A stretch of DNA of 22,563 nucleotides from IMG/VR virus record IMGVR_UViG_2563366825_000028; one strand, given 5' to 3'. The notes beneath the pieces were generated by a model. The model had not been told where the DNA came from and did no database searches. It saw only the letters and a program-made list of their open reading frames with translations. Both the position numbers and the translations under genes were made by a program. Of this stretch, positions 1-22,563 are shown in pieces (position 1 is the first letter of the stretch; the number at the start of each line of letters is the position of its first letter). The DNA comes from a virus. Its lineage: Duplodnaviria > Heunggongvirae > Uroviricota > Caudoviricetes.

Positions 1-714
1 TTTTTTCGCATTTTCTTCCGTTATACTGCCGGGGATCTCAATCACCCCGGACGGCCTGCCGCCATTTCTGAAAAAAGACGTTGAATTTGCCTGAATATGA
101 TGCCCCTGCGTGGCAGCCAGCCCGGCAGCATACACCGGCGGCAGCCCCACAAGCGGATGAAAAAAACAGTTAAACCGGTCGTGGATCACTTCCCTGGCAG
201 GCACCGTCACCGCCTCCGTGATCCCGCAGTTCCGGTCCGGTGTAATGCGATAGAACACCTCGCCGTCATCCGCCACCAGAGGTTCAACCCGGCTCCAGTC
301 CAGAATACGCAGTTCTTTGATCTGCCCCCGGGCATTACGGATTTTCAGCACCACCGTATTGCCGTGACGCAGTTTGGCGTTCAGCCACAGTTCAAAAAAC
401 TGGATGCGGTTCTGCTGGGCGTTGGGACGACGACAGAGGCGGGCAATATCCCCCCGGCGCGTTTCCCTGCGTATCCCATGCGCATCCGTCTGCATAAGAC
501 GCAGCCGCATTTTGGCGATATCCTGGGATATCAGCGAAATACATGCAAACACCGCATGAAAGGAGAGGACGGCTTCAGGATCGGCTTTCACGCCCTGCTG
601 CCAGGCGCCGGAAAAGGGCTCAGCCACCGCCTGAAACAGGCTGGTCCAGCCCACCTCTTTTACATCACGTCCTGATTTCTGGTTTTTTCGGGTTCGCCGC
701 AAAAGGTTCCACAT
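1..714 (-). CDS. Phage portal protein, HK97 family (partial; 3' end lies beyond the window start)
   Basis: Minus-strand frame is open from ATG 714..712 to the window edge, so it is absent from the ORF track (no stop in window). My translation MWNLLRRTRKNQKSGRDVKEVGWTSLFQAVAEP..SFHAVFACISLISQDIAKMRL..RRPNAQQNRIQFFELWLNAKLRHGNTVVLKIRNARGQIKELRILDWSRVEPLVADDGEVFYRI..EVIHDRFNCFFHPLVGLPPV fits the conserved N-terminal motifs of HK97-family portals as I recall them. GGAG lies 8 nt upstream of the ATG. The plus ORF 97..675 is its antisense shadow. Confidence 0.55.
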   Translation of the reverse strand, partial: MWNLLRRTRKNQKSGRDVKEVGWTSLFQAVAEPFSGAWQQGVKADPEAVLSFHAVFACISLISQDIAKMRLRLMQTDAHGIRRETRRGDIARLCRRPNAQQNRIQFFELWLNAKLRHGNTVVLKIRNARGQIKELRILDWSRVEPLVADDGEVFYRITPDRNCGITEAVTVPAREVIHDRFNCFFHPLVGLPPVYAAGLAATQGHHIQANSTSFFRNGGRPSGVIEIPGSITEENAKK

Positions 715-925
715 TCGCCATGCTCCGCATCACGTTTCTTTTTCTGACCTGCCGGACGTCGCACTGTGATGTACTCCGCCTTCCCCAGGCGAACCAGCAC
801 CTCCGCACACGGCTGTGCCACATCACGGATATCCCCGGCCCGGGCATCATGCGTGCCCTGCAGATACTGGATTTTTGCCATCAGTTACTGCGGGAAGCTC
901 GCGCCTCCCGCCCTCCTCATCAGAC

Positions 926-2863
926 TCAGCCGCCGGACGCAGTTCCGTAGTTCACACCGGTGATCACCGCCACCGCCGCGGTACGGCGACGACGCCAGTT
1001 GATCCAGCGCTCCGCACGGATGGCCACGCTGCCTGTCTGGAACATGGAAACCAGCTCCACCGGGGACGGCGTGGTACTGTCGCCGGTCGGCTCAGACTGC
1101 ATTTCCAGTGATGCCTCGCGGGACATATCCACTGCCACGCCGCCGTCATCCGCCAGATAAATATCCGGGGCATTCACCAGCACCAGCTGGTCACCCACGT
1201 ACTGGGAGACAATCACCGGCAGCCCCTGGAAGGAGCCACCCAGCAGGGTCATGTCCGGGTATTCCTTCTGACCCAGCGCATTTTTACGCATGGACAGTGC
1301 CAGGGCATTGGTGCTGGACATCAGCCAGACCGCACCGGTGGGCTGCAGGTTTGCTGCCACAAACTGTCCAAACGCAGCCTCTGCATCCGCATCCGGGTTA
1401 CCGGTTGATGCCGTGCCCTTCACATCATGGGTGATGGACGCCGGGGAGACATCTGCCACTGCGGCTTTTTTCGGGTCCACAAAGTCTGTATCCAGACGCG
1501 CCACCACCGCTTCCGCCAGCGCATTACGGACCAGTGCATCAGCAGCCGGACTGGAAAAACGGATCAATTCTTCCGTCAGTACCGCAATGGCCGACACTTT
1601 CGCATGACTGAAGGTGATGGATTCAAAATCAAACTTCGTCAGGGGTTTTGCCTTACCCTCACCCACCCAGCCGGCAGCACCGCCGGACACCTGGGCGTGC
1701 ACACGGATATTGAACGGCACCTGACGAAGTGCAGGGATCCCGCCCTGACCAAATCGCCCGATAATGGTCTGCGGACGCAGGTAATCAATAAAGTCCTGTG
1801 CGTATTCCTGATATTCAGACAGGCTGCCTGCCCACTGCGGATCCGTGGTGGTCCCCGCGCCCACTGCCGATTTCAGGACATGATGCAGACGACTGTCATC
1901 CGGATACTGACGACGGGCCACTTCCAGGGCTTCAGATCGGACGCCTTTAGCCGCAGCCAGCGATTTGGCAAAGCGGGCGAAGCCAATCCCCTTATCCAGT
2001 TTCTGCTCCACACGGATCACCGGCGCAGAAGCCACCGCGGCCACATTCCCGTTACCGGCCTGTTTCACCGGCTGCGCCGTGGCGGCCTTACCGGCTTCCA
2101 GTTCACGCAGGCGCTTCAGGTGCGCATCCACCTGACGGATTTCCGCTGCGGTGTTGTCGTAATGCTCTTCCTCCTCCACATCCAGCGTGCGCCCTTCCTC
2201 TGCGGCTTTGGTCATGACCTCCTCAAGGGAGGCTGCCAGCGCTGCACGCTTGTTTTCAAAACTTTTAATCTGTTCGCCAATATTCATTATGGTCTTTTCC
2301 TTATGAAAAACGGTTGTTGACTGTGCCGCAGCGCCGGCAGAAGATGCGATTTTCACCACCGGTTTCCGGTTGCCGGACGCGGCAGAAAACGGGCGGTCGT
2401 AAGATTTAATGGTCCGGATGGTGCATTCCGCATTCGCGGGCACGGTGACGGCAGACACCTCCATCAGTTCCCAGCGCATAAAATGCAGTCCGCCTCCGTC
2501 CAGAAAGGTGTATTCATGGGGACGGAAGCCCACGGACAGCCCCCTGACCAGCCCGGTCTTAATGGCCGCCCAGACCTCATCCAGCCGGGCAGCCAGTTGC
2601 GACGGCATATCCGGTACGGGCTTCACCAGTGTTGCCGTGATTTCCAGCCCTTCGCTGACCCGGCGCACCGTACACTGCCCCACCGGGCGGGAATGGTCAT
2701 GCTGCCAGAGAAACGGGATCGCACTGCCAAACTCCGCGCCCTCCGGCTCCAGGATGTCACCATCCCGATCCGGAGAAGGCGTTGACGCAATCCCGGTGAT
2801 CACCCGTTCATCCTCACTGAAGGATTTCACCGTCAGCAGGGAACAGGCCCGTTTAAGAGTCAC
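926..2863 (-). CDS. Fused prohead protease / scaffold / HK97-fold major capsid protein (645 aa)
   Basis: The N-terminal ~160 aa look like an HK97-family prohead protease (FLWQHDHSRPVG, GLSVGF, ELMEVSAVTVPAN). The middle is a charged coiled-coil-like linker (EEEEHYDNTAAEIRQVDAHLKRLRELEAG). The C-terminus looks like an HK97-fold major capsid protein (GWVGEGKAKPLTKFDFESITFSHAKVSAIAVLTEELIRFS ... RAERWINWRRR). GTG start at 2863 with AGGAGG 5 nt upstream. Confidence 0.85.
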   Translation of the reverse strand: MTLKRACSLLTVKSFSEDERVITGIASTPSPDRDGDILEPEGAEFGSAIPFLWQHDHSRPVGQCTVRRVSEGLEITATLVKPVPDMPSQLAARLDEVWAAIKTGLVRGLSVGFRPHEYTFLDGGGLHFMRWELMEVSAVTVPANAECTIRTIKSYDRPFSAASGNRKPVVKIASSAGAAAQSTTVFHKEKTIMNIGEQIKSFENKRAALAASLEEVMTKAAEEGRTLDVEEEEHYDNTAAEIRQVDAHLKRLRELEAGKAATAQPVKQAGNGNVAAVASAPVIRVEQKLDKGIGFARFAKSLAAAKGVRSEALEVARRQYPDDSRLHHVLKSAVGAGTTTDPQWAGSLSEYQEYAQDFIDYLRPQTIIGRFGQGGIPALRQVPFNIRVHAQVSGGAAGWVGEGKAKPLTKFDFESITFSHAKVSAIAVLTEELIRFSSPAADALVRNALAEAVVARLDTDFVDPKKAAVADVSPASITHDVKGTASTGNPDADAEAAFGQFVAANLQPTGAVWLMSSTNALALSMRKNALGQKEYPDMTLLGGSFQGLPVIVSQYVGDQLVLVNAPDIYLADDGGVAVDMSREASLEMQSEPTGDSTTPSPVELVSMFQTGSVAIRAERWINWRRRRTAAVAVITGVNYGTASGG

Positions 2864-2926
2864 ATCAGCCTCCTGAAAATAAAAAAACCGCCGGAGCGGT
2901 TCGTGATGGTTACAGTGTGAACAGGG

Positions 2927-4588
2927 TTATATGAAAAAAACCGCATATTCTTTCTTTTTCGGTTCCGGGTTAAGGGACATCAGGGAGACCGCATTGAACA
3001 GCGCCATCAGCGGGTCAATTTTTCCCCGTCCACTGGCCTGTTTGGTGATAAGAATGGCGTTACCTTTAGGCTCCACCCGGGCATTGCCGACACACCAGGC
3101 CATCAGGGGCTGGTCACCATGCACCAGCACCCCTTCAGCCAGTTTGCGCTCGGTGGTTTTAATGGCCCCGCCCAGTTTCCAGCCCTGGCTTATCCCCACC
3201 ACAATTCCGTCGGGGATCCCGGCTTCCGCCAGTGAATCCAGAATCTGCCCCACCCCTGACGGGTCAATACCGATATGGTCCAGTAACTCAGCCTCATGAA
3301 TGCGACGCACATATTCCGCCACTTCCGCCGTGTCATCCCCGATACGCCGGACAATGGTCATATCTCCACAGGCAACAAGATCCTGAAACCGGGACGCCTC
3401 GCTCTTCCGTCGGACCACCGCGGTTTCATGCGCCCAGGCATGGCCCCAGCCCAGCCATTCGCGGGTCTCCCGGTCACGCCCAATCACATACATCCCCAGC
3501 AGATCATCCAGCCCTCCGCCGTCAATCCCCACCGTCACCACATCAGCACGACGCAGGATATCGTCCAGGCTGATACAACGGCCCTGCTCTTCCCAGAAAT
3601 CAGCCCCCGCCCAGCGGTCAGAGCGCAGGGCAAGACCAATTTCCACATTGGCGTGTTTTGACATGAACCCCCGGAATGTCTCTTCACCGGCTTCCCGGGC
3701 TTTACGGTACTCCCGGTACAGAAAGGCCTCATCCACTGAATAGCCGAGATTCGGATTGACCATGGCGAGGTTTTCCATCAGCAGGTGAGCCCCGCTTTCC
3801 ACCATTTCAGGAGGGTGTTCAAATATCACCGGCAGAAAGTGCGGATCATGAATTTTGCCGTCGCGCACATCCCGGGCGTACTGCAGTTTCTGTCTGAACA
3901 CCCCGGCGGGCGGTTCATTCGACTGGGTGGTCGTATACACCACAAACCCTTCCGGGCGGGAGGCAAGGCCGCCGATGGCTTCACGTAACATGTCCTCCGC
4001 CTTGTACTGCTTGCCAAACAGCCACAACTCATCAATCAGCGTACCCACGGACTTGATACCGGACACCGTATTCGGATCGGCTGCCACCACCTTCAGGGTG
4101 GTGTCTGTCACCCTGTGGGTGATGGTCCGGATATGGGTCTGTACCTGGCAGAGGTCATCCAGATCATCGTCACGTCGTACCATATCCCGGGCAGGGTTGA
4201 AGGCGTTGGCCGCCACCTCCACAGTCGGGGCCAGAATCGTGTAACCCGCCGCCTGCCGCCAGTTCAGTAACAGCGCCGTCATCATGATCCCCGCGGCCAG
4301 CGTGGACTTCGAGTTTTTCTTGGGGATAAGGATAAAAACTTCCTTGATATGGCGTACACCGGTCTGCGCATCGTAGGAGCCAAACAGGGCCGCCACCAGG
4401 TCAAACACCCACGGTGCACAGGACTCCCCGAACGTAGGGCTACCAGGTGCATCCACAATCCGCAGTTGTTTAAAAATCGCCAGGGCATGTGCGGCCTCGT
4501 CCGGATAAATCGGATCCGGAATAATCGACAGCCCCTTTTTCAGGCGCTCAGCCCAGTCCGGGCAGGCTGTGCTCCATACAGGTATCAT
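2927..4588 (-). CDS. Terminase large subunit (Terminase_1-type ATPase/nuclease)
   Basis: 553 aa. Walker-A-like segment ILIPKKNSKSTLAAGIMMTALLL and C-terminal nuclease-domain motifs (VTVGIDGGG.DD, KIDPLMALFNAVSLM). The ATG at 4588 overlaps the terS stop (ATGA coupling). Confidence 0.9.
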   Translation of the reverse strand: MIPVWSTACPDWAERLKKGLSIIPDPIYPDEAAHALAIFKQLRIVDAPGSPTFGESCAPWVFDLVAALFGSYDAQTGVRHIKEVFILIPKKNSKSTLAAGIMMTALLLNWRQAAGYTILAPTVEVAANAFNPARDMVRRDDDLDDLCQVQTHIRTITHRVTDTTLKVVAADPNTVSGIKSVGTLIDELWLFGKQYKAEDMLREAIGGLASRPEGFVVYTTTQSNEPPAGVFRQKLQYARDVRDGKIHDPHFLPVIFEHPPEMVESGAHLLMENLAMVNPNLGYSVDEAFLYREYRKAREAGEETFRGFMSKHANVEIGLALRSDRWAGADFWEEQGRCISLDDILRRADVVTVGIDGGGLDDLLGMYVIGRDRETREWLGWGHAWAHETAVVRRKSEASRFQDLVACGDMTIVRRIGDDTAEVAEYVRRIHEAELLDHIGIDPSGVGQILDSLAEAGIPDGIVVGISQGWKLGGAIKTTERKLAEGVLVHGDQPLMAWCVGNARVEPKGNAILITKQASGRGKIDPLMALFNAVSLMSLNPEPKKKEYAVFFI

Positions 4589-5148
4589 CCGTTGCCCTCA
4601 TTATCGTTATTCACCACCAGTCGGGGTGGCGGTGGCACCGCAAAACGGTTAGCCGCTTTTTTCGCGGCATCACCTTTTGCCGATTTTTTCCCGGTATCCC
4701 CTTTTTTATGGTGCGTGAACTGCGCCAGACGCCAGGCCGCATCCAGTGCCAGTTTCGGATCAATGCAGAGGTTTTCCACCAGGATCCGCCCCATGGCTTT
4801 CACCGGATCGGGAAGACCATCCTCCATATATTCAATACCAGGAGACATCACCGCGGACGGTGGCATCTCCGGATTGTTTTCGTCCGGCTGTGGTATTGCA
4901 GCCGCCTCACGGCGACGGGGTTTATCCTCCTGCTCTGATTTTTTCTGCCGGTAAACAGGAACCTCATCCACCTCCACCGTTTCGCACTGTTTACGGGCTA
5001 TAAACGCGAGCACCTCCGGATCTTTTGCCAGCTGCGAGCCTTTAACCCTGGCGGTCTTCGCCGAATAACCGGCGGCAATGGCTGACGCTGTTTTGTTTTT
5101 CCCGGACATGAGCGCCAGCGCAAATTTTCGTTTTTGCGTTGTCAGCAC
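4585..5148 (-). CDS. Terminase small subunit (Terminase_2 / P27-type)
   Basis: N-terminus LTTQKRKFALALMSGKNKTASAIAAGYSAKTARVKGSQLAKDPEV fits the HTH signature of Terminase_2 small subunits. GTG start with GGAGGAGG upstream; the stop overlaps the terL start. Confidence 0.75.
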   Translation of the reverse strand: MLTTQKRKFALALMSGKNKTASAIAAGYSAKTARVKGSQLAKDPEVLAFIARKQCETVEVDEVPVYRQKKSEQEDKPRRREAAAIPQPDENNPEMPPSAVMSPGIEYMEDGLPDPVKAMGRILVENLCIDPKLALDAAWRLAQFTHHKKGDTGKKSAKGDAAKKAANRFAVPPPPRLVVNNDNEGNG

Positions 5149-5222
5149 AGCCTCCTCCCGGGTCCAGAACGCACTCAGCCGGGTATGGTTCAGCCCATTT
5201 TTCCCGGCGTCTCATGCCGCAA

Positions 5223-5346
5223 ATGTTAACTGCTGCCTGGTTAACATTTGCTGAAAAAGCCAGTTAACATTTTTTCCGCACAACAAACTGAATAATAAAG
5301 ATAAAAACCGCAAAAATGCCCGGGCAGCCAGTTAACATGTTAACTG
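5223..5346. repeat. Cluster of five GTTAAC-centred motifs, including the perfect 18-bp palindrome CAGTTAACATGTTAACTG (5329-5346); candidate cos / terminase-recognition region
   Basis: Copies are ATGTTAACTG (5223-5232), GGTTAACAT (5239-5247), CAGTTAACAT (5261-5270) and the palindrome at 5329-5346. They lie in the 289-bp gap between the HNH stop and the terS start, where HK97-like cos phages carry cos. Confidence 0.6.
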
Positions 5347-5437
5347 CCCTGAAACGGGAATTTTTTCTCTGCGTGAGAGGGGGCGCGGTGTCCGGGACGA
5401 TCGTTTTTATCGCCGGATGATCCCCCCCCAGGGCGGG

Positions 5438-5803
5438 TCACAGTCCGATGATATCGTCTGCCCTGCCACGACCTCCGGACACTTCCGGCAACGTCGGGTC
5501 CGGCATACCACTCGCCGCTTCACTGGCTGACTTCTGGCGATGACATTCAGTACAGAGCGTCCAGAGATTCGTCTCCTCATTACCACCACCGAACTGAAGT
5601 GCAATTCGGTGATCGAGTTCACTGTCACAGAGGTCAACCACACGCCCACAGAGACAGCACTGCCCGGCGTCCCTCAGCCAGATATGACGCTTGAGGGAAA
5701 CACGTGCACTGCCACTGACACGACGCTGTTCCCCCTTCAGAATATTCACCCGTCGGGTATTCAGTGTTTTGATTCTGCTCTGGAGTGTACGAAGCTCAGC
5801 CAT
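5438..5803 (-). CDS. HNH homing-type endonuclease (terminase-associated)
   Basis: 121 aa with the HNH motif CCLCGRVVDLCDSELDHRIALQFGGGNEETNLWTLCTECH. ATG at 5803 with GGGGA RBS. Sits directly upstream of terS, as HNH proteins do in cos-packaging phages. Confidence 0.85.
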   Translation of the reverse strand: MAELRTLQSRIKTLNTRRVNILKGEQRRVSGSARVSLKRHIWLRDAGQCCLCGRVVDLCDSELDHRIALQFGGGNEETNLWTLCTECHRQKSASEAASGMPDPTLPEVSGGRGRADDIIGL

Positions 5804-5844
5804 GTAAAATCCCCGTCATATGGCAATCAGTAAAGGAAATAAAT

Positions 5845-6045
5845 ATGTCATCGAAAAACCGGACCCGCAGAACCACAACCCGCAATATCCGTTTCCCCAA
5901 TCACATGATTGAACAGATCAACATCGCCCTTGAGCATAAAGGATCCGGTAACTTTTCAGCGTGGGTTATTGAAGCCTGCAGGAGAAGGCTGGCAACAGAT
6001 GCAACGCATCTGCGCCCGGCCAGCATGAAAAATAACGAGAAATGA
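5845..6045 (+). CDS. Small YlcI/YnfO-like (DUF3950) prophage protein, possible ribbon-helix-helix fold
   Basis: 66 aa, MSSKNRTRRTTTRNIRFPNHMIEQINIALEHKGSGNFSAWVIEACRRRL..., with AAAGGAAA RBS before ATG 5845. It resembles the small YlcI/YnfO proteins of E. coli cryptic prophages (from memory). The track ORF 5785..6045 starts further upstream in frame, but the RBS supports 5845. Confidence 0.6.
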   Translation: MSSKNRTRRTTTRNIRFPNHMIEQINIALEHKGSGNFSAWVIEACRRRLATDATHLRPASMKNNEK

Positions 6046-6176
6046 ACGTTCGGTTACAGGAGCAGGTACCCACTGTCCTCCAACAATATTTCATCTTCAT
6101 ATCCGACGGAACAAGACTTACCCTGCCGGGATGTACAGAATAACAACAGAGTGATAATTAATTTCTGATGAAATAA

Positions 6177-6509
6177 TCAGGGTGCAGAAGGACTAAAGAT
6201 AAACGTTTTCTTCACGCCTTTACACGGCCTGTCCTTCTCAAATCGCCATTTTGCCATCGCCTTTACAACCTGCTCATCAAACAAATGGTGCGGCTCTGAA
6301 CGGATAAACTCAATTCGGGTGACAGTACCATCAGCACCAATATCAAACTTCACATCAACCCGTCCCTTTATATAATTTGCCGCTGCATAGGCCGGATATT
6401 GTGGTAATGCCTTCACCAACTGTCGGGGCATATCTGTTTTATGTTGCGTACAGCCCATAACCAGAGAAGACAACAAAATAATTAACGGAAGATTTCTTTT
6501 CATTTTCAT
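6177..6509 (-). CDS. Lipoprotein with TonB C-terminal-like domain (prophage accessory gene)
   Basis: Signal peptide plus lipobox (MKMKRNLPLIILLSSLVMGC), then PQYPAYAAANYIKGRVDVKFDIGADGTVTRIEFIRSEPHHLFDEQVVKAMAKWRFE, which fits the TonB_C signature (YP..A...G.V.V.F.....G.V.......S.....FD.....A...WRF). Start taken at ATG 6509; the track uses GTG 6518. Confidence 0.75.
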   Translation of the reverse strand: MKMKRNLPLIILLSSLVMGCTQHKTDMPRQLVKALPQYPAYAAANYIKGRVDVKFDIGADGTVTRIEFIRSEPHHLFDEQVVKAMAKWRFEKDRPCKGVKKTFIFSPSAP

Positions 6510-6523
6510 TCCCGGCACAGATA

Positions 6524-6540
6524 AGAATAAGTCTTATTCT
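6524..6540. promoter_or_regulatory. 17-bp palindrome AGAATAAG-T-CTTATTCT just upstream of the TonB-like gene (candidate operator, loosely Fur-box-like)
   Basis: Perfect inverted repeat about 17 nt upstream of the start codon. In context it reads GATAAGAATAAGTCTTATTC, which matches the Fur box GATAATGATAATCATTATC at 13 of 19 positions by my alignment. Confidence 0.35.
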
Positions 6541-6936
6541 AACAATGCCACCCTGTCGGTCATCAATCCTCTGCTTGATGGCAACGACAATTATCCGACT
6601 TAAATCACAAATCAGACACATAACAGGGCTTGCGAGGTAACACATCGTCCGGTTTCTTCCACCATCGCACCGGACGAGCGACCATGAGGGGACAACGCCG
6701 CGCGCCGTTAACGCGGTAAACCCCGGTGTGTATCGTTTTTGATTATCCCCGCACACTCGCGCAGAGGAGTCTCCCGGTCGGGCTGCGGTCATGGTTAATG
6801 CGGGAATACGGCGACGATACAGCGCATGATATGTCAGGCTTGAATACCTTTATCCGTTAAAAAGGATATCAGTTAAGTTATCCCGTGCAGGGTATAAGCC
6901 ATTATCAAGCCCACCAGTAGATGGGCTTTGTAATGG

Positions 6937-7194
6937 CTACTTCGCTTTTGCTTCCGCTCGCTTACACCGGCGCTTTTCTTTCTTCTCGGCTTTTGCCATG
7001 TCCATGAATGCCTGCATGATCGAGTTCCGCATCATGTAGCTGACAAAGTGATGATTGACACAGCCGTTGAGGCGCAACTGCTCGCCAAACTCATCCACCG
7101 AGGCCAATGCTTCCATCACGCCCTTCTCGCCTTTCATGAACGCTGAGAAGTCGCGCCCCGCTCTGGAGGCGCATTCAATGACACGATCACTCAT
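6937..7194 (-). CDS. Hypothetical protein (85 aa), translationally coupled to the KilA-N gene
   Basis: ATGA overlap with the upstream gene stop (7191-7194). Lys/Arg-rich C-terminal tail. No family recognised. Confidence 0.5.
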   Translation of the reverse strand: MSDRVIECASRAGRDFSAFMKGEKGVMEALASVDEFGEQLRLNGCVNHHFVSYMMRNSIMQAFMDMAKAEKKEKRRCKRAEAKAK

Positions 7195-7688
7195 CCCGGA
7201 AGCCCGGGGATTGTGATCTGCAACTGGTTAGCCAGGGAGTTAATCTCAGCGATCAAACCAGGTTTCGTGTAGCGCCATGCCGCAAGGCCTTGCCCGCAGA
7301 AGCTCGCCATATCTTTTTTCTGATCAAACTCATGACACTTCATATTGAGCTGCGCACTTAAGCTGTTGCGATGCTGGAGTTCTCCGGTGAAGTAGTCATC
7401 CAGGACTTTATAGGCTGCATATTTAAATCCGGGGTTTAGCCATGCTGCATAATCATAAGCAACAAACTTCCCGCCATATGTTCCACCGTGTACACCGCGC
7501 TCAGTAAAAACCACAGATTCGTGGTTTTTCTCCAGCTCGGCTAAGAACTCTTTGGTCTGCTTGTTTCGCAGGTAGTGGTACGGAGATTCAGATTCACTTT
7601 TACCACTGGCTTTCCACATATCAGTGAGGCAGATCATGCCATCTTCAGCGACACGGATTGGCTGATTGAAGAGGGTTAATGATTTCAT
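7191..7688 (-). CDS. KilA-N domain protein (antirepressor/Bro-N-like)
   Basis: MKSLTLFNQPIRVAEDGMICLTDMWKASGK... is typical of the KilA-N DNA-binding domain. ATG 7688 has AGGT 8 nt upstream; the track's GTG at 7757 is an in-frame alternative. Confidence 0.75.
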   Translation of the reverse strand: MKSLTLFNQPIRVAEDGMICLTDMWKASGKSESESPYHYLRNKQTKEFLAELEKNHESVVFTERGVHGGTYGGKFVAYDYAAWLNPGFKYAAYKVLDDYFTGELQHRNSLSAQLNMKCHEFDQKKDMASFCGQGLAAWRYTKPGLIAEINSLANQLQITIPGLPG

Positions 7689-7841
7689 GTCGTATACCTG
7701 TTCTTTGAAATGAACCTTTGCCGCATAGGAAACCAGCCCACCGAGGCTCGCCAGCACTAACTGGTATCCTCAAAGGCTCATTCCAAAGGGGCAGGCTCGG
7801 TGGTTATCATGCGCTGCGGTGCGCGGTGAAATTCAGATATG

Positions 7842-7867
7842 AAAAAGCCCACGCGTTTACGTGGGCT
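7842..7867 (-). terminator. Candidate rho-independent terminator (minus-strand sense)
   Basis: Stem AGCCCACG / CGTGGGCT with a 6-nt loop, followed on the minus strand by TTTTT (plus-strand A run 7842-7846). Confidence 0.5.
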
Positions 7868-8098
7868 GGTGTGCATGACGTCAGGACTAACCGATGAGTT
7901 TTAAATCAGCTTTTCGGTGTTTTTTCTGATCGGTATAAAAATTTTCATGTGGACCGATGCTAAGGAGGTAGAGCTCAAGTTTATCGTCAAGCCAGCTGTA
8001 ACCCAGAAGCACCAGTTGATTATTCAGCTGAAATTTATGCACACTGAACCGCCCCGGAAATCCTGGAGACTAAACTCCCTGAGAAAGAGGTAAACAGG

Positions 8099-8425
8099 AT
8101 GACTAAAAATACTCGTTTTTCCCCCGAAGTCCGTCAGCGGGCGATTCGTATGGTTCTGGAAAGTCAGGATGAATATGACTCACAGTGGGCGGCAATTTGT
8201 TCCATTGCCCCAAAGATTGGCTGTACGCCGGAGACTCTGCGTGTCTGGGTTCGCCAGCATGAGCGGGATACCGGGGGCGGTGATGGTGGGCTCACCAGCG
8301 CTGAACGTCAGCGTCTGAAAGAGCTGGAACGTGAAAATCGTGAACTGCGCCGCAGTAACGATATCCTTCGCCAGGCTTCCGCTTATTTTGCGAAGGCGGA
8401 GTTCGACCGCCTCTGGAAAAAATGA
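8099..8425 (+). CDS. IS3-family transposase OrfA (HTH / leucine-zipper part)
   Basis: 108 aa, [65 protein letters not shown], matching IS629/IS1203 OrfA as I recall it. The A6 run 8417-8422 at the orfA/orfB overlap is a possible -1 frameshift slippery site. Confidence 0.9.
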
Positions 8426-9312
8426 TGCCACTGCTGGATAAGCTGCGTGAGCAGTACGGGGTCGGACCGGTATGCAGCGAACTGCATATTGCCCCGTCAA
8501 CGTATTACCATTGTCAGCAACAGCGACATCATCCGGATAAACGCAGTGCCCGTGCGCAGCACGATGACTGGCTGAAGAGAGAGATACAGCGCGTATACGA
8601 TGAAAATCATCAGGTGTACGGTGTGCGTAAAGTCTGGCGTCAGTTGTTACGGGAAGGAATCAGGGTGGCCAGATGTACAGTGGCGCGCCTCATGGCGGTT
8701 ATGGGACTTGCCGGTGTTCTCCGGGGTAAAAAGGTCCGCACTACCGTCAGCCGGAAAACCGTTGCCACAGGTGACCGCGTAAACCGTCAGTTCGTGGCAG
8801 AACGTCCTGACCAGCTGTGGGTGGCTGATTTTACTTACGTCAGCACATGGCAGGGCTTCGTCTATGTGGCGTTTATCATTGATGTGTTTGCCGGATACAT
8901 CGTGGGGTGGCGGGTCTCATCGTCTATGGAAACGACATTCGTGCTGGATGCGCTGGAGCAGGCGTTGTGGGCCCGTCGTCCGTCTGGCACCATCCATCAC
9001 AGCGATAAAGGCTCTCAGTATGTGTCACTGGCCTATACGGAGCGACTAAAAGAAGTCGGATTACTGGCATCAACAGGGAGTACAGGCGACTCGTATGACA
9101 ACGCGATGGCTGAGAGCATCAATGGTCTTTACAAAGCGGAGGTAATACACCGTAAGAGCTGGAAAAACCGTGCAGAAGTGGAACTGGCCACACTAACGTG
9201 GGTGGACTGGTATAACAATCGACGATTGCTGGGAAGGCTGGGCCATACTCCTCCGGCAGAAGCAGAAAAAGCTTATTATGCTTCCATCGGAAACAATGAT
9301 CTGGCAGCCTGA
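8422..9312 (+). CDS. IS3-family transposase OrfB (DDE integrase-core catalytic domain)
   Basis: 296 aa with rve-type motifs ([59 protein letters not shown]). The ATG overlaps the orfA stop (ATGA). Confidence 0.9.
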
Positions 9313-9354
9313 GTTCACAGATAAAACACTCTCCAGGAAACCCGGGGCGGTTCA

Positions 9355-9509
9355 ATAAATCTCCAGTCCGTTCTGCTTATCTTCGATTCATGACAGCCAA
9401 TCATCTTTGCCAGACCGCGCTGGGTAAGCGTTGACAGGTTGATAAGTAAATCTGTTTCTGCGCGATCAACGTCGCGCTGTGATAGTTTGCTGTAACTTGT
9501 TTGTTCCAT
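9355..9509 (-). pseudogene. cII: cII-like transcriptional activator gene, truncated at its 3' end by the IS
   Basis: The first 52 codons (MEQTSYSKLSQRDVDRAETDLLINLSTLTQRGLAKMIGCHESKISRTDWRFI) run into the IS right end. The HTH segment with ...ESKISRTDWRFI parallels lambda CII ...KSQISRWKRDWIP (from memory). The rest of the track ORF 9315..9509 is read-through into IS sequence. Confidence 0.7.
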
Positions 9510-9594
9510 TTCTTAAGATTTCCAATAGTGAATAGTTAGTTGAAAGGTATGCGTGGAAACGCATATGGCCTTAGTTGGTCAGATATCTTGGGAC

Positions 9595-9640
9595 TCGCTT
9601 TTCAGCGACGTAGGACGAATGTCCGTTGTTACAAAGAGCG
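9595..9640 (-). promoter_or_regulatory. nutR-like N-utilisation site (boxA + boxB), between cro and cII
   Basis: Read on the minus strand: boxA CGCTCTTTGTAACAA (9640..9626), a 17-nt spacer, then boxB hairpin UCGCU-GAAA-AGCGA (9608..9595). The boxB core GCUGAAAAGC is shared with the nutL candidate. Confidence 0.5.
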
Positions 9641-9648
9641 GGTACTGC

Positions 9649-9867
9649 TTAGGCGGCTTTGTTACTGGATGGAGGGAAAACATCATCCAAAGAACATTGG
9701 CACCCTAACTTCCTGAGGCCTTCTACGATCTTTCGGCAATCGTTAAGTCTAGGAGTACGGATATTCAGCTCATAGTTGGCGATGCGGGATTGCCCCCAAC
9801 CAATTGCCGAAGCCAGTACAGCTTGCGAAACTCCGATTTTTTTTCGCTGCTGGGCAATTTTGTTCAT
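9649..9867 (-). CDS. cro: Cro-like repressor (XRE-family HTH), divergent from cI
   Basis: 72 aa from ATG 9867 (GGGAGA RBS), MNKIAQQRKKIGVSQAVLASAIGWGQSRIANYE... The track ORF starts at an upstream GTG inside the operator region. Confidence 0.8.
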   Translation of the reverse strand: MNKIAQQRKKIGVSQAVLASAIGWGQSRIANYELNIRTPRLNDCRKIVEGLRKLGCQCSLDDVFPPSSNKAA

Positions 9868-9897
9868 TGCGGTCTCCCTAGTATTAATCACACACCC

Positions 9898-9970
9898 ATT
9901 ACACACAATTTGTGATTAACAGTCAACCTCAATTCGTGTACAGAGTTCAATCACGTTGCGTGTTACATTT
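9898..9970. promoter_or_regulatory. OR region: divergent pR / pRM promoters with CACA-N3-TGTG operators
   Basis: pR on the minus strand: -35 TTGACT (plus 9926..9921), 17-bp spacer, -10 TGTAAT (plus 9903..9898), with operator CACAATTTGTG (9904-9914) inside the spacer. A second operator CACGTTGCGTG (9952-9962) sits 14 bp from the cI ATG. Candidate pRM -10 is TACATT (9964-9969), which would give a leaderless or near-leaderless cI mRNA. Confidence 0.65.
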
Positions 9971-9975
9971 AAAGG

Positions 9976-10623
9976 ATGAAAACGATGCATGAAATTATCG
10001 GGGAAAGGATCAAGTCCCTTAGAGAAGCTAAAGGACTTAGCCAGGCTCAATTGGCCAAGCTTTGCGGCTGGGCTGCGCCTTCACGCCTGGGGAACTACGA
10101 GTTAGGAACAAGAAAGGTTAGCGCGGATGACGCGCTGGTTCTTGGGGCGGCACTCGGCGTATCTCCGGCAAAAATAATGTTTGGCGAGGATTCAGACGCT
10201 GTATTTCGCCAATATGAGTACCCGTTATTTTCTTCAGTGCAGGCCGGGCCGTTTTCGGAGGTTGGAAGCTACACAGCAAGCGATGCAAAGGCATGGGTCC
10301 CAACGACCACAAAAGCCAGCGAAAAAGCTTTCTGGCTTGAGGTGAAAGGCCATTCTATGACTGCGCCACAGGGCGTAAGGCCGAGTTTTCCTGAGGGTAT
10401 GCTGATACTCGTTGATCCGGCCGAGCCGGTAGAGTCTGGGGATTTCTGCGTGGCTTCTGCAAATGGTGATTCAGAGGCAACGTTCAAGAAGTATGAGAAG
10501 GATGCAGGGGTTAGTTACTTGGTTCCATTGAATCCGGCATACAGAACCCTGGACTGCGATCACACATGCCGCATCATAGGCAAGGTAGTTAAGGCTCAGT
10601 GGCCTGAAGAGACGTTTGGATGA
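9976..10623 (+). CDS. cI: CI-like prophage repressor (HTH domain + LexA-like S24 autopeptidase domain)
   Basis: 215 aa with an N-terminal HTH ([24 protein letters not shown]). The C-terminal domain is very like lambda CI: cleavage-site region [10 protein letters not shown], catalytic Ser in [21 protein letters not shown], and the end ...[17 protein letters not shown] 9985 is an alternative start. Confidence 0.9.
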
Positions 10624-10673
10624 TGGATGGTCGCAGAGATGCTCGTAGAGCATACAGCGATGCAGGAGAATTT

Positions 10674-11108
10674 ATGGCACTTAATTTAGAAAGAATATCT
10701 TTTATAACCCCATTTGATAGCAGCGAAGAACCCAACCAACCGACGCTTAATTTTACATGCAATGAATTTCCTGCGCGGCTATCGATTGATTTCAGGGTTG
10801 GTATGATCGGGTTGAAACCAAATTCAAGATATAATTTGGGTATTATGGTAATCCCCGCGCACCTAATTATAAAAAAAGGTGAGGAAATTCAATTCCCTGA
10901 CGGCTCTTCGGAATCAGTTTCACTTTTCATCGATACGAAAGATAGCCATTTTGAAACAGGGGTTGGCGGACAGGTAATAGTAACATTGAAAGAAATTAGG
11001 GTCCCAGCTAAAGGGCTGTATAGTGTTATAGGGATATTGCAAGATAATGAAGACCCTAAAAATGAACTTCATAAAAATGAATCATTTTTCACCGTAGAGC
11101 TATTATGA
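10674..11108 (+). CDS. Hypothetical soluble protein A (144 aa) of the cI-linked cassette
   Basis: ATG 10674 with AGGAG 5 nt upstream, MALNLERISFITPFDSSEEPNQPTLNFTCNEFPARLSIDFRVGMIGLKPNSRY... Sequence becomes AT-rich from about 10670. No family recognised. Its stop overlaps the start of B (ATGA at 11105-11108). The track ORF begins at 10620, overlapping the cI stop. Confidence 0.7.
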   Translation: MALNLERISFITPFDSSEEPNQPTLNFTCNEFPARLSIDFRVGMIGLKPNSRYNLGIMVIPAHLIIKKGEEIQFPDGSSESVSLFIDTKDSHFETGVGGQVIVTLKEIRVPAKGLYSVIGILQDNEDPKNELHKNESFFTVELL

Positions 11109-11725
11109 GTGACGACAGTAATTTAAATAATCATGGAAAGCAAGACACCAACATATCTGAAAGCCGGAGGTTGAAGGTTGTTGGCGGTTCCGATTTTGAG
11201 GCTGAATTTGATAATTCTCCCACCAAGGTGCAAAATAATTACATAAAACCGCCACAAACGGAGGAAGAAGTGGGAACGATCAGCAGAGAGGAACTTGATG
11301 CTCGCTTAGCTGCTAATAAAGCAGAGATGGAGTCTATTGCTTCTTCCATTAGGACTGACATGGCTCTATCTCGTGAAAGCGTTAATGTCCAATTTGCATC
11401 ACTTAATGCAGCCATAAGCTCTCTATCGTCCAAGATCGATGGAAAGATGGATAGCGCTGCTGGCGATATAAAAGCAATTAATGGGAGATTCGAAGGAATT
11501 CAAGGACAAATAACAGGGGTTAATACCGCAATTAGTGGTGTTCAGTCGGGTATTTCTATACGATTAGCCATTTTTAGTGTCATTATCGCTGTAATAGTTG
11601 CGATTCCCGGGCTGGTATCAGCTTTAAAGTCAGACCACGCACCTTTGCAACAGCCTTCCACTTTGCAAGCGCCGCCACAAAATACCCAGCCAACAGACAA
11701 CAAAAAAATCACTCCCCAGCATTAA
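11105..11725 (+). CDS. Hypothetical tail-anchored coiled-coil membrane protein B (206 aa) of the cI-linked cassette
   Basis: Polar N-terminus, then a long Ala/Ser/Gly/Ile-rich repetitive segment (ASLNAAISSLSSKIDGKMDSAAGDIKAINGRFEGIQGQITGVNTAISGVQSG), one hydrophobic helix ISIRLAIFSVIIAVIVAIPGLVSAL, and a Pro/Gln-rich tail. Followed directly by an intrinsic terminator. Confidence 0.75.
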   Translation: MSDDSNLNNHGKQDTNISESRRLKVVGGSDFEAEFDNSPTKVQNNYIKPPQTEEEVGTISREELDARLAANKAEMESIASSIRTDMALSRESVNVQFASLNAAISSLSSKIDGKMDSAAGDIKAINGRFEGIQGQITGVNTAISGVQSGISIRLAIFSVIIAVIVAIPGLVSALKSDHAPLQQPSTLQAPPQNTQPTDNKKITPQH

Positions 11726-11733
11726 CGCATTAA

Positions 11734-11757
11734 CCCGGCCTCAGCGCCGGGTTTTTT
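11734..11757 (+). terminator. Rho-independent terminator closing the cI-A-B transcription unit
   Basis: CCCGGC (11734-11739), loop CTCAGC, GCCGGG (11746-11751), then TTTTTT (11752-11757). Confidence 0.75.
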
Positions 11758-11994
11758 GTTGCCTGCACATAACTATCAGGACAGCACCTGCCAGCCAGCC
11801 CAAGCCTCTGATTAAATTACTATAATTCTTAATACAACTCCCATATCCCGCCATCTCGTCACCACCTACTTCGCTCGTTTTTCGAACTTTTCAGCACACC
11901 ATCCTGCTGTTTCCCCCGCCTTAAGTAAGCAAACCCATCGCGGGGAAAACTATTTACACAAAAAAATCATACACATAACGTGTCACACCCTTAT

Positions 11995-12042
11995 TTTACA
12001 CATTTTGTGATTGACCATTAAATCACAATATGTGACTATTAT
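11995..12042 (+). promoter_or_regulatory. OL / pL region: CACA-N3-TGTG operators overlapping the early-left promoter
   Basis: Operators CACATTTTGTG (11999-12009) and TCACAATATGTGA (12023-12035). TTGACC (12011-12016) followed by an operator in the spacer mirrors the pR layout (TTGACT + operator + TGTAAT); -10 candidates are GACTAT and TATTAT (12034-12042). An alternative pair is -35 TTTACA (11995-12000) with -10 TTAAAT (12018-12023). Confidence 0.55.
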
Positions 12043-12086
12043 TTCCATCAGCAGGACGCTGGTAGCCAAACGGAAAAGATTGGCAG

Positions 12087-12132
12087 GCTCTTTAAACAAC
12101 GTCGAACACTCGACTACGTGGCTGAAAAGCCA
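12087..12132 (+). promoter_or_regulatory. nutL-like site (boxA + boxB) upstream of N
   Basis: boxA GCTCTTTAAACAA (12087-12099) is close to the rrn/lambda boxA consensus. A 19-nt spacer precedes the boxB hairpin UGGCU-GAAA-AGCCA (12119-12132). Its boxB core and boxA-boxB spacing match the nutR candidate. Confidence 0.6.
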
Positions 12133-12230
12133 GATCACCCAACCACATAAGCTGTGGGATGCAATGCCGAAGCAACCGTCTCAGGAGGAGCTTCGAGATT
12201 GCATCGCCAAAGTTTATTCGGGAGGAATCT

Positions 12231-12503
12231 ATGTCCAGAAAAACAGAATTTAAAGGCACCGCAGCTTCTCGCCGTAGAGCTCGTCGCGCAAACCTGCAAA
12301 GTCAGGAGTCGATTAGCTCCGACAAGCTACACAGGCCAACCCCTTCACGAGTGGTCTTGCAATGCAAGCGCAAACCAGCAATGAGAGCAGAAGTTATAAC
12401 TCTGACAACGTTGACCAGAAAATATGAAGGTTCAACTTGTCTTCCAAACGTAGCCATTTACGCTGCAGGCTACCGTAAATCCAAACAACTGACAGCAAGA
12501 TGA
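12231..12503 (+). CDS. N: N-type transcription antiterminator (P22 gp24 / phage 21 N-like)
   Basis: 90 aa from ATG 12231 (GGAGG 5 nt upstream). Arginine-rich motif GTAASRRRARRANLQ near the N-terminus; C-terminus LPNVAIYAAGYRKSKQLTAR matches the P22 gp24 end LPGVALYAAGHRKSKQITAR (from memory). An in-frame upstream ATG at 12159 has a poor RBS. Confidence 0.8.
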   Translation: MSRKTEFKGTAASRRRARRANLQSQESISSDKLHRPTPSRVVLQCKRKPAMRAEVITLTTLTRKYEGSTCLPNVAIYAAGYRKSKQLTAR

Positions 12504-12564
12504 CTTGTGTTGGTCGCCAGAAAATGAAATTAGGCAGCAAACCACTTATTTGAGAGGAATTAAT

Positions 12565-13188
12565 ATGTCATCAATCCGCTTAACTACGAGAATGAAAGAG
12601 GAAATCGCTCGTAACGCTTTAATTAAGTCCGGGGTGTTCACTGAACTTGAAGAAGTAACAAAGTTAAAGAACCAGCTTGCACTTGACGCCAGAGTTATTG
12701 CGTTTGGCGGGAAAAAGAAAACCGAAGAAGTGGACCAGCTGGCATCAAAGTTAATGGCTGCAAGTGAGGAACTTCAAAAGCTGGGATGTTCATTTTACTC
12801 ATGCGATGTCAGTTCATGTTCGATTTATCTGACTGTATCTGGAAGAAGGGTTGGCTGGCATTCATACGGAAAAGACGGCAACGGTGAAGATATATTGCTC
12901 CCTACCCCCGACAAAGATAAATGCATGTTTGACGCAGAACACAAAATAACAAAAAGGTTTGATGAAATCTGCGCATTGCAACAAAAACTTGAAGCCAGGA
13001 AAAAGGATATAGAATCAAACGTATGGGCTGCTTTGAACTCAGTCACAACAGTTAAGCGACTTATTGAAGTTTGGCCTGAAAGCAAAGAGTTGCTACCAAA
13101 AGAAGCAGATAAAGCAAGTGCAGCACTTCCTGCTTTACGGGTAGAAGATTTGAATAAGATGATTGGACTTCCTTCCGAGGCCGCATAA
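12565..13188 (+). CDS. Hypothetical protein (207 aa), AT-rich accessory gene in the N-cIII interval
   Basis: ATG 12565 with GAGAGGAA RBS. No TM segments and no family recognised. Occupies the position where lambda carries ral/sieB-type accessory genes. Confidence 0.7.
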   Translation: MSSIRLTTRMKEEIARNALIKSGVFTELEEVTKLKNQLALDARVIAFGGKKKTEEVDQLASKLMAASEELQKLGCSFYSCDVSSCSIYLTVSGRRVGWHSYGKDGNGEDILLPTPDKDKCMFDAEHKITKRFDEICALQQKLEARKKDIESNVWAALNSVTTVKRLIEVWPESKELLPKEADKASAALPALRVEDLNKMIGLPSEAA

Positions 13189-13203
13189 TCGGCCTTTATT
13201 TTT
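13179..13203 (+). terminator. Weak candidate intrinsic terminator at the end of the 12565-13188 gene
   Basis: GGCCG (13179-13183), loop CATAAT containing the stop codon, CGGCC (13190-13194), then TTTATTTTT. Confidence 0.4.
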
Positions 13204-13322
13204 GGCATAAACAACAGAATAAACACTGCACTGTGTATTCATTCCAACGAGTGAATACACGGAGCAATGTCGCTCGTAACTAAACAGGAGCCGACTTGTT
13301 CTGATTATTGGAAATCTTCTTT

Positions 13323-13346
13323 GCCCTCCAATGTGAGGGCTTTTTT
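13323..13346 (+). terminator. Rho-independent terminator (tL-like) upstream of cIII
   Basis: GCCCTC (13323-13328), loop CAATGT, GAGGGC (13335-13340), then TTTTTT (13341-13346). Confidence 0.7.
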
Positions 13347-13412
13347 ATATGCATACCAATAACGCTTCACTAGAGGCGTTTTCGTTATGTGTAAATAAAT
13401 AAGGAGCACACC

Positions 13413-13553
13413 ATGCAATATGCCATTGCAGGGTGGCCTGTTGCTGGCTGCCCTTCCGAATCTTTACTTGAACGAATCACCCGTAAATTACGTGACGGAT
13501 GGAAACGCCTTATCGACATACTTAATCAGCCAGGAGTTCCCAAAAATGGATAA
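13413..13553 (+). CDS. cIII: CIII-like FtsH (HflB) protease inhibitor (46 aa)
   Basis: AAGGAG RBS 6 nt upstream. [46 protein letters not shown] is essentially the lambda CIII sequence as I recall it, including the central amphipathic helix. Below the ORF-track size cut-off. Confidence 0.85.
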   Translation: MQYAIAGWPVAGCPSESLLERITRKLRDGWKRLIDILNQPGVPKNG

Positions 13554-13689
13554 AACACTTATGGCTATCCAGACTAAATTCACTATCGCCACTTTTATTG
13601 GTGATGAAAAGATGTTTCGTGAAGCCGTCGACGCTTATAAAAAATGGATATTAATACTGAAACTGAGATCAAGCAAAAGCATTCACTAA
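13546..13689 (+). CDS. kil: Kil-like host cell-division inhibitor (47 aa)
   Basis: ATG overlaps the cIII 3' end. [47 protein letters not shown]; position between cIII and gam and the overlap with the gam 5' region match the lambda kil arrangement (from memory). Confidence 0.7.
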
Positions 13690-13762
13690 CCCCTTTCCTG
13701 TTTTCCTAATCAGCCCGGCATTTCGCGGGCGATATTTTCACAGCTATTTCAGGAGTTCAGCC

Positions 13763-14059
13763 ATGAACGCTTATTACATTCAGGATCGTCTTGAGGCTCA
13801 GAGCTGGGCGCGTCACTACCAGCAGATCGCCCGTGAAGAGAAAGAGGCAGAACTGGCAGACGACATGGAAAAAGGCCTGCCCCAGCACCTGTTTGAATCG
13901 CTATGCATCGATCATTTGCAACGCCACGGGGCCAGCAAAAAAGCCATTATCCGTGCGTTTGATGACGATGTTGAGTTTCAGGAGCGCATGGCAGAACACA
14001 TCCGGTACATGGTTGAAACCATTGCTCACCATCAGGTTGATATTGATTCAGAGGTATAA
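13763..14059 (+). CDS. gam: Gam host-nuclease (RecBCD) inhibitor, short GamS form (98 aa)
   Basis: [56 protein letters not shown]... is near-identical to lambda GamS as I recall it. AGGAG RBS 7 nt upstream. Confidence 0.95.
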
Positions 14060-14064
14060 AACGG

Positions 14065-14850
14065 ATGAGTACAGCACTCGCAACGCTGGCAGGGAAGCTG
14101 GCTGAACGTGTCGGCATGGATTCTGTCGACCCACAGGAACTGATCACCACTCTTCGCCAGACGGCATTTAAAGGCGATGCCAGCGATGCGCAGTTCATCG
14201 CATTGTTGATCGTCGCCAACCAGTACGGCCTTAATCCGTGGACGAAAGAAATTTACGCCTTCCCTGATAAGCAGAACGGCATCGTTCCGGTGGTGGGCGT
14301 TGATGGCTGGTCCCGCATCATCAATGAAAACCAGCAGTTTGATGGCATGGACTTTGAGCAGGACAATGAATCCTGTACATGCCGGATTTACCGCAAGGAC
14401 CGTAATCATCCGATCTGCGTTACCGAATGGATGGATGAATGCCGCCGCGAACCATTCAAAACCCGCGAAGGCAGAGAAATCACCGGACCGTGGCAGTCGC
14501 ATCCCAAACGGATGTTACGGCATAAAGCCATGATTCAGTGTGCCCGTCTGGCCTTCGGATTTGCTGGTATCTATGACAAGGATGAAGCCGAGCGCATTGT
14601 CGAAAATACTGCATACACTGCAGAACGTCAGCCAGAACGCGACATCACTCCGGTTAACGATGAAACCATGCAGGAGATTAACACTCTGCTGATCGCCCTG
14701 GATAAAACATGGGATGACGACTTATTGCCGCTCTGTTCCCAGATATTTCGCCGCGACATTCGCGCATCGTCAGAACTGACACAGGCCGAAGCAGTGAAAG
14801 CTCTTGGATTCCTGAAACAGAAAGCCACTGAGCAGAAGGTGGCAGCATGA
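14065..14850 (+). CDS. bet: Bet (Red-beta) single-strand annealing recombinase
   Basis: 261 aa beginning [66 protein letters not shown], near-identical to lambda Bet (from memory). Confidence 0.97.
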
Positions 14851-15527
14851 CACCGGACATTATCCTGCAGCGTACCGGGATCGACGTGAGAGCTGTCGAA
14901 CAGGGGGATGATGCATGGCACAAATTACGGCTCGGCGTCATCACCGCTTCAGAAGTTCACAACGTGATAGCAAAGCCCCGCTCAGGAAAGAAGTGGCCTG
15001 ACATGAAAATGTCCTACTTCCACACCCTGCTGGCTGAGGTTTGCACCGGTGTGGCTCCGGAAGTTAATGCTAAGGCGCTGGCCTGGGGAAAACAGTACGA
15101 GAACGACGCCAGAACCCTGTTTGAATTCACTTCCGGCGTGAATGTTACTGAATCCCCGATCATCTATCGCGACGAAAGTATGCGCACAGCCTGCTCTCCC
15201 GATGGTTTATGCAGTGACGGCAATGGCCTTGAGCTGAAATGCCCGTTTACCTCCAGGGATTTCATGAAGTTCCGGCTCGGTGGTTTCGAGGCCATAAAGT
15301 CGGCTTACATGGCCCAGGTGCAGTACAGCATGTGGGTGACGCGAAAAGATGCCTGGTACTTTGCCAACTATGACCCGCGTATGAAGCGTGAAGGCCTGCA
15401 TTATGTCGTGATTGAGCGGAATGAAAAGTACATGGCGAATTTTGACGAGATGGTGCCGGAGTTCATCGAAAAAATGGACGAGGCACTGGCTGAAATTGGT
15501 TTTGTATATGGGGAGCAATGGCAATGA
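14847..15527 (+). CDS. exo: Exo (Red-alpha) 5'-3' dsDNA exonuclease
   Basis: 226 aa beginning [65 protein letters not shown], near-identical to lambda Exo (from memory). Start overlaps the bet stop. Confidence 0.97.
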
Positions 15528-15682
15528 AGCATCCTCACGATAATATCCGGGTAGGCGCGATCACTTTCGTCTACTCCGTTACAAAGCGAGGCTGGGTATT
15601 TCCCGGCCTTTCTGTTATCCGAAATCCGCTGAAAGCACAGCGGCTGGCTGAGGAGATAAATAATAAACGGGAGAGTGTATGA
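15524..15682 (+). CDS. Small hypothetical protein (52 aa), translationally coupled on both sides
   Basis: ATG 15524 overlaps the exo stop (ATGA) and its stop overlaps the next start (ATGA at 15679-15682). [52 protein letters not shown]. Not in the ORF track (<60 aa). Confidence 0.45.
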
Positions 15683-16431
15683 TTCATTTTCACGGTGGTC
15701 CAATAACTCCCGATACCTGTGCGTTGAAAGCCTGGAAAGGCAGACACGCATTCATCAGTTTTGCTAATCCAGCTCAGATTGATCTGGCTTCCGAAGTCAC
15801 CCAATCATTTGCTCTTGATAATGGTGCATTCACATTCTGGACAAAAAACAAGGCCATAGACTGGAATGAATATTACAGATTTGTTGAACGCTGGGGTAAT
15901 CACCCTCGTTTCTCATTCGCGGTTATCCCGGATGTTATCGGCGGAACCAGTGAAGAGAATGACGCCCTGATTGCGGCATGGCCTCACGGTAAATTTATTG
16001 GTGCTCCGGTGTGGCACATGAACGAACCAGATGAGCGATTTATTCGTCTGTGCCATGAGTTTCCCCGCGTCTGCATCGGCTCGATGGGGGAATACGATGC
16101 AAAACGACCGAGAGCGTGTCGGGCTAAACTACGCGATCTTATACGTCATGTTGTAGATCAGTACGGCTACCCAATCACCAAGATTCATGGGTTACGGATG
16201 TTAAATAAAGACATTTTTACTCATGTACCGCTTTCGTCTGCAGACAGCACGAACGTCGCAAGAAATATAGGCATCGACAAATCCTGGGTAGGTTCGCCAT
16301 ATGCTCCCGCAAGTAAAGAAACCCGTACGCAAGTTCTTGTGGAACGCATTGAATCATTCAACAGTGCCAGTTCACTTAATTACAACGCTGAACGGGACGT
16401 CTTTACCCCTCAACTGGCATTCGAAGTGTGA
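15679..16431 (+). CDS. Hypothetical protein (250 aa); weak resemblance to TGT/DpdA-like transglycosylases, unverified
   Basis: Clean ORF in the exo-xis operon. LDNGAFTF and IGSMGEYD segments loosely recall the TGT motifs around the catalytic Asp residues (DSGGFQ, MGVG.PED). This is a memory-based guess; I make no functional claim. Confidence 0.8.
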   Translation: MIHFHGGPITPDTCALKAWKGRHAFISFANPAQIDLASEVTQSFALDNGAFTFWTKNKAIDWNEYYRFVERWGNHPRFSFAVIPDVIGGTSEENDALIAAWPHGKFIGAPVWHMNEPDERFIRLCHEFPRVCIGSMGEYDAKRPRACRAKLRDLIRHVVDQYGYPITKIHGLRMLNKDIFTHVPLSSADSTNVARNIGIDKSWVGSPYAPASKETRTQVLVERIESFNSASSLNYNAERDVFTPQLAFEV

Positions 16432-16438
16432 GGCCAAT

Positions 16439-16654
16439 ATGACAATAGAACATAATAACGCCCTTCGCAGCATTGCCCGTCAGGCTAATTCTGAAATCAA
16501 AAAAGCCAGACAGCAGTTTCCGGATAAAAACGTCGATGACATTTGCCGTAGCGTACTGAAGAAGCACCGCGAAACGGTAACGCTGATGGGATTCACACCG
16601 ACTCACTTAAGTCTGGCAATCGGTATGTTAAACGGCGTCTTTAAGGAACGGTGA
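16439..16654 (+). CDS. Hypothetical protein (71 aa)
   Basis: ATG 16439 with GAGG 6 nt upstream; MTIEHNNALRSIARQANSEIKKARQQFPDKNVDDICRSVLKKHRETVTLMGF... The track ORF extends upstream in frame from 16301. Confidence 0.6.
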   Translation: MTIEHNNALRSIARQANSEIKKARQQFPDKNVDDICRSVLKKHRETVTLMGFTPTHLSLAIGMLNGVFKER

Positions 16655-16676
16655 ACATGAAAAGCAAAATCATCAG

Positions 16677-16697
16677 GGAGCTACAGGCTCCTTTTTT
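16677..16697 (+). terminator. Rho-independent terminator inside the exo-xis operon
   Basis: GGAGC (16677-16681), loop TACAG, GCTCC (16687-16691), then TTTTTT (16692-16697). Confidence 0.6.
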
Positions 16698-16752
16698 ATT
16701 ATTCGCATTCACCCTCAAGCGTATTAACCAACAATTCAGGGATTAATGGAAG

Positions 16753-16974
16753 ATGGCAGACCTCATTGATTCAGCATCAGAAATTGAAGAATTACAGCGC
16801 AACACAGCAATAAAAATGCGCCGCCTGAACCACCAGGCTATATCTGCCACTCATTGTTGTGAGTGTGGCGATCCCATAGATGAGCGAAGACGCCTGGCCG
16901 TTCAGGGTTGTCGGACTTGTGCAAGTTGCCAGGAGGATCTGGAGCTTATCAGTAAACAGAGAGGTTCGAAGTGA
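16753..16974 (+). CDS. TraR/DksA-family C4 zinc-finger protein
   Basis: 73 aa with a CxxC-(17)-CxxC arrangement (HCCECGDPIDERRRLAVQGCRTCASC), typical of phage TraR/DksA-like proteins. Confidence 0.75.
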   Translation: MADLIDSASEIEELQRNTAIKMRRLNHQAISATHCCECGDPIDERRRLAVQGCRTCASCQEDLELISKQRGSK

Positions 16975-17786
16975 GCGAAATTAACTATCAGGAACTGCGT
17001 GAAAAGGCAGAGAAAGCAACTAAAGGAAGCTACATCGTAGGGCATACATCTGTTAACCAACACGGCAATTTAACAGGAGTTTTTGTTTGTCAAAAATGGA
17101 AAGGAGAACCCGGTGGCGTAATTGCAGAATGTCACGTTAACTGCCTGGTTGAAACAGATGCTCAGGCTTATGCAAACGCTGAATTCATAGCAGAGGCTAA
17201 CCCGGCTACCGTGCTGGCACTGCTGGATGAACGGGAAAGAAACCTGCAATACATCAAAAGCCGCGATCAGGAGAACGAGGATATTGCGCTAACGGTAGGG
17301 AAGCTGAGAGTTGAGCTTGAGGAAGTAAAACAACACGCTGAAGAATTATCCGAAACCAAGGCTGTTCGTAACCAATGGCGGCCAGATATTTGCCCAATAA
17401 CCGGACGTGCATTTTTCATGTGGATTGAGCATCCAACATTGGGAAATGTGCCGACATATGGTGGCCCATTAGATAGTTACACCATTCCAACAAAGGACGG
17501 TGACGGTGAGTTTTCATGTGAGCGTTACGATCATGATTTTGGCGGTTGGGTAGAAAGCGAATGTCTTGGGTTATATCTGATTGATGATAGAGAACAATGC
17601 AGGGTCTACGAACTGGAGGAACGCGTTAAGGAACTGGATGCTCGGGAAATATCGCTCCCGGAACGTAGCAGCATGCTTCATCGAACAGATTTTCACGATG
17701 ATTACCAAACGGTAATGGCATACAAAGTTTCTGAAGTCATCGCTGCAATCCGCGCCGCAGGCATTCGCATCAAAGGAGGTGAGTAA
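16971..17786 (+). CDS. Ea22/Ead-like protein (exo-xis region family)
   Basis: 271 aa; N-terminus MSEINYQELREKAEKATKGSYIVGHT recalls the Ead/Ea22 N-terminal motif (..LRE.AEKAT.G.W..). Start overlaps the upstream stop. Confidence 0.65.
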   Translation: MSEINYQELREKAEKATKGSYIVGHTSVNQHGNLTGVFVCQKWKGEPGGVIAECHVNCLVETDAQAYANAEFIAEANPATVLALLDERERNLQYIKSRDQENEDIALTVGKLRVELEEVKQHAEELSETKAVRNQWRPDICPITGRAFFMWIEHPTLGNVPTYGGPLDSYTIPTKDGDGEFSCERYDHDFGGWVESECLGLYLIDDREQCRVYELEERVKELDAREISLPERSSMLHRTDFHDDYQTVMAYKVSEVIAAIRAAGIRIKGGE

Positions 17787-17962
17787 TGCGTGTGGCATGT
17801 ATCGGCTTGTTACCGTACCCGACTCGTTTTTGGGCTTCTGCGCTAATTGCAAAGCCACATGTCCTGATGGCTGACAACATCATCCCGGCACCAAAGCGCC
17901 GCCATACCGGTATTGCAGCGGCACGACGAGCAGCAAAGAAACGCAGGAGAACAAAACGATGA
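17786..17962 (+). CDS. Small basic hypothetical protein (58 aa)
   Basis: ATG overlaps the upstream stop (TAATG) and its stop overlaps the next ATG (ATGA). C-terminus RRAAKKRRRTKR. No RBS to speak of; coding status uncertain. Not in the ORF track. Confidence 0.35.
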   Translation: MRVACIGLLPYPTRFWASALIAKPHVLMADNIIPAPKRRHTGIAAARRAAKKRRRTKR

Positions 17963-18135
17963 AAAACCGTAAGGCAAAAATTCTGTTAGCTCGCAGAAAC
18001 GGTGTTGGGGTCTGGCGATGGTTGAGGATTAGTAACAGACGAGTGAGGTTGACGGGGTGTTGCGGGGTGATGGGCACAGTTGTTGCAAAAAGCCTAGCGC
18101 GTCACAGAACAGGCGGAAGAAAGGGTACGCAGTAA
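17959..18135 (+). CDS. Small basic protein (58 aa), paralog 1 of a tandem pair
   Basis: AGGAGA RBS 8 nt upstream. MKNRKAKILLARRNGVGVWRWLRISNRRVRL... shares MKNRKAK-L--R...W-LR-SNRRV-L with the next ORF. Not in the ORF track (<60 aa). Confidence 0.45.
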   Translation: MKNRKAKILLARRNGVGVWRWLRISNRRVRLTGCCGVMGTVVAKSLARHRTGGRKGTQ

Positions 18136-18136
18136 G

Positions 18137-18328
18137 ATGAAAAACCGTAAAGCAAAGATGCTTATCTCCCGTGTATACAGACGTTGCTATCCCAGCCAGT
18201 GGTTGAGAGTTAGCAATCGCCGTGTGGTGTTGTACTTATATTCTGGAATTGCCAGAGAGGGAATCAAAGATAAGCGCAGCGCGGCGCAAAACCGCTGGAA
18301 AAACCACTTACGCACTAAAGGAGCCTGA
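18137..18328 (+). CDS. Small basic protein (63 aa), paralog 2 of a tandem pair
   Basis: MKNRKAKMLISRVYRRCYPSQWLRVSNRRVVLYLYSGIAREGIKDKRSAAQNRWKNHLRTKGA; diverged tandem duplicate of 17959..18135. Confidence 0.5.
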   Translation: MKNRKAKMLISRVYRRCYPSQWLRVSNRRVVLYLYSGIAREGIKDKRSAAQNRWKNHLRTKGA

Positions 18329-18329
18329 T

Positions 18330-18539
18330 ATGGCTATTTCCGCAAGTTACACCATGCATCTCTACTGTGATTGTTGCCAGTGTACAAATGGTAAATATCA
18401 AACGCCAGACTTCGGTGAGTATATCGGTACGTCATGGGCTGGCTGTGCAAAAGAGGCGCGCAAGGATGGCTGGCGAATAAGCAAAGACAAAACACGTGCT
18501 TTTGCGCCCGGGCATAAAGTTTTGAGGATTAATAAATGA
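18330..18539 (+). CDS. Small Cys-rich hypothetical protein (69 aa)
   Basis: AAAGGAG RBS 6 nt upstream of ATG 18330. MAISASYTMHLYCDCCQCTNGKYQTPDFGEYIGTSWAGCAKEARKDGW...; the Cys cluster may bind metal. Confidence 0.55.
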   Translation: MAISASYTMHLYCDCCQCTNGKYQTPDFGEYIGTSWAGCAKEARKDGWRISKDKTRAFAPGHKVLRINK

Positions 18540-18985
18540 CCACTATTACCAGAGAAAACGCGGAAATTAAATCATTCATCACTGGTTTCCTGAGCGACCC
18601 GGCGCACGATAACCAATCTTCAAGCAGCCTGCTTGCCAATGTGTTTCGTATCGCACTGGCATCGTTGGAAGCAGAGCCAGTCGCGTGGCGATATCGCTAC
18701 GTGAAAAAAGGTGTTACGGACTCTCAGGGGGATTCGTGGGTTGGTGACTGGAAATATGTACCGACAAAAGAGGATTGCAACGACAGACCGAACTATGAAA
18801 TTCAGGCGTTATTCACTGCCCCGCCTGTGCCACTGACATCAGAAGGATTGATTAAAGCAGTGCGTTTCTATGAACAGGTTAAGCGTGAAAATCCGCCAGT
18901 CGAAACCGGAGCATGGAAAGACGCTGTTGACTGGGTACTCAAAGAGGCTTGCCAGGCTGTAAACATTGGCATCAAAGGAGAGTGA
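18536..18985 (+). CDS. Hypothetical protein (149 aa) sharing an N-terminal module with the 19402 gene
   Basis: ATGA-coupled start. N-terminus MTTITRE...RIALASLEAEPVAWRY parallels MITITKG...RIALASLEADPVKRV of 19402..20505. Confidence 0.7.
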   Translation: MTTITRENAEIKSFITGFLSDPAHDNQSSSSLLANVFRIALASLEAEPVAWRYRYVKKGVTDSQGDSWVGDWKYVPTKEDCNDRPNYEIQALFTAPPVPLTSEGLIKAVRFYEQVKRENPPVETGAWKDAVDWVLKEACQAVNIGIKGE

Positions 18986-19061
18986 TATGGCTAACTCATT
19001 ACTTGAAACCTGCAACAACTAGCAGATTCAGAGGGCGGAGATTTTATCTCGCAATCCAGAT

Positions 19062-19208
19062 ATGGCAATGACAATTGATAACCTGGATACGCTAATTGAA
19101 CGGACCGTGCGTTCTGCAATTGATATAGCACATCGAGTAGATTGGGATTTCAGAGAAGCGGAGCGACTCGCTAAAGAGCAGGCGAAAGCAGCGGGTAAAG
19201 GAGAGTGA
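19062..19208 (+). CDS. Small hypothetical protein (48 aa)
   Basis: Plus-strand ORF within the operon, MAMTIDNLDTLIERTVRSAIDIAHRVDWDFREAERLAKEQAKAAGKGE, ending in the AAAGGAGAGTGATATG junction that precedes the next gene. Weak RBS; not in the ORF track. Confidence 0.4.
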   Translation: MAMTIDNLDTLIERTVRSAIDIAHRVDWDFREAERLAKEQAKAAGKGE

Positions 19209-19209
19209 T

Positions 19210-19398
19210 ATGTCACTGACGGTGAGGCAATTAATCAGCAAGCTCAGAAAAATGCCTCCTGAGGCTGTCGTGGTCTGGCAGGGCTATGAACAATCAGAGT
19301 GTGAGTATAACGACTTTGTAGGTCATGTTGCTGATATTACAGATGAAAATTCATCATCCTTTGACCCAGAAGTGCGCGTTGTGGCGCTAAGAGGATAA
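19210..19398 (+). CDS. Hypothetical protein (62 aa)
   Basis: AAAGGAGAG RBS directly upstream. MSLTVRQLISKLRKMPPEAVVVWQGYEQSECEYNDFVGHVADITDENSSSFDPEVRVVALRG. Confidence 0.6.
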   Translation: MSLTVRQLISKLRKMPPEAVVVWQGYEQSECEYNDFVGHVADITDENSSSFDPEVRVVALRG

Positions 19399-19401
19399 CC
19401 C

Positions 19402-20505
19402 ATGATCACTATTACCAAAGGGCGACTGCTGACAATCAAGCAGTGGCGCGAAACATACGGACCGGGTAGCAACGTTGTACTGCCAGCAGAAGAAGCGGAA
19501 GAACTGGCACGAATTGCACTGGCATCATTGGAAGCAGATCCAGTTAAACGAGTTAACTCAGATCAGATGCACCGAGTCTGCTTAGAAGCTAATCGCTATT
19601 TAGATAAATATGACGCGATGGCGAAAGAGGTAAATAAGTTGCTTGGACGCATCGCCCCGCCAGCGCCAGTATTTAACGGCGAATACGGTGACGCATATCA
19701 GGGCGCTCGTGAAGACCTGTCCATCTGGAAACGGCGAGCGCTTGAAGCTGATGAGCACGTTCGGCGACTGGAGCAAATCAATGACCACATGGTGAAAGAG
19801 GCGCAGGGAGAATCACGCATGGGCGAGCCTGTAATACGTGAGCCAGCACCGGTAGTGCCTGAAGAAGCAACTCCGGAAAACGTAGAAATGCTCTCTGGCT
19901 ATGTTTCAACGTACAAATTAACCGATAGCGAGCGCGATATTGCTGCCGAAATATGGAACGCCTGCCGCGCCGCCATGCTTCAGTCCGGAAACTTTCGGGA
20001 AAACAAGAATTCGTCAACCAATAATTTTCGGGAAATCGCGGAAACGTCAACCAACTATCCGGCAATTCCTAGTGAGGTGTTGTCCGCAATCCTGAAGGTT
20101 GCCAGGATTCGTGCCGATTTCGATGATTTTGACGGTGACAGGCGAGGTATCGGTGATTGTCTGGATGAGGCTGAGCAAGAGCTTATCGTTACCATTAACA
20201 AATATGCCAGTCAGTTGGCAGCAGAACCTATAGCGCCTAATGACGTTCGAGAGCAGACAGCCATTCCACAAGTTCCGGTAACTCCGGATGGTTGGATAAG
20301 CTGTAGTGAGCGAATGCCGAACGATAAACAGTATGTTTGGTGTTGGGGTAAGTCTTACGGCTGGACTGAGTGCGATACCTTCGAAGGGTATTACGATTGT
20401 TCGAGAAACAAATGGTGGGCAGTTACTGACAATGGGGAAGAACCGGCATCGAAAGTAACCCACTGGATGCCGCTACCGGAGCCGCCGCAGGAGGTGAATC
20501 AATGA
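19402..20505 (+). CDS. Exo-xis region protein with C-terminal DUF551-like domain (367 aa)
   Basis: C-terminus DGWISCSERMPNDKQYVWCWGKSYGWTECDTFEGYYDCSRNKWWAVTDNGEEPASKVTHWMPLPEPP fits the DUF551 pattern (Cys/Trp-rich, ending W.PLP.PP). The N-terminal module is shared with 18536..18985. Confidence 0.8.
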   Translation: MITITKGRLLTIKQWRETYGPGSNVVLPAEEAEELARIALASLEADPVKRVNSDQMHRVCLEANRYLDKYDAMAKEVNKLLGRIAPPAPVFNGEYGDAYQGAREDLSIWKRRALEADEHVRRLEQINDHMVKEAQGESRMGEPVIREPAPVVPEEATPENVEMLSGYVSTYKLTDSERDIAAEIWNACRAAMLQSGNFRENKNSSTNNFREIAETSTNYPAIPSEVLSAILKVARIRADFDDFDGDRRGIGDCLDEAEQELIVTINKYASQLAAEPIAPNDVREQTAIPQVPVTPDGWISCSERMPNDKQYVWCWGKSYGWTECDTFEGYYDCSRNKWWAVTDNGEEPASKVTHWMPLPEPPQEVNQ

Positions 20506-20585
20506 GCTGGCCTGATGCAATCGTAACTCTGGGGATGGTATTCGCAGCAGCGTTTGTTGTGTACTCGATTTGTCGATGGGGATAA
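20502..20585 (+). CDS. Small hydrophobic peptide (27 aa), single predicted TM helix
   Basis: ATGA overlap with the upstream stop. MSWPDAIVTLGMVFAAAFVVYSICRWG. Not in the ORF track. Confidence 0.4.
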   Translation: MSWPDAIVTLGMVFAAAFVVYSICRWG

Positions 20586-20589
20586 CCAC

Positions 20590-20832
20590 ATGTTCGCTTT
20601 GATTCAACGCGGGCAGATATACACGGACAGAGCCGGATACCCCGTGGTGATTACTCGCATCACTGAGCACTCAGTGTTCTTTCGACGGATGGACGGACGA
20701 TCCGGGCGGGTACGCATCACTGAGTTCAACAGCCTGTTCGAACATATTGACCACCAGGAGTACCGCAAAATTCTCGCGGACACTGAGCAGGAAAAGCACC
20801 TGAAAAAATTACGAGCCATAAAAAGGAAGTAA
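20590..20832 (+). CDS. Hypothetical protein (80 aa), possibly DUF4222-like
   Basis: MFALIQRGQIYTDRAGYPVVITRITEHSVFFRRMDGRSGRVRITEFNSLFEHIDHQEYRKI... The track ORF starts at an upstream in-frame codon (20554). Confidence 0.6.
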   Translation: MFALIQRGQIYTDRAGYPVVITRITEHSVFFRRMDGRSGRVRITEFNSLFEHIDHQEYRKILADTEQEKHLKKLRAIKRK

Positions 20833-20835
20833 AGA

Positions 20836-20970
20836 ATGAATAAAGCATTTGAACGATGGGTCCACCAGCGTTACGGCAATCGCTATGACCTGACGCGAGA
20901 TGTTGACGGCTTCTACTGTCGTGAAGTTGTGAAGCGAATGTTTGACGTGTGGTGCCACTGCCGTGGATGA
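20836..20970 (+). CDS. Small hypothetical protein (44 aa)
   Basis: AGGAAG RBS upstream of ATG 20836. MNKAFERWVHQRYGNRYDLTRDVDGFYCREVVKRMFDVWCHCRG. Not in the ORF track. Confidence 0.45.
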   Translation: MNKAFERWVHQRYGNRYDLTRDVDGFYCREVVKRMFDVWCHCRG

Positions 20971-20988
20971 AAGTTTTATGAGGTTGGC

Positions 20989-21243
20989 ATGCAGACAATC
21001 ATCTATCAGATAACCCCCAGCAAATGGTGTACGGAGAGAGTCCTTATTGCATCAACAGGGCTAAAGCCCGGCACCATCGAGCGGGCCAGAAGAAAGTCAT
21101 GGATGCAGGGAAAAGAATACCGCCATTACGCTGTAGAAGGTGATCCTGGGCATTACAGTGAATGCCTGTACAACATCGAAGAAATTATGCGATGGATCGA
21201 AAACCAGAAACAACCAGGTGCCAAAAATGCAAGTTCCGGTTAA
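20989..21243 (+). CDS. Excisionase-like DNA-binding protein (putative Xis/recombination directionality factor)
   Basis: 84 aa immediately upstream of int. HTH-like segment (ASTGLKPGTIERARRKSWMQGKEYRHY). Assignment rests on position and size; it is not lambda Xis-like in sequence. Confidence 0.55.
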   Translation: MQTIIYQITPSKWCTERVLIASTGLKPGTIERARRKSWMQGKEYRHYAVEGDPGHYSECLYNIEEIMRWIENQKQPGAKNASSG

Positions 21244-21276
21244 CCTGTTAATGCTCCTGGACGTCTGGGAGGTTTA

Positions 21277-22563
21277 ATGAGTAACGTATCATACCCGACA
21301 GGCGTTGAAAACCATGGAGGATCACTCCGTATATGGTTTCACTATAATGGCAAACGTGTCAGAGAAAACCTCGGTGTTCCTGACACCGCCAAAAACCGGA
21401 AGATCGCAGGTGAACTTCGCACTTCCGTTTGTTTTGCAATCAGAATGGGGAGTTTCGACTACGCTACACAGTTCCCTAATTCCCCTAACCTGAAACACTT
21501 TGGTCTGGGAAAAAGAGAGATAACCGTTAAGGCACTTTCGGAAAAATGGTTGGACCTTAAGAAAATTGAGATTTGTGCGAATGCACTTAATCGTTACCAG
21601 TCAGTAATTAAAAACATGTTGCCTATGTTGGGTGAGAAAAAACTGGTTTCATCCATAACAAAAGAGGATTTACTTTTCGCAAGGAGAGATTTGTTGACCG
21701 GTTACCAAAAGCTTTCTAATGGAAAGATTTCTTCCATAAAAGGGCGCTCAGTGGTCACAGTAAACTACTATATGACAACCATAGCTGGAATGTTTCAATT
21801 TGCAACAGATAATGGTTATACCTCAGGAAACCCATTTAACGGTCTGGCCCCCTTAAAAAAGTCCAAGGTAAAACCAGATCCTCTCACCCGTGACGAATTT
21901 ATTCGTTTTATTGAGGCTTGCCGTCATCAACAAACAAAAAACCTGTGGATTCTCGCTGTATACACGGGTATTCGTCACGGGGAGCTGGTATCGCTGGCAT
22001 GGGAAGATATAGATCTTAAAGCAAGGACTATAACCATCCGTAGGAATTATACAAAACTTGGCGAATTCACTCCACCAAAAACCGATGCTGGCACCGGAAG
22101 GACAATTCATCTGGTTCAACCAGCTATTGATGCTCTTAAAAGTCAGGCGGAAATGACCATGCTTGGAAAGCAACATTCTGTAGAGGTAAAGCAGAGGGAA
22201 TATGGGAGAAGTACTGTGCATAAATGCACTTTTGTTTTTAGTCCTCAGGTAATAAAACAGCGGCAGTTTTCCGGACCGCACTATAAGGTTGACTCCATCA
22301 GGGAGTCATGGACAAGTATCTTAAAACGCGCAGGTCTGAGACACAGAAAATCGTACCAATCCAGGCATACTTATGCATGCTGGTCACTTGCCGCTGGAGC
22401 TAATCCTAGTTTTATCGCAAGCCAGATGGGCCACACAAACGCACAAATGGTATTCAATGTTTACGGAGCATGGATGAAAGACAACAATCACGAACAGATA
22501 GAACTCCTTAACAAAAGACTATCTGAAAGTGTCCCATGTATGCCCCATAAGAAAGCTGGGTAA
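21277..22563 (+). CDS. int: Tyrosine site-specific integrase (IntR/IntE-like, N-terminal arm-binding domain)
   Basis: 428 aa. N-terminal arm-type domain (PTGVENHGGSLRIWFHYNGKRVRENLG) and catalytic C-terminus (..RHGELVSLAWEDID..., YQSRHTYACWSLAAGANPSFIASQMGHTNAQMVFNVYGAW with H-x-x-R and the terminal Tyr). Stop codon is the last triplet of the window, so attachment sites lie outside. Confidence 0.95.
   Translation: MSNVSYPTGVENHGGSLRIWFHYNGKRVRENLGVPDTAKNRKIAGELRTSVCFAIRMGSFDYATQFPNSPNLKHFGLGKREITVKALSEKWLDLKKIEICANALNRYQSVIKNMLPMLGEKKLVSSITKEDLLFARRDLLTGYQKLSNGKISSIKGRSVVTVNYYMTTIAGMFQFATDNGYTSGNPFNGLAPLKKSKVKPDPLTRDEFIRFIEACRHQQTKNLWILAVYTGIRHGELVSLAWEDIDLKARTITIRRNYTKLGEFTPPKTDAGTGRTIHLVQPAIDALKSQAEMTMLGKQHSVEVKQREYGRSTVHKCTFVFSPQVIKQRQFSGPHYKVDSIRESWTSILKRAGLRHRKSYQSRHTYACWSLAAGANPSFIASQMGHTNAQMVFNVYGAWMKDNNHEQIELLNKRLSESVPCMPHKKAG

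Follow-up and report, generated by a model that had tools for sequence, protein, structure and literature searches.

The interval at positions 5149 to 5437 of the window (the whole stretch of DNA analyzed, 22,563 nucleotides) very probably holds the cos region of the phage, with the cut at 5377/5378, and the GTTAAC repeats within it lie in a cosB-like position between the cut and terS and are not the cleavage site. Given their layout and the way their motif varies with the DNA-reading helix of the small terminase subunit (TerS), the repeats are predicted with good, though not complete, confidence to be TerS recognition sites. A cos site accompanied by small-terminase repeats is of an expected, ordinary kind; it is newly delineated here for this phage group of medical relevance. 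No description of these repeats was found in the part of the literature that was searched, and published accounts of Pankowvirus phages covered by a limited search made no mention of cos.

Packaging genes and host phage group

Sequence comparison of window positions 5100 to 5500 identified ∼90 long-tailed Stx1a-, Stx2a-, and Stx2c-converting phages and prophages with 96 to 98% identity, including 1717, 2851, YYZ-2008, BP-4795, JLK-2012, and phi330, of the genus Pankowvirus. By this comparison, the window is assigned to a Pankowvirus-type Stx prophage with its packaging genes on the minus strand (Table 1). The interval is exactly the gap between the genes for an HNH endonuclease and TerS, and these Pfam-supported minus-strand genes confirmed the location of the array given in the first-pass annotation. 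The order is HNH-cos-terS-terL, and the HNH endonuclease, encoded directly upstream of cos-terS-terL, is the packaging partner. The terL product shared 55 to 60% identity with TerL of Burkholderia Bcep176-like and Pseudomonas siphophages.

Several features of the surrounding sequence were recorded. The protease-capsid fusion gene lies directly after terL, with no portal gene between the two, and a Pfam search with the plus-strand open reading frames at 97-675 and 543-950 gave no match. Upstream of the HNH gene are genes for a DUF3950 protein on the opposite strand (5785-6045, plus), a 113-aa protein with a TonB C-terminal domain (6177-6518, minus), and a KilA-N/ORF11CD3 protein (7191-7757, minus); a TonB_C fragment inside a phage late region is unusual. 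The phi330 record (L001, PV189401.1; 728-1198) carries a hypothetical CDS opposite to the HNH strand and leaves HNH unannotated, which is probably an annotation error.

Table 1. Features of the packaging region in window coordinates
Feature	Position	Strand	Sequence	Remarks
Prohead protease-major capsid fusion gene	926..2863	−		645 aa; Peptidase_S78 and Phage_capsid
terL	2927..4588	−		553 aa; Pfam TerL_ATPase and TerL_nuclease
terS	4585..5148	−		187-aa product; Pfam Terminase_2 (PF03592, E = 1.3e−8)
terS Shine-Dalgarno	5151-5158	−	GGAGGAGG	with GTG start at 5146-5148
Sites 4 and 5, inverted pair	5219-5230 and 5240-5251	both	GCAAATGTTAAC-N9-GTTAACATTTGC	9-nt spacer
Site 3	5261..5272	−	AAATGTTAACTG	with flank, ATGTTAACTGGCT, copying the right half of the palindrome
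T-rich spacer	5273..5328	−		T-runs every 8-12 nt, at offsets 13, 22, 30, and 42
Sites 1 and 2, perfect 18-bp palindrome	5329-5346	both	CAGTTAACATGTTAACTG	inverted-repeat search; center 40 nt after the cut
Four copies of 10-mer	5223-5232(−), 5261-5270(+), 5329-5338(+), 5337-5346(−)		CAGTTAACAT	exact match
cos core	5356..5393	−	GGACACCGCGCCCCCTCTCACGCAGAGAAAAAATTCCC	38 nt; conserved across relatives
A-tract	5359..5370	−	AGAGAAAAAATT	+8 to +19 from the cut; in all relatives
Putative 10-nt 3′ cohesive end	5378-5387	−	CGCGCCCCCT	equivalent of CGCCCCCCCT, one base different
Degenerate remnant of upstream GTAAACATCGATCG site	5398..5411	−	GATAAAAACGATCG	array-less relatives carry GGAGGTAAACATCGATCGC or GGTGTCAACGCCGATCGC there
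G8 run (C8 on plus strand)	5422..5429	−		3′ end 44 nt upstream of the top-strand cut
HNH endonuclease gene	5438..5803	−		121 aa; Pfam HNH (PF01844, E = 1.2e−6); HNH/DNase annotation in related phages

Cut site and cohesive ends

Over the array and cos stretch, phage Lys8385Vzw was 97 to 98% identical to the window. PhageTerm assigned Lys8385Vzw to the class cos, with 3′ cohesive ends and the 10-nt cos sequence CGCCCCCCCT (PMC7946995). The GenBank record of this phage starts with CTCACGCAGAGAAAAAATTCCCG (CTCACGCAGAG...) and ends with ...GGACACCGCCCCCCCT, so that the record boundary falls exactly between ...CGCCCCCCCT and CTCACGC. Because the window equivalent of this cohesive end is 5387..5378, the top strand would be cut between 5378 and 5377, and the bottom strand between 5388 and 5387, a position that derives from a single PhageTerm analysis, done on a related phage with a one-base difference in its cohesive end. 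The gap had been proposed as a candidate cos site, and the published end of a near-identical phage, mapping inside it, supports that proposal. The cut lies 32 to 40 nt upstream of the 18-bp palindrome in the packaging direction. The boundaries of the Burkholderia vB_PR5 and Pseudomonas CF53a records fall elsewhere than the cut position of Lys8385Vzw and were therefore not used as evidence for the ends.

A conserved cut-site module

The cos region was compared with those of 22 enterobacterial loci (Atlantibacter, Kluyvera, Enterobacter, Citrobacter, Erwinia, Pantoea, Serratia, Morganella, and others) whose TerS proteins were 33 to 49% identical to that of the window. A contig scan with the single window TerS as the query identified no relatives; an alignment as the query retrieved them. 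Among the viral scans, the query P0113 gave no matches, and nearly all matches to A1 and P0023 were near-identical phages.

The comparison with related cos regions, suggested alongside the original proposal, showed that the cut-site core and the G-run are shared. An almost unchanged GGACACCGCGCCCCCTCTCACGCACAGAAAAAATTCCC (window 5393..5356) was present in 22/22 enterobacterial loci, and an exact copy of the core was found in 114 retrieved loci. A pattern scan of IMG/VR for the core identified >120 loci, 116 of them with a TerS gene just downstream. In Burkholderia phage vB_PR5, a recognizable version of the core spans the junction of the two ends of the record. Runs of G7 to G10 were located 35 to 45 nt upstream of the core in 21/22 enterobacterial relatives (the position is masked in L022) and were also present in the satellite-like islands described below; in HK97, a G9 run precedes the cos cut by 42 nt, compared with 44 nt in the window. 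The first-pass annotation had mentioned the C8 homopolymer as an incidental aside and placed it at 5423-5430, one base from its actual position of 5422-5429. Judged by its conservation in the relatives and HK97, the C8/G8 run is a left-hand element of this cos class. The A-tract of the window (+8 to +19) is analogous to the HK97 A-tract needed for TerS binding (cos +15 to +29; PMC11331095).

Two further observations concern the sequence around the G-run. In the PPompW prophage L002 (LC567822.1; 3775-5233), the IS110-family element ISEc20 was found inside the C/G homopolymer, equivalent to window positions ∼5422-5429, with the junction sequences GATCCCCC on one side of the IS and CCCCCCCGAAAGG on the other. 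Past ISEc20, neither HNH nor the lysis genes are present, and the next genes are those for tRNAs and Q; several PPompW records are interrupted at the same point (query position ∼278). AT-rich repeats (AAATCATTTCAAATG / AATGATA..ATTATCATTTGCA) were located between the HNH stop codon and the G-run in HK97 (L271, last ∼110 nt) and in several relatives (L010, L014, L015, L017, L018, L019, and L023; 50 to 110 nt upstream of the G-run). These repeats are loosely Fur-box-like and are absent from the window and the other relatives.

Structure of the repeat array

GTTAAC was identified at positions 5225, 5240, 5263, 5331, and 5339, that is, five copies inside 125 bp. The whole window contained 11 copies compared with 4.1 expected, no 125-bp span held more than two in 1000 dinucleotide shuffles of the window, and the Poisson probability of five copies per 125 bp was ∼4e−11. 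The position count and the shuffles confirmed the earlier claim of five GTTAAC-type copies in about 125 bp, and an inverted-repeat search recovered the perfect 18-bp palindrome that had been reported with them. The 10-mer CAGTTAACAT occurred exactly four times in the window, all in the array stretch; the fifth copy, at 5240-5251, reads GTTAACATTTGC and is flanked by CC, not CAG. The inverted pair formed by sites 4 and 5 (5219-5251) adds to the earlier description. All five half-sites lie on the stretch from the cut to terS, at +32 to +160. The terS start is 70 to 190 nt farther downstream, and its Shine-Dalgarno sequence is clear of the sites. The T-rich spacer between the palindrome and site 3 could possibly impose an intrinsic bend.

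Variation of the array across lineages

In most of the 22 relatives the distance from the cut to terS is 38 to 39 nt, compared with 229 nt in the window lineage, and the extra DNA in the latter is the repeat array. Most relatives in this set had no array at all; because they manage without one, the array may be accessory or in part a relic of a duplicated terS start. Intermediate relatives shared a common layout, consisting of an abutting palindrome, a T-rich spacer of ∼55 nt, a single site, an inverted pair spaced by GGCAGC, and terS. The motif differed between lineages: CAGTTAACAT in the window, L091, and L095; GGTTAACAT with CCACC flanks in L088; and TATAAACAT or GTAAACAT in L086, L087, and L092, which had no GTTAAC at all. 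All five sites change motif together between lineages, and the spacer drifts freely. L086 and L088 have spacers that are equally T-rich and of the same length but differ in sequence, and in both, site 3 is altered to match their own palindromes. The inverted pair with the GGCAGC spacer was found with a different motif in L086, L088, and L092.

Within the close lineage, the GTTAAC cores and the 18-bp palindrome were invariant in 55 distinct relatives. As the central spacer, and with it the whole center of the gap, is also nearly invariant there, the invariance of the motif (∼p = 0.07) does not discriminate for selection, and close-lineage conservation was dropped as evidence of it.

Probable origin of the palindrome at the terS start codon

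In the array-less relatives, terS starts within GTAAAC-ATG-TTAACA or GTTAAC-GTG-TTAACA, an imperfect palindrome on the start codon. This palindrome lies ∼40 nt after the cut; the window palindrome is centered equally far from it, and the flanks align. The Leu2-Thr3 codons, TTA-ACA, complete the start-codon palindrome in 21/21 loci in which terS abuts the core, even in the segments from Burkholderia and Pseudomonas phages, whose GC content is 60%. In unrelated Terminase_2 genes of other phyla, the codon pairs at the Leu2-Thr3 position varied, and TTA-ACA was found among them only in L077 (Bacillus). The 21/21 occurrence of TTA-ACA argues for a constraint on the terS start as a DNA site, over and above what coding requires. 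Loci with a separate array or extra repeats used CTG-ACA/G. The start codon itself tracked the motif class in the IMG/VR loci and L025 to L027, with ATG in GTAAAC-ATG and GTG in GTTAAC-GTG. In L025, residue 2 is Phe and not Leu (GTG-TTT-ACG), and the coding half-site becomes GTTTAC.

The window palindrome thus appears, from these alignments, to be a former terS-start site left behind after the start moved ∼190 nt downstream. The array probably arose from a TerS-bound palindrome on the terS start codon, through this shift of the start and the addition of three sites.

A 24-codon hydrophobic open reading frame (MLTGCPGIFAVFIFIIQFVVRKKC; window 5264-5338, minus) has its ATG at the center of the palindrome and its stop codon in site 3. 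It is intact in L088 and broken in L086, and because of the latter it is regarded as a probable relic of the former terS start combined with T-rich DNA.

TerS fold and co-variation with the repeat motif

The N-terminal domain of TerS consists of four predicted helices (residues 1-56, pLDDT 93 to 96 by AF2). The best Foldseek match of this domain was the SF6 TerS DNA-binding domain (4zc3; TM, 0.84; rmsd, 1.6 Å; probability, 1.00), and the best TerS matches were those of SF6, PaP3, and NV1. On the strength of the model, the window TerS is classed as SF6-type with an N-terminal helix-turn-helix (HTH). HK97 TerS (gp1) was absent from the Foldseek matches, and Pfam gives only Terminase_2 for the window TerS. 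Predicted helix 33-41 aligned with the SF6 TerS recognition helix in both structure and sequence.

Five recognition-helix classes corresponded to five motifs, each present at several sites. AKTARVKGSQL or GKTARVKGSRL was found with GTTAACAT arrays (window lineage and L088), KSARCKGSQL with TAAACAT arrays (L086, L087, and L092), and KTARVKGWQL with AAAGTTACAC repeats (satellite-like islands). The two remaining classes are array-less. EKSARSKGSQL accompanied GTAAACAT at two sites (∼33 IMG/VR loci and L006-L014, L016, and others), and there the start site carried TAAAC in each of the ∼33 loci and the upstream site GTAAAC in 27/33. EKTARSQGSRL accompanied GT(T/C)AACG at two sites (9 IMG/VR loci and L025-L027), with GTTAAC or GTTGAC and a GTG start, and upstream GTCAAC (GTGAAC in one) in 9/9. 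The residues that distinguish the classes, 32, 35, and 38, map to the N-cap and one face of predicted helix 33-41. Between the window and L086, TerL is 95.5% identical, and the N-terminal 60 residues of TerS are 86.7% identical, with the changes T32S and V35C; HNH identity to the window is 88% for L086 compared with 92 to 93% for phages with the same motif. A motif that shifts with the TerS helix beside a constant core and TerL is what TerS recognition sites would be expected to show. The co-variation comprises few independent lineage changes, and its counts are inflated by phylogenetic non-independence.

Simple codes did not describe these data. A clean correspondence of T32 with TTAAC and S32 with TAAAC is a trend only, and a code of one residue for one base was rejected: L018 has S32 and TTAAC, and L006 mixes both half-site types in one palindrome.

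TerS also varied in length. A 138-aa form (P0036; L095 2501-2917) lacking the central linker was found on 32 contigs, and a longer form matched over 708 nt (L173 1501-2208); both occur in otherwise near-identical phages. The linker (residues ∼60-105) is poorly conserved and of low confidence and seems freely variable.

Satellite-like islands with their own TerS and repeats

Two kinds of Escherichia coli island carried TerS, with no terL or HNH among the called neighboring genes. In the first (L089/L090; terS at 2018-2491 of L089), AlpA and a Y1 transposase are encoded upstream; in the second (L093/L094 and L256-L265; terS at 3001-3489 of L093), a D5-type primase or AAA_25 protein is encoded upstream and a faint capsid homologue downstream. 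The islands adjoin an AIDA-type autotransporter gene. Both kinds keep the G-run and the cos core and have their own GTTACAC-type repeats (AAAGTTACAC, two to six copies). Island L089 and phage L088 shared ∼96% identity across ∼85 nt of the cut-site module. Their TerS proteins were 82.5% identical over the C-terminal 80 residues, where contact with TerL is expected, and only 47.5% over the N-terminal 60, with the change S38W. A fixed cutting module beside an exchangeable HTH and repeats is the pattern expected if TerS reads the repeats and TerL and HNH read the core.

A wider reading is put forward tentatively, as a possibility that falls somewhat short of being probable. The recognition helix and the repeat motif may together act as a specificity module that can be exchanged, while the TerL/HNH cut-site module beside it stays fixed, and phages and TerS-only islands may partition access by swapping the HTH and repeats only. 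Residues 32, 35, and 38 might then act as a partly readable code, and the ancestral site might have doubled as a terS start-codon operator. A limited literature search found no published description of a cos/HNH-type satellite with a swapped HTH and repeats.

Proposed packaging mechanism and alternatives

The interval is proposed to be the cos region of an HNH-dependent, 3′-overhang cos phage, read on the minus strand. TerL and HNH would cut in the conserved core to produce the 10-nt 3′ end CGCGCCCCCT (5378-5387), and the G8 run 44 nt upstream and the downstream A-tract would be parts of the conserved cut-site module. The five half-sites, 32 to 160 nt past the cut on the first-packaged side by terS, would form a cosB-like array bound by the HTH domains of an oligomeric SF6-type TerS. 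TerS bound to the array could mark the DNA as phage and position TerL and HNH on the core, possibly with bending or wrapping of the DNA, in a division of labor in which TerS would read the repeats and TerL and HNH the core. The suggestion that the array is a terminase-recognition site has therefore gained comparative support, since its motif co-varies with the TerS helix across phages and islands.

It could be argued that the repeats are an evolutionary relic of a duplicated ancestral terS 5′ end (ATGTTAACTG...), carried beside cos with no present function. The homology of the palindrome with the terS start of relatives, the copying of its right half and flank by site 3, the 24-codon frame that still starts at the palindrome ATG, and the lack of an array in most relatives are all consistent with such an origin. 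A relic would be expected to decay independently at each site, yet in three diverged lineages the five sites share a motif particular to the lineage, the layout persists despite drift in the spacer sequence, satellites have built arrays of their own, and the cores are invariant in the 55 distinct sequences, so this explanation is considered unlikely. No more favored, and also improbable, is the view that the sites serve as operators, controlling terS and terL transcription or translation through TerS autoregulation or another regulator, and are not primarily packaging sites. A palindrome on the terS start codon beside the Shine-Dalgarno sequence, as in the array-less relatives, would be natural for autoregulation, and whether the start is ATG or GTG goes with the motif class. 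The window sites are off the Shine-Dalgarno sequence and 70 to 190 nt from the start codon, and the pairing of the islands' own TerS and repeats with a shared cut site follows the logic of packaging specificity. The searches for a promoter, terminator, or RNA family likewise gave no support to a late promoter or regulator site, which the first-pass annotation had named as an alternative. No sigma-70-like promoter on the gene strand and no terminator were identified in the gap, the sole hit being a weak promoter-like match on the wrong strand; an Rfam search of the gap returned only sub-threshold miRNA models; and RNA folding of the gap was marginal compared with shuffles (z = −1.99). An operator role may be an additional function, compatible with packaging.

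Reading of the repeats by HNH or a host factor instead of TerS, to assemble the cutting complex, is the least probable of the alternatives and is regarded as very unlikely. In HK97-type phages, cleavage at cos depends on HNH (cited to Kala et al., 2014), and HNH identity falls in the changed-motif lineage L086, so that in the phage lineages taken by themselves HNH could also be the reader. The islands pair their own motif with their own TerS helix and have no called HNH gene, and the residues that set the classes apart are on the recognition helix of TerS; both points argue against HNH as the reader. A host factor is disfavored by the lack of an integration host factor (IHF) consensus in the array: WATCAANNNNTTR had no match at ≤1 mismatch within 5149-5437. 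An IHF site in the spacer was rejected on this negative consensus search; the spacer is T-rich instead.

Comparison with known packaging systems

In lambda, cosB (R3-I1-R2-R1) is bound by gpNu1, bent by IHF, and adjoins cosN. The predicted sites in the window resemble these in their location on the first-packaged side, flanked by the cut and the small-terminase gene, in having an A/T-rich segment that parts the first site from the rest, and in the separability of the recognition and cutting modules. In lambda, the overhang is 5′ and 12 nt long, gpNu1 is a winged-HTH protein from a different family, an IHF site is present, and there is no HNH partner. In contrast, the window has a 10-nt 3′ overhang (based on Lys8385Vzw), a Terminase_2/SF6-type TerS, an HNH gene, and no IHF consensus, and its sites form palindromic pairs, whereas the R sites of lambda are not paired.

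In SPP1 and SF6, the pacL and pacR boxes bound by G1P flank the pacC cut; packaging is by the headful mechanism, with no cohesive ends and no HNH. The window shares the TerS family, the DNA-binding fold, and the use of short repeated boxes for an oligomeric TerS, and the sites of the array-less relatives flank the cut at about −35 and +40, as pacL and pacR do. In contrast to the headful packaging of SPP1 and SF6, cos ends are reported for the near-identical Lys8385Vzw. The window site upstream of the cut is degenerate, and the good ones all lie on a single side.

Satellites are known to redirect packaging by several routes, including the TerS-S of Staphylococcus aureus pathogenicity islands (SaPIs) with its own pac site, Rpp of E. 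coli phage-inducible chromosomal islands, and the use of the helper's cos by cos SaPIs. The islands described here resemble SaPI TerS-S in having their own TerS and their own repeats and no called terL; they differ in keeping the helper-type core and the C-terminal tail of TerS and swapping only the HTH and the repeats.

HK97 (gp74 HNH, gp1 TerS, gp2 TerL) shares with the window the order HNH-cos-terS-terL, the 10-nt 3′ overhang, the G-run 42 to 44 nt upstream of the cut, and an A-tract shortly downstream. In HK97, TerS binding occurs at one 15-bp site (+15 to +29), with the DNA threaded through the central channel and held there by an arginine clamp (PMC11331095). TerS binding downstream of the cut, demonstrated for HK97 (PMC11331095), is predicted for the window. 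Unlike HK97, the window combines a TerS of the SF6 HTH type with five candidate HTH-type half-sites at +32 to +160.

Implications for Shiga toxin phages

Shiga toxin genes are spread by long-tailed Stx1, Stx2a, and Stx2c phages, whose packaging signal decides which DNA is transduced. The cut site and the candidate array together supply a minimal cis element to use in transduction assays and in predictions of which prophages can still be packaged, an example being the PPompW prophages that carry an IS in the G-run. The series of TerS helix and motif variants offers a test set for DNA reading by SF6-type TerS, for which wrapping and threading are debated. Lastly, the cos module helps to identify satellites that can be mobilized by these phages.

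Follow-up and report, generated by a model that had tools for sequence, protein, structure and literature searches.

Results

A prophage gene encodes a predicted lipoprotein with a TonB C-terminal domain

[quoted passage not shown] We tentatively favour the reading, quite possible although we would not yet call it probable, that this gene is a lysogenic-conversion moron with a promoter of its own, whose product would compete with TonB from an outer-membrane tether and so uncouple TonB-dependent transporters. The features on which this reading is built are collected in Table 1, numbered along the window, that is, the whole stretch of 22,563 nucleotides of DNA that was analysed.

Table 1. Positions of the gene, its protein features and its upstream elements in the window
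Feature	Position	Strand	Comment
CDS, TonB-CTD lipoprotein	6177..6503	-	108 aa; start at ATG 6503 (most likely)
Enclosing open reading frame	6177..6518	-	
Alternative starts	ATG 6509; GTG 6518	-	ATG 6509 gives 110 aa; GTG 6518 gives 113 aa
Shine-Dalgarno-like GGGA	6510..6513	-	6 nt 5' of ATG 6503; read from sequence
Signal peptide MKRNLPLIILLSSLVMG and lipidated Cys18 (predicted)	6450..6503	-	Read from sequence
Lipobox LVMGC (LVMG/C; Cys18 in the 108-aa numbering)	6450-6464	-	Fits PROSITE-type rule
TonB C-terminal domain	6192..6428	-	Residues 26-104, equivalent to E. coli TonB 153-231; profiles, PDB alignment, AF2/Foldseek
Perfect 8-1-8 palindrome AGAATAAG-T-CTTATTCT (+ strand)	6524..6540	.	Candidate operator and candidate degenerate Fur-box homologue
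Extended -10, TGtTAGAAT (TGnTAGAAT)	6536..6544	-	Overlaps left arm of palindrome; promoter scan
Weak -35-like hexamer ATGACC	6558..6563	-	16-nt spacer; promoter scan; not conserved

Firstly, we examined the start of the gene. The ATG at 6503 is most likely the start codon, because it is preceded by a GGGA Shine-Dalgarno-like motif and is the start used in RefSeq and in all homologues, among them gp70 of phage JLK-2012; the phage-21 allele has AGGA at an equal distance from its start. The first-pass annotation had described a free-standing lipoprotein reading frame of 110 aa: the reading frame stands, whereas the length is most likely 108 aa, the start having probably been set two codons too early. 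The 108-aa protein is 100% identical over 108 aa to a protein of Stx1a-converting phages. Comparison of the window gene with the phage-21-type allele gave a dN/dS of 0.13, which indicates that purifying selection acts on the gene.

Secondly, the N-terminus (MKRNLPLIILLSSLVMG followed by cysteine) has the attributes of a lipoprotein signal, namely a positive n-region, a hydrophobic h-region and a lipobox of the form [LVI][ASTVIM][GAS]C. The LVMGC read from the sequence bears out the signal peptide and lipobox announced at first pass, and a regular expression recovered a lipobox in every full-length relative, down to 35% identity; the sole family locus without one among those analysed, L035, encodes a longer TonB-like protein. 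The Lol +2 rule is the established basis for predicting the membrane to which a lipoprotein is sorted. Here the +2 residue, after Cys18, is Thr, so that sorting to the outer membrane is expected, and the lipid anchor should hold the domain of the 91-aa mature form at the periplasmic face of that membrane. The tether between the cysteine and the domain is only about 7 residues long (TQHKTDM), and we count this against a role as a TonB decoy. AF2 confidence is low for residues 1-23, as expected of a signal peptide and tether.

The domain matches TonB in sequence, in predicted fold and at functional positions

The TonB C-terminal-like domain proposed from the letters alone was recovered by profile and sequence comparison: Pfam PF03544 (TonB_C) scored 54.8 bits against a cutoff of 24.6 (E=1.3e-14), TIGR01352 scored 54.5 bits against 27.1, and a phmmer search of the PDB matched the E. 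coli and Salmonella TonB CTDs with E-values of 4e-16 to 2.5e-15. At E<=1, TonB_C and TonB_2 were the only Pfam families matched. Identity to TonB (P02929; 1U07, 2GSK with BtuB, 2GRX with FhuA) is about 39% over 79 residues, with the same order of helices and strands. Structure prediction followed by a Foldseek comparison, which the first-pass annotation had put forward as a check, gave the fold of TonB CTDs, a three-stranded sheet with two helices: the AF2 model has a pLDDT >94 over the domain (residues 31-100), retrieves 1u07, 2gsk_B and 2grx_C (rmsd 1.1-1.4 Å, TM(target) 0.88-0.91, probability 1.00) and overlays the TonB of the BtuB and FhuA complexes at 1.1 Å. Among the viral structures of BFVD, no other viral protein with a matching fold was found at E<=0.001.

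The protein is not, however, the TonB energy transducer proper. Both the N-terminal transmembrane anchor and the proline-rich spacer of TonB are missing from it; in their place are a cleavable lipoprotein signal peptide and the short tether. Its length of 108 aa and its scores of 49-74 bits with the TonB equivalog models (cutoffs 265-448) likewise rule out that assignment.

Seven residues of the TonB C-terminus have been shown to be important in colicin and ferrichrome-transport assays (Y163/F180/G186/F202/W213/Y215/F230), and five of these are poorly conserved among TonBs generally and conserved in enterics (PMC3005593). Six of the seven are identical in the window protein and the remaining one, Y215, is conservatively replaced by F; the YP motif is kept, and across 20 family members the seven columns hold Y/W, F/Y, G, F, W, F/Y and F/M/L. 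In the 108-aa numbering, Y163, W213 and Y215 correspond to Y36, W86 and F88. The equivalent of Q160 is L33 and that of R166 is a Y. In TonB, R166 contacts E56 of FhuA and Q160 adjoins the TonB box, and these two substitutions are counted against a decoy. They would also suit a protein that uses a TonB-like fold for another partner, be it peptidoglycan, some other envelope protein or, among TonB boxes, only those of incoming colicins, and that would serve, like Bor/Iss, in a general envelope or virulence role unconnected with the uncoupling of transporters. It has its insertion slot in common with bor/iss; the TonB_C fold is indeed widespread, in many architectures, occurring in 14,218 representative proteins of which many are multi-domain. 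We nevertheless consider another partner unlikely, since precisely those seven residues important for TonB activity are the conserved ones and the Fur boxes of the chromosomal relatives described below point to iron.

The gene occupies a fixed accessory slot and its sister allele is transcribed in lysogens

The gene was found in 1618 of 5426 complete E. coli genomes (~30%). It lies in a fixed slot, with lysis genes on one side and packaging genes on the other, in phage 21, JLK-2012, Stx1a phages and a Klebsiella phage, which agrees with the accessory position near the packaging module already noticed at first pass. A sister allele is present in the classic phage 21, and in both phage 21 and Perceval the Fe/Mn transporter sitABCD accompanies the gene. 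The central fibre of phage 21 is lambda-J-like, and no cor is annotated in this phage. Databases call the product only 'TonB family protein', or in some records 'TonB fragment' or 'partial tonB-like'; PADLOC returned no matching defence family, and our full-text literature search found no functional study of the protein, the only mention being that of an expressed moron in strain LF82 (PMC9928086).

Those LF82 data concern a phage-21-type allele, which has no palindrome, and show that the Perceval copy ('TonB fragment') is transcribed in lysogens 8-fold over the prophage background, with a log expression of about 5-6.6, compared with 2.3-3.5 for its neighbours encoding endolysin, Rz and terminase (PMC9928086). 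Transcription of the sister allele in lysogens is thus uncoupled from that of the late genes. LB, DMEM and macrophages gave similar transcript levels for this allele, with no significant change in the tabulated comparison, whereas bor was strongly induced in the same strain (log2 fold change 7.1, supplement comparison) (PMC9928086). A flat transcript in a successful siderophore-dependent pathogen is counted against a decoy. The likeness to Bor/Iss (lambda, phage 21) extends to an outer-membrane lipoprotein moron, predicted here, in the same Rz-cos/terminase slot and with expression in the lysogen; in contrast, family and fold differ, and bor runs opposite to the late operon, with which the TonB-like gene shares its orientation.

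The same neighbourhood has led to a different label. PHROG 1267, 'Rz-like spanin', matches the protein over its full length with E=7.7e-43, in phages of E. coli and Klebsiella the gene lies just 3' of the lysis cassettes, and it adjoins holins in an Erwinia prophage remnant, so that a spanin-like outer-membrane lipoprotein of the lysis machinery had to be considered. Anatomy and context speak against it in spite of the strong match: phage 21 and JLK-2012 own a complete i-spanin/o-spanin pair (Rz/Rz1) separate from this gene, which is neither embedded in nor adjoining an i-spanin gene; the protein has a globular TonB domain and no C-terminal transmembrane or hydrophobic segment; lysogens in which Rz and endolysin are silent do transcribe the gene; and most relatives are chromosomal, preceded by a Fur box and far from any lysis gene. 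The label is therefore probably wrong for the family, and we regard a part in lysis as very improbable.

A conserved block at the predicted promoter contains a palindrome with a degenerate resemblance to a Fur box

We then considered the region 5' of the gene. The perfect 17-bp palindrome that had been reported there is real, with 8-nt arms about one central base, and its site is correct; the distance of about 17 nt to the start has to be amended to 14 nt from ATG 6509 or 20 nt from ATG 6503. As a repeat it does not exceed chance, given that the window holds 3 perfect palindromes with arms >=8 and spacer <=3 where 1.4 +/- 1.3 are expected. Measured against the 19-bp Fur box consensus GATAATGATAATCATTATC (7-1-7 form TGATAATnATTATCA), it matches at 11/19 positions in the symmetric register and at 13/19 in the best one. 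The partial similarity claimed at first pass thus exists, but it is weak and at background level, since 8 sites in the window match the consensus at >=13/19. A role as an RNA hairpin or terminator was ruled out, the palindrome folding only weakly (-4.1 kcal/mol, z +0.45); our scan found no terminator near the gene, and Rfam, run on the window, detected no family at the palindrome or gene, its only hits being an IS3 ALIL pseudoknot and a lambda cIII thermoregulator elsewhere.

In an allele whose CDS is 89% identical (80% at third codon positions), the block formed by the -10, the palindrome and the leader is identical at 43/43 positions, while 8/13 positions differ in the spacer and -35 region beside it. 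These differences suggest that the -35-like hexamer is probably dispensable for the predicted extended -10 promoter, from which transcription is predicted to start near window position 6529. The phage-21-type allele, the commonest in E. coli, retains TGTCAGAAT of the -10 and has neither palindrome nor Fur box (Fur match 10/19); TGaTAGTAT or TGaTACTAT stands at the same place in Raoultella and Klebsiella. By hand alignment, the palindrome is identical at 13/18 positions to a Fur-like element at the same position in Erwinia P6884. The case for Fur at the window palindrome is accordingly weak as judged from the letters, with indirect support from the Fur boxes of relatives and from the conserved block; iron/Fur control of the window allele is possible. 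The absence of palindrome and Fur box from the phage-21-type allele, and its even transcript levels, speak against such control as a general property of the phage alleles. Further upstream, a block at about 6640-6830 is ~88% identical to the phage-21-type locus; it was rejected as a structured RNA, as it folds no better than shuffled sequences (z -0.16).

These figures bear on a further alternative, a decaying tonB fragment picked up by a phage and preceded by a chance AT-rich repeat. The records that name the gene 'TonB fragment' or 'partial tonB-like' would fit such decay, as would the palindrome count within chance and the Fur match at background level. For the gene itself this explanation is largely refuted by the dN/dS of 0.13, by the intact frame and lipobox in relatives down to 35% identity and by a gene that is present in 30% of complete E. 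coli genomes and transcribed; the 43/43 block beside a spacer with 8/13 changes also argues against it, and we give the explanation hardly any credence.

Most chromosomal relatives are preceded by canonical Fur boxes

Most relatives are chromosomal. The TonB-CTD lipoproteins of Klebsiella, Raoultella, Pantoea, Erwinia and Sodalis, annotated 'TonB family protein', have the same lipobox and domain in 104-120 aa at 35-50% identity, and their genes have the same promoter layout as the window gene, with a palindrome 20-35 nt 5' of the start. Unlike the window gene they lie outside prophages, the Klebsiella/Raoultella copy adjoining lacI/lacZ, and the palindrome before them is a canonical Fur box (14-17/19), that of the window being degenerate (13/19). 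Such a strong box is found at the same position, 28-54 nt 5' of the gene, in 16/23 chromosomal relatives, and in most of those loci it is the best site of the 5-10 kb fetched. The chromosomal relatives are thus predicted, from these boxes, to be Fur-repressed. They would then be induced along with the transporters that they would inhibit, which is odd for a pure inhibitor.

Soluble fragments of the TonB C-terminus inhibit transport and are not known to stimulate it. This counts against another reading of the Fur boxes, in which the protein, as a TonB-like domain tethered to the outer membrane, belongs to the Fur regulon and assists iron uptake instead of inhibiting it, and the phage copy boosts iron acquisition by the lysogen beside sitABCD. 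Canonical Fur boxes before 16/23 chromosomal members are the signature of iron-uptake genes, the gene travels with sitABCD in phage 21 and Perceval, and the residues that determine TonB activity are kept. Without a link to ExbB/ExbD, however, transport cannot be energised; moreover, no transporter or iron gene adjoins the chromosomal copies in the loci examined, and the Fur box is lost or degraded in the phage alleles. On balance we judge a positive role in uptake to be improbable.

A possible TonB decoy

The mechanism that we tentatively favour, competition with TonB at the outer membrane, would run as follows. The domain, fused to a lipoprotein signal peptide and devoid of the TonB anchor and spacer, would be tethered at the periplasmic face of the outer membrane, where, just beneath the barrels of the transporters, it may bind TonB boxes by beta-strand augmentation. 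As it has no anchor coupled to ExbB/ExbD, it would transmit no energy; binding TonB boxes without energy transmission, it would compete with TonB and leave TonB-dependent transporters partly uncoupled. A lysogen would consequently be less sensitive to agents that depend on energised TonB, among them T1/phi80-type phages, the colicins B, D, Ia and M, and some microcins, at the cost of reduced siderophore uptake. Expression would come from the gene's own extended -10 promoter, and the palindrome over that promoter may descend from, or mimic, the Fur box of the chromosomal relatives.

Superinfection exclusion by a TonB decoy, as suggested at first pass, is plausible; the idea draws on inference and on the precedent of periplasmic TonB fragments reported to be dominant-negative. 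Export of C-terminal TonB fragments to the periplasm is reported to inhibit transport by FhuA/FecA, infection by phi80 and killing by colicin M (Howard et al. 2001). Like such engineered fragments (Howard et al. 2001; Koedding et al. 2004), the prophage protein places a TonB CTD in the periplasm without the energy-coupling N-terminus; the fragments are soluble, over-expressed laboratory constructs, whereas the prophage protein is smaller, with 91 aa in its mature form, and predicted to be tethered to the outer membrane.

Accessory lipoproteins that exclude superinfecting phages are already represented by Cor (phi80, N15, HK022, mEp167) and Llp (T5). Both act on the periplasmic face of FhuA, a face that TonB binding occludes (bioRxiv 10.64898/2026.03.26.714494). 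The window gene is likewise an accessory gene, but membership of that family is ruled out by the Pfam matches, confined to TonB_C and TonB_2, and by the TonB CTD fold: Cor and Llp share a small fold of their own that is unrelated to it. The predicted targets differ as well, the window protein being expected to recognise the generic TonB box and not one transporter.

A broader version would hold that temperate phages of E. coli and Klebsiella recruited a TonB-CTD lipoprotein of the Fur regulon as a TonB-box decoy, excluding phages, colicins and microcins by means of a fold other than that of Cor/Llp, and that in Enterobacterales the relatives with Fur boxes act as a so far unrecognised built-in brake on TonB-dependent transport, or as its modulator. 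We consider this version doubtful in its full extent.

Siderophores, vitamin B12, colicins, microcins, siderophore-antibiotic conjugates and many phages enter the cell by way of TonB-dependent transporters. If the decoy reading is true, a mimic of the TonB docking domain expressed in lysogens could shift the sensitivity to all such agents at once in ~30% of complete E. coli genomes, which would matter for the host range of phage therapy, for the ecology of colicins and microcins and for how drugs of the cefiderocol type are taken up. Among the carriers are lineages of Shiga-toxin phages, as well as ExPEC/AIEC strains in which the gene occurs alongside sitABCD and iss. The Fur boxes before the relatives in Klebsiella, Pantoea and Erwinia point to an undescribed member of the iron-starvation regulon.

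The TonB-like gene encodes a short predicted lipoprotein carrying a TonB C-terminal domain

The first-pass annotation described a 110-aa ORF. The ORF is real (6177..6518, minus strand), but of its three in-frame starts (GTG 6518, ATG 6509 and ATG 6503), the last has a GGGA Shine-Dalgarno sequence 6 nt 5' of it, matches the RefSeq annotation of this gene in phage JLK-2012 and corresponds to the start of all homologues (MKR...), so that the product is most likely 108 aa long rather than 110. The proposed signal peptide was recovered: the N-terminus, MKRNLPLIILLSSLVMG followed by C, has all the marks of a lipoprotein signal peptide, lipobox included, and a lipobox is found in all the 104-120-aa relatives described below. 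Under the Lol rule, sorting to the outer membrane is predicted from its +2 Thr.

The assignment to the TonB C-terminal domain (TonB-CTD) was borne out by matches to Pfam TonB_C (E=1.3e-14, 54.8 bits against a cutoff of 24.6) and TIGR01352 (54.5 against 27.1), and by a PDB sequence search that returned TonB C-terminal domains only, the best being those of E. coli and Salmonella TonB (8rd6, 1u07, 2gsk, 2grx; E = 4e-16 to 2.5e-15). The alignment with TonB 153-231 is gapless over residues 28-106 (110-aa numbering). Structure prediction gave the same fold: an AlphaFold2 model built from 26 family sequences has a pLDDT >94 over the whole domain and overlays TonB as seen in complex with BtuB and with FhuA at 1.1 Å, with a TM(target) of 0.91. 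Unlike TonB, the lipoprotein has neither membrane anchor nor proline-rich spacer, and it scores far below the cutoffs of the TonB equivalog models (49-74 bits against 265-448); it is not a TonB proper.

Cysteine and alanine scanning of the entire TonB C-terminus identified just seven functionally important residues, Y163, F180, G186, F202, W213, Y215 and F230, five of which are poorly conserved across TonBs generally but conserved in enteric bacteria (PMC3005593). At these positions the window protein has, in order, Y, F, G, F, W, F and F, and 20 family members have Y/W, F/Y, G, F, W, F/Y and F/M/L. In crystal complexes the TonB box pairs with the last strand of TonB (PMC11658791), a strand that the window protein has. 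Differences from TonB are found at Q160, variable across the lipoprotein family and L in the window protein, and at R166, always Y in the family.

The protein also matches PHROG family phrog_1267 over its full length (E=7.7e-43), under the label 'Rz-like spanin'. A spanin identity was rejected, as it fits neither the anatomy, the context nor the expression pattern. The members of phrog_1267 are TonB-CTD lipoproteins; the label is apparently mistaken, and the mistake will spread into phage genome annotations.

Distribution and genomic context

The gene is present in 1618 of 5426 complete E. coli genomes, where its database annotation is always just 'TonB family protein'. About 416 of these carriers hold the window allele (at least 95% identity) and about 1200 a second, phage-21-type allele (~74% nucleotide and 72% amino-acid identity to the first). 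The window protein has 100% identical counterparts in phage Lys8385Vzw and four Stx1a-converting phages, and a 99% identical one in JLK-2012; the second allele occurs in lambdoid phage 21 ('TonB C-terminal domain protein'), ev017, Perceval (a prophage of strain LF82) and others, and Klebsiella phage ST13-OXA48phi12.4 carries a 40% identical copy. The accessory position near the packaging module, noted from the window, holds throughout the phages: the gene, which runs in the direction of the late genes, follows the lysis cassette (and bor/iss, if any) and precedes cos, HNH and terminase.

Relatives were sought by profile searches and by scanning a single genome of each species. Those found (104-120 aa, 35-50% identity) belong to Klebsiella, Raoultella, Pantoea, Erwinia, Sodalis, Pseudescherichia and one Salmonella, and most are chromosomal, outside prophages; the Klebsiella/Raoultella copy adjoins lacZ and lacI. 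The Erwinia sp. P6884 copy, next to T6SS Hcp and Ntox44 genes, is flanked by a Q-like antiterminator remnant on one side and two phage holin genes on the other, and is a second, independent link of the family to a phage lysis region. The TonB_C domain overall comprises 14,218 representative proteins; within it, the short lipoproteins form only a small clade of enterobacteria.

In the window, which is a lambda-like prophage, an IS3-family element (within 7757-9976) joins the minus-strand late region directly to the plus-strand CI-like repressor and pL operon. The entire cro-O-P-Q-lysis segment is missing; the prophage is therefore defective, and the late promoter cannot drive the TonB-like gene here. 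None of the complete E. coli genomes matches at least 80% of the window.

Features of the prophage around the TonB-like gene
Feature	Coordinates	Strand	Remarks
Major capsid	926-2863	-	
Large terminase	2927-4588	-	
Small terminase	4585-5148	-	
HNH endonuclease	5438-5803	-	
YlcI/YnfO (DUF3950) gene	5845-6045	+	convergent
TonB-like gene	6177-6503	-	
Extended -10, TGtTAGAAT	6544-6536	-	overlaps left arm of the 6524-6540 palindrome
85-aa protein	6937-7194	-	no assigned function
KilA-N protein	7191-7757	-	
IS3-family element	~8099-9312		ORFs 8099-8425 and 8422-9312
ALIL frameshift pseudoknot	8380-8496		of the IS3-family element
CI-like repressor	9976-10623	+	directly after the IS3-family element
Nmad5 (nucleotide modification associated domain 5) protein	12505-13188	+	pL operon
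Lambda cIII thermoregulator RNA	13400-13458	+	just downstream of Nmad5 gene; Rfam RF01804, 88.5 bits
RecT and YqaJ exonuclease		+	beyond the IS3-family element
Integrase	21277 to window end	+	

A perfect 18-bp palindrome, CAGTTAACATGTTAACTG (5329-5346), lies between the small terminase and HNH endonuclease genes, the place of cos in HK97-like phages. Upstream of the TonB-like gene, a ~190-bp block (~6640-6830, minus strand) shares ~88% identity with the phage-21-type locus, compared with only 74% for the gene itself. Considered as a structured RNA, the block folds no better than shuffles (z -0.16); a 117-aa ORF (6439-6792), 'hypothetical' in some records, overlaps it.

Selection and expression

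The dN/dS ratio between the two E. coli alleles is 0.13, which points to a selectively maintained, working gene. In RNA-seq of AIEC LF82, the Perceval copy (LF82_160, 'TonB fragment') is a lysogen-expressed moron, 8-fold above the prophage background (PMC9928086). Its log expression is ~5-6.6 in all conditions and that of the flanking endolysin, Rz and terminase genes 2.3-3.5 (PMC9928086, supplementary table); hence, the phage-21-type allele has its own promoter. In the tabulated comparison LF82_160 does not change significantly (log2FC 0.26) and bor is strongly up (PMC9928086). Transcript levels of this allele are similar in all sampled LF82 conditions.

A candidate Fur site

The perfect palindrome reported upstream of the gene, AGAATAAG-N-CTTATTCT, was confirmed at 6524-6540. 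Alone, it is within chance, since the window holds three such palindromes in all against 1.4 +/- 1.3 expected. An RNA hairpin formed from it was also considered and gave no meaningful fold. Its partial similarity to a Fur box had suggested iron-responsive control. Within the window this does not rise above background: against the Fur consensus the palindrome scores 11/19 in the symmetric register and at most 13/19, and eight other window sites reach 13/19, so that the palindrome by itself would make a weak case for Fur.

The case is strengthened by the chromosomal relatives, where the boxes are better, and by a conserved block in the window allele. Of 23 chromosomal relatives from Klebsiella, Raoultella, Pantoea, Erwinia and Sodalis among the fetched loci L008-L013 and L016-L036, 16 have a Fur box of 14-17/19 placed 28-54 nt 5' of the start codon, in most such loci the best site of the 5-10 kb stretch. 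The Klebsiella site, TTGATAATTATTATCAA, is a perfect 7-1-7 Fur core; others are GATAATGATTCTCATTAAC (Sodalis), TATAATGATAATCTTTATC (a Pantoea genome) and TGAGAATGATTCTCA (Pantoea SM3). The window element occupies the position of these boxes and is identical at 13/18 positions (hand alignment) to GAGAATAAAACTCATTAC of Erwinia P6884. In addition, the 43 nt that span the -10, the palindrome and the leader show 100% identity in an allele whose CDS is 89% identical, with third codon positions at 80% and 8 changes in the 13 nt upstream of the block. The phage-21-type allele keeps just TGTCAGAATAAGAC (the -10 half), lacks the palindrome and matches Fur at 10/19, which fits its flat expression in LF82 and argues against the site being general to the gene.

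Our reading of these sequences is that the family was ancestrally a member of the Fur regulon, and that the window allele carries a palindromic site that has diverged yet is constrained. The chromosomal relatives suggest an undescribed Fur regulon member. That the candidate site of the window allele binds Fur rather than another protein is possible, but we hold it somewhat doubtful.

A possible decoy for TonB

The domain annotation is already in databases and the gene was once listed as an expressed moron; a full-text literature search found no functional work on the TonB-CTD lipoprotein. What appears new is that this is a conserved lipoprotein family and not a 'TonB fragment', with retention of the seven important TonB residues and the predicted Fur boxes of its chromosomal relatives. 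In our estimation, a TonB-domain protein has been repackaged as a phage lipoprotein moron, with predicted outer-membrane localisation.

What the evidence shows is a TonB C-terminal domain that bears a lipobox, lacks any energy-coupling part, is kept by selection and is expressed in lysogens. It would be anchored in the outer membrane's inner leaflet, directly beneath the transporters; there it could bind their TonB boxes in the manner of TonB and, being unable to pull, would compete with TonB, as the proposed decoy against TonB-dependent entry. Howard et al. reportedly found in 2001 that TonB C-terminal fragments exported to the periplasm in the laboratory inhibit infection by phi80, killing by colicin M and transport through FhuA and FecA. 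Two kinds of lipoprotein, Llp of T5 and Cor of prophages, act on the periplasmic face of FhuA, a surface also occupied by TonB (bioRxiv 10.64898/2026.03.26.714494). Several points weaken the decoy model: induction of the chromosomal relatives would coincide with that of the very transporters they supposedly inhibit, a pathogen that depends on siderophores transcribes the phage-21 allele under every condition sampled, and the tether is short. Because of these, an auxiliary role in iron uptake instead of inhibition, and a different binding partner, both stay serious rivals.

Phage 21 (locus OL657228.1 21967-25416) and LF82 Perceval carry the sitABCD Fe/Mn ABC transporter, bor/iss and the TonB-CTD lipoprotein together, a cargo set of iron- and envelope-related genes. 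SitABCD is TonB-independent and could offset a TonB-uncoupling protein.

Follow-up and report, generated by a model that had tools for sequence, protein, structure and literature searches.

An IS629 element between cII and parE remnants in a lambdoid prophage of Escherichia coli KTE14 that lacks replication, Q and lysis genes

The stretch of DNA analysed here (the window, 22,563 nucleotides of a Caudoviricetes record) corresponds to bases 1-22563 of scaffold KE136654.1 (283 kb) in the 2013-era draft assembly GCA_000407805.1 of E. coli KTE14. Its position 1 is the scaffold end, which falls inside a portal gene, and no Ns occur in the window. Gene content was obtained from Pfam and PHROGs scans of the main open reading frames (ORFs). 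At the head side, these scans identify a protease-capsid fusion and an intact packaging module on the minus strand (2927..5803), composed of the large terminase (2927-4588; Pfam TerL_ATPase and TerL_nuclease), the small terminase (4585-5148; Terminase_2) and an HNH endonuclease (5438-5803; HNH), together with a YlcI/DUF3950 gene, a TonB_C lipoprotein gene, an 85-aa ORF and a KilA-N gene. At the early side, a cro-like HTH gene with a length of 72 aa in the source annotation (9649..9867, minus strand; HTH_3) lies next to a cI-type repressor with HTH and S24 peptidase domains (9976..10623, plus strand; Peptidase_S24, E 4e-26, and HTH_31). Past cI come two unknown genes, N, Nmad5, cIII/kil, gam, bet, exo and several early-left genes, and the module finishes with an excisionase (20989-21243, plus strand; DUF1233) and a tyrosine integrase (21277-22563, plus strand; Arm-DNA-bind_2 and Phage_integrase) of the type that adjoins mlrA in strains SCU-104 and 2014C-3011. 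The packaging and head genes, N, cI, cro, the Red genes, xis and int are all intact, in keeping with the earlier proposal that the immunity and recombination/integration modules had been retained. PADLOC returned nothing useful for the neighbouring unknown genes.

The same scans agree with the first-pass annotation on what is missing, as neither Pfam nor PHROGs assigns any ORF of the window to an O/P or DnaB-type replication gene, a Q antiterminator, a holin, an endolysin or Rz, apart from one PHROG label that was rejected. With no replication, late-activation or lysis genes, the element has the gene content of a defective lambdoid prophage. The TonB_C gene was considered as a surviving spanin, given that PHROG 1267 carries the label "Rz-like spanin". 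This label was judged to be an error, because the predicted product combines a lipoprotein signal with a TonB_C domain and lacks a C-terminal membrane segment, and because phage JLK-2012 carries a TonB_C gene in addition to a real Rz, which lies beyond KilA-N at a distance of 1.4 kb.

Between the two sides lies a complete IS629/IS1203 element of the IS3 family (8045..9354, plus strand; 1310 bp, both termini exact). An IS629-like element had been recognised before, with a start at 7758. The longest KilA-N ORF ends there and 7758-8044 is phage DNA, so the span of the element had to be corrected. Over its full 1310 bp the element shares 99.0-99.1% identity with copies annotated as "IS3-like element IS1203 family" in O157 genomes, and 95-96.4% with those found in phage JLK-2012 and at other, non-O157 loci of E. 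coli. It starts with TGAACCGCCCCGG and finishes with CCGGGGCGGTTCA. The left terminal inverted repeat (8045..8069, plus strand) matches the reverse complement of the IS right end at 22 of its 25 positions, and the right repeat (9330..9354, plus strand) has the reverse complement TGAACCGCCCCGGGTTTCCTGGAGAG. Two intact plus-strand ORFs occupy the interior: orfA (8099..8425; 108 aa, HTH_Tnp_1, PF01527, E 2.4e-12) and, in the -1 frame relative to it, orfB (8422..9312; 296 aa, DDE integrase core, Pfam rve, E 1e-27, and HTH_21, E 8e-18). They overlap at 8422-8425, an A-run is present, and the overlap is covered by an ALIL frameshift-stimulating pseudoknot (8380..8496, plus strand; Rfam RF01497, positions 1-117 of 117, 121.5 bits, gathering score 50). 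In length, imperfect terminal repeats, identity, and an orfA/orfB pair in 0/-1 frames with its frameshift signal, the element conforms in full to IS629/IS1203. The exact OrfB sequence is rare, with one other contig in the gene index; this contig is metagenomic and its IS lies inside ydfU of a Qin prophage, unrelated to the KTE14 joint. The OrfA sequence is very common and so uninformative for tracing IS copies.

The right end of the element abuts a 5′ remnant of cII (9355..9509, minus strand) that comprises codons 1-51 and 2 nt of codon 52. It matches positions 1-49 of the 91 of Pfam Phage_CII (E 9.7e-17), and an alignment to intact 98-aa CII proteins shows identity through residue 52. Both results confirm that the IS right end sits at cII codon 52, as initially proposed. 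The ORF as called (9315-9509) extends into the IS, with CII residues 53-98 replaced by IS-encoded read-through. What is left therefore falls short of a full-length Phage_CII domain (about 97 aa), and cII is a gene remnant. In intact relatives the breakpoint has its counterparts at locus position 18003 in SCU-104, 19839 in 2014C-3011 and 36237 in JLK-2012.

The left flank does not continue cII, as had been stated, and carries instead a gene remnant that the first reading of the sequence had missed. This is the 3′ part of a parE-like toxin gene (7887..8044, minus strand), consisting of codons 59-109 of 109 plus 2 nt and matching Pfam PF15781 at positions 49-87 of 87 (E 3.5e-13). Alignment to the intact 109-aa ParE of SW070917 and CFSAN029787 gives residues 59-109 as the part kept in the window. 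In these two strains KilA-N and Rz are separated by an intact parD-parE pair. Neither the parD antitoxin gene nor the 5′ half of parE occurs in the window, which holds no complete ParE-like toxin with a preceding ParD antitoxin gene. Window positions 7150-8044 are 100% identical at the DNA level to SW070917, up to the very IS junction. The remaining phage DNA on this side (7758-7886) is non-coding and includes a predicted terminator-like hairpin 3′ of the parE remnant (7846..7867, minus strand), a consensus match with a 9-pair stem of which 6 pairs are G-C, followed by TTTTC. Beyond it lies the KilA-N/ORF11CD3 gene (7191..7688, minus strand; 165 aa from its ATG, Pfam KilA-N, E 8e-16). In intact relatives KilA-N is the first gene past the lysis cassette, and it is annotated with 498 bp directly after Rz or after parDE in SW070917, CFSAN029787, 2014C-3011 and JLK-2012. 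The gene list given earlier for the interval between cII and the packaging genes thus holds for KilA-N, TonB_C, YlcI/DUF3950 and HNH, and fails in claiming these as the only ones, since the 85-aa ORF (6937-7194) and the parE remnant are also there.

At the corrected boundaries the element is flanked by ...tgcacac on the left and ataaatc... on the right, and the comparison of cac with ata gives no 3-bp target-site duplication. The absence of a duplication had been noted previously and it stands, while the left flank quoted at that time (...gccac) adjoins the longest KilA-N ORF and not the IS junction. As a control, 11 further complete IS629-family copies in related prophage loci were inspected for the sequences at both ends. 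A perfect duplication of 3 bp borders eight of them (gat, ttc, gga, gta, tac, ttg, ctc and tgg), against a chance rate of 1/64 per copy. The three copies without duplication are those of MDR_56 and HCP4S3_I4 and the second copy in 28RC1; the two inspected, MDR_56 and HCP4S3_I4, both lie at rearrangement junctions. In HCP4S3_I4, gam is joined to cII across the IS and a second, inverted IS is found close by. Because most control copies carry a duplication that would rarely arise by chance, its absence in KTE14 is informative: it marks an event that followed insertion and gives no argument against the IS629 identity of the element.

A joint of this kind in a draft assembly calls for considering an artefact, in which two real insertions (cII::IS629 and parE::IS629, in one or two prophages) would have been collapsed by a short-read assembler with the intervening DNA dropped. 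The window comes from a draft scaffold and sits at the scaffold end, and a 1.3-kb multicopy repeat is a classic misjoin site. However, the IS is fully assembled with both of its junctions and with no Ns, and the same type of junction without duplication exists in closed genomes (MDR_56). Even under this explanation, which is improbable on balance, both IS insertions would be real.

Alignment to intact lambdoid relatives, recommended in the first-pass annotation, defines what lies between the two breakpoints elsewhere. In phage JLK-2012 (NC_049942, Marienburgvirus) the window positions 1-7802 correspond to locus 14702-22498 as a single block with 95.9% identity, and positions 9355-9641 correspond to locus 36237-36523. 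The 13,738 bp that separate these blocks contain Rz, R, S, yjhS, tciAB, three tRNAs, Q, ninI, ninG, roi, ant, ninE, dam, ninB, ren, P, O and the 3′ part of cII. The corresponding gap is 11,439 bp in the prophage that 2014C-3011 carries at mlrA, and SCU-104 harbours an intact mlrA prophage that is 99.3-99.6% identical to window 10605-22563. Altogether, the breakpoints lie 11.4-13.7 kb apart in these intact relatives (JLK-2012, 2014C-3011 and SCU-104), in the same order and orientation, and in relatives that carry parDE the interval also includes parD and the 5′ half of parE. The absent segment thus runs from the 3′ half of cII through the replication, nin, Q and lysis genes. The gene order on either side of the IS is shared with JLK-2012 and with the mlrA prophages of 2014C-3011 and SCU-104, and JLK-2012 has the HNH-YlcI-TonB_C-KilA-N block in common with the window. 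Unlike KTE14, these three prophages are intact from cII to Rz; none of them is an exact parent, and parDE is found only in SW070917-type relatives. Collinear flanks in the same orientation, with additional DNA between them in intact relatives, are the pattern of an IS-mediated deletion. Together with the missing duplication, they support the deletion or rearrangement put forward in the earlier reading. Counting about 1 kb for parD and the 5′ half of parE, the missing segment would amount to about 12-14.5 kb.

The comparison with relatives also bears on an exchange between two lambdoid prophages of one chromosome, in which IS629 recombination would have caused an inversion or translocation, created a hybrid prophage and left the "missing" genes at the reciprocal junction. 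The two flanks in fact differ in their nearest relative, SW070917 for the left (97.6-99.6%) and SCU-104 for the right (99.3-99.6%), although lambdoid mosaicism alone explains different nearest neighbours. The break of the scaffold in the portal gene is what would be expected if another prophage had the same late region, and because of this break KTE14 probably has a further prophage whose late region is similar. In HCP4S3_I4 an inversion is bounded by IS copies beside cII, and large prophage-mediated rearrangements have been documented in O157 (PMC8743559). Nevertheless, such an exchange would require the IS copies, and also the prophages, to be in matching orientations, and the head module and the mlrA-type integrase occur in one joined match in four complete genomes (about 32 kb in three of them), of which 2014C-3011, the one inspected, has a single collinear prophage. 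Taken together, these observations make a two-prophage origin rather unlikely, and a real IS629-bounded deletion inside one prophage, by whichever route, is the probable explanation of the locus.

The deletion inside one prophage would have affected a lambdoid prophage of the JLK-2012 type, with HK97-like heads and an integrase type that adjoins mlrA/yehV in two relatives. It would have lost about 12-14 kb, from codon 52 of cII to codon 58/59 of the parE-like gene, leaving a single complete IS629 at the joint. The loss would comprise the 3′ half of cII, O and P (with the origin), ren, the nin genes, and Q with the late promoter, and further the moron and tRNA region, S, R, Rz, parD and the 5′ half of parE.

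At the mechanistic level, recombination between two IS629 copies is the likeliest route to this joint, an inference that we regard as tentative. It would begin with two insertions in the same orientation, one in cII and the other in parE. The insertion in parE would have disarmed the toxin, and the loss of parD would thereby have become possible. RecA-dependent recombination between the two copies could then have removed the interval, and the one IS left behind would be bordered on its left by the flank of one insertion and on its right by that of the other. A single IS whose flanks come from two insertions would therefore show no duplication. A two-copy intermediate is plausible, because one prophage of 28RC1 harbours a pair of like-oriented IS629 copies at a distance of 6.7 kb. 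Sites of IS629-family insertion recur in this region, in cII (28RC1 and M1300706002), P (strain 8368), O (UTAK-6) and after ren (O103 strain 12009), and up to three IS629 copies have been found in Stx2a phages (PMC4587872).

An adjacent deletion made in one step by a single IS629 has also been considered. An element already located in cII or parE would have attacked a distant site of the same prophage by aberrant intramolecular strand transfer from one end, with the IS retained and perhaps with the help of the IS-excision enhancer. Both IS termini are exact and no duplication is present, as such a reaction predicts; adjacent losses of a few nt to >40 kb have been reported for IS629 (PMC9943667), and a "sloppy" one-end attack model has been discussed (bioRxiv 10.1101/2023.06.07.543989). 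On the other hand, copy-out-paste-in transposition is not expected to give deletions of this kind without an extra resolving step (bioRxiv 10.1101/2023.06.07.543989), and an endpoint in the 330-bp parE fits an earlier neutral insertion at least as well. The single-IS route is somewhat doubtful taken by itself; set against recombination between two copies it is nearly as likely, and the two are not separable from the sequence.

Searches for the joint in other genomes identified neither a second occurrence nor an intermediate. The two junction sequences of 27-30 nt had no other occurrence in the genome or viral contig collections, and the left one had none in the metagenome contig collection. 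Junction-spanning queries against 5,426 complete E. coli genomes did not find the junction of cII codon 52 with parE codon 58/59, exact-protein matches of the two junction ORFs were restricted to the KTE14 scaffold, and a simple IS629 insertion at either exact site was not present in the collections searched.

At the functional level, the predicted consequences follow from the genes lost. Because the origin, O, P, Q with the late promoter, S, R and Rz are gone, the prophage is inferred to be unable to replicate, to run the normal Q-driven late programme or to lyse the cell. Its cI repressor should still confer immunity and allow a response to SOS induction. Since int and xis are intact, excision may still occur, and the "fixed" cryptic state suggested in the first-pass annotation is not established. 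The element has kept N and the rightward promoter, and also its packaging and head genes, which are now 1.6 kb from cro. Antiterminated transcripts can cross IS629, as read-through was shown for stx2::IS629 (PMC7430833), and N-modified transcription from the rightward promoter might for this reason reach KilA-N and the packaging genes. It is conceivable that the endpoints are not accidental at all. The cII-O-P region would then be a preferred or selected landing zone in which IS629 tames prophages by blocking the rightward early operon, parDE would filter the surviving deletions to those that also destroy parE, and late expression without Q would proceed by N-antiterminated read-through of the IS. 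As a whole, this reading is speculative and its probability is low.

For annotation, the results imply that the prophage should be described as defective, cII and parE as pseudogenes, and the IS as spanning 8045-9354. The locus offers a base-resolved case of IS629 turning an inducible lambda-like phage into a harmless, gene-rich remnant, and adds one more independent IS629 event to the cII-O-P region. Existing knowledge on IS elements and prophage decay is unchanged by it, as the KTE14 event is an ordinary IS-associated prophage deletion, a kind of event that was already known.

This event can be compared with the well-documented activity of IS629 in enterohaemorrhagic E. coli. With the IS629/IS1203 copies of these strains, the KTE14 element shares the length, terminal repeats, orfA/orfB layout and ALIL pseudoknot, besides 99% identity to the O157 copies, and it differs from them in lacking the usual 3-bp duplication. 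No other IS is as abundant in O157 as IS629, which causes gene inactivation, genomic deletions and prophage diversification (PMC9943667, PMC4587872, PMC2669165 and PMC7430833). Many gene inactivations together with genomic deletions have been attributed to it in O157 (PMC9943667, which cites Ooka 2009 and Kusumoto 2011), and it has been described as the chief driver of variation within Stx2a phage types (PMC4587872). Like the IS629 deletions of O157 (PMC9943667) and the pool of defective prophages of O157 Sakai (PMC2669165), the KTE14 locus presents an IS bounding a multi-kb deletion in a lambdoid prophage that is defective and yet retains many intact genes; the KTE14 junction itself is the part that has no counterpart in the collections searched. 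The closest parallel is the MDR_56 prophage (NZ_CP019903.1), in which an IS1203 in the same orientation and without duplication links the holin gene to the sequence immediately downstream of cII. There O, P, nin and Q are gone, whereas cII and the lysis genes survive; in KTE14, cII is cut and the lysis genes and parD have been lost too. The MDR_56 prophage is an independent, parallel deletion of the same type beside cII.

At the level of the insertion sequence, other E. coli prophages carry IS629-family copies at five distinct insertion sites, which lie within cII, O or P or downstream of ren (loci L004, L005, L010, L012 and L013), and every one of these insertions is flanked by a 3-bp target-site duplication. 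These sites make up a recurrent landing zone for IS629-family elements within the rightward early operon, in a sample that is biased by the query design, since the loci were drawn by searching for the IS plus cII on the same strand. Two further, independent IS junctions adjoin cII and lack the duplication. At the one in the MDR_56 prophage (L001, 8227-9536), the region from O to Q is deleted and the IS is joined to the holin gene, while at the one in HCP4S3_I4 (L011, 2501-3810) gam is joined to cII. The latter locus bears another IS copy in the opposite orientation at a distance of 2 kb, an arrangement that looks like an inversion. The protein cluster of the window's ORF that includes the cII remnant (9315-9509) also contains products of 53-55 aa annotated as 'CII family transcriptional regulator, partial' in many draft assemblies, a single such sequence being present on 43 contigs. 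We suspect that these partial products are cII genes cut by repeats at contig ends.

The parD-parE toxin-antitoxin pair lies between Rz and KilA-N in SW070917 and CFSAN029787 (L002 and L003, both 14738-15272). This arrangement is rare: when 5,426 complete genomes of E. coli were searched, only 9 had a match to the window's parE segment. Position 1 of the window is itself the end of scaffold KE136654.1 (bases 1-22,563; draft assembly GCA_000407805.1, E. coli KTE14), which cuts the portal gene (1-925). This break within the portal gene suggests that the KTE14 genome contains a second prophage with a near-identical late region.

A gene for a TonB_C-domain lipoprotein (6177-6518, minus strand) sits within a segment of ~590 bp (6056-6645) that is found in phage JLK-2012 and missing at the same position in SW070917 and 2014C-3011. 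The label 'Rz-like spanin' given to its family, PHROG 1267, appears to be wrong. In the early-left region, an Nmad5 (nucleotide-modification-associated) gene adjoining N (12505-13188, plus strand) and a gene for a 250-aa protein matching half of PHROG 887, 'queuine tRNA-ribosyltransferase' (15679-16431, plus strand), may represent DNA or nucleotide modification cargo. Immediately 3' of cI, two overlapping plus-strand genes, phrog_5893 and phrog_5820 (10620-11725), are kept in SCU-104 and MDR_56; searches with Pfam and PADLOC returned no match for either. The pair could encode exclusion functions expressed in the lysogen; in lambda, the site that it holds is occupied by rexAB.

Follow-up and report, generated by a model that had tools for sequence, protein, structure and literature searches.

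Between the cI repressor gene and the early-left operon, the window (the whole 22,563-nt stretch of Caudoviricetes DNA analysed here, IMG/VR record IMGVR_UViG_2563366825_000028) carries two small genes, A and B, in the place that rexA and rexB occupy in lambda. We propose that they form a mobile two-gene moron, which lysogens transcribe together with the repressor and whose products act on the inner membrane from its cytoplasmic side, most likely by excluding or aborting other phages; taken as a whole, we give this explanation about an even chance of being correct. The repressor-N interval of lambdoid prophages is among the prophage regions most strongly expressed in lysogens. This interval houses rexAB and bstA, and has been described as a mosaic hotspot with abortive-infection genes (PMC8585504). 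The argument from gene position is nevertheless a prior, and the slot could hold non-defence genes too. A rexAB substitute this clean, and unrelated to every annotated family, is a cheap-to-test candidate for an exclusion or abortive-infection mechanism, and a natural isogenic comparison is at hand in phages HK542 and HK244, which have lambda immunity with A-B replacing rexAB.

On the plus strand the order is cI, A, B and an intrinsic terminator, and the OR and OL operator repeats flank this block (Table 1). The gap between cI and A spans 50 nt, and the start codon of B overlaps the stop codon of A in an ATGA tetranucleotide. The earlier note, made from the letters alone, had described both coupled reading frames and a canonical terminator behind them, and both hold: the stem covers 11732-11753 and is followed by a run of T (RNA dG -16.9 kcal/mol, z = -2.5). 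A search of the coding strand from cI to B found no terminator-like site before 11732, and this absence strongly suggests that A and B are co-transcribed with cI in lysogens. The promoter pRM is expected in the cro/cI intergenic region around 9888..9920; the HK542 record (EF120458) annotates pRM and pRE 5' of cI, and 'Timm' after B. The prophage in the window is itself defective, with an IS-truncated cII and with the replication and lysis genes absent, so that expression of the cassette here is an assumption made from the intact cro/cI/OR region.

Table 1. Features of the immunity region and of the A-B cassette (positions in the window; a dot marks features without strand).
Feature	Position	Strand	Evidence
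cro-like HTH repressor, divergent from cI	9649..9906	-	Pfam HTH_3, E 5e-9
OR operator-bearing 33-nt repeat, cro/cI intergenic	9888..9920	.	direct repeat of 11983-12015, 79% identical
cI repressor, LexA-like	9976..10623	+	Pfam Peptidase_S24, E 4e-26; HTH_31/HTH_3
Left recombination joint, last ~27 nt of cI, conserved codons QWPEETFG*, common to lambda cI	10596..10625	+	alignment with lambda, HK542
Shine-Dalgarno AGGAG of gene A	10664..10668	+	direct sequence reading; 5 nt 5' of the ATG at 10674
Gene A, 144-aa acidic cytoplasmic Ig-like beta-sandwich protein (predicted)	10674..11108	+	phrog_5893 (PHROGs), E 2e-50
Gene B, 206-aa tail-anchored inner-membrane coiled-coil protein (predicted)	11105..11725	+	phrog_5820 (PHROGs), E 3e-76
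B residues 1-58, disordered N-terminal segment	11105..11278	+	pLDDT < 50 over most
B residues 59-92, best-conserved block, membrane-distal end of stalk	11279..11380	+	invariant or near-invariant columns; pLDDT 86-91
B residues 100-152, Ile/Val heptad repeats flanked by Gly/Ala/Ser	11402..11560	+	heptad table
B residues 153-175, single TM helix that continues the heptad register	11561..11629	+	Kyte-Doolittle and AF2
B residues 176-206, Pro/Gln-rich tail, presumably periplasmic	11630..11722	+	disordered in model
Intrinsic terminator, right recombination joint	11732..11759	+	hairpin identical to that after lambda rexB; 'Timm' in EF120458
OL operator repeats, pL region (11983-12015 and 12021-12034)	11983..12034	.	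OR motif repeated in direct and inverted orientation
N antiterminator gene, first in the early-left operon	12159..12503	+	Pfam N_peptide, E 1e-31

Aligned with lambda and HK542, the cassette is at the nucleotide level an allelic replacement of lambda rexA-rexB. It sits between cI and tImm/OL in the orientation of cI, and both of its junctions, the 3' end of cI and the hairpin found after rexB, are common to lambda, which settles in favour of the earlier note its placement of the pair in a rexAB-equivalent slot. The left joint can also be followed elsewhere: in 933W-type contexts a remnant of it persists after a DUF3024 moron, and 933W-like Stx phage records without any other match to the query share the 38 nt at 10605-10642 at 100% identity.

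The same genes are present in HK542 (c105/c104) and HK244 (EF120458, EF120457, JQ086373), where the cassette reaches 99% identity (98.8% at the nucleotide level across its entire length) within the order cI-A-B-Timm-OL. The HK542 and HK244 copies adjoin a lambda-immunity cI, whereas the copy in the window adjoins a cI of the VT1-Sakai/mEpX1 type, to whose genes the window cI (9976..10623) is 95% identical in DNA. Cassettes that are 99% identical thus stand beside at least three repressor alleles, that is, the lambda cI of HK542 and HK244, the window-type cI, and a 933W-type cI accompanied by the DUF3024 gene; repressors of the RacR type, which have no S24 domain, also adjoin module pairs. The cassette was found in 51 of the 5426 complete E. 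coli genomes (~1%), a count that excludes genomes matching in cI alone, and the carriers came from human, chicken, bovine, crow and water sources. Most pairs are located directly 3' of a prophage repressor, and some lie far from any repressor, beside tail genes or at prophage ends. By these comparisons the cassette is acquired, mobile cargo, a discrete unit that keeps its own boundaries (the 3' end of cI and the terminator) in differing prophages, as is expected of a moron. The earlier note had suspected acquired cargo from the AT-richness of the cassette. The difference in composition is real (GC of 0.38-0.42 vs 0.52-0.54 in cI and the RecT/exo region), but the pL-proximal genes at 12400-13600 are as AT-rich, and low GC is therefore not peculiar to the cassette. 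By orthologue comparison A and B are real genes under strong purifying selection: pN was 0.1-0.25 with pS saturated at ~0.8, and dN/dS in the closest orthologue pair was 0.18 for A and 0.05 for B.

An in-frame ATG at 10620, which overlaps the cI stop codon, would give a 162-aa form of A that RefSeq calls at times; however, the homologues of other genera measure 143-144 aa, and for this reason 10674 is likely the true start. The protein lacks a hydrophobic segment, carries a net charge of -7 and is all-beta in the predicted model, in agreement with the soluble 144-aa product anticipated from the letters. Its model superposes on Ig-like, FN3 or CBM domains, pointing to an Ig-like beta-sandwich, which is a generic fold and uninformative on function. 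A profile search of A against PDB sequences returned nothing meaningful, the matches to estrogen receptors (E >= 0.16) being noise.

The domain plan of B, which the earlier note had read as a tail-anchored protein with Ala/Ser/Gly/Ile heptads and one C-terminal TM helix, was upheld by the heptad table and the model. A stalk of ~80 residues shows a 3-4 hydrophobic periodicity that continues unbroken into the TM helix (Kyte-Doolittle 19-residue maximum of 2.7 at residue 163; AF2 helix 150-174), and indels in the heptad region between homologues are exactly 7 residues long. The short tail behind the helix is dispensable. The block at the membrane-distal end of the stalk (consensus SREELxAxLAANKAE-MESIASSIR-xEMALSRE) is kept in the Serratia and Rahnella relatives. 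As a whole B was modelled as one long helix with modest confidence; Foldseek gave no match of this model in the PDB, and a profile search against PDB sequences gave weak matches, all of them to coiled-coil proteins. Ile or Val at both core positions of a coiled coil favours trimers, as in GCN4-pII. Since both core positions of B hold these residues, the protein is probably a parallel oligomer, a trimer. The TM helix is hydrophobic throughout and has its small residues in register; tight packing of such helices fits better than a water-filled pore. The topology of B would be N-in, C-out; the N-out alternative was rejected considering the 150-residue N-terminal domain without a signal peptide, Arg153 before the TM helix, and the cytoplasmic partner. 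A role for B as a holin or in lysis was likewise rejected, since the gene belongs to the immunity operon and the terminator shields it from pL.

A and B travel together. In viral contigs B overlaps the stop codon of A at 31 of 32 A loci, and the remaining locus ends at the contig edge; genes of the A family, down to 23% identity, always precede a tail-anchored coiled-coil gene. As judged from this arrangement, the two genes are obligately linked and translationally coupled. Relatives of A at 23-44% identity occur in Pantoea, Rahnella, Serratia, Photorhabdus and metagenomic lambdoid prophages, each with a tail-anchored coiled-coil gene after it. An S24 cI gene lies directly 5' of A in three of these groups (Pantoea, Rahnella and the metagenomic prophages), two of which, Pantoea and the metagenomic prophages, also have an N gene after the pair. 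The recurrence of homologues beside repressors, which had been put forward as a check on the original reading, extends across genera. The coiled-coil partners are themselves diverse: profile comparison detected no homology to B in the 104-aa partner of the distant A relatives, and gave only marginal similarity (probability 13%) for the Photorhabdus partner.

Genes of the B family, in turn, pair with at least four families of small proteins, namely A and three others, in which no detectable similarity to A or to one another was found, also by profile comparison of A, 2a and 2b. Over a few dozen sequences the N-terminal sequence of B co-varies with the partner family, and in the A-paired proteins it follows the motif M.DD...L[KR]V[VI]GG[ST].F.A.F.NS. 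As this segment changes with the partner family, we infer that the small upstream protein docks on it. As a working model, the partner would confer specificity or act as the sensor, and B, by its conserved stalk and TM helix, would supply the shared effector. A phage cue might then perturb the TM bundle and compromise the membrane, in a Rex-like abortive infection; alternatively, the A-B complex might block the entry or establishment of the phage genome at the membrane. In its widest form, the B family would be a modular membrane effector of prophage immunity, probably a chassis built as a tail-anchored, trimeric coiled coil, which recruits at least four unrelated small cytoplasmic sensors by exchanging its N-terminal docking segment, with A the commonest of these sensors, while the A family would in every case depend on a tail-anchored coiled coil for its action; the two families would make up a widespread Enterobacterales defence family in the rexAB slot that is missing from current defence catalogues. 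We advance this generalization tentatively and consider it more doubtful than the proposal for A-B itself. The design principle suggested is that of a tail-anchored coiled coil which stays constant while its small partners are exchanged and its N-terminus is matched to them, and, if defence were confirmed, it would account for the diversification of specificity.

The searches for relatives of known function were negative. PADLOC-DB v2.0.0 (2023) held no family matching A or B at E values up to 10, no named family of Pfam or NCBIfam was matched, the PHROGs found for both proteins are unnamed, and no tie in fold or sequence to a known defence protein was found; the sub-threshold scores in these scans (Baculo_PEP_C, CCDC90-like, SlaB, MakE/MakA) were coiled-coil noise. 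Confident homology to a non-defence family, which would have spoken against the earlier note, did not appear in the database and fold searches either. No paper on the function of A or B came up in literature searches that went by accession, phage name, slot and architecture, in line with the description of the pair as uncharacterised; its novelty had been overstated, since the genes themselves are not new: the GenBank records of HK542 and HK244 (EF120458, EF120457) already list them as hypothetical proteins and mark the 'Timm' hairpin.

The label 'hypothetical' that all databases give to A and B, and the lack of any matching defence model, leave room for a factor of lysogenic conversion or host physiology, for example a membrane scaffold altering the envelope, stress, colonisation or division, and kept for its benefit to the host. 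The simple build of the pair, a tail-anchored coiled coil with a small binding partner, would suit such a role, as would the range of niches of the carriers. However, in different genera and with different repressor families the pair keeps its place right behind the prophage repressor, the cargo of this interval that has been characterised (rexAB, bstA) consists of abortive-infection genes (PMC8585504), and an exchange of partners around an unchanged effector is more what one expects of arms-race modules. We therefore regard a host-physiology role as unlikely, albeit one to be taken seriously. Even if A-B had no phage phenotype, it would be a widespread membrane complex, presumably expressed in lysogens, that ~1% of complete E. 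coli genomes and many other Enterobacterales prophages carry.

A narrower form of the defence proposal, which falls within its probability and adds none to it, is strict superinfection exclusion, in which B stops incoming phage DNA at the inner membrane without killing the cell. SieA of P22 is reported to block DNA entry at the inner membrane. The predicted inner-membrane site of B, its expected expression in the lysogen, and a short extracytoplasmic motif (PIIIQVP) conserved in the tail of the close B family all agree with this possibility. Against it, the tail consensus is degenerate in this E. coli copy, and the tail is missing from the partners of distant A relatives, whose TM helix sits at the extreme C-terminus; moreover, conservation is concentrated in the cytoplasmic stalk, and the need for a cytoplasmic partner would be left unexplained. 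Among the Pfam matches of B at E values up to 1 there was no SieB-named family. This restricted form seems to us rather improbable.

Two kinds of natural disruption, in four complete E. coli genomes, delete the C-terminal half of B and leave A intact, and it is possible that B carries a cost to the host. Such lesions, in B and never in A, are compatible with an addiction module of the toxin-antitoxin kind, with B as a membrane toxin curbed by the small upstream protein and phage defence as a secondary outcome. The small partner encoded first, the stop/start overlap, the obligate pairing and the match between the B N-terminus and the partner type are further traits in common with such modules, to which it may be added that subunits of alpha-pore-forming toxins (SmhB, MakE, MakA) resemble B weakly, below threshold. 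Nevertheless, no match of B to the ClyA-type toxins of this class (SmhB, MakA/E, XaxA) exceeded the family cut-off: B scored 15.4 bits with MakE (cut-off 360) and 14.3 with MakA (cut-off 320), and SmhB appeared at E 0.014 and 18 bits among PDB sequences. Scores this far below cut-offs of 320-360 are typical of coiled-coil and hydrophobic composition. The disruptions amount to two kinds of lesion in four genomes, and an autoregulatory DNA-binding antitoxin is not evident, A being an acidic beta-sandwich, all of which makes this reading quite improbable. Mechanistically it overlaps with the abortive-infection version of our main explanation.

Least probable is that A-B modulates the lysis-lysogeny switch or induction by analogy with RexA and RexB, which are reported to help the transition from lysogeny to lytic growth: the presumed co-expression with cI and the exact replacement of rexAB would be in its favour, but the same cassette stands beside unrelated repressors (S24 cI types and RacR-like ones without S24), making a repressor-specific interaction unlikely, A is acidic and a predicted beta-sandwich rather than a DNA-binding fold, and some pairs are away from repressors.

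Returning to exclusion or abortive infection as the preferred role, lambda RexA/RexB is the nearest known system. It occupies the identical slot with the same flanking joints, and in both cases two genes accompany cI, with one soluble and one inner-membrane product, although for A-B this transcription is deduced from the sequence. The proteins differ: RexB is polytopic, and B has one TM helix, at its C-terminus, together with a long coiled coil. Homology was rejected for both, as the earlier note had suspected, since hhalign of the A-family profile with lambda RexA gave a probability of 0.28% (E 0.22), and that of the B-family profile with lambda RexB one of 0.22%. RexA is a 279-aa DNA-binding protein (PMC11077077), in contrast to the 144-aa acidic beta-sandwich of A. 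No counterpart of the internal pLit-like arrangement of lambda has been demonstrated in A-B. RexAB has been proposed to work as an intracellular sensor with a membrane effector (PMC8585504), by analogy a plausible template for A-B. BstA of the Salmonella prophage BTP1 is also encoded directly 3' of the prophage cI, presumably under the same promoter; however, BstA is a single protein that localises to phage DNA replication sites and has a self-immunity DNA element, aba, whereas A-B is a gene pair with a membrane anchor.

Outside the rexAB slot, weak sub-threshold profile likenesses of the coiled coil and TM helix of B were seen to the archaeal S-layer protein SlaB and to the trimeric viral coiled coils HA2 and reovirus sigma-1. 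The layout of SlaB, with a beta-sandwich 'head', a helical stalk and a C-terminal anchor, resembles that of A and B combined. Unlike these proteins, B is predicted to have its stalk in the cytoplasm, and the head is encoded as a polypeptide of its own; the scores are far under the curated cut-offs, and we do not claim homology. In the mycobacteriophage Butters, gp30 is cytoplasmic and gp31 is a membrane protein. Prophage-expressed pairs of this kind are reported to aid the host in its defence against viral attack (PMC7542560). The likeness to A-B would be that both are prophage-expressed pairs, with unrelated sequences and in different hosts.

The genes around the cassette fit a lambdoid immunity region, and the ORF list and the sequence agree on the two coupled ORFs, A and B, that the earlier note had placed between cI and a terminator (see table). 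The hairpin downstream of B is the sole terminator-like site on the plus strand within 9400-12600. Since no such site intervenes, the downstream hairpin is common with lambda, and lambda rexAB is transcribed together with cI, we strongly infer that cI, A and B are co-transcribed. A longer, 162-aa RefSeq variant of A, used sometimes, starts at 10620 and overlaps the cI stop; A orthologues in other genera have 143-144 aa and a start equivalent to 10674. The AT-richness of the cassette relative to cI and the recombination genes, pointed out in the earlier note, held (GC 0.38-0.42 vs 0.52-0.54), although the genes just 3' of N are equally AT-rich.

Features of the immunity region and its surroundings in the window
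Feature	Position	Strand	Remarks
IS3-family element	8099-8425 and 8422-9312		coordinates of orfA and orfB, respectively
Truncated cII	9315-9509	minus	abuts the IS3-family element; truncated about 50 positions into its 91-position profile
cro-like gene	9649-9906	minus	divergent from cI
Operator-bearing 33-nt repeat	9888-9920 and 11983-12015		extra inverted copy at 12021-12034
cI	9976-10623	plus	HTH and Peptidase_S24 domains
AGGAG before A	10664-10668	plus	from sequence
ORF A	10674-11108	plus	from ORF list and sequence
ORF B	11105-11725	plus	from ORF list and sequence; start overlaps the A stop as ATGA
Terminator-like hairpin	11732-11753	plus	followed by a T-run; -16.9 kcal/mol, z = -2.5
N	12159-12503		3' neighbours: Nmad5 gene, Gam, RecT, YqaJ exonuclease, integrase
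Nmad5 (nucleotide modification associated domain 5) gene	12505-13188		full-length protein, Pfam E 1.5e-68; directly 3' of N, early-left operon; start listed as TTG

The joints of the cassette were mapped by aligning the window with lambda and with HK542, a lambda-immunity phage that carries the same cassette. The last ~27 nt of cI (CAGTGGCCTGAAGAGACGTTTGGnTGAT) are common to the three sequences, which diverge directly afterwards and re-converge at the hairpin AACCCGGCCTCAGCGCCGGGTTTT, located 3' of rexB in lambda and labelled 'Timm' in the HK542 record. Beyond the hairpin HK542 stays lambda-like up to OL, while the window diverges right after the T-run. The shared cI 3' end and the shared hairpin are therefore taken as the joints of a unit from about 10596 to about 11757, and on this alignment the cassette is an exact replacement of rexA-rexB. 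A stretch of 38 nt spanning the cI stop (10605-10642) recurs with 100% identity in many records of 933W-like Stx phages without any other match to the query; at the 3' end of cI, this conserved sequence behaves as a boundary and as a recombination sequence. In 933W-type prophages cI and A are separated by an additional DUF3024 gene, with a cI 3'-end remnant (GAAGAGACGTTTGGATGA) retained ahead of the cassette; this gene looks like a second moron stacked in the same slot. Its 113-aa product (phrog_3467) was found at positions 3158-3499 of one examined locus, L013 (IMG/VR UViG_2698536307_000024), and at seven similar loci.

In the phage collection, the cassette was present only in HK542 and HK244, both of lambda immunity, at 98.8% identity to the window. 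Of 5426 complete E. coli genomes, 51 have it, in each case as one chromosomal copy, and 49 of the 51 retain at least 80% of its length. The exact A protein occurs on at least 1000 public contigs and the exact B protein on 619, everywhere under the name 'hypothetical protein'. Both genes are under purifying selection (pN 0.1-0.25, with pS saturated at about 0.8), and the closest orthologue pair gave dN/dS values of 0.18 for A and 0.05 for B. Four complete E. coli genomes carry lesions in B, namely IS1 at about codon 128 (n=2) and an internal deletion (n=2), as at loci L099 (NZ_CP063473, 1666-2775) and L100 (NZ_CP027459, 1666-1980); all four remove the C-terminal heptads and the TM helix, and A is intact in each.

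A and B are obligately linked: a B-family ORF overlaps the A stop at 31 of 32 A loci in viral contigs, the remaining locus ending at a contig edge. Whether homologues recur next to repressors was a point that the earlier note wished to see mapped; they do, and beside several repressor families, comprising lambda cI, the 215-aa cI of the window type, 933W-type cI, other S24 repressors and those of the RacR/Phage_CI_repr type. Hosts of these repressor-adjacent pairs include Escherichia, Citrobacter, Pectobacterium, Yersinia and Salmonella, and the genes 3' of the pair are N, or kil, recE and recT; a few pairs occupy other moron positions, beside tail genes or at a prophage end. An exhaustive profile search for A added only about 15 further relatives. 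For every relative with recovered context (Pantoea, Rahnella, Serratia, Photorhabdus and a metagenomic lambdoid prophage; identities of 23-44% to the query of each search), the gene that follows encodes a coiled-coil protein, tail-anchored and 104-175 aa long. An S24 cI lies directly upstream of the A relative in Pantoea, Rahnella and the metagenomic prophage, and N follows the pair in Pantoea and the metagenomic prophage. The Serratia and Rahnella partners are recognisable B relatives; the others are architectural analogues only.

More divergent B-family genes have another small ORF upstream in place of A. These partners are of type 2a (about 99 aa), type 2b (about 92-97 aa) or type 3 (112-116 aa, with CxxC...CxxC motifs and a match to phrog_4293), and no similarity to A, or to one another where compared, was detectable. 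All A-paired B proteins, even at 44-52% overall identity, share the N-terminal pattern M.DD...L[KR]V[VI]GG[ST].F.A.F.NS. With partners of type 2a, 2b or 3, B begins with a different N-terminal sequence for each type, unrelated to the others, and the stalk and TM can still be aligned across all of them. In this set of a few dozen sequences, all from a single bacterial order, the N-terminal segment of B tracks the partner type. B-family genes partnered with 2b were also found away from repressors (L044/L047/L048, 3485-4495; L007, 4695-5699), beside tail genes or, in a Mu-like prophage, at the DinI-proximal end; the pair therefore also enters other moron sites as a unit.

Protein A is acidic (net -7) and lacks any hydrophobic segment, which bears out its earlier description as soluble. 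Its AF2 model (nine input sequences; pLDDT 66.8, pTM 0.61) shows, with moderate confidence, a beta-sandwich of seven strands. Among viral proteins, A best matches uncharacterised phage proteins about 135-165 aa long. Many tandem repeats in giant proteins of the representative library (P0041, P0053 and P0055) also match the N-terminal half of the A profile, with 22 stretches in the 4194-aa P0041 alone; they are probably adhesin repeats of an Ig-like or cadherin-like kind, consistent with the fold of A.

For B, the low-confidence AF2 model has residues 1-58 mostly disordered, a single helix at 61-142 (pLDDT about 90 for 61-110), a TM helix at 150-174 and a disordered C-terminal tail. Between residues 115 and 174 the hydrophobic positions keep strictly to a 3-4 spacing, unbroken across the membrane boundary, with Gly, Ala and Ser at flanking positions; the model and this periodicity agree with the tail-anchored protein with a Gly/Ala/Ser- and Ile-rich heptad segment and one C-terminal TM helix first read from the sequence. 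Indels among homologues measure exactly seven residues. Ile/Val at both coiled-coil core positions favours trimers, and since B has this arrangement it would be expected to trimerize. An N-in, C-out topology is suggested by three features together: Arg153 just ahead of the TM helix, an N-terminal domain of 150 residues lacking a signal peptide, and a cytoplasmic partner. Weak matches of B to SlaB, MakE/MakA, SmhB, HA2 and reovirus sigma-1 are typically a product of coiled-coil and hydrophobic composition.

Neither A nor B matched PADLOC (2023 catalogue) or, above cut-off, any named Pfam/NCBIfam family. Profile comparison with RexA and RexB was negative, as anticipated from the first reading. 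The module shares with RexAB its position and its layout of a soluble and a membrane protein, but lies outside the RexAB family. Taken together, its position, mobility, linkage and selection establish that this is a real and functional module of two genes standing in for rexAB. The cI-N interval is a recognised mosaic hotspot holding abortive-infection genes such as rexAB and bstA (PMC8585504), and for this reason we consider exclusion or abortive infection of superinfecting phage the most likely role, with about an even chance of being correct across all its forms. The small partner would dock on the N-terminal segment of B, where an oligomeric stalk has its membrane-distal tip, and would confer specificity, with the stalk and TM as the common working part. 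Within such a defence role, a Rex-like membrane compromise is favoured somewhat over blocked DNA entry, because homologues conserve the cytoplasmic stalk but conserve the extracytoplasmic tail poorly or lack it. An alternative is a toxin-antitoxin-like stabiliser; the only disruptions seen take out the TM half of B, a weak hint that B is costly. Another is a conversion factor not related to defence. A modulator of the genetic switch is disfavoured by the acidic beta-sandwich nature of A and by the fact that the cassette works next to repressors that are unrelated.

The cassette genes were already in databases as hypothetical (HK542c105 and HK542c104 in HK542), literature searches found no publications on their function, and the variability of the slot was recognised. 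The new elements are the exact mapping of the junctions, the obligate pairing of A and B, and the pattern in which one chassis stays constant while its partners are exchanged, in a repressor-operon prophage cargo made of a soluble and membrane pair. The module can be tested directly in phages that already exist. The window prophage itself lacks O/P, Q and lysis genes and is therefore defective, its cII being truncated by the IS3-family element; expression of cI-A-B in it is assumed from the intact cro/cI/OR region. Past the IS3-family element, KilA-N/ORF11CD3, TonB_C, HNH, terminase and protease-capsid genes all lie on the minus strand; the TonB C-terminal domain (Pfam E 1.4e-14) belongs to a 113-aa ORF (6177-6518) among late/accessory genes of the prophage remnant.

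Follow-up and report, generated by a model that had tools for sequence, protein, structure and literature searches.

An Nmad5-family gene and a close copy of the lambda PreS small RNA in the N-cIII interval of a lambda-like prophage

In the early left (pL) operon of phage lambda, sieB, ral and ea10 occupy a variable slot between the antitermination gene N and cIII. What takes their place in the prophage DNA considered here, and what the structured DNA behind it may encode, are questions raised by an earlier note, which pointed to a 207-aa open reading frame followed by a stack of hairpins. The window, by which we mean the whole stretch of 22,563 nucleotides analysed (IMG/VR record IMGVR_UViG_2563366825_000028), is an ordinary piece of lambda-like prophage DNA, and the interval contains two elements that are already catalogued, an Nmad5 gene and a near-identical copy of the small RNA PreS with its terminator. 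The whole interval is very probably a standard mosaic segment of the lambdoid pL operon with two independent parts, the first being an Nmad5 gene cassette and the second the conserved lambda backbone that runs from the PreS region into cIII. RefSeq already has a name for the gene, and the RNA was reported from lambda in 2024, so that little in the segment is new. The prophage that carries it may be defective.

Layout and transcription of the interval

All features of the interval lie on the plus strand. Directly upstream is a lambda-type N gene of 90 aa (12231..12503; Pfam PF25694 N_peptide, E 1.6e-31), and directly downstream is cIII (13413..13553, 46 aa; PF02061, E 9e-31). The location between N and cIII is therefore as first described, and so are the 207-aa reading frame (12565..13188), which has an ATG start, and its strong ribosome-binding site, a GAGAGGA Shine-Dalgarno sequence at 12552..12558, 6 nt before the ATG. 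Further downstream lies kil, and the gene order continues as cIII-kil-gam-bet-exo.

The 62-nt spacer in front of the gene is itself left over from N coding sequence and shows where the left mosaic junction lies. Its translation at 12503..12553, TCVGRQKMKLGSKPLI followed by a stop, is the C-terminus of the HK542 N protein, and it represents the 3' end of a different, lambda/HK542-type N gene; from 12501 onward the DNA is identical to that of HK542. RefSeq calls this remnant a partial pseudogene, 'regulator', in E. coli strain SCU-104. In comparison with the other lambdoid phages that carry Nmad5, it is thus the upstream N allele that differs here, leaving the HK542-type 3' fossil behind.

The earlier note had regarded the gene as an AT-rich moron of distinct composition. 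Its GC content, 42.1%, is indeed below that of the window (50.2%) and of gam, bet and exo (50-52%), but N (47.6%), cIII (46.1%), kil (34.0%) and two ORFs in the rex position (38.9% and 43.2%) are AT-rich as well, so that the composition argument stands only in part. The reading as a moron in the strict sense is not supported. The gene belongs to the pL operon, no terminator was found between N and it, and no promoter-like site was found in 11600-13800, although that scan was insensitive, as it also missed pL itself. As to the remaining features by which morons are recognised, a terminator-like hairpin does follow the gene directly, and its GC content of 42% resembles that of N, cIII and kil.

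A terminator scan of the plus strand placed sites downstream of pL at 13177, 13323, 13361 and 13713 only. It found no intrinsic terminator from the pL start (about 12047) up to the hairpin at 13177, and none between N and the Nmad5 gene; Rho-dependent termination may occur between these two genes. The Nmad5 gene would be co-transcribed with N from pL, and with the hairpin at 13177 being the first intrinsic-terminator-like site past the promoter, its product would be immediate-early, made even before N acts.

The PreS region and its hairpins

The 251-nt interval as a whole folds far better than shuffled sequences (z -6.6). All three structured elements listed in the earlier note were placed correctly; a fourth hairpin and the cIII thermoregulator had been missed. 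The first, described as a weak terminator, lies over the stop codon of the Nmad5 gene (13177..13203). Its hairpin (13177-13196) has a 7-bp stem, GAGGCCG/CGGCCTT, with five G-C pairs and is followed by TATTTTT (-11 kcal/mol, z -1.9). The 3' arm and the T-run also occur in lambda, whereas the Nmad5 gene supplies the 5' arm, and the equivalent lambda stretch folds no better than shuffles.

The second element, noted as an 11-bp stem at 13233-13260, extends to 14 pairs (13231..13262) around a CAAC loop and has no U-tail. With a folding energy of -20.2 kcal/mol (z -6.7), it is matched by none of 200 shuffles. The hairpin is identical in lambda, HK542 and PhiR12_1, is nearly invariant in 97 distinct variants of the region and abuts the estimated 5' end of PreS. 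The few variants in its stem are single changes, one giving a G-U pair and the others mismatches; in a region too conserved for covariation, they speak neither for nor against the structure. The third element is the Rho-independent terminator tL2a (13323..13346), a GC-rich hairpin (GCCCTC-CAATGT-GAGGGC, stem 13323-13340) followed directly by six T residues, which forms the 3' end of PreS.

Beyond tL2a, the stretch 13351-13460 has 94.6% identity to the ea10-cIII intergenic region of lambda. Here ea10 is absent, and tL2a is therefore followed directly by the ea10-cIII spacer. This spacer contains the fourth hairpin, which has a U-run (13361..13386; -11.7 kcal/mol, z -3.4) and which is probably tL2b. 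The cIII thermoregulator, a set of alternative structures in the 5' region of cIII (13400..13458), is a full-length match to Rfam RF01804, Lambda_thermo (model positions 1-59 of 59; 88.5 bits against a gathering score of 50, E 1e-21), and no difference from the lambda element at the start of cIII was noted. It is placed just outside the segment that the earlier note had described.

That note had also guessed that the structured DNA might encode a small RNA. The guess was right, but the RNA has already been described: it is LPR1/PreS of lambda, with tL2a. In lambda, the ral-ea10 region encodes this Hfq-dependent sRNA, which ends at tL2a, a terminator known long before the sRNA, and appears on northern blots as species of about 88 and about 68 nt in the lytic cycle only (Silverman et al., bioRxiv 10.1101/2024.10.31.621285). 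It co-immunoprecipitates with Hfq, and RIL-seq chimeras have been reported for it. The RNA base-pairs with the leader of dnaN, increases the output of a dnaA-dnaN (dnaAN)-gfp translational fusion and contributes to phage DNA replication (bioRxiv 10.1101/2024.10.31.621285). As a criterion for LPR1, the same authors used at least 92% identity to the lambda sequence (bioRxiv 10.1101/2024.10.31.621285). At 96.9% identity to the lambda ral-ea10 intergenic region over 163 nt, the copy at 13191-13351 of the window lies well above that value.

Within the pL operon the copy is oriented as in lambda, upstream of cIII and with the 14-bp hairpin in front, but the gene upstream of it is Nmad5, where lambda has ral. 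The sRNA, placed at 13261..13346 with ends estimated by measuring the roughly 88 nt published for it upstream from the U-tract of tL2a, differs from that of lambda only at one loop base and by an indel of 2 nt. In the terminator loop an A stands here for the G of lambda, and the stem runs straight into the U-tract here (GGGCTTTTTT), whereas in lambda GA precedes the U-tract (GGGCGATTTTTT). The pairing region (13297..13323) comprises an 11-nt block (13297-13307) and a 12-nt block (13312-13323) that are perfect complements of the leader of E. coli K-12 dnaN, the 12-nt match lying at -47 and the 11-nt match at -27 relative to the dnaN AUG. In an exact-complement search of the dnaN leader, a match of 12 nt or more arose in six of 2000 shuffles; the energy of the whole-length PreS-dnaN duplex was no better than that of shuffles. 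Among the 97 distinct variants, the pairing stretch varies at two positions only, 13307 and 13319, and conservation of the PreS region exceeds that of the flanking coding DNA. A 31-codon reading frame within PreS (13267-13362) was discarded as a coding candidate: its substitutions show no third-position bias, and only 2 nt separate its GGAG from the ATG.

An alternative is that the hairpin region of this element is a cluster of tL terminators that yields no discrete RNA. Canonical terminator-like sites make up two of the four structures, tL2a was first recognised as a terminator, and Rfam holds no family for the PreS region. Against this stand the northern, Hfq and RIL-seq data from lambda for an sRNA whose body has the same sequence here, the conserved dnaN complements and a conservation across the 97 variants that is stronger than in flanking coding DNA, which together make the alternative very improbable. 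While expression of PreS is known from lambda and the window copy from its sequence, the pairing sequence is the same in both, from which we infer that the copy in this prophage acts as in lambda. Transcription that reads through the weak terminator behind the Nmad5 gene would continue over the 14-bp hairpin and then PreS, which would end at tL2a; another small terminator-like hairpin and the cIII thermosensor would then lead into cIII-kil-gam-bet-exo.

The Nmad5 family and its possible role

The reading frame had been said to carry no recognisable domain, which proved wrong. The protein (207 aa, 23 kDa) matches PF18757 Nmad5 over residues 4-203 and the entire profile (1-206 of 206) with E 1.1e-68 and 231.9 bits against a cut-off of 27, and it matches PHROG 1965 with E 3e-81. 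No other Pfam family was matched, the Ral domain included, and neither NCBIfam (no significant model) nor PADLOC (no match) adds to this assignment. In RefSeq the product is named 'Nmad5 family putative nucleotide modification protein', a name present in 211 of 5426 complete E. coli genomes. We found no papers on PF18757, PHROG 1965 or 'Nmad5 family', and no biochemical data for a nucleotide-modifying activity in the literature searched.

The same N-to-cIII slot holds Nmad5 in HK542 (gp33), mEp235, PhiR12, Kapi1 and Stx1 phages. The lambdoid homologues (HK542 gp33, HK244 01, and those of mEp235, PhiR12, Kapi1 and Stx1a phages) have the same length and position and 92-94% amino acid identity to the window protein; E. 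coli SCU-104 and ten IMG/VR contigs encode an identical protein, while the copy in Stx2a phages matches residues 34-207 only. PreS follows close Nmad5 homologues in 75 of 78 distinct contexts and distant ones in none of 33. The gene is under purifying selection (median dN/dS 0.23 among 19 alleles, 18 of which are intact). A 133-aa reading frame lies on the opposite strand (12825-13226); the pattern of purifying selection fits the plus-strand frame.

Homologues in virulent phages (Pollock gp49, YuA gp15, M6 ORF056, eiAU gp32 and those of Dhillonvirus) share the domain and a length of about 200-250 aa but only 24-37% identity, and none is followed by PreS. They retain an N-terminal RLT...A..K.G motif and the C-terminal motifs WPE..ELLP and LN..IGLP. 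Nearly all of the best-scoring 150 of the 2654 clusters in the family are stand-alone proteins of about 200 aa. Only three residues, A18, L166 and N197, are the same in all of 43 diverse members, and conserved polar residues are few. The window protein has the family motifs, namely R-L-T...A, LGG and FGG in the N-terminal part and TT.K.L..WPE..ELLP...LN..IGLP in the C-terminal part, with R5, A18, R43, G48, G93, T162, L166, W170, P171, E172, L176, P178, L196, N197 and G201 all present. Structure prediction, which the earlier note had proposed, gave an AlphaFold2 model (pLDDT 84.7) that is mostly helical with a small beta hairpin and no obvious membrane-spanning helix, the conserved C-terminal tail being its lowest-confidence part. 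Its neighbours were uninformative. Foldseek found no match in the PDB with E below 0.8, the structural neighbours in BFVD were only other uncharacterised Nmad5 proteins, and a sequence search of PDB chains gave nothing below E 0.7.

In 17 diverse viral loci, a DNA_pol_A gene is a neighbour in six, and others include helicases, DUF2800/PD-(D/E)XK nucleases, RecT, an Enc34 ssDNA-binding protein, primases and SSB. Overall, genes for DNA polymerase, exonuclease, primase and annealing protein predominate beside Nmad5 in phages. In the N4-like phage Pollock, Nmad5 lies between thymidylate synthase and an exonuclease, inside a polymerase-primase-Sak4-SSB block, and in eiAU it adjoins the helicase-primase. 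In Serratia and Providencia prophages it directly follows the repressor gene, and in Dhillonvirus it is found on the opposite strand, among head genes. A thymidine-hypermodification cluster, to which the family owes its name, surrounds it in YuA and M6-like phages.

We tentatively propose that Nmad5 is a non-catalytic factor for phage or host DNA replication, recombination or nucleotide metabolism, and that its C-terminal motif binds a partner. The proposal draws on genomic context and conservation, our confidence in it is low, and it is somewhat more likely to be wrong than right. The putative partner-binding motif would be TT-K-R-L-x3-WPE-x2-ELLP ... LN-x2-IGLP. The Dhillonvirus homologue, which was apparently toxic to clone, also speaks for the proposal: mutations by which phages escape the Tmn defence system map to a lysine, K216, which in the sibling phage SM_A2 lies in the conserved TDKK-LIKAWPE motif and aligns with K164-R165 here, the mapping having been made on SM_A2 and not on the PhiSMA8 sequence. 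Against the proposal count the place of the gene in the hypermodification cluster of YuA/M6-like phages and among the Dhillonvirus head genes, and the low model confidence of the conserved C-terminal tail. A more ambitious form of the proposal would have Nmad5 misnamed, an immediate-early non-catalytic partner of replication and recombination modules whose C-terminal motif is a protein-binding surface that also meets the Tmn defence system, and which in E. coli lambdoid phages makes up an early 'replication-boost' unit with PreS, acting on the host replisome. In this full form we consider it unlikely.

Three other functions, none of which we favour, have to be weighed. The first is that of an anti-defence protein, either a Ral-like agent of restriction alleviation or another inhibitor of immunity, made first from pL to guard the incoming DNA. 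The accessory slot that Nmad5 occupies is the one where lambda has ral, and its transcription is probably immediate-early. Phages with a single K-to-E change in the Dhillonvirus homologue, moreover, escape Tmn, while those in which the gene is deleted do not. Lambda Ral, SieB and Ea10 share with Nmad5 the variable pL-operon slot and the conserved PreS linker that flanks it, but no sequence relationship. Ral acts on type I modification. For the anti-restriction or defence role suggested in the earlier note we found no direct evidence: Pfam detects neither Ral nor any other anti-restriction domain, PADLOC gives no match, and the neutral pI of 6.8 (6.76, from 32 acidic and 32 basic residues) is unlike that of acidic DNA mimics of the Ocr/ArdA type. 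Some phages carry Nmad5 and ral together, from which it follows that Nmad5 is not simply a replacement for ral, and that simple replacement model was rejected. The presence of Nmad5 in the replication modules of virulent N4-like, Yua-like and eiAU-like phages also fits a core role in DNA metabolism better than host-specific counter-defence. Anti-defence is thus an unlikely function.

Less likely again is that Nmad5 is an enzyme, or an obligatory accessory, of a DNA base-modification pathway, as its Pfam and RefSeq names imply. The homologues in YuA and M6/SN1-like phages stand beside genes for a putative kinase, a dUMP hydroxymethylase and an aGPT-Pplase, and one distant member adjoins ThyX and a HAD phosphatase. 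However, no modification gene was found among the scanned ORFs of the window or in the listed neighbour families of the 17 diverse loci, the protein has almost no conserved polar or catalytic residues, and the helical model lacks an enzyme-like structural neighbour. The hypermodification clusters themselves adjoin a DNA polymerase gene, and the association of Nmad5 with modification may therefore be secondary.

The weakest candidate, a sieB-like moron expressed in the lysogen for defence or superinfection exclusion, takes its appeal from the sieB slot, an AT content above the window average and the terminator-like hairpin behind the gene, but it is highly improbable given a gene downstream of the repressed pL with no promoter of its own found, an adjacent PreS detected in lambda only in the lytic cycle, the lack of a PADLOC match and of an obvious membrane-spanning helix in the model, and a family that extends to strictly virulent phages; for a gene driven from pL, a defence role in the lysogen is unlikely.

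Implications for Nmad5 and PreS

As a non-catalytic factor in DNA metabolism, the reading that we tentatively prefer, Nmad5 would carry a name that may mislead annotators. It is a very widespread phage protein, found in lambdoid, N4-like, Yua-like and eiAU-like phages and in Dhillon viruses (2654 clusters). The interval provides a clean natural example of PreS as a conserved linker between exchangeable cassettes: the flanking cassette may be ral, sieB-ral, Nmad5, ral plus Nmad5, or none, with ea10 present or absent.

Layout and mosaic origin of the N-cIII interval

The plus strand of the window can be read as a prophage early-left operon of lambda type. First comes a LexA/S24-type repressor (9976-10623, +), followed on the same strand by two overlapping ORFs in the rexA/rexB position (10620-11108, 162 aa, and 11105-11725, 206 aa), a pL-like promoter (~12011-12039, +; TTGACC, 17 nt, GACTAT), N (12231-12503, +; PF25694), the 207-aa Nmad5 ORF (12565-13188, +; PF18757), cIII (13413-13553, +; PF02061) and, 3' of cIII on this strand, kil (PF06301), gam, bet and exo. 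Whereas the N-cIII interval of lambda carries sieB, orf28, ral, and ea10, the window has the Nmad5 ORF there. By eye, a candidate nutL 3' of pL (12085-12135) comprises a boxA-like GGCTCTTTAAACAA and, after it, small hairpins, GTCGAACACTCGAC and TGGCTGAAAAGCCA (GAAA-type loop in the second); they would fit the non-lambda N allele.

Both mosaic junctions can be placed. Immediately 3' of the stop codon that ends the functional N allele, 12503-12553 translates to TCVGRQKMKLGSKPLI and a stop, the C-terminus of a different, HK542/lambda-type N, and the window DNA is identical to that of HK542 from 12501 onward. Therefore, the 62-nt spacer between N and Nmad5 is a fossil of another N allele and places a recombination junction within N; in Escherichia coli strain SCU-104, RefSeq annotates this remnant as a partial pseudogene. 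At the right junction, lambda homology starts at GGCCTTTATTTTT (13191). The segment 13191-13351 is 96.9% identical to the lambda ral-ea10 intergenic region and 13351-13460 is 94.6% identical to the ea10-cIII spacer and the start of cIII. In lambda, ea10 lies between these two pieces, whereas in the window it is cleanly absent.

Elsewhere, only ~4.5 kb separate a cro-like ORF (9649-9906, -) from the small terminase gene (4585-5148, -), and this gap includes an IS3-family transposase pair (8099-9312) and a KilA-N/ORF11CD3 protein (7191-7757). None of the window ORFs scanned looked like a replication, Q, or lysis gene, so this may be a defective or rearranged prophage. The head-gene order is also unusual: no portal gene separates the large terminase gene (2927-4588, -) from the next one, which encodes a 645-aa fusion of a prohead protease (Peptidase_S78) and an HK97-type capsid protein (926-2863, -).

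The PreS small RNA and its surrounding terminators

The earlier note had described the ORF, its ribosome-binding site, and three structured elements (13179-13203, 13233-13260, and 13323-13346), and all were found in place. The interval 13170-13420 (251 nt) has a folding energy of -82 kcal/mol, compared with -53 ± 4 for shuffled sequences (z -6.6). The first hairpin alone is modest (-11 kcal/mol, z -1.9) and hybrid, its 3' arm and T-run coming from the lambda backbone and its 5' arm being the end of the Nmad5 gene; the lambda counterpart, at the end of ral, folds no better than chance. The second is indeed very strong (13231-13262, -20.2 kcal/mol, z -6.7), but its stem has 14 pairs rather than the 11 first reported, and the third is a textbook terminator. 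Two further elements had gone unmentioned: a fourth hairpin, which carries a U-run (13361-13386, z -3.4), and the cIII thermoregulator (Rfam RF01804; 13400-13458, 88.5 bits). A terminator scan from pL to 13177 gave no intrinsic-terminator-like site. Between kil and gam, a terminator-like hairpin (13713-13730; GCCCGGCATTTCGCGGGC, then GATATTTTC) is presumably a further member of the lambda tL2 terminator cluster.

The suggestion that the structured region could encode a small RNA was right, but this RNA has already been published as lambda PreS. Formerly LPR1, PreS is an Hfq-bound sRNA encoded between ral and ea10, with its 3' end at the tL2a terminator and species of ~88 and ~68 nt that appear only in the lytic cycle (Silverman et al., bioRxiv 10.1101/2024.10.31.621285). 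Its pairing with the dnaA-dnaN region, an increase of ~4-fold in expression of a dnaAN-gfp translational fusion, and repression of alaS are described in the same preprint, along with deletions of the seed or of the whole RNA that reduce both the replication of phage DNA and the yield of spontaneous phage. A 2025 review repeats these findings. In the window, the sRNA body is that of lambda except for one loop base and for a GA that precedes the U-tract in lambda. An 88-nt RNA ending at the U-tract would begin at ~13259-13261, at the base of the 14-bp hairpin. Two stretches are perfectly complementary to the leader of K-12 dnaN, one at -47 (12 nt, 13312-13323) and one at -27 (11 nt, 13297-13307); a complement of at least 12 nt arose in 6 of 2000 shuffles.

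Among 97 distinct variants from viral contigs, PreS is almost invariant, and hence offers no usable covariation. The homology blocks begin at ~13189, ~13229, or ~13259, so the minimal conserved unit is the sRNA alone. In the 2.5 kb upstream of PreS, the 120 viral contigs that bear it carry Ral, SieB-Ral, Nmad5, Ral with Nmad5 (viral loci L116 and L122), or none of these, and Ea10 may be present or absent on the 3' side. Judged from these arrangements, PreS links flanking cassettes that are themselves exchangeable. It lies 3' of close Nmad5 homologues in 75 of 78 distinct contexts and in 0 of 33 for homologues below 90% identity; the association thus comes from the E. coli lambdoid backbone and not from the Nmad5 family.

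In the sequence of events that we propose, N and Nmad5 would be co-transcribed as immediate-early genes and the hairpin at 13177 would be the first N-sensitive stop. PreS would arise from read-through RNA that terminates at tL2a and is processed on its 5' side beside the 14-bp hairpin, and PreS would then act on dnaN, as in lambda.

The Nmad5 gene and its family

The ORF, preceded by a Shine-Dalgarno GAGAGGA 6 nt 5' of its ATG, had been thought to lack a recognizable domain. This was mistaken, as it matches the whole PF18757 (Nmad5) profile (E 1.1e-68), as well as PHROG 1965, a family of unknown function (E 3e-81). RefSeq names the product "Nmad5 family putative nucleotide modification protein". 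Of 5426 complete E. coli genomes, 211 carry the gene, the SCU-104 copy being 100% identical, and copies at 92-94% identity, annotated as hypothetical, occupy the N-cIII slot of HK542 (gp33), PhiR12 phages, mEp235, Kapi1, and Stx1a-converting phages. Across 19 distinct alleles, 18 are intact and the median dN/dS is 0.23, which indicates a real gene under selection. Its composition (42.1% GC) does differ from the window (50.2%) and from gam/bet/exo (50-52%), but other neighbours are AT-rich too (N 47.6%, cIII 46.1%, kil 34.0%, rex-position ORFs 38.9% and 43.2%). In Stx2a phages, all 48 records with a match carry a copy (e.g., LC616058.1, 11132-11653); among the records listed, these match only residues 34-207 of the window protein, so that the N-terminus is either truncated or different.

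The family comprises 2654 clusters (E ≤ 0.001), and nearly all of the best 150 are stand-alone proteins of ~200 aa. Only A18, L166, and N197 are invariant across 43 diverse members; the near-invariant residues are mostly Gly, Pro, Trp, and Leu, with R5, R43, T162, and E172. The window protein is neutral (pI 6.8). Its AlphaFold2 model (pLDDT 84.7) has three long helices, a small beta hairpin, a long helix, and short C-terminal helices, with the conserved tail (182-207) in the low-confidence part, and its structural neighbours in BFVD are other Nmad5 proteins only.

Possible functions of Nmad5

Genomic context points to DNA metabolism. In 17 diverse viral loci, the commonest neighbours are DNA_pol_A (6), helicases, DUF2800/PD-(D/E)XK, RecT, Enc34 ssDNA-binding protein, primases, and SSB. 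Nmad5 comes first after the repressor gene in prophages of Serratia and Providencia, the latter continuing with a DUF2800 nuclease, Enc34 ssDNA-binding protein, and DNA polymerase A. It adjoins the helicase-primase in eiAU, and in the N4-like phage Pollock it stands between thymidylate synthase and an exonuclease inside a polymerase-primase-Sak4-SSB block. We tentatively favour, at somewhat less than even confidence, an early factor without catalytic activity that would serve DNA replication, recombination, or nucleotide metabolism by way of its C-terminal motif.

The sole experiments on Nmad5 are the Tmn-escape and cloning work on a Dhillonvirus homologue. There, a single change, K216E (or K296E), gives escape from the Tmn defence system, deletion does not, and the gene, apparently toxic, could not be cloned. 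In Escherichia phage SM_A2 (1017-1781), residue 216 is the second lysine of NTDKK-LIKAWPE and aligns with K164-R165 of the window protein. Mapped on this sibling rather than on PhiSMA8, the phage of the escape work, the site would lie in the family's most conserved motif. Among Dhillonviruses (SM_A2 and viral locus L278, 2473-3297), conservation at the DNA level is confined to the C-terminal third of the gene, which in Dhillonvirus lies on the other strand among head genes. That Nmad5 is an anti-defence protein is conceivable but rather unlikely; the defence or anti-defence role raised in the earlier note found no direct support.

A modification enzyme or accessory, as the RefSeq name implies, is less probable still. 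In YuA, Nmad5 does lie within a putative thymidine-hypermodification cluster that adjoins DNA polymerase A, and a distant family member is flanked by ThyX and a HAD phosphatase, but the conserved residues form no typical catalytic signature. An exclusion gene expressed in the lysogen is very improbable.

A lysogen-expressed exclusion system could be formed by the rex-position ORFs, which gave no Pfam match above threshold and no PADLOC match; HK542 has a similar pair. The second ORF (11105-11725) has a coiled-coil look and a hydrophobic C-terminal helix. These ORFs are less characterized than the Nmad5/PreS interval, of which both components, the Nmad5 gene and the PreS region, are already catalogued. 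The biochemistry of the Nmad5 family would be a fair target for experiments, although not one specific to this window.

Follow-up and report, generated by a model that had tools for sequence, protein, structure and literature searches.

Phages are known to counter restriction enzymes and Cas9 by 7-deazaguanine modification of their DNA, and GrwAB and the Dag glycosylases have been newly described as defences that target 7-deazaguanine DNA. Among the phage enzymes concerned, the DpdA1 proteins of Queuovirinae (Escherichia phages CAjan and 9g, Pseudomonas phage iggy) replace 16-32% of G, acting at GA/GGC motifs, and their genes lie inside a queE-queC-queD-folE-dpdA cluster. The bacterial DpdA (bDpdA) of the Dpd restriction-modification system of S. 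Montevideo (PDB 7UI4) is a 413-aa protein with the insertions Ins1, 2, 3 and 8 and a structural CxCx2Cx22H zinc site; it is encoded together with dpdB-K, serves a host restriction-modification system and needs the DpdB ATPase. In bDpdA and in the tRNA-guanine transglycosylases (TGTs: bacterial Tgt, archaeal ArcTGT, eukaryotic QTRT1; PF01702), the zinc site and the beta8 insertion make up much of the nucleic-acid-binding surface. Cap10 of type IV CBASS (PDB 9NTN) acts with the QueC-like Cap9 on the N-terminus of a CD-NTase and belongs to a defence operon.

A further set, group 3 of Hutinet et al. (2019), comprises the gamma-proteobacterial lone or 'singleton' DpdAs (SfI YP_009147480, HK106, BTP1, SPN3UB, SEN1, PEAT2 and Salmonella phage 7-11). 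These phages carry no preQ0 or G+ synthesis genes and their hosts make queuosine de novo; the published 'DpdA-only' group is defined by its lack of linked preQ0 genes, and this lack does not exclude a gene from it (Hutinet et al. 2019). Here we describe a gene of this kind.

A lone dpdA-like gene in the exo-xis region of a lambdoid prophage

The window, that is, the whole stretch of 22,563 nucleotides that was analysed (IMG/VR record IMGVR_UViG_2563366825_000028), contains at 15679-16431 on the plus strand a 250-aa ORF that begins with ATG and has no competing frame on the opposite strand, exactly as the initial annotation had placed it. The ORF belongs to a lambdoid prophage and lies in the exo-xis region of its early-left operon, flanked by orf60a (DUF1317) and orf61. 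The locus is organized as follows:

15518..15682, plus strand: orf60a/DUF1317 gene, directly upstream (PHROG 1998; DUF1317 in SfI, orf60a in PhiR5_1); listed for context, being separate from the enzyme
15670..15682, plus strand: GGAGAG ribosome-binding site and ATGA overlap between the orf60a stop and the dpdA start, read directly from the sequence
15679..16431, plus strand: dpdA-like gene for a predicted 250-aa minimal TGT-fold (TIM-barrel) transglycosylase of the gamma-proteobacterial 'singleton' phage DpdA clade
16439..16654, plus strand: orf61-like gene, starting 8 nt downstream of the dpdA-like gene (PHROG 303; orf61 in PhiR5_1); context only
16675-16693: terminator-like hairpin after the orf61-like gene, from a terminator scan

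To judge from its sequence, the ATGA overlap is an arrangement of translational coupling between orf60a and dpdA inside the pL operon. The same 54-aa upstream ORF, ending 3 nt into the dpdA-like gene, was present in 24 of 80 related viral loci, which were gathered with a 15-sequence alignment, the alignment of 54 sequences being too little conserved. A 117-aa ORF at 16301-16654 that overlaps the 3′ end of the dpdA-like gene was rejected as a real gene, and the 71-aa orf61 starting at 16439 was preferred. The prophage copy holding the dpdA-like gene appears defective, so that replicating phage DNA in need of protection may be lacking here. Outside the window, the gene was found at an identity of at least 99% in 100 of 5,426 complete E. 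coli genomes (about 2%), and it is also carried by SfI, a serotype-converting Shigella phage.

The window yielded no que or folE genes, and tblastn searches with FolE, QueD, QueC, QueE and YhhQ of CAjan gave no match in the 80 related loci (1.11 Mb). The gene is a lone DpdA, as had been noticed from the sequence, and since no preQ0 genes lie nearby, the base would have to come from host 7-deazaguanine precursors, as the initial annotation also suggested. The relatives of the gene are linked to the deazaguanine pathway and to DNA: one distant homolog (P0244) is fused to QueD/PTPS and another homolog (P0229) to a D12 Dam methylase, a DNA adenine methylase belonging to one of three unrelated families is the immediate neighbour in 22 of the 80 loci, and a C5 methylase adjoins the Epa33 homolog. 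These fusions and neighbours support a role in DNA modification. A Pfam scan of the long relatives (P0180, P0182, P0005 and others) for extra domains found none.

Family membership and fold

The window protein matched PHROG 887, 'queuine tRNA-ribosyltransferase', with an E-value of 2.1e-99, and the experimentally validated DpdA of CAjan matched the same PHROG with an E-value of 8e-96. When a profile of the 54-sequence family was aligned with CAjan DpdA by hhalign, a probability of 98.9% was obtained (E 3.7e-17, 175 columns); the pairwise BLASTP comparison of the two proteins gave an E-value of 1e-4. On these alignments, the likeness to DpdA is far beyond chance, and the window protein is assigned to the phage DpdA family, of the TGT-fold DNA-guanine transglycosylase type, for which DNA would be the substrate. 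This assignment is already known. Protein YP_009147480 of phage SfI, which is 99.6% identical to the window protein, appears in Supplementary Data 1 of Hutinet et al. (2019) as a DpdA among those of 'DpdA-only' phages, and the product name given to the SfI protein and its family in RefSeq and PHROGs is already queuine tRNA-ribosyltransferase. The singleton group belongs to the same family, its SfI member being effectively the same protein, and we found no essential difference between this group and the window gene, the window copy lying in a defective-looking prophage.

Searches aimed directly at TGT gave a different picture. The window protein had no match in Pfam (PF01702 included), NCBIfam or PADLOC (its DpdA model included), a Pfam scan of all 54 aligned homologs produced no TGT match in any of them, and phmmer and profile hmmsearch against PDB sequences returned noise only (HipT, GCN4, E around 1). 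CAjan DpdA itself likewise matched nothing among PDB sequences and in Pfam, and hhalign of the family profile against the single sequence of E. coli Tgt gave no signal (0.8% probability). The route that connects the window protein to TGT is through phage DpdA and structure, with no direct sequence link. The suggestion of the initial annotation, a TGT-fold, DpdA-like identity, was upheld.

The predicted structure agreed with the proposed TIM barrel. The AF2 model (pLDDT 92.8, pTM 0.89) contains eight beta/alpha units, and the window protein therefore has the TGT-like (beta/alpha)8 barrel that is a trait of phage DpdA. Among structures in BFVD, 31 viral matches were found at E<=1e-3, most of the named ones being phage 'queuine tRNA-ribosyltransferase', and Foldseek against the PDB returned generic TIM barrels. 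The protein has a neutral predicted pI of 7.15 and lacks both the zinc site CxCxxC...H and the large beta8 insertion: its only cysteines are at positions 14, 125, 132 and 147, none of them conserved, and only about 60 residues follow D189, the predicted nucleophile.

With DpdA1 the window protein shares PHROG 887, the Asp, His and Gly positions and the missing zinc-site cysteines, but identity is only 18-21%; CAjan DpdA, with 306 aa, has an insertion of roughly 45 residues after beta8 that the window protein lacks, and, in contrast to the clustered DpdA1 genes, the window gene stands alone in the early operon of a temperate phage. Unlike bDpdA, the protein contains neither Ins1, 2, 3 and 8 nor the structural zinc site, and is encoded in a phage early operon. 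Compared with TGTs, it shows no detectable sequence similarity and is devoid of the zinc site, the tRNA-binding insertions and the C-terminal domains, and its expected substrate is DNA. Partners such as those of Cap10 are absent among the main ORFs of the window, and identity to Cap10 is 10%.

Conserved residues of the predicted active site

We counted residue conservation in 54 diverse homologs and used a nine-sequence alignment that additionally includes CAjan DpdA. The segments that carry the conserved residues are the following:

15814..15837, plus strand: LDNGAFTF, residues 46-53, at the end of beta3; D47 invariant, and G49, A50 and F51 invariant in the nine-sequence alignment with CAjan DpdA
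15928..15945, plus strand: PDVIGG, after beta4, with D85, present in 53 of 54 homologs and paired by BLASTP with CAjan D105
16009..16026, plus strand: VWHMNE, at beta5, with H113 (16015-16017), present in 53 of 54 homologs and invariant with CAjan
16075..16098, plus strand: IGSMGEYD, residues 133-140, glycine-rich loop after beta6; G134 in 51 of 54 homologs, E138 and D140 variable
16180..16203, plus strand: KIHGLRML, at beta7, with the invariant H170 (16186-16188) and L172
16234..16251, plus strand: SSADST, at beta8, with D189 (16243-16245); S187, D189 and S190 invariant, D189 aligned with CAjan D206

These residues lie at the ends of strands beta3, 4, 5, 6, 7 and 8, as in bDpdA and TGT. The three aspartates of phage DpdA (acid/base, base recognition and nucleophile) and its conserved histidine are all present in the window protein, D47, D85, H113 and D189 aligning with D63, D105, H132 and D206 of CAjan DpdA. 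G134, D85 and H113 are conserved in at least 94% of the homologs, and the whole conserved set recurs in CAjan DpdA.

By analogy with the characterized enzymes, D47 (15817-15819) is the predicted general acid/base and F51 (15829-15831) a predicted base-stacking residue; LDNGAFTF aligns with LDSGAF of CAjan DpdA, and its D-x-x-x-F spacing equals that of D95 and F99 in bDpdA. H113 is predicted to recognize the base. [quoted passage not shown] In Cap10, H226 and D248 form a pair with the same spacing as H170 and D189, and TGT has a Tyr/Asp pair. CAjan D206 corresponds to bDpdA D256 by the offset in the PADLOC DpdA match, and mutation of D256 abolishes guanine exchange by bDpdA. Mapping by strand order pairs D85 with bDpdA D130, H113 would map to H181, and the complete correspondence of D47, D85, H113 and D189 with bDpdA D95, D130, H181 and D256, which draws on strand order, the PADLOC offset and transitive alignments, is accordingly put forward as probable.

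The initial annotation had compared LDNGAFTF and IGSMGEYD with the motifs around the catalytic aspartates of TGT-fold enzymes. The former was read correctly, as the invariance of D47 and the alignment with CAjan indicate. The latter was mis-assigned: E138 and D140 vary, and the likely nucleophile is instead D189, within the invariant S187-x-D189-S190 after beta8. IGSMGEYD aligns with G153-G154 of CAjan DpdA, which fall in turn on G206-G207 of the bDpdA model, and from this alignment it is taken to be the beta6 glycine loop, which in TGTs forms the 7-substituent pocket, rather than a motif around a catalytic aspartate.

Predicted activity and alternative functions

We consider it probable that the gene product is a pared-down DNA-guanine transglycosylase, 250 aa long and without a zinc site, that belongs to the phage DpdA family and uses a host-derived base. 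After infection or prophage induction, the gene would be transcribed along with the rest of the N-antiterminated early-left (pL) operon, and its translation would be coupled to that of orf60a. The chemistry that we propose is drawn by analogy with CAjan DpdA, bDpdA and TGT. [quoted passage not shown] A free 7-deazaguanine base would then be bound, read by D85 and H113 and stacked by F51 and L172, and it would be inserted with D47 acting as the general base. Since the phage has no folE or queCDE, the host queuosine pathway must supply the base, the most likely donor being preQ0 made by host FolE-QueD-QueE-QueC. A precedent for the use of host preQ0 is DpdA2 of nt-1, which, expressed alone in E. 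coli, yields about 900-1600 dPreQ0 per million nucleotides, a product that is absent from a queD mutant. As an outcome, a fraction of the guanines in replicating phage DNA would become dPreQ0 or a derivative such as dADG, and the modified guanines would blunt restriction and similar DNA-targeting defences. We infer in this way the DNA substrate, the inserted base, the level of modification and the anti-restriction role of the window protein, while its fold, its family, the conservation of its active-site residues, the place of the gene in the operon, the lack of precursor genes and the association with DNA methylases are shown by the present analysis.

Chemical data on other lone DpdAs speak against bulk modification. 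In the DNA of Salmonella phage 7-11, dADG amounts to only about 50 per million nucleotides and dPreQ0 is absent, and the DNA of Orion, another lone-DpdA phage, is without modification (Hutinet et al. 2019). The DpdA of phage 7-11, the nearest lone DpdA to have been chemically analysed and the sole one within the singleton group, is about 35% identical to the window protein. The missing zinc site and beta8 insertion, the neutral pI and the defective look of the prophage also count against the proposed activity. For the clade of the window protein itself, our literature searches (lambdoid/prophage DpdA, BTP1 deazaguanine, exo-xis queuine tRNA-ribosyltransferase) found no experimental work. A possible though unlikely alternative is that the protein is a DpdA homolog whose function has diverged, placing an epigenetic or regulatory mark at rare sites, using another host base (preQ1, CDG) or merely exchanging or excising guanine, with no bulk anti-restriction modification. 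In phage 7-11 only about 0.02% of G is replaced, by dADG instead of dPreQ0; Hutinet et al. considered that singleton clades may have diverged functionally; VH7D DpdA2 shows that DpdAs can take preQ1, preQ0 or CDG; the window protein is a minimal barrel without the Ins8/Zn surface; and the many pairings with site-specific adenine methylases would be in keeping with a module that marks particular sites. On the other hand, the full catalytic set stays invariant in hundreds of cluster representatives, which argues that transglycosylase chemistry is retained, and validated DpdA1 proteins such as that of CAjan also have no cysteines after the nucleophile, and hence no zinc site, yet about 30% of G is modified. 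A more specific version, which we regard as rather improbable, is that the lone DpdAs of temperate enterobacterial phages do not serve bulk anti-restriction but draw on the small host preQ0/preQ1 pool to mark rare specific sites or a non-canonical target with a 7-deazaguanine, as interchangeable members of a 'DNA-marking' cassette along with the adenine methylases that are often their fusion partners or neighbours. If rare-site marking were true, a new site-specific epigenetic or anti-defence device would be present in about 2% of complete E. coli genomes.

The remaining alternatives concern the substrate or the family itself. That the protein is a true queuine/preQ1 tRNA-ribosyltransferase, acting on host or phage tRNA and altering translation during infection, would agree with its RefSeq and PHROG name and with the fold common to TGT; nevertheless, the name is inherited through homology only, none of the 54 family members matches Pfam TGT, hhalign gives no signal to E. 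coli Tgt, the parts that contact the anticodon stem-loop, namely the zinc subdomain and Ins8, are lacking, the closest validated relatives act on DNA, DNA methylases occur as fusions and neighbours, and the host already has a Tgt, so that we hold this function to be very unlikely. An even smaller probability is given to a Cap10-like enzyme that acts on protein-attached 7-deazaguanine (deazaguanylation) and might subvert, for example, type IV CBASS or QatABCD-type defences. Identity to Cap10 is 10% as against 17% to bDpdA, the His-Asp pair also occurs in the DNA-modifying CAjan DpdA, sequence profiles group the window protein with phage DpdA, a QueC-like gene was looked for without success in the window and, by tblastn with CAjan QueC, in the 80 related loci, and no CD-NTase partner is present among the main ORFs of the window or the inspected neighbour clusters. 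Equally improbable, and largely refuted, is an unrelated TIM-barrel enzyme whose likeness to TGT/DpdA would be convergent or an annotation artefact. The absence of Pfam, NCBIfam and PDB sequence matches (even with a profile), the silent comparison with E. coli Tgt and the generic TIM barrels returned by Foldseek could be read in this sense; against it stand the hhalign result with CAjan DpdA (E 3.7e-17), the membership of both proteins in one PHROG at E<1e-95, the coincidence of the family-conserved residues with those aligning with the proposed CAjan active site, the existence of a QueD fusion and the BFVD matches to phage TGT-like proteins.

DpdA function has been predicted in the literature since 2019, and the key question is whether the large class of transglycosylase-only phages, many of them temperate phages of E. 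coli, Shigella and Salmonella, modify their DNA with host precursors. The window gene is a typical member of this class. If the DNA-guanine transglycosylase activity proposed here is true, ordinary lambdoid prophages would change their DNA chemistry on induction, with consequences for restriction, nanopore sequencing and horizontal transfer.

Gene neighbourhood and prophage content

The dpdA-like ORF was confirmed at 15679-16431 on the + strand, with an ATG start and a product of 250 aa (hereafter the window protein), and the opposite strand of this interval contains no comparable ORF. The following genes lie upstream of it:

13763-14059: lambda-type gam
14065-14850: lambda-type bet
14847-15527: lambda-type exo
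15518-15682: orf60a/DUF1317, 54 aa, immediately 5′ of the dpdA-like gene

The orf60a stop codon overlaps the dpdA-like start in the sequence ATGA, a GGAGAG ribosome-binding site is found close 5′ of this start, and an orf61-like gene begins 8 nt past the dpdA-like stop and is followed by a terminator-like hairpin (16675-16693). DksA/TraR-like and Ea22-like genes and an integrase gene are located farther downstream. From the order gam-bet-exo-orf60a and these downstream genes we therefore concluded that the dpdA-like gene is a passenger in the N-antiterminated early-left operon of a lambdoid prophage. In phage lambda the same slot, the orf60a-orf61 interval, is occupied by orf63. A 117-aa ORF (16301-16654), annotated as a CDS (gp33) in phage SfI, overlaps the final 131 nt of the dpdA-like gene; it was disfavoured against a 71-aa orf61 homolog starting at 16439, which has a PHROG 303 match and the PhiR5_1 annotation behind it. 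Small, very basic ORFs follow one another at 17786-18328; among them are two adjacent paralogs, 17959-18135 (58 aa) and 18137-18328 (63 aa), both starting with MKNRKAK.

PHROG scans of the main ORFs of the window identified head/terminase genes, an HNH endonuclease, a Rha-like regulator, an IS3-family transposase, cI, N, recombination genes, Ea22-like genes and the integrase. None of these ORFs corresponded to folE, queC, queD or queE, in keeping with the initial proposal of a lone DpdA-like gene. Likewise, tblastn with FolE, QueD, QueC, QueE and YhhQ of Escherichia phage CAjan gave no match in 80 related viral contigs (1.11 Mb in total) carrying proteins 64-100% identical to the window protein.

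The prophage itself looks defective: only ∼4.7 kb lie between the small terminase gene (4585-5148, - strand) and cI (9976-10623), and the window seems to have lost the cro-cII-O-P-nin-Q-lysis modules. An IS629-type IS3-family element at ∼8000-9312 (ORFs 8099-8425 and 8422-9312) is flanked by the Rha/KilA-N-like regulator gene and cI, and the HNH endonuclease gene (5438-5803, - strand) adjoins the small and large terminase genes, a common HNH-terminase packaging arrangement. Directly 3′ of cI, two overlapping genes (10620-11108, PHROG 5893; 11105-11725, PHROG 5820) hold the position of rexAB in lambda and SfI and of a HipA-like pair in PhiR5_1, and may constitute an immunity-region exclusion or defence cassette.

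Family assignment and active site

The initial annotation had recognized a possible TGT/DpdA-like signature in two segments of the window protein, LDNGAFTF (residues 46-53) and IGSMGEYD (residues 133-140). The Pfam search suggested there retrieved no match, and neither did scans of NCBIfam and PADLOC or a search of PDB sequences. The DpdA-like identity was nevertheless borne out by other comparisons. Residues 1-245 match PHROG 887, ‘queuine tRNA-ribosyltransferase’ (E 2.1e-99), to which the DpdA of CAjan also belongs (E 8e-96); deletion of the CAjan gene is known to abolish dPreQ0 in the DNA of that phage. Homolog collection yielded 6,182 sequences at E≤1e-3 among 90% clusters and 906 representatives of 50% clusters. 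The profile of an alignment of 54 full-length homologs (31-90% identity) aligned with CAjan DpdA over 175 columns in hhalign, with 98.9% probability and E 3.7e-17. Structural comparison ranked TGT-fold enzymes as listed below. Taken together, the window protein is in all probability a homolog within the DpdA family of transglycosylases.

Structural matches of the window protein (rank, PDB entry, protein, score)
1, 9NTN, Cap10, 16.0
2, 7UI4, DNA preQ0 insertase DpdA (17% identity), 15.2
3, 1IQ8, archaeosine TGT, 14.1
4, 3UNT, bacterial TGT, 13.6

D47, H170, S187, D189 and S190 are invariant in the 54-homolog alignment, D85, H113 and G134 are kept in at least 94% of its sequences, and the same positions remained invariant in a nine-sequence alignment that also takes in CAjan DpdA and further divergent phage proteins of the family. 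The structural model places them at the C-terminal ends of successive strands (D47, β3; D85, β4; H113, β5; G134, β6; H170 and L172, β7; D189, β8). Bacterial DpdA of the Dpd restriction-modification system has been described with the same arrangement: D95 as general acid/base, F99 and L236 stacking on the base, G206-G207 as glycine loop and D256 as nucleophile. F99 lies four residues past D95, as F51 does past D47. In Cap10 and TGT, the nucleophilic Asp is held by a His or Tyr of the preceding strand, and the H170/D189 spacing matches this pair. The PADLOC model of bacterial DpdA shows a weak alignment (E 1.3e-3) of its positions 200-259 with residues 147-209 of CAjan DpdA, setting CAjan G153-G154 on G206-G207 and D206 on D256; the window-protein residues aligned with CAjan G153-G154 and D206 are G134-S135 and D189. 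This transitive check agrees with the mapping that we infer from the window protein to the solved structures. Thus LDNGAF had rightly been read as a DSGG-type acid/base motif, with D47 invariant at the end of β3, but IGSMGEYD is the β6 glycine loop rather than a catalytic-aspartate motif, and its E138 and D140 are variable.

In TGT and bacterial DpdA, a large part of the surface that binds nucleic acid is made up by a large insertion after β8, which is pinned by a CxCx2Cx22H zinc site. Past D189 the window protein continues for only ∼60 residues; it has no cysteine past residue 147 and no conserved cysteine anywhere. In CAjan DpdA, too, the last cysteine comes ahead of the nucleophile, so the zinc-less barrel is a phage DpdA trait. 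In the window protein this barrel is shortened further by the lack of a ∼45-residue insertion that CAjan DpdA has. By sequence, zinc site and insertion it differs from both bacterial DpdA and tRNA-guanine transglycosylases, and for these reasons it is placed with phage DpdA. Its best structural match in the PDB, Cap10 (type IV CBASS, released 2025), is a TGT-fold enzyme that handles protein-linked 7-deazaguanine and has the His-Asp catalytic pair in common with it.

Methylase partners and the proposed function

Two distant homolog representatives are fusions. In one (P0244, L005:2840-3847), on a phage-like metagenomic contig, a QueD/PTPS domain is joined to the DpdA-like domain. In the other (P0229, L006:8001-9266) the partner is a D12-class Dam methylase; this gene lies in a P2/186-like prophage directly 5′ of replication gene A, a slot that in phage SEN1 is taken by the unfused dpdA-like gene. 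In Pseudomonas phage Epa33 (L007:7740-9830) the gene after the homolog encodes a C5-cytosine methylase. In 22 of the 80 related loci, the gene immediately next to the dpdA-like gene on the same strand encodes a DNA adenine methylase from one of three unrelated families. The loci are mutually non-independent, so that adjacency is given as counts, without a p-value:

MT-A70: 11 loci, downstream of the dpdA-like gene
PF05869 Dam: 5 loci upstream, 4 loci downstream
D12-class: 2 loci, upstream

The six different DNA-methylase juxtapositions and the QueD fusion support a DNA-modifying, deazaguanine-related role, and the adjacency suggests a common ‘DNA-modification slot’.

We propose that the window protein would be produced from the pL transcript upon induction or infection and, by double displacement as in TGT, would replace guanine in double-stranded DNA with a free 7-deazaguanine base. 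The nucleophile would be D189, positioned by H170, and the acid/base D47; D85 and H113 would read the base, and F51 and L172 would provide the stacking. This base would have to derive from the host queuosine pathway, for which Vibrio phage nt-1 DpdA2 sets a precedent: when expressed alone, it inserts ∼900-1600 dPreQ0 per million nucleotides in wild-type E. coli but none if queD is mutated. Partial protection against restriction and against other defences that target DNA would be the expected benefit; such protection has been shown for CAjan, 9g and iggy. On balance, we lean towards insertion of host preQ0 or a derivative into DNA. Against it stand the trace of dADG (just ∼50 per million nucleotides) in Salmonella phage 7-11, the only lone-DpdA relative analysed, whose homolog is ∼35% identical to the window protein; the absence of modification in phage Orion DNA; the minimal barrel without the usual DNA-binding insertion; and the seemingly defective state of the prophage.

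Distribution and place in a known clade

Escherichia phage PhiR5_1 carries the dpdA-like gene at 100% identity, and the copy in Shigella phage SfI is 99.7% identical. Among 5,426 complete E. coli genomes, 100 have the gene at ≥99% identity, in every case on the chromosome. RefSeq names the SfI product (YP_009147480, gp34) ‘queuine tRNA-ribosyltransferase’. Supplementary Data 1 of Hutinet et al. 2019 lists YP_009147480 as the DpdA of the DpdA-only phage SfI, together with HK106, BTP1, SPN3UB, SEN1, PEAT2 and 7-11, within a DpdA-only ‘third group’ of 76 phages; that study described a gamma-proteobacterial cluster of singleton DpdAs and proposed their dependence on host preQ0. A 2023 paper counted 50 siphoviruses with DpdA only. 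The idea in the initial annotation is hence correct yet already in print. Our literature search on the gamma-proteobacterial singleton clade found no experimental work. The additions made here are small: the active site is mapped explicitly, the zinc site is noted as absent, fusions to QueD and to Dam are described, and methylase genes are seen to recur next to the dpdA-like gene. The window gene is an ordinary representative of a clade already known from prediction.
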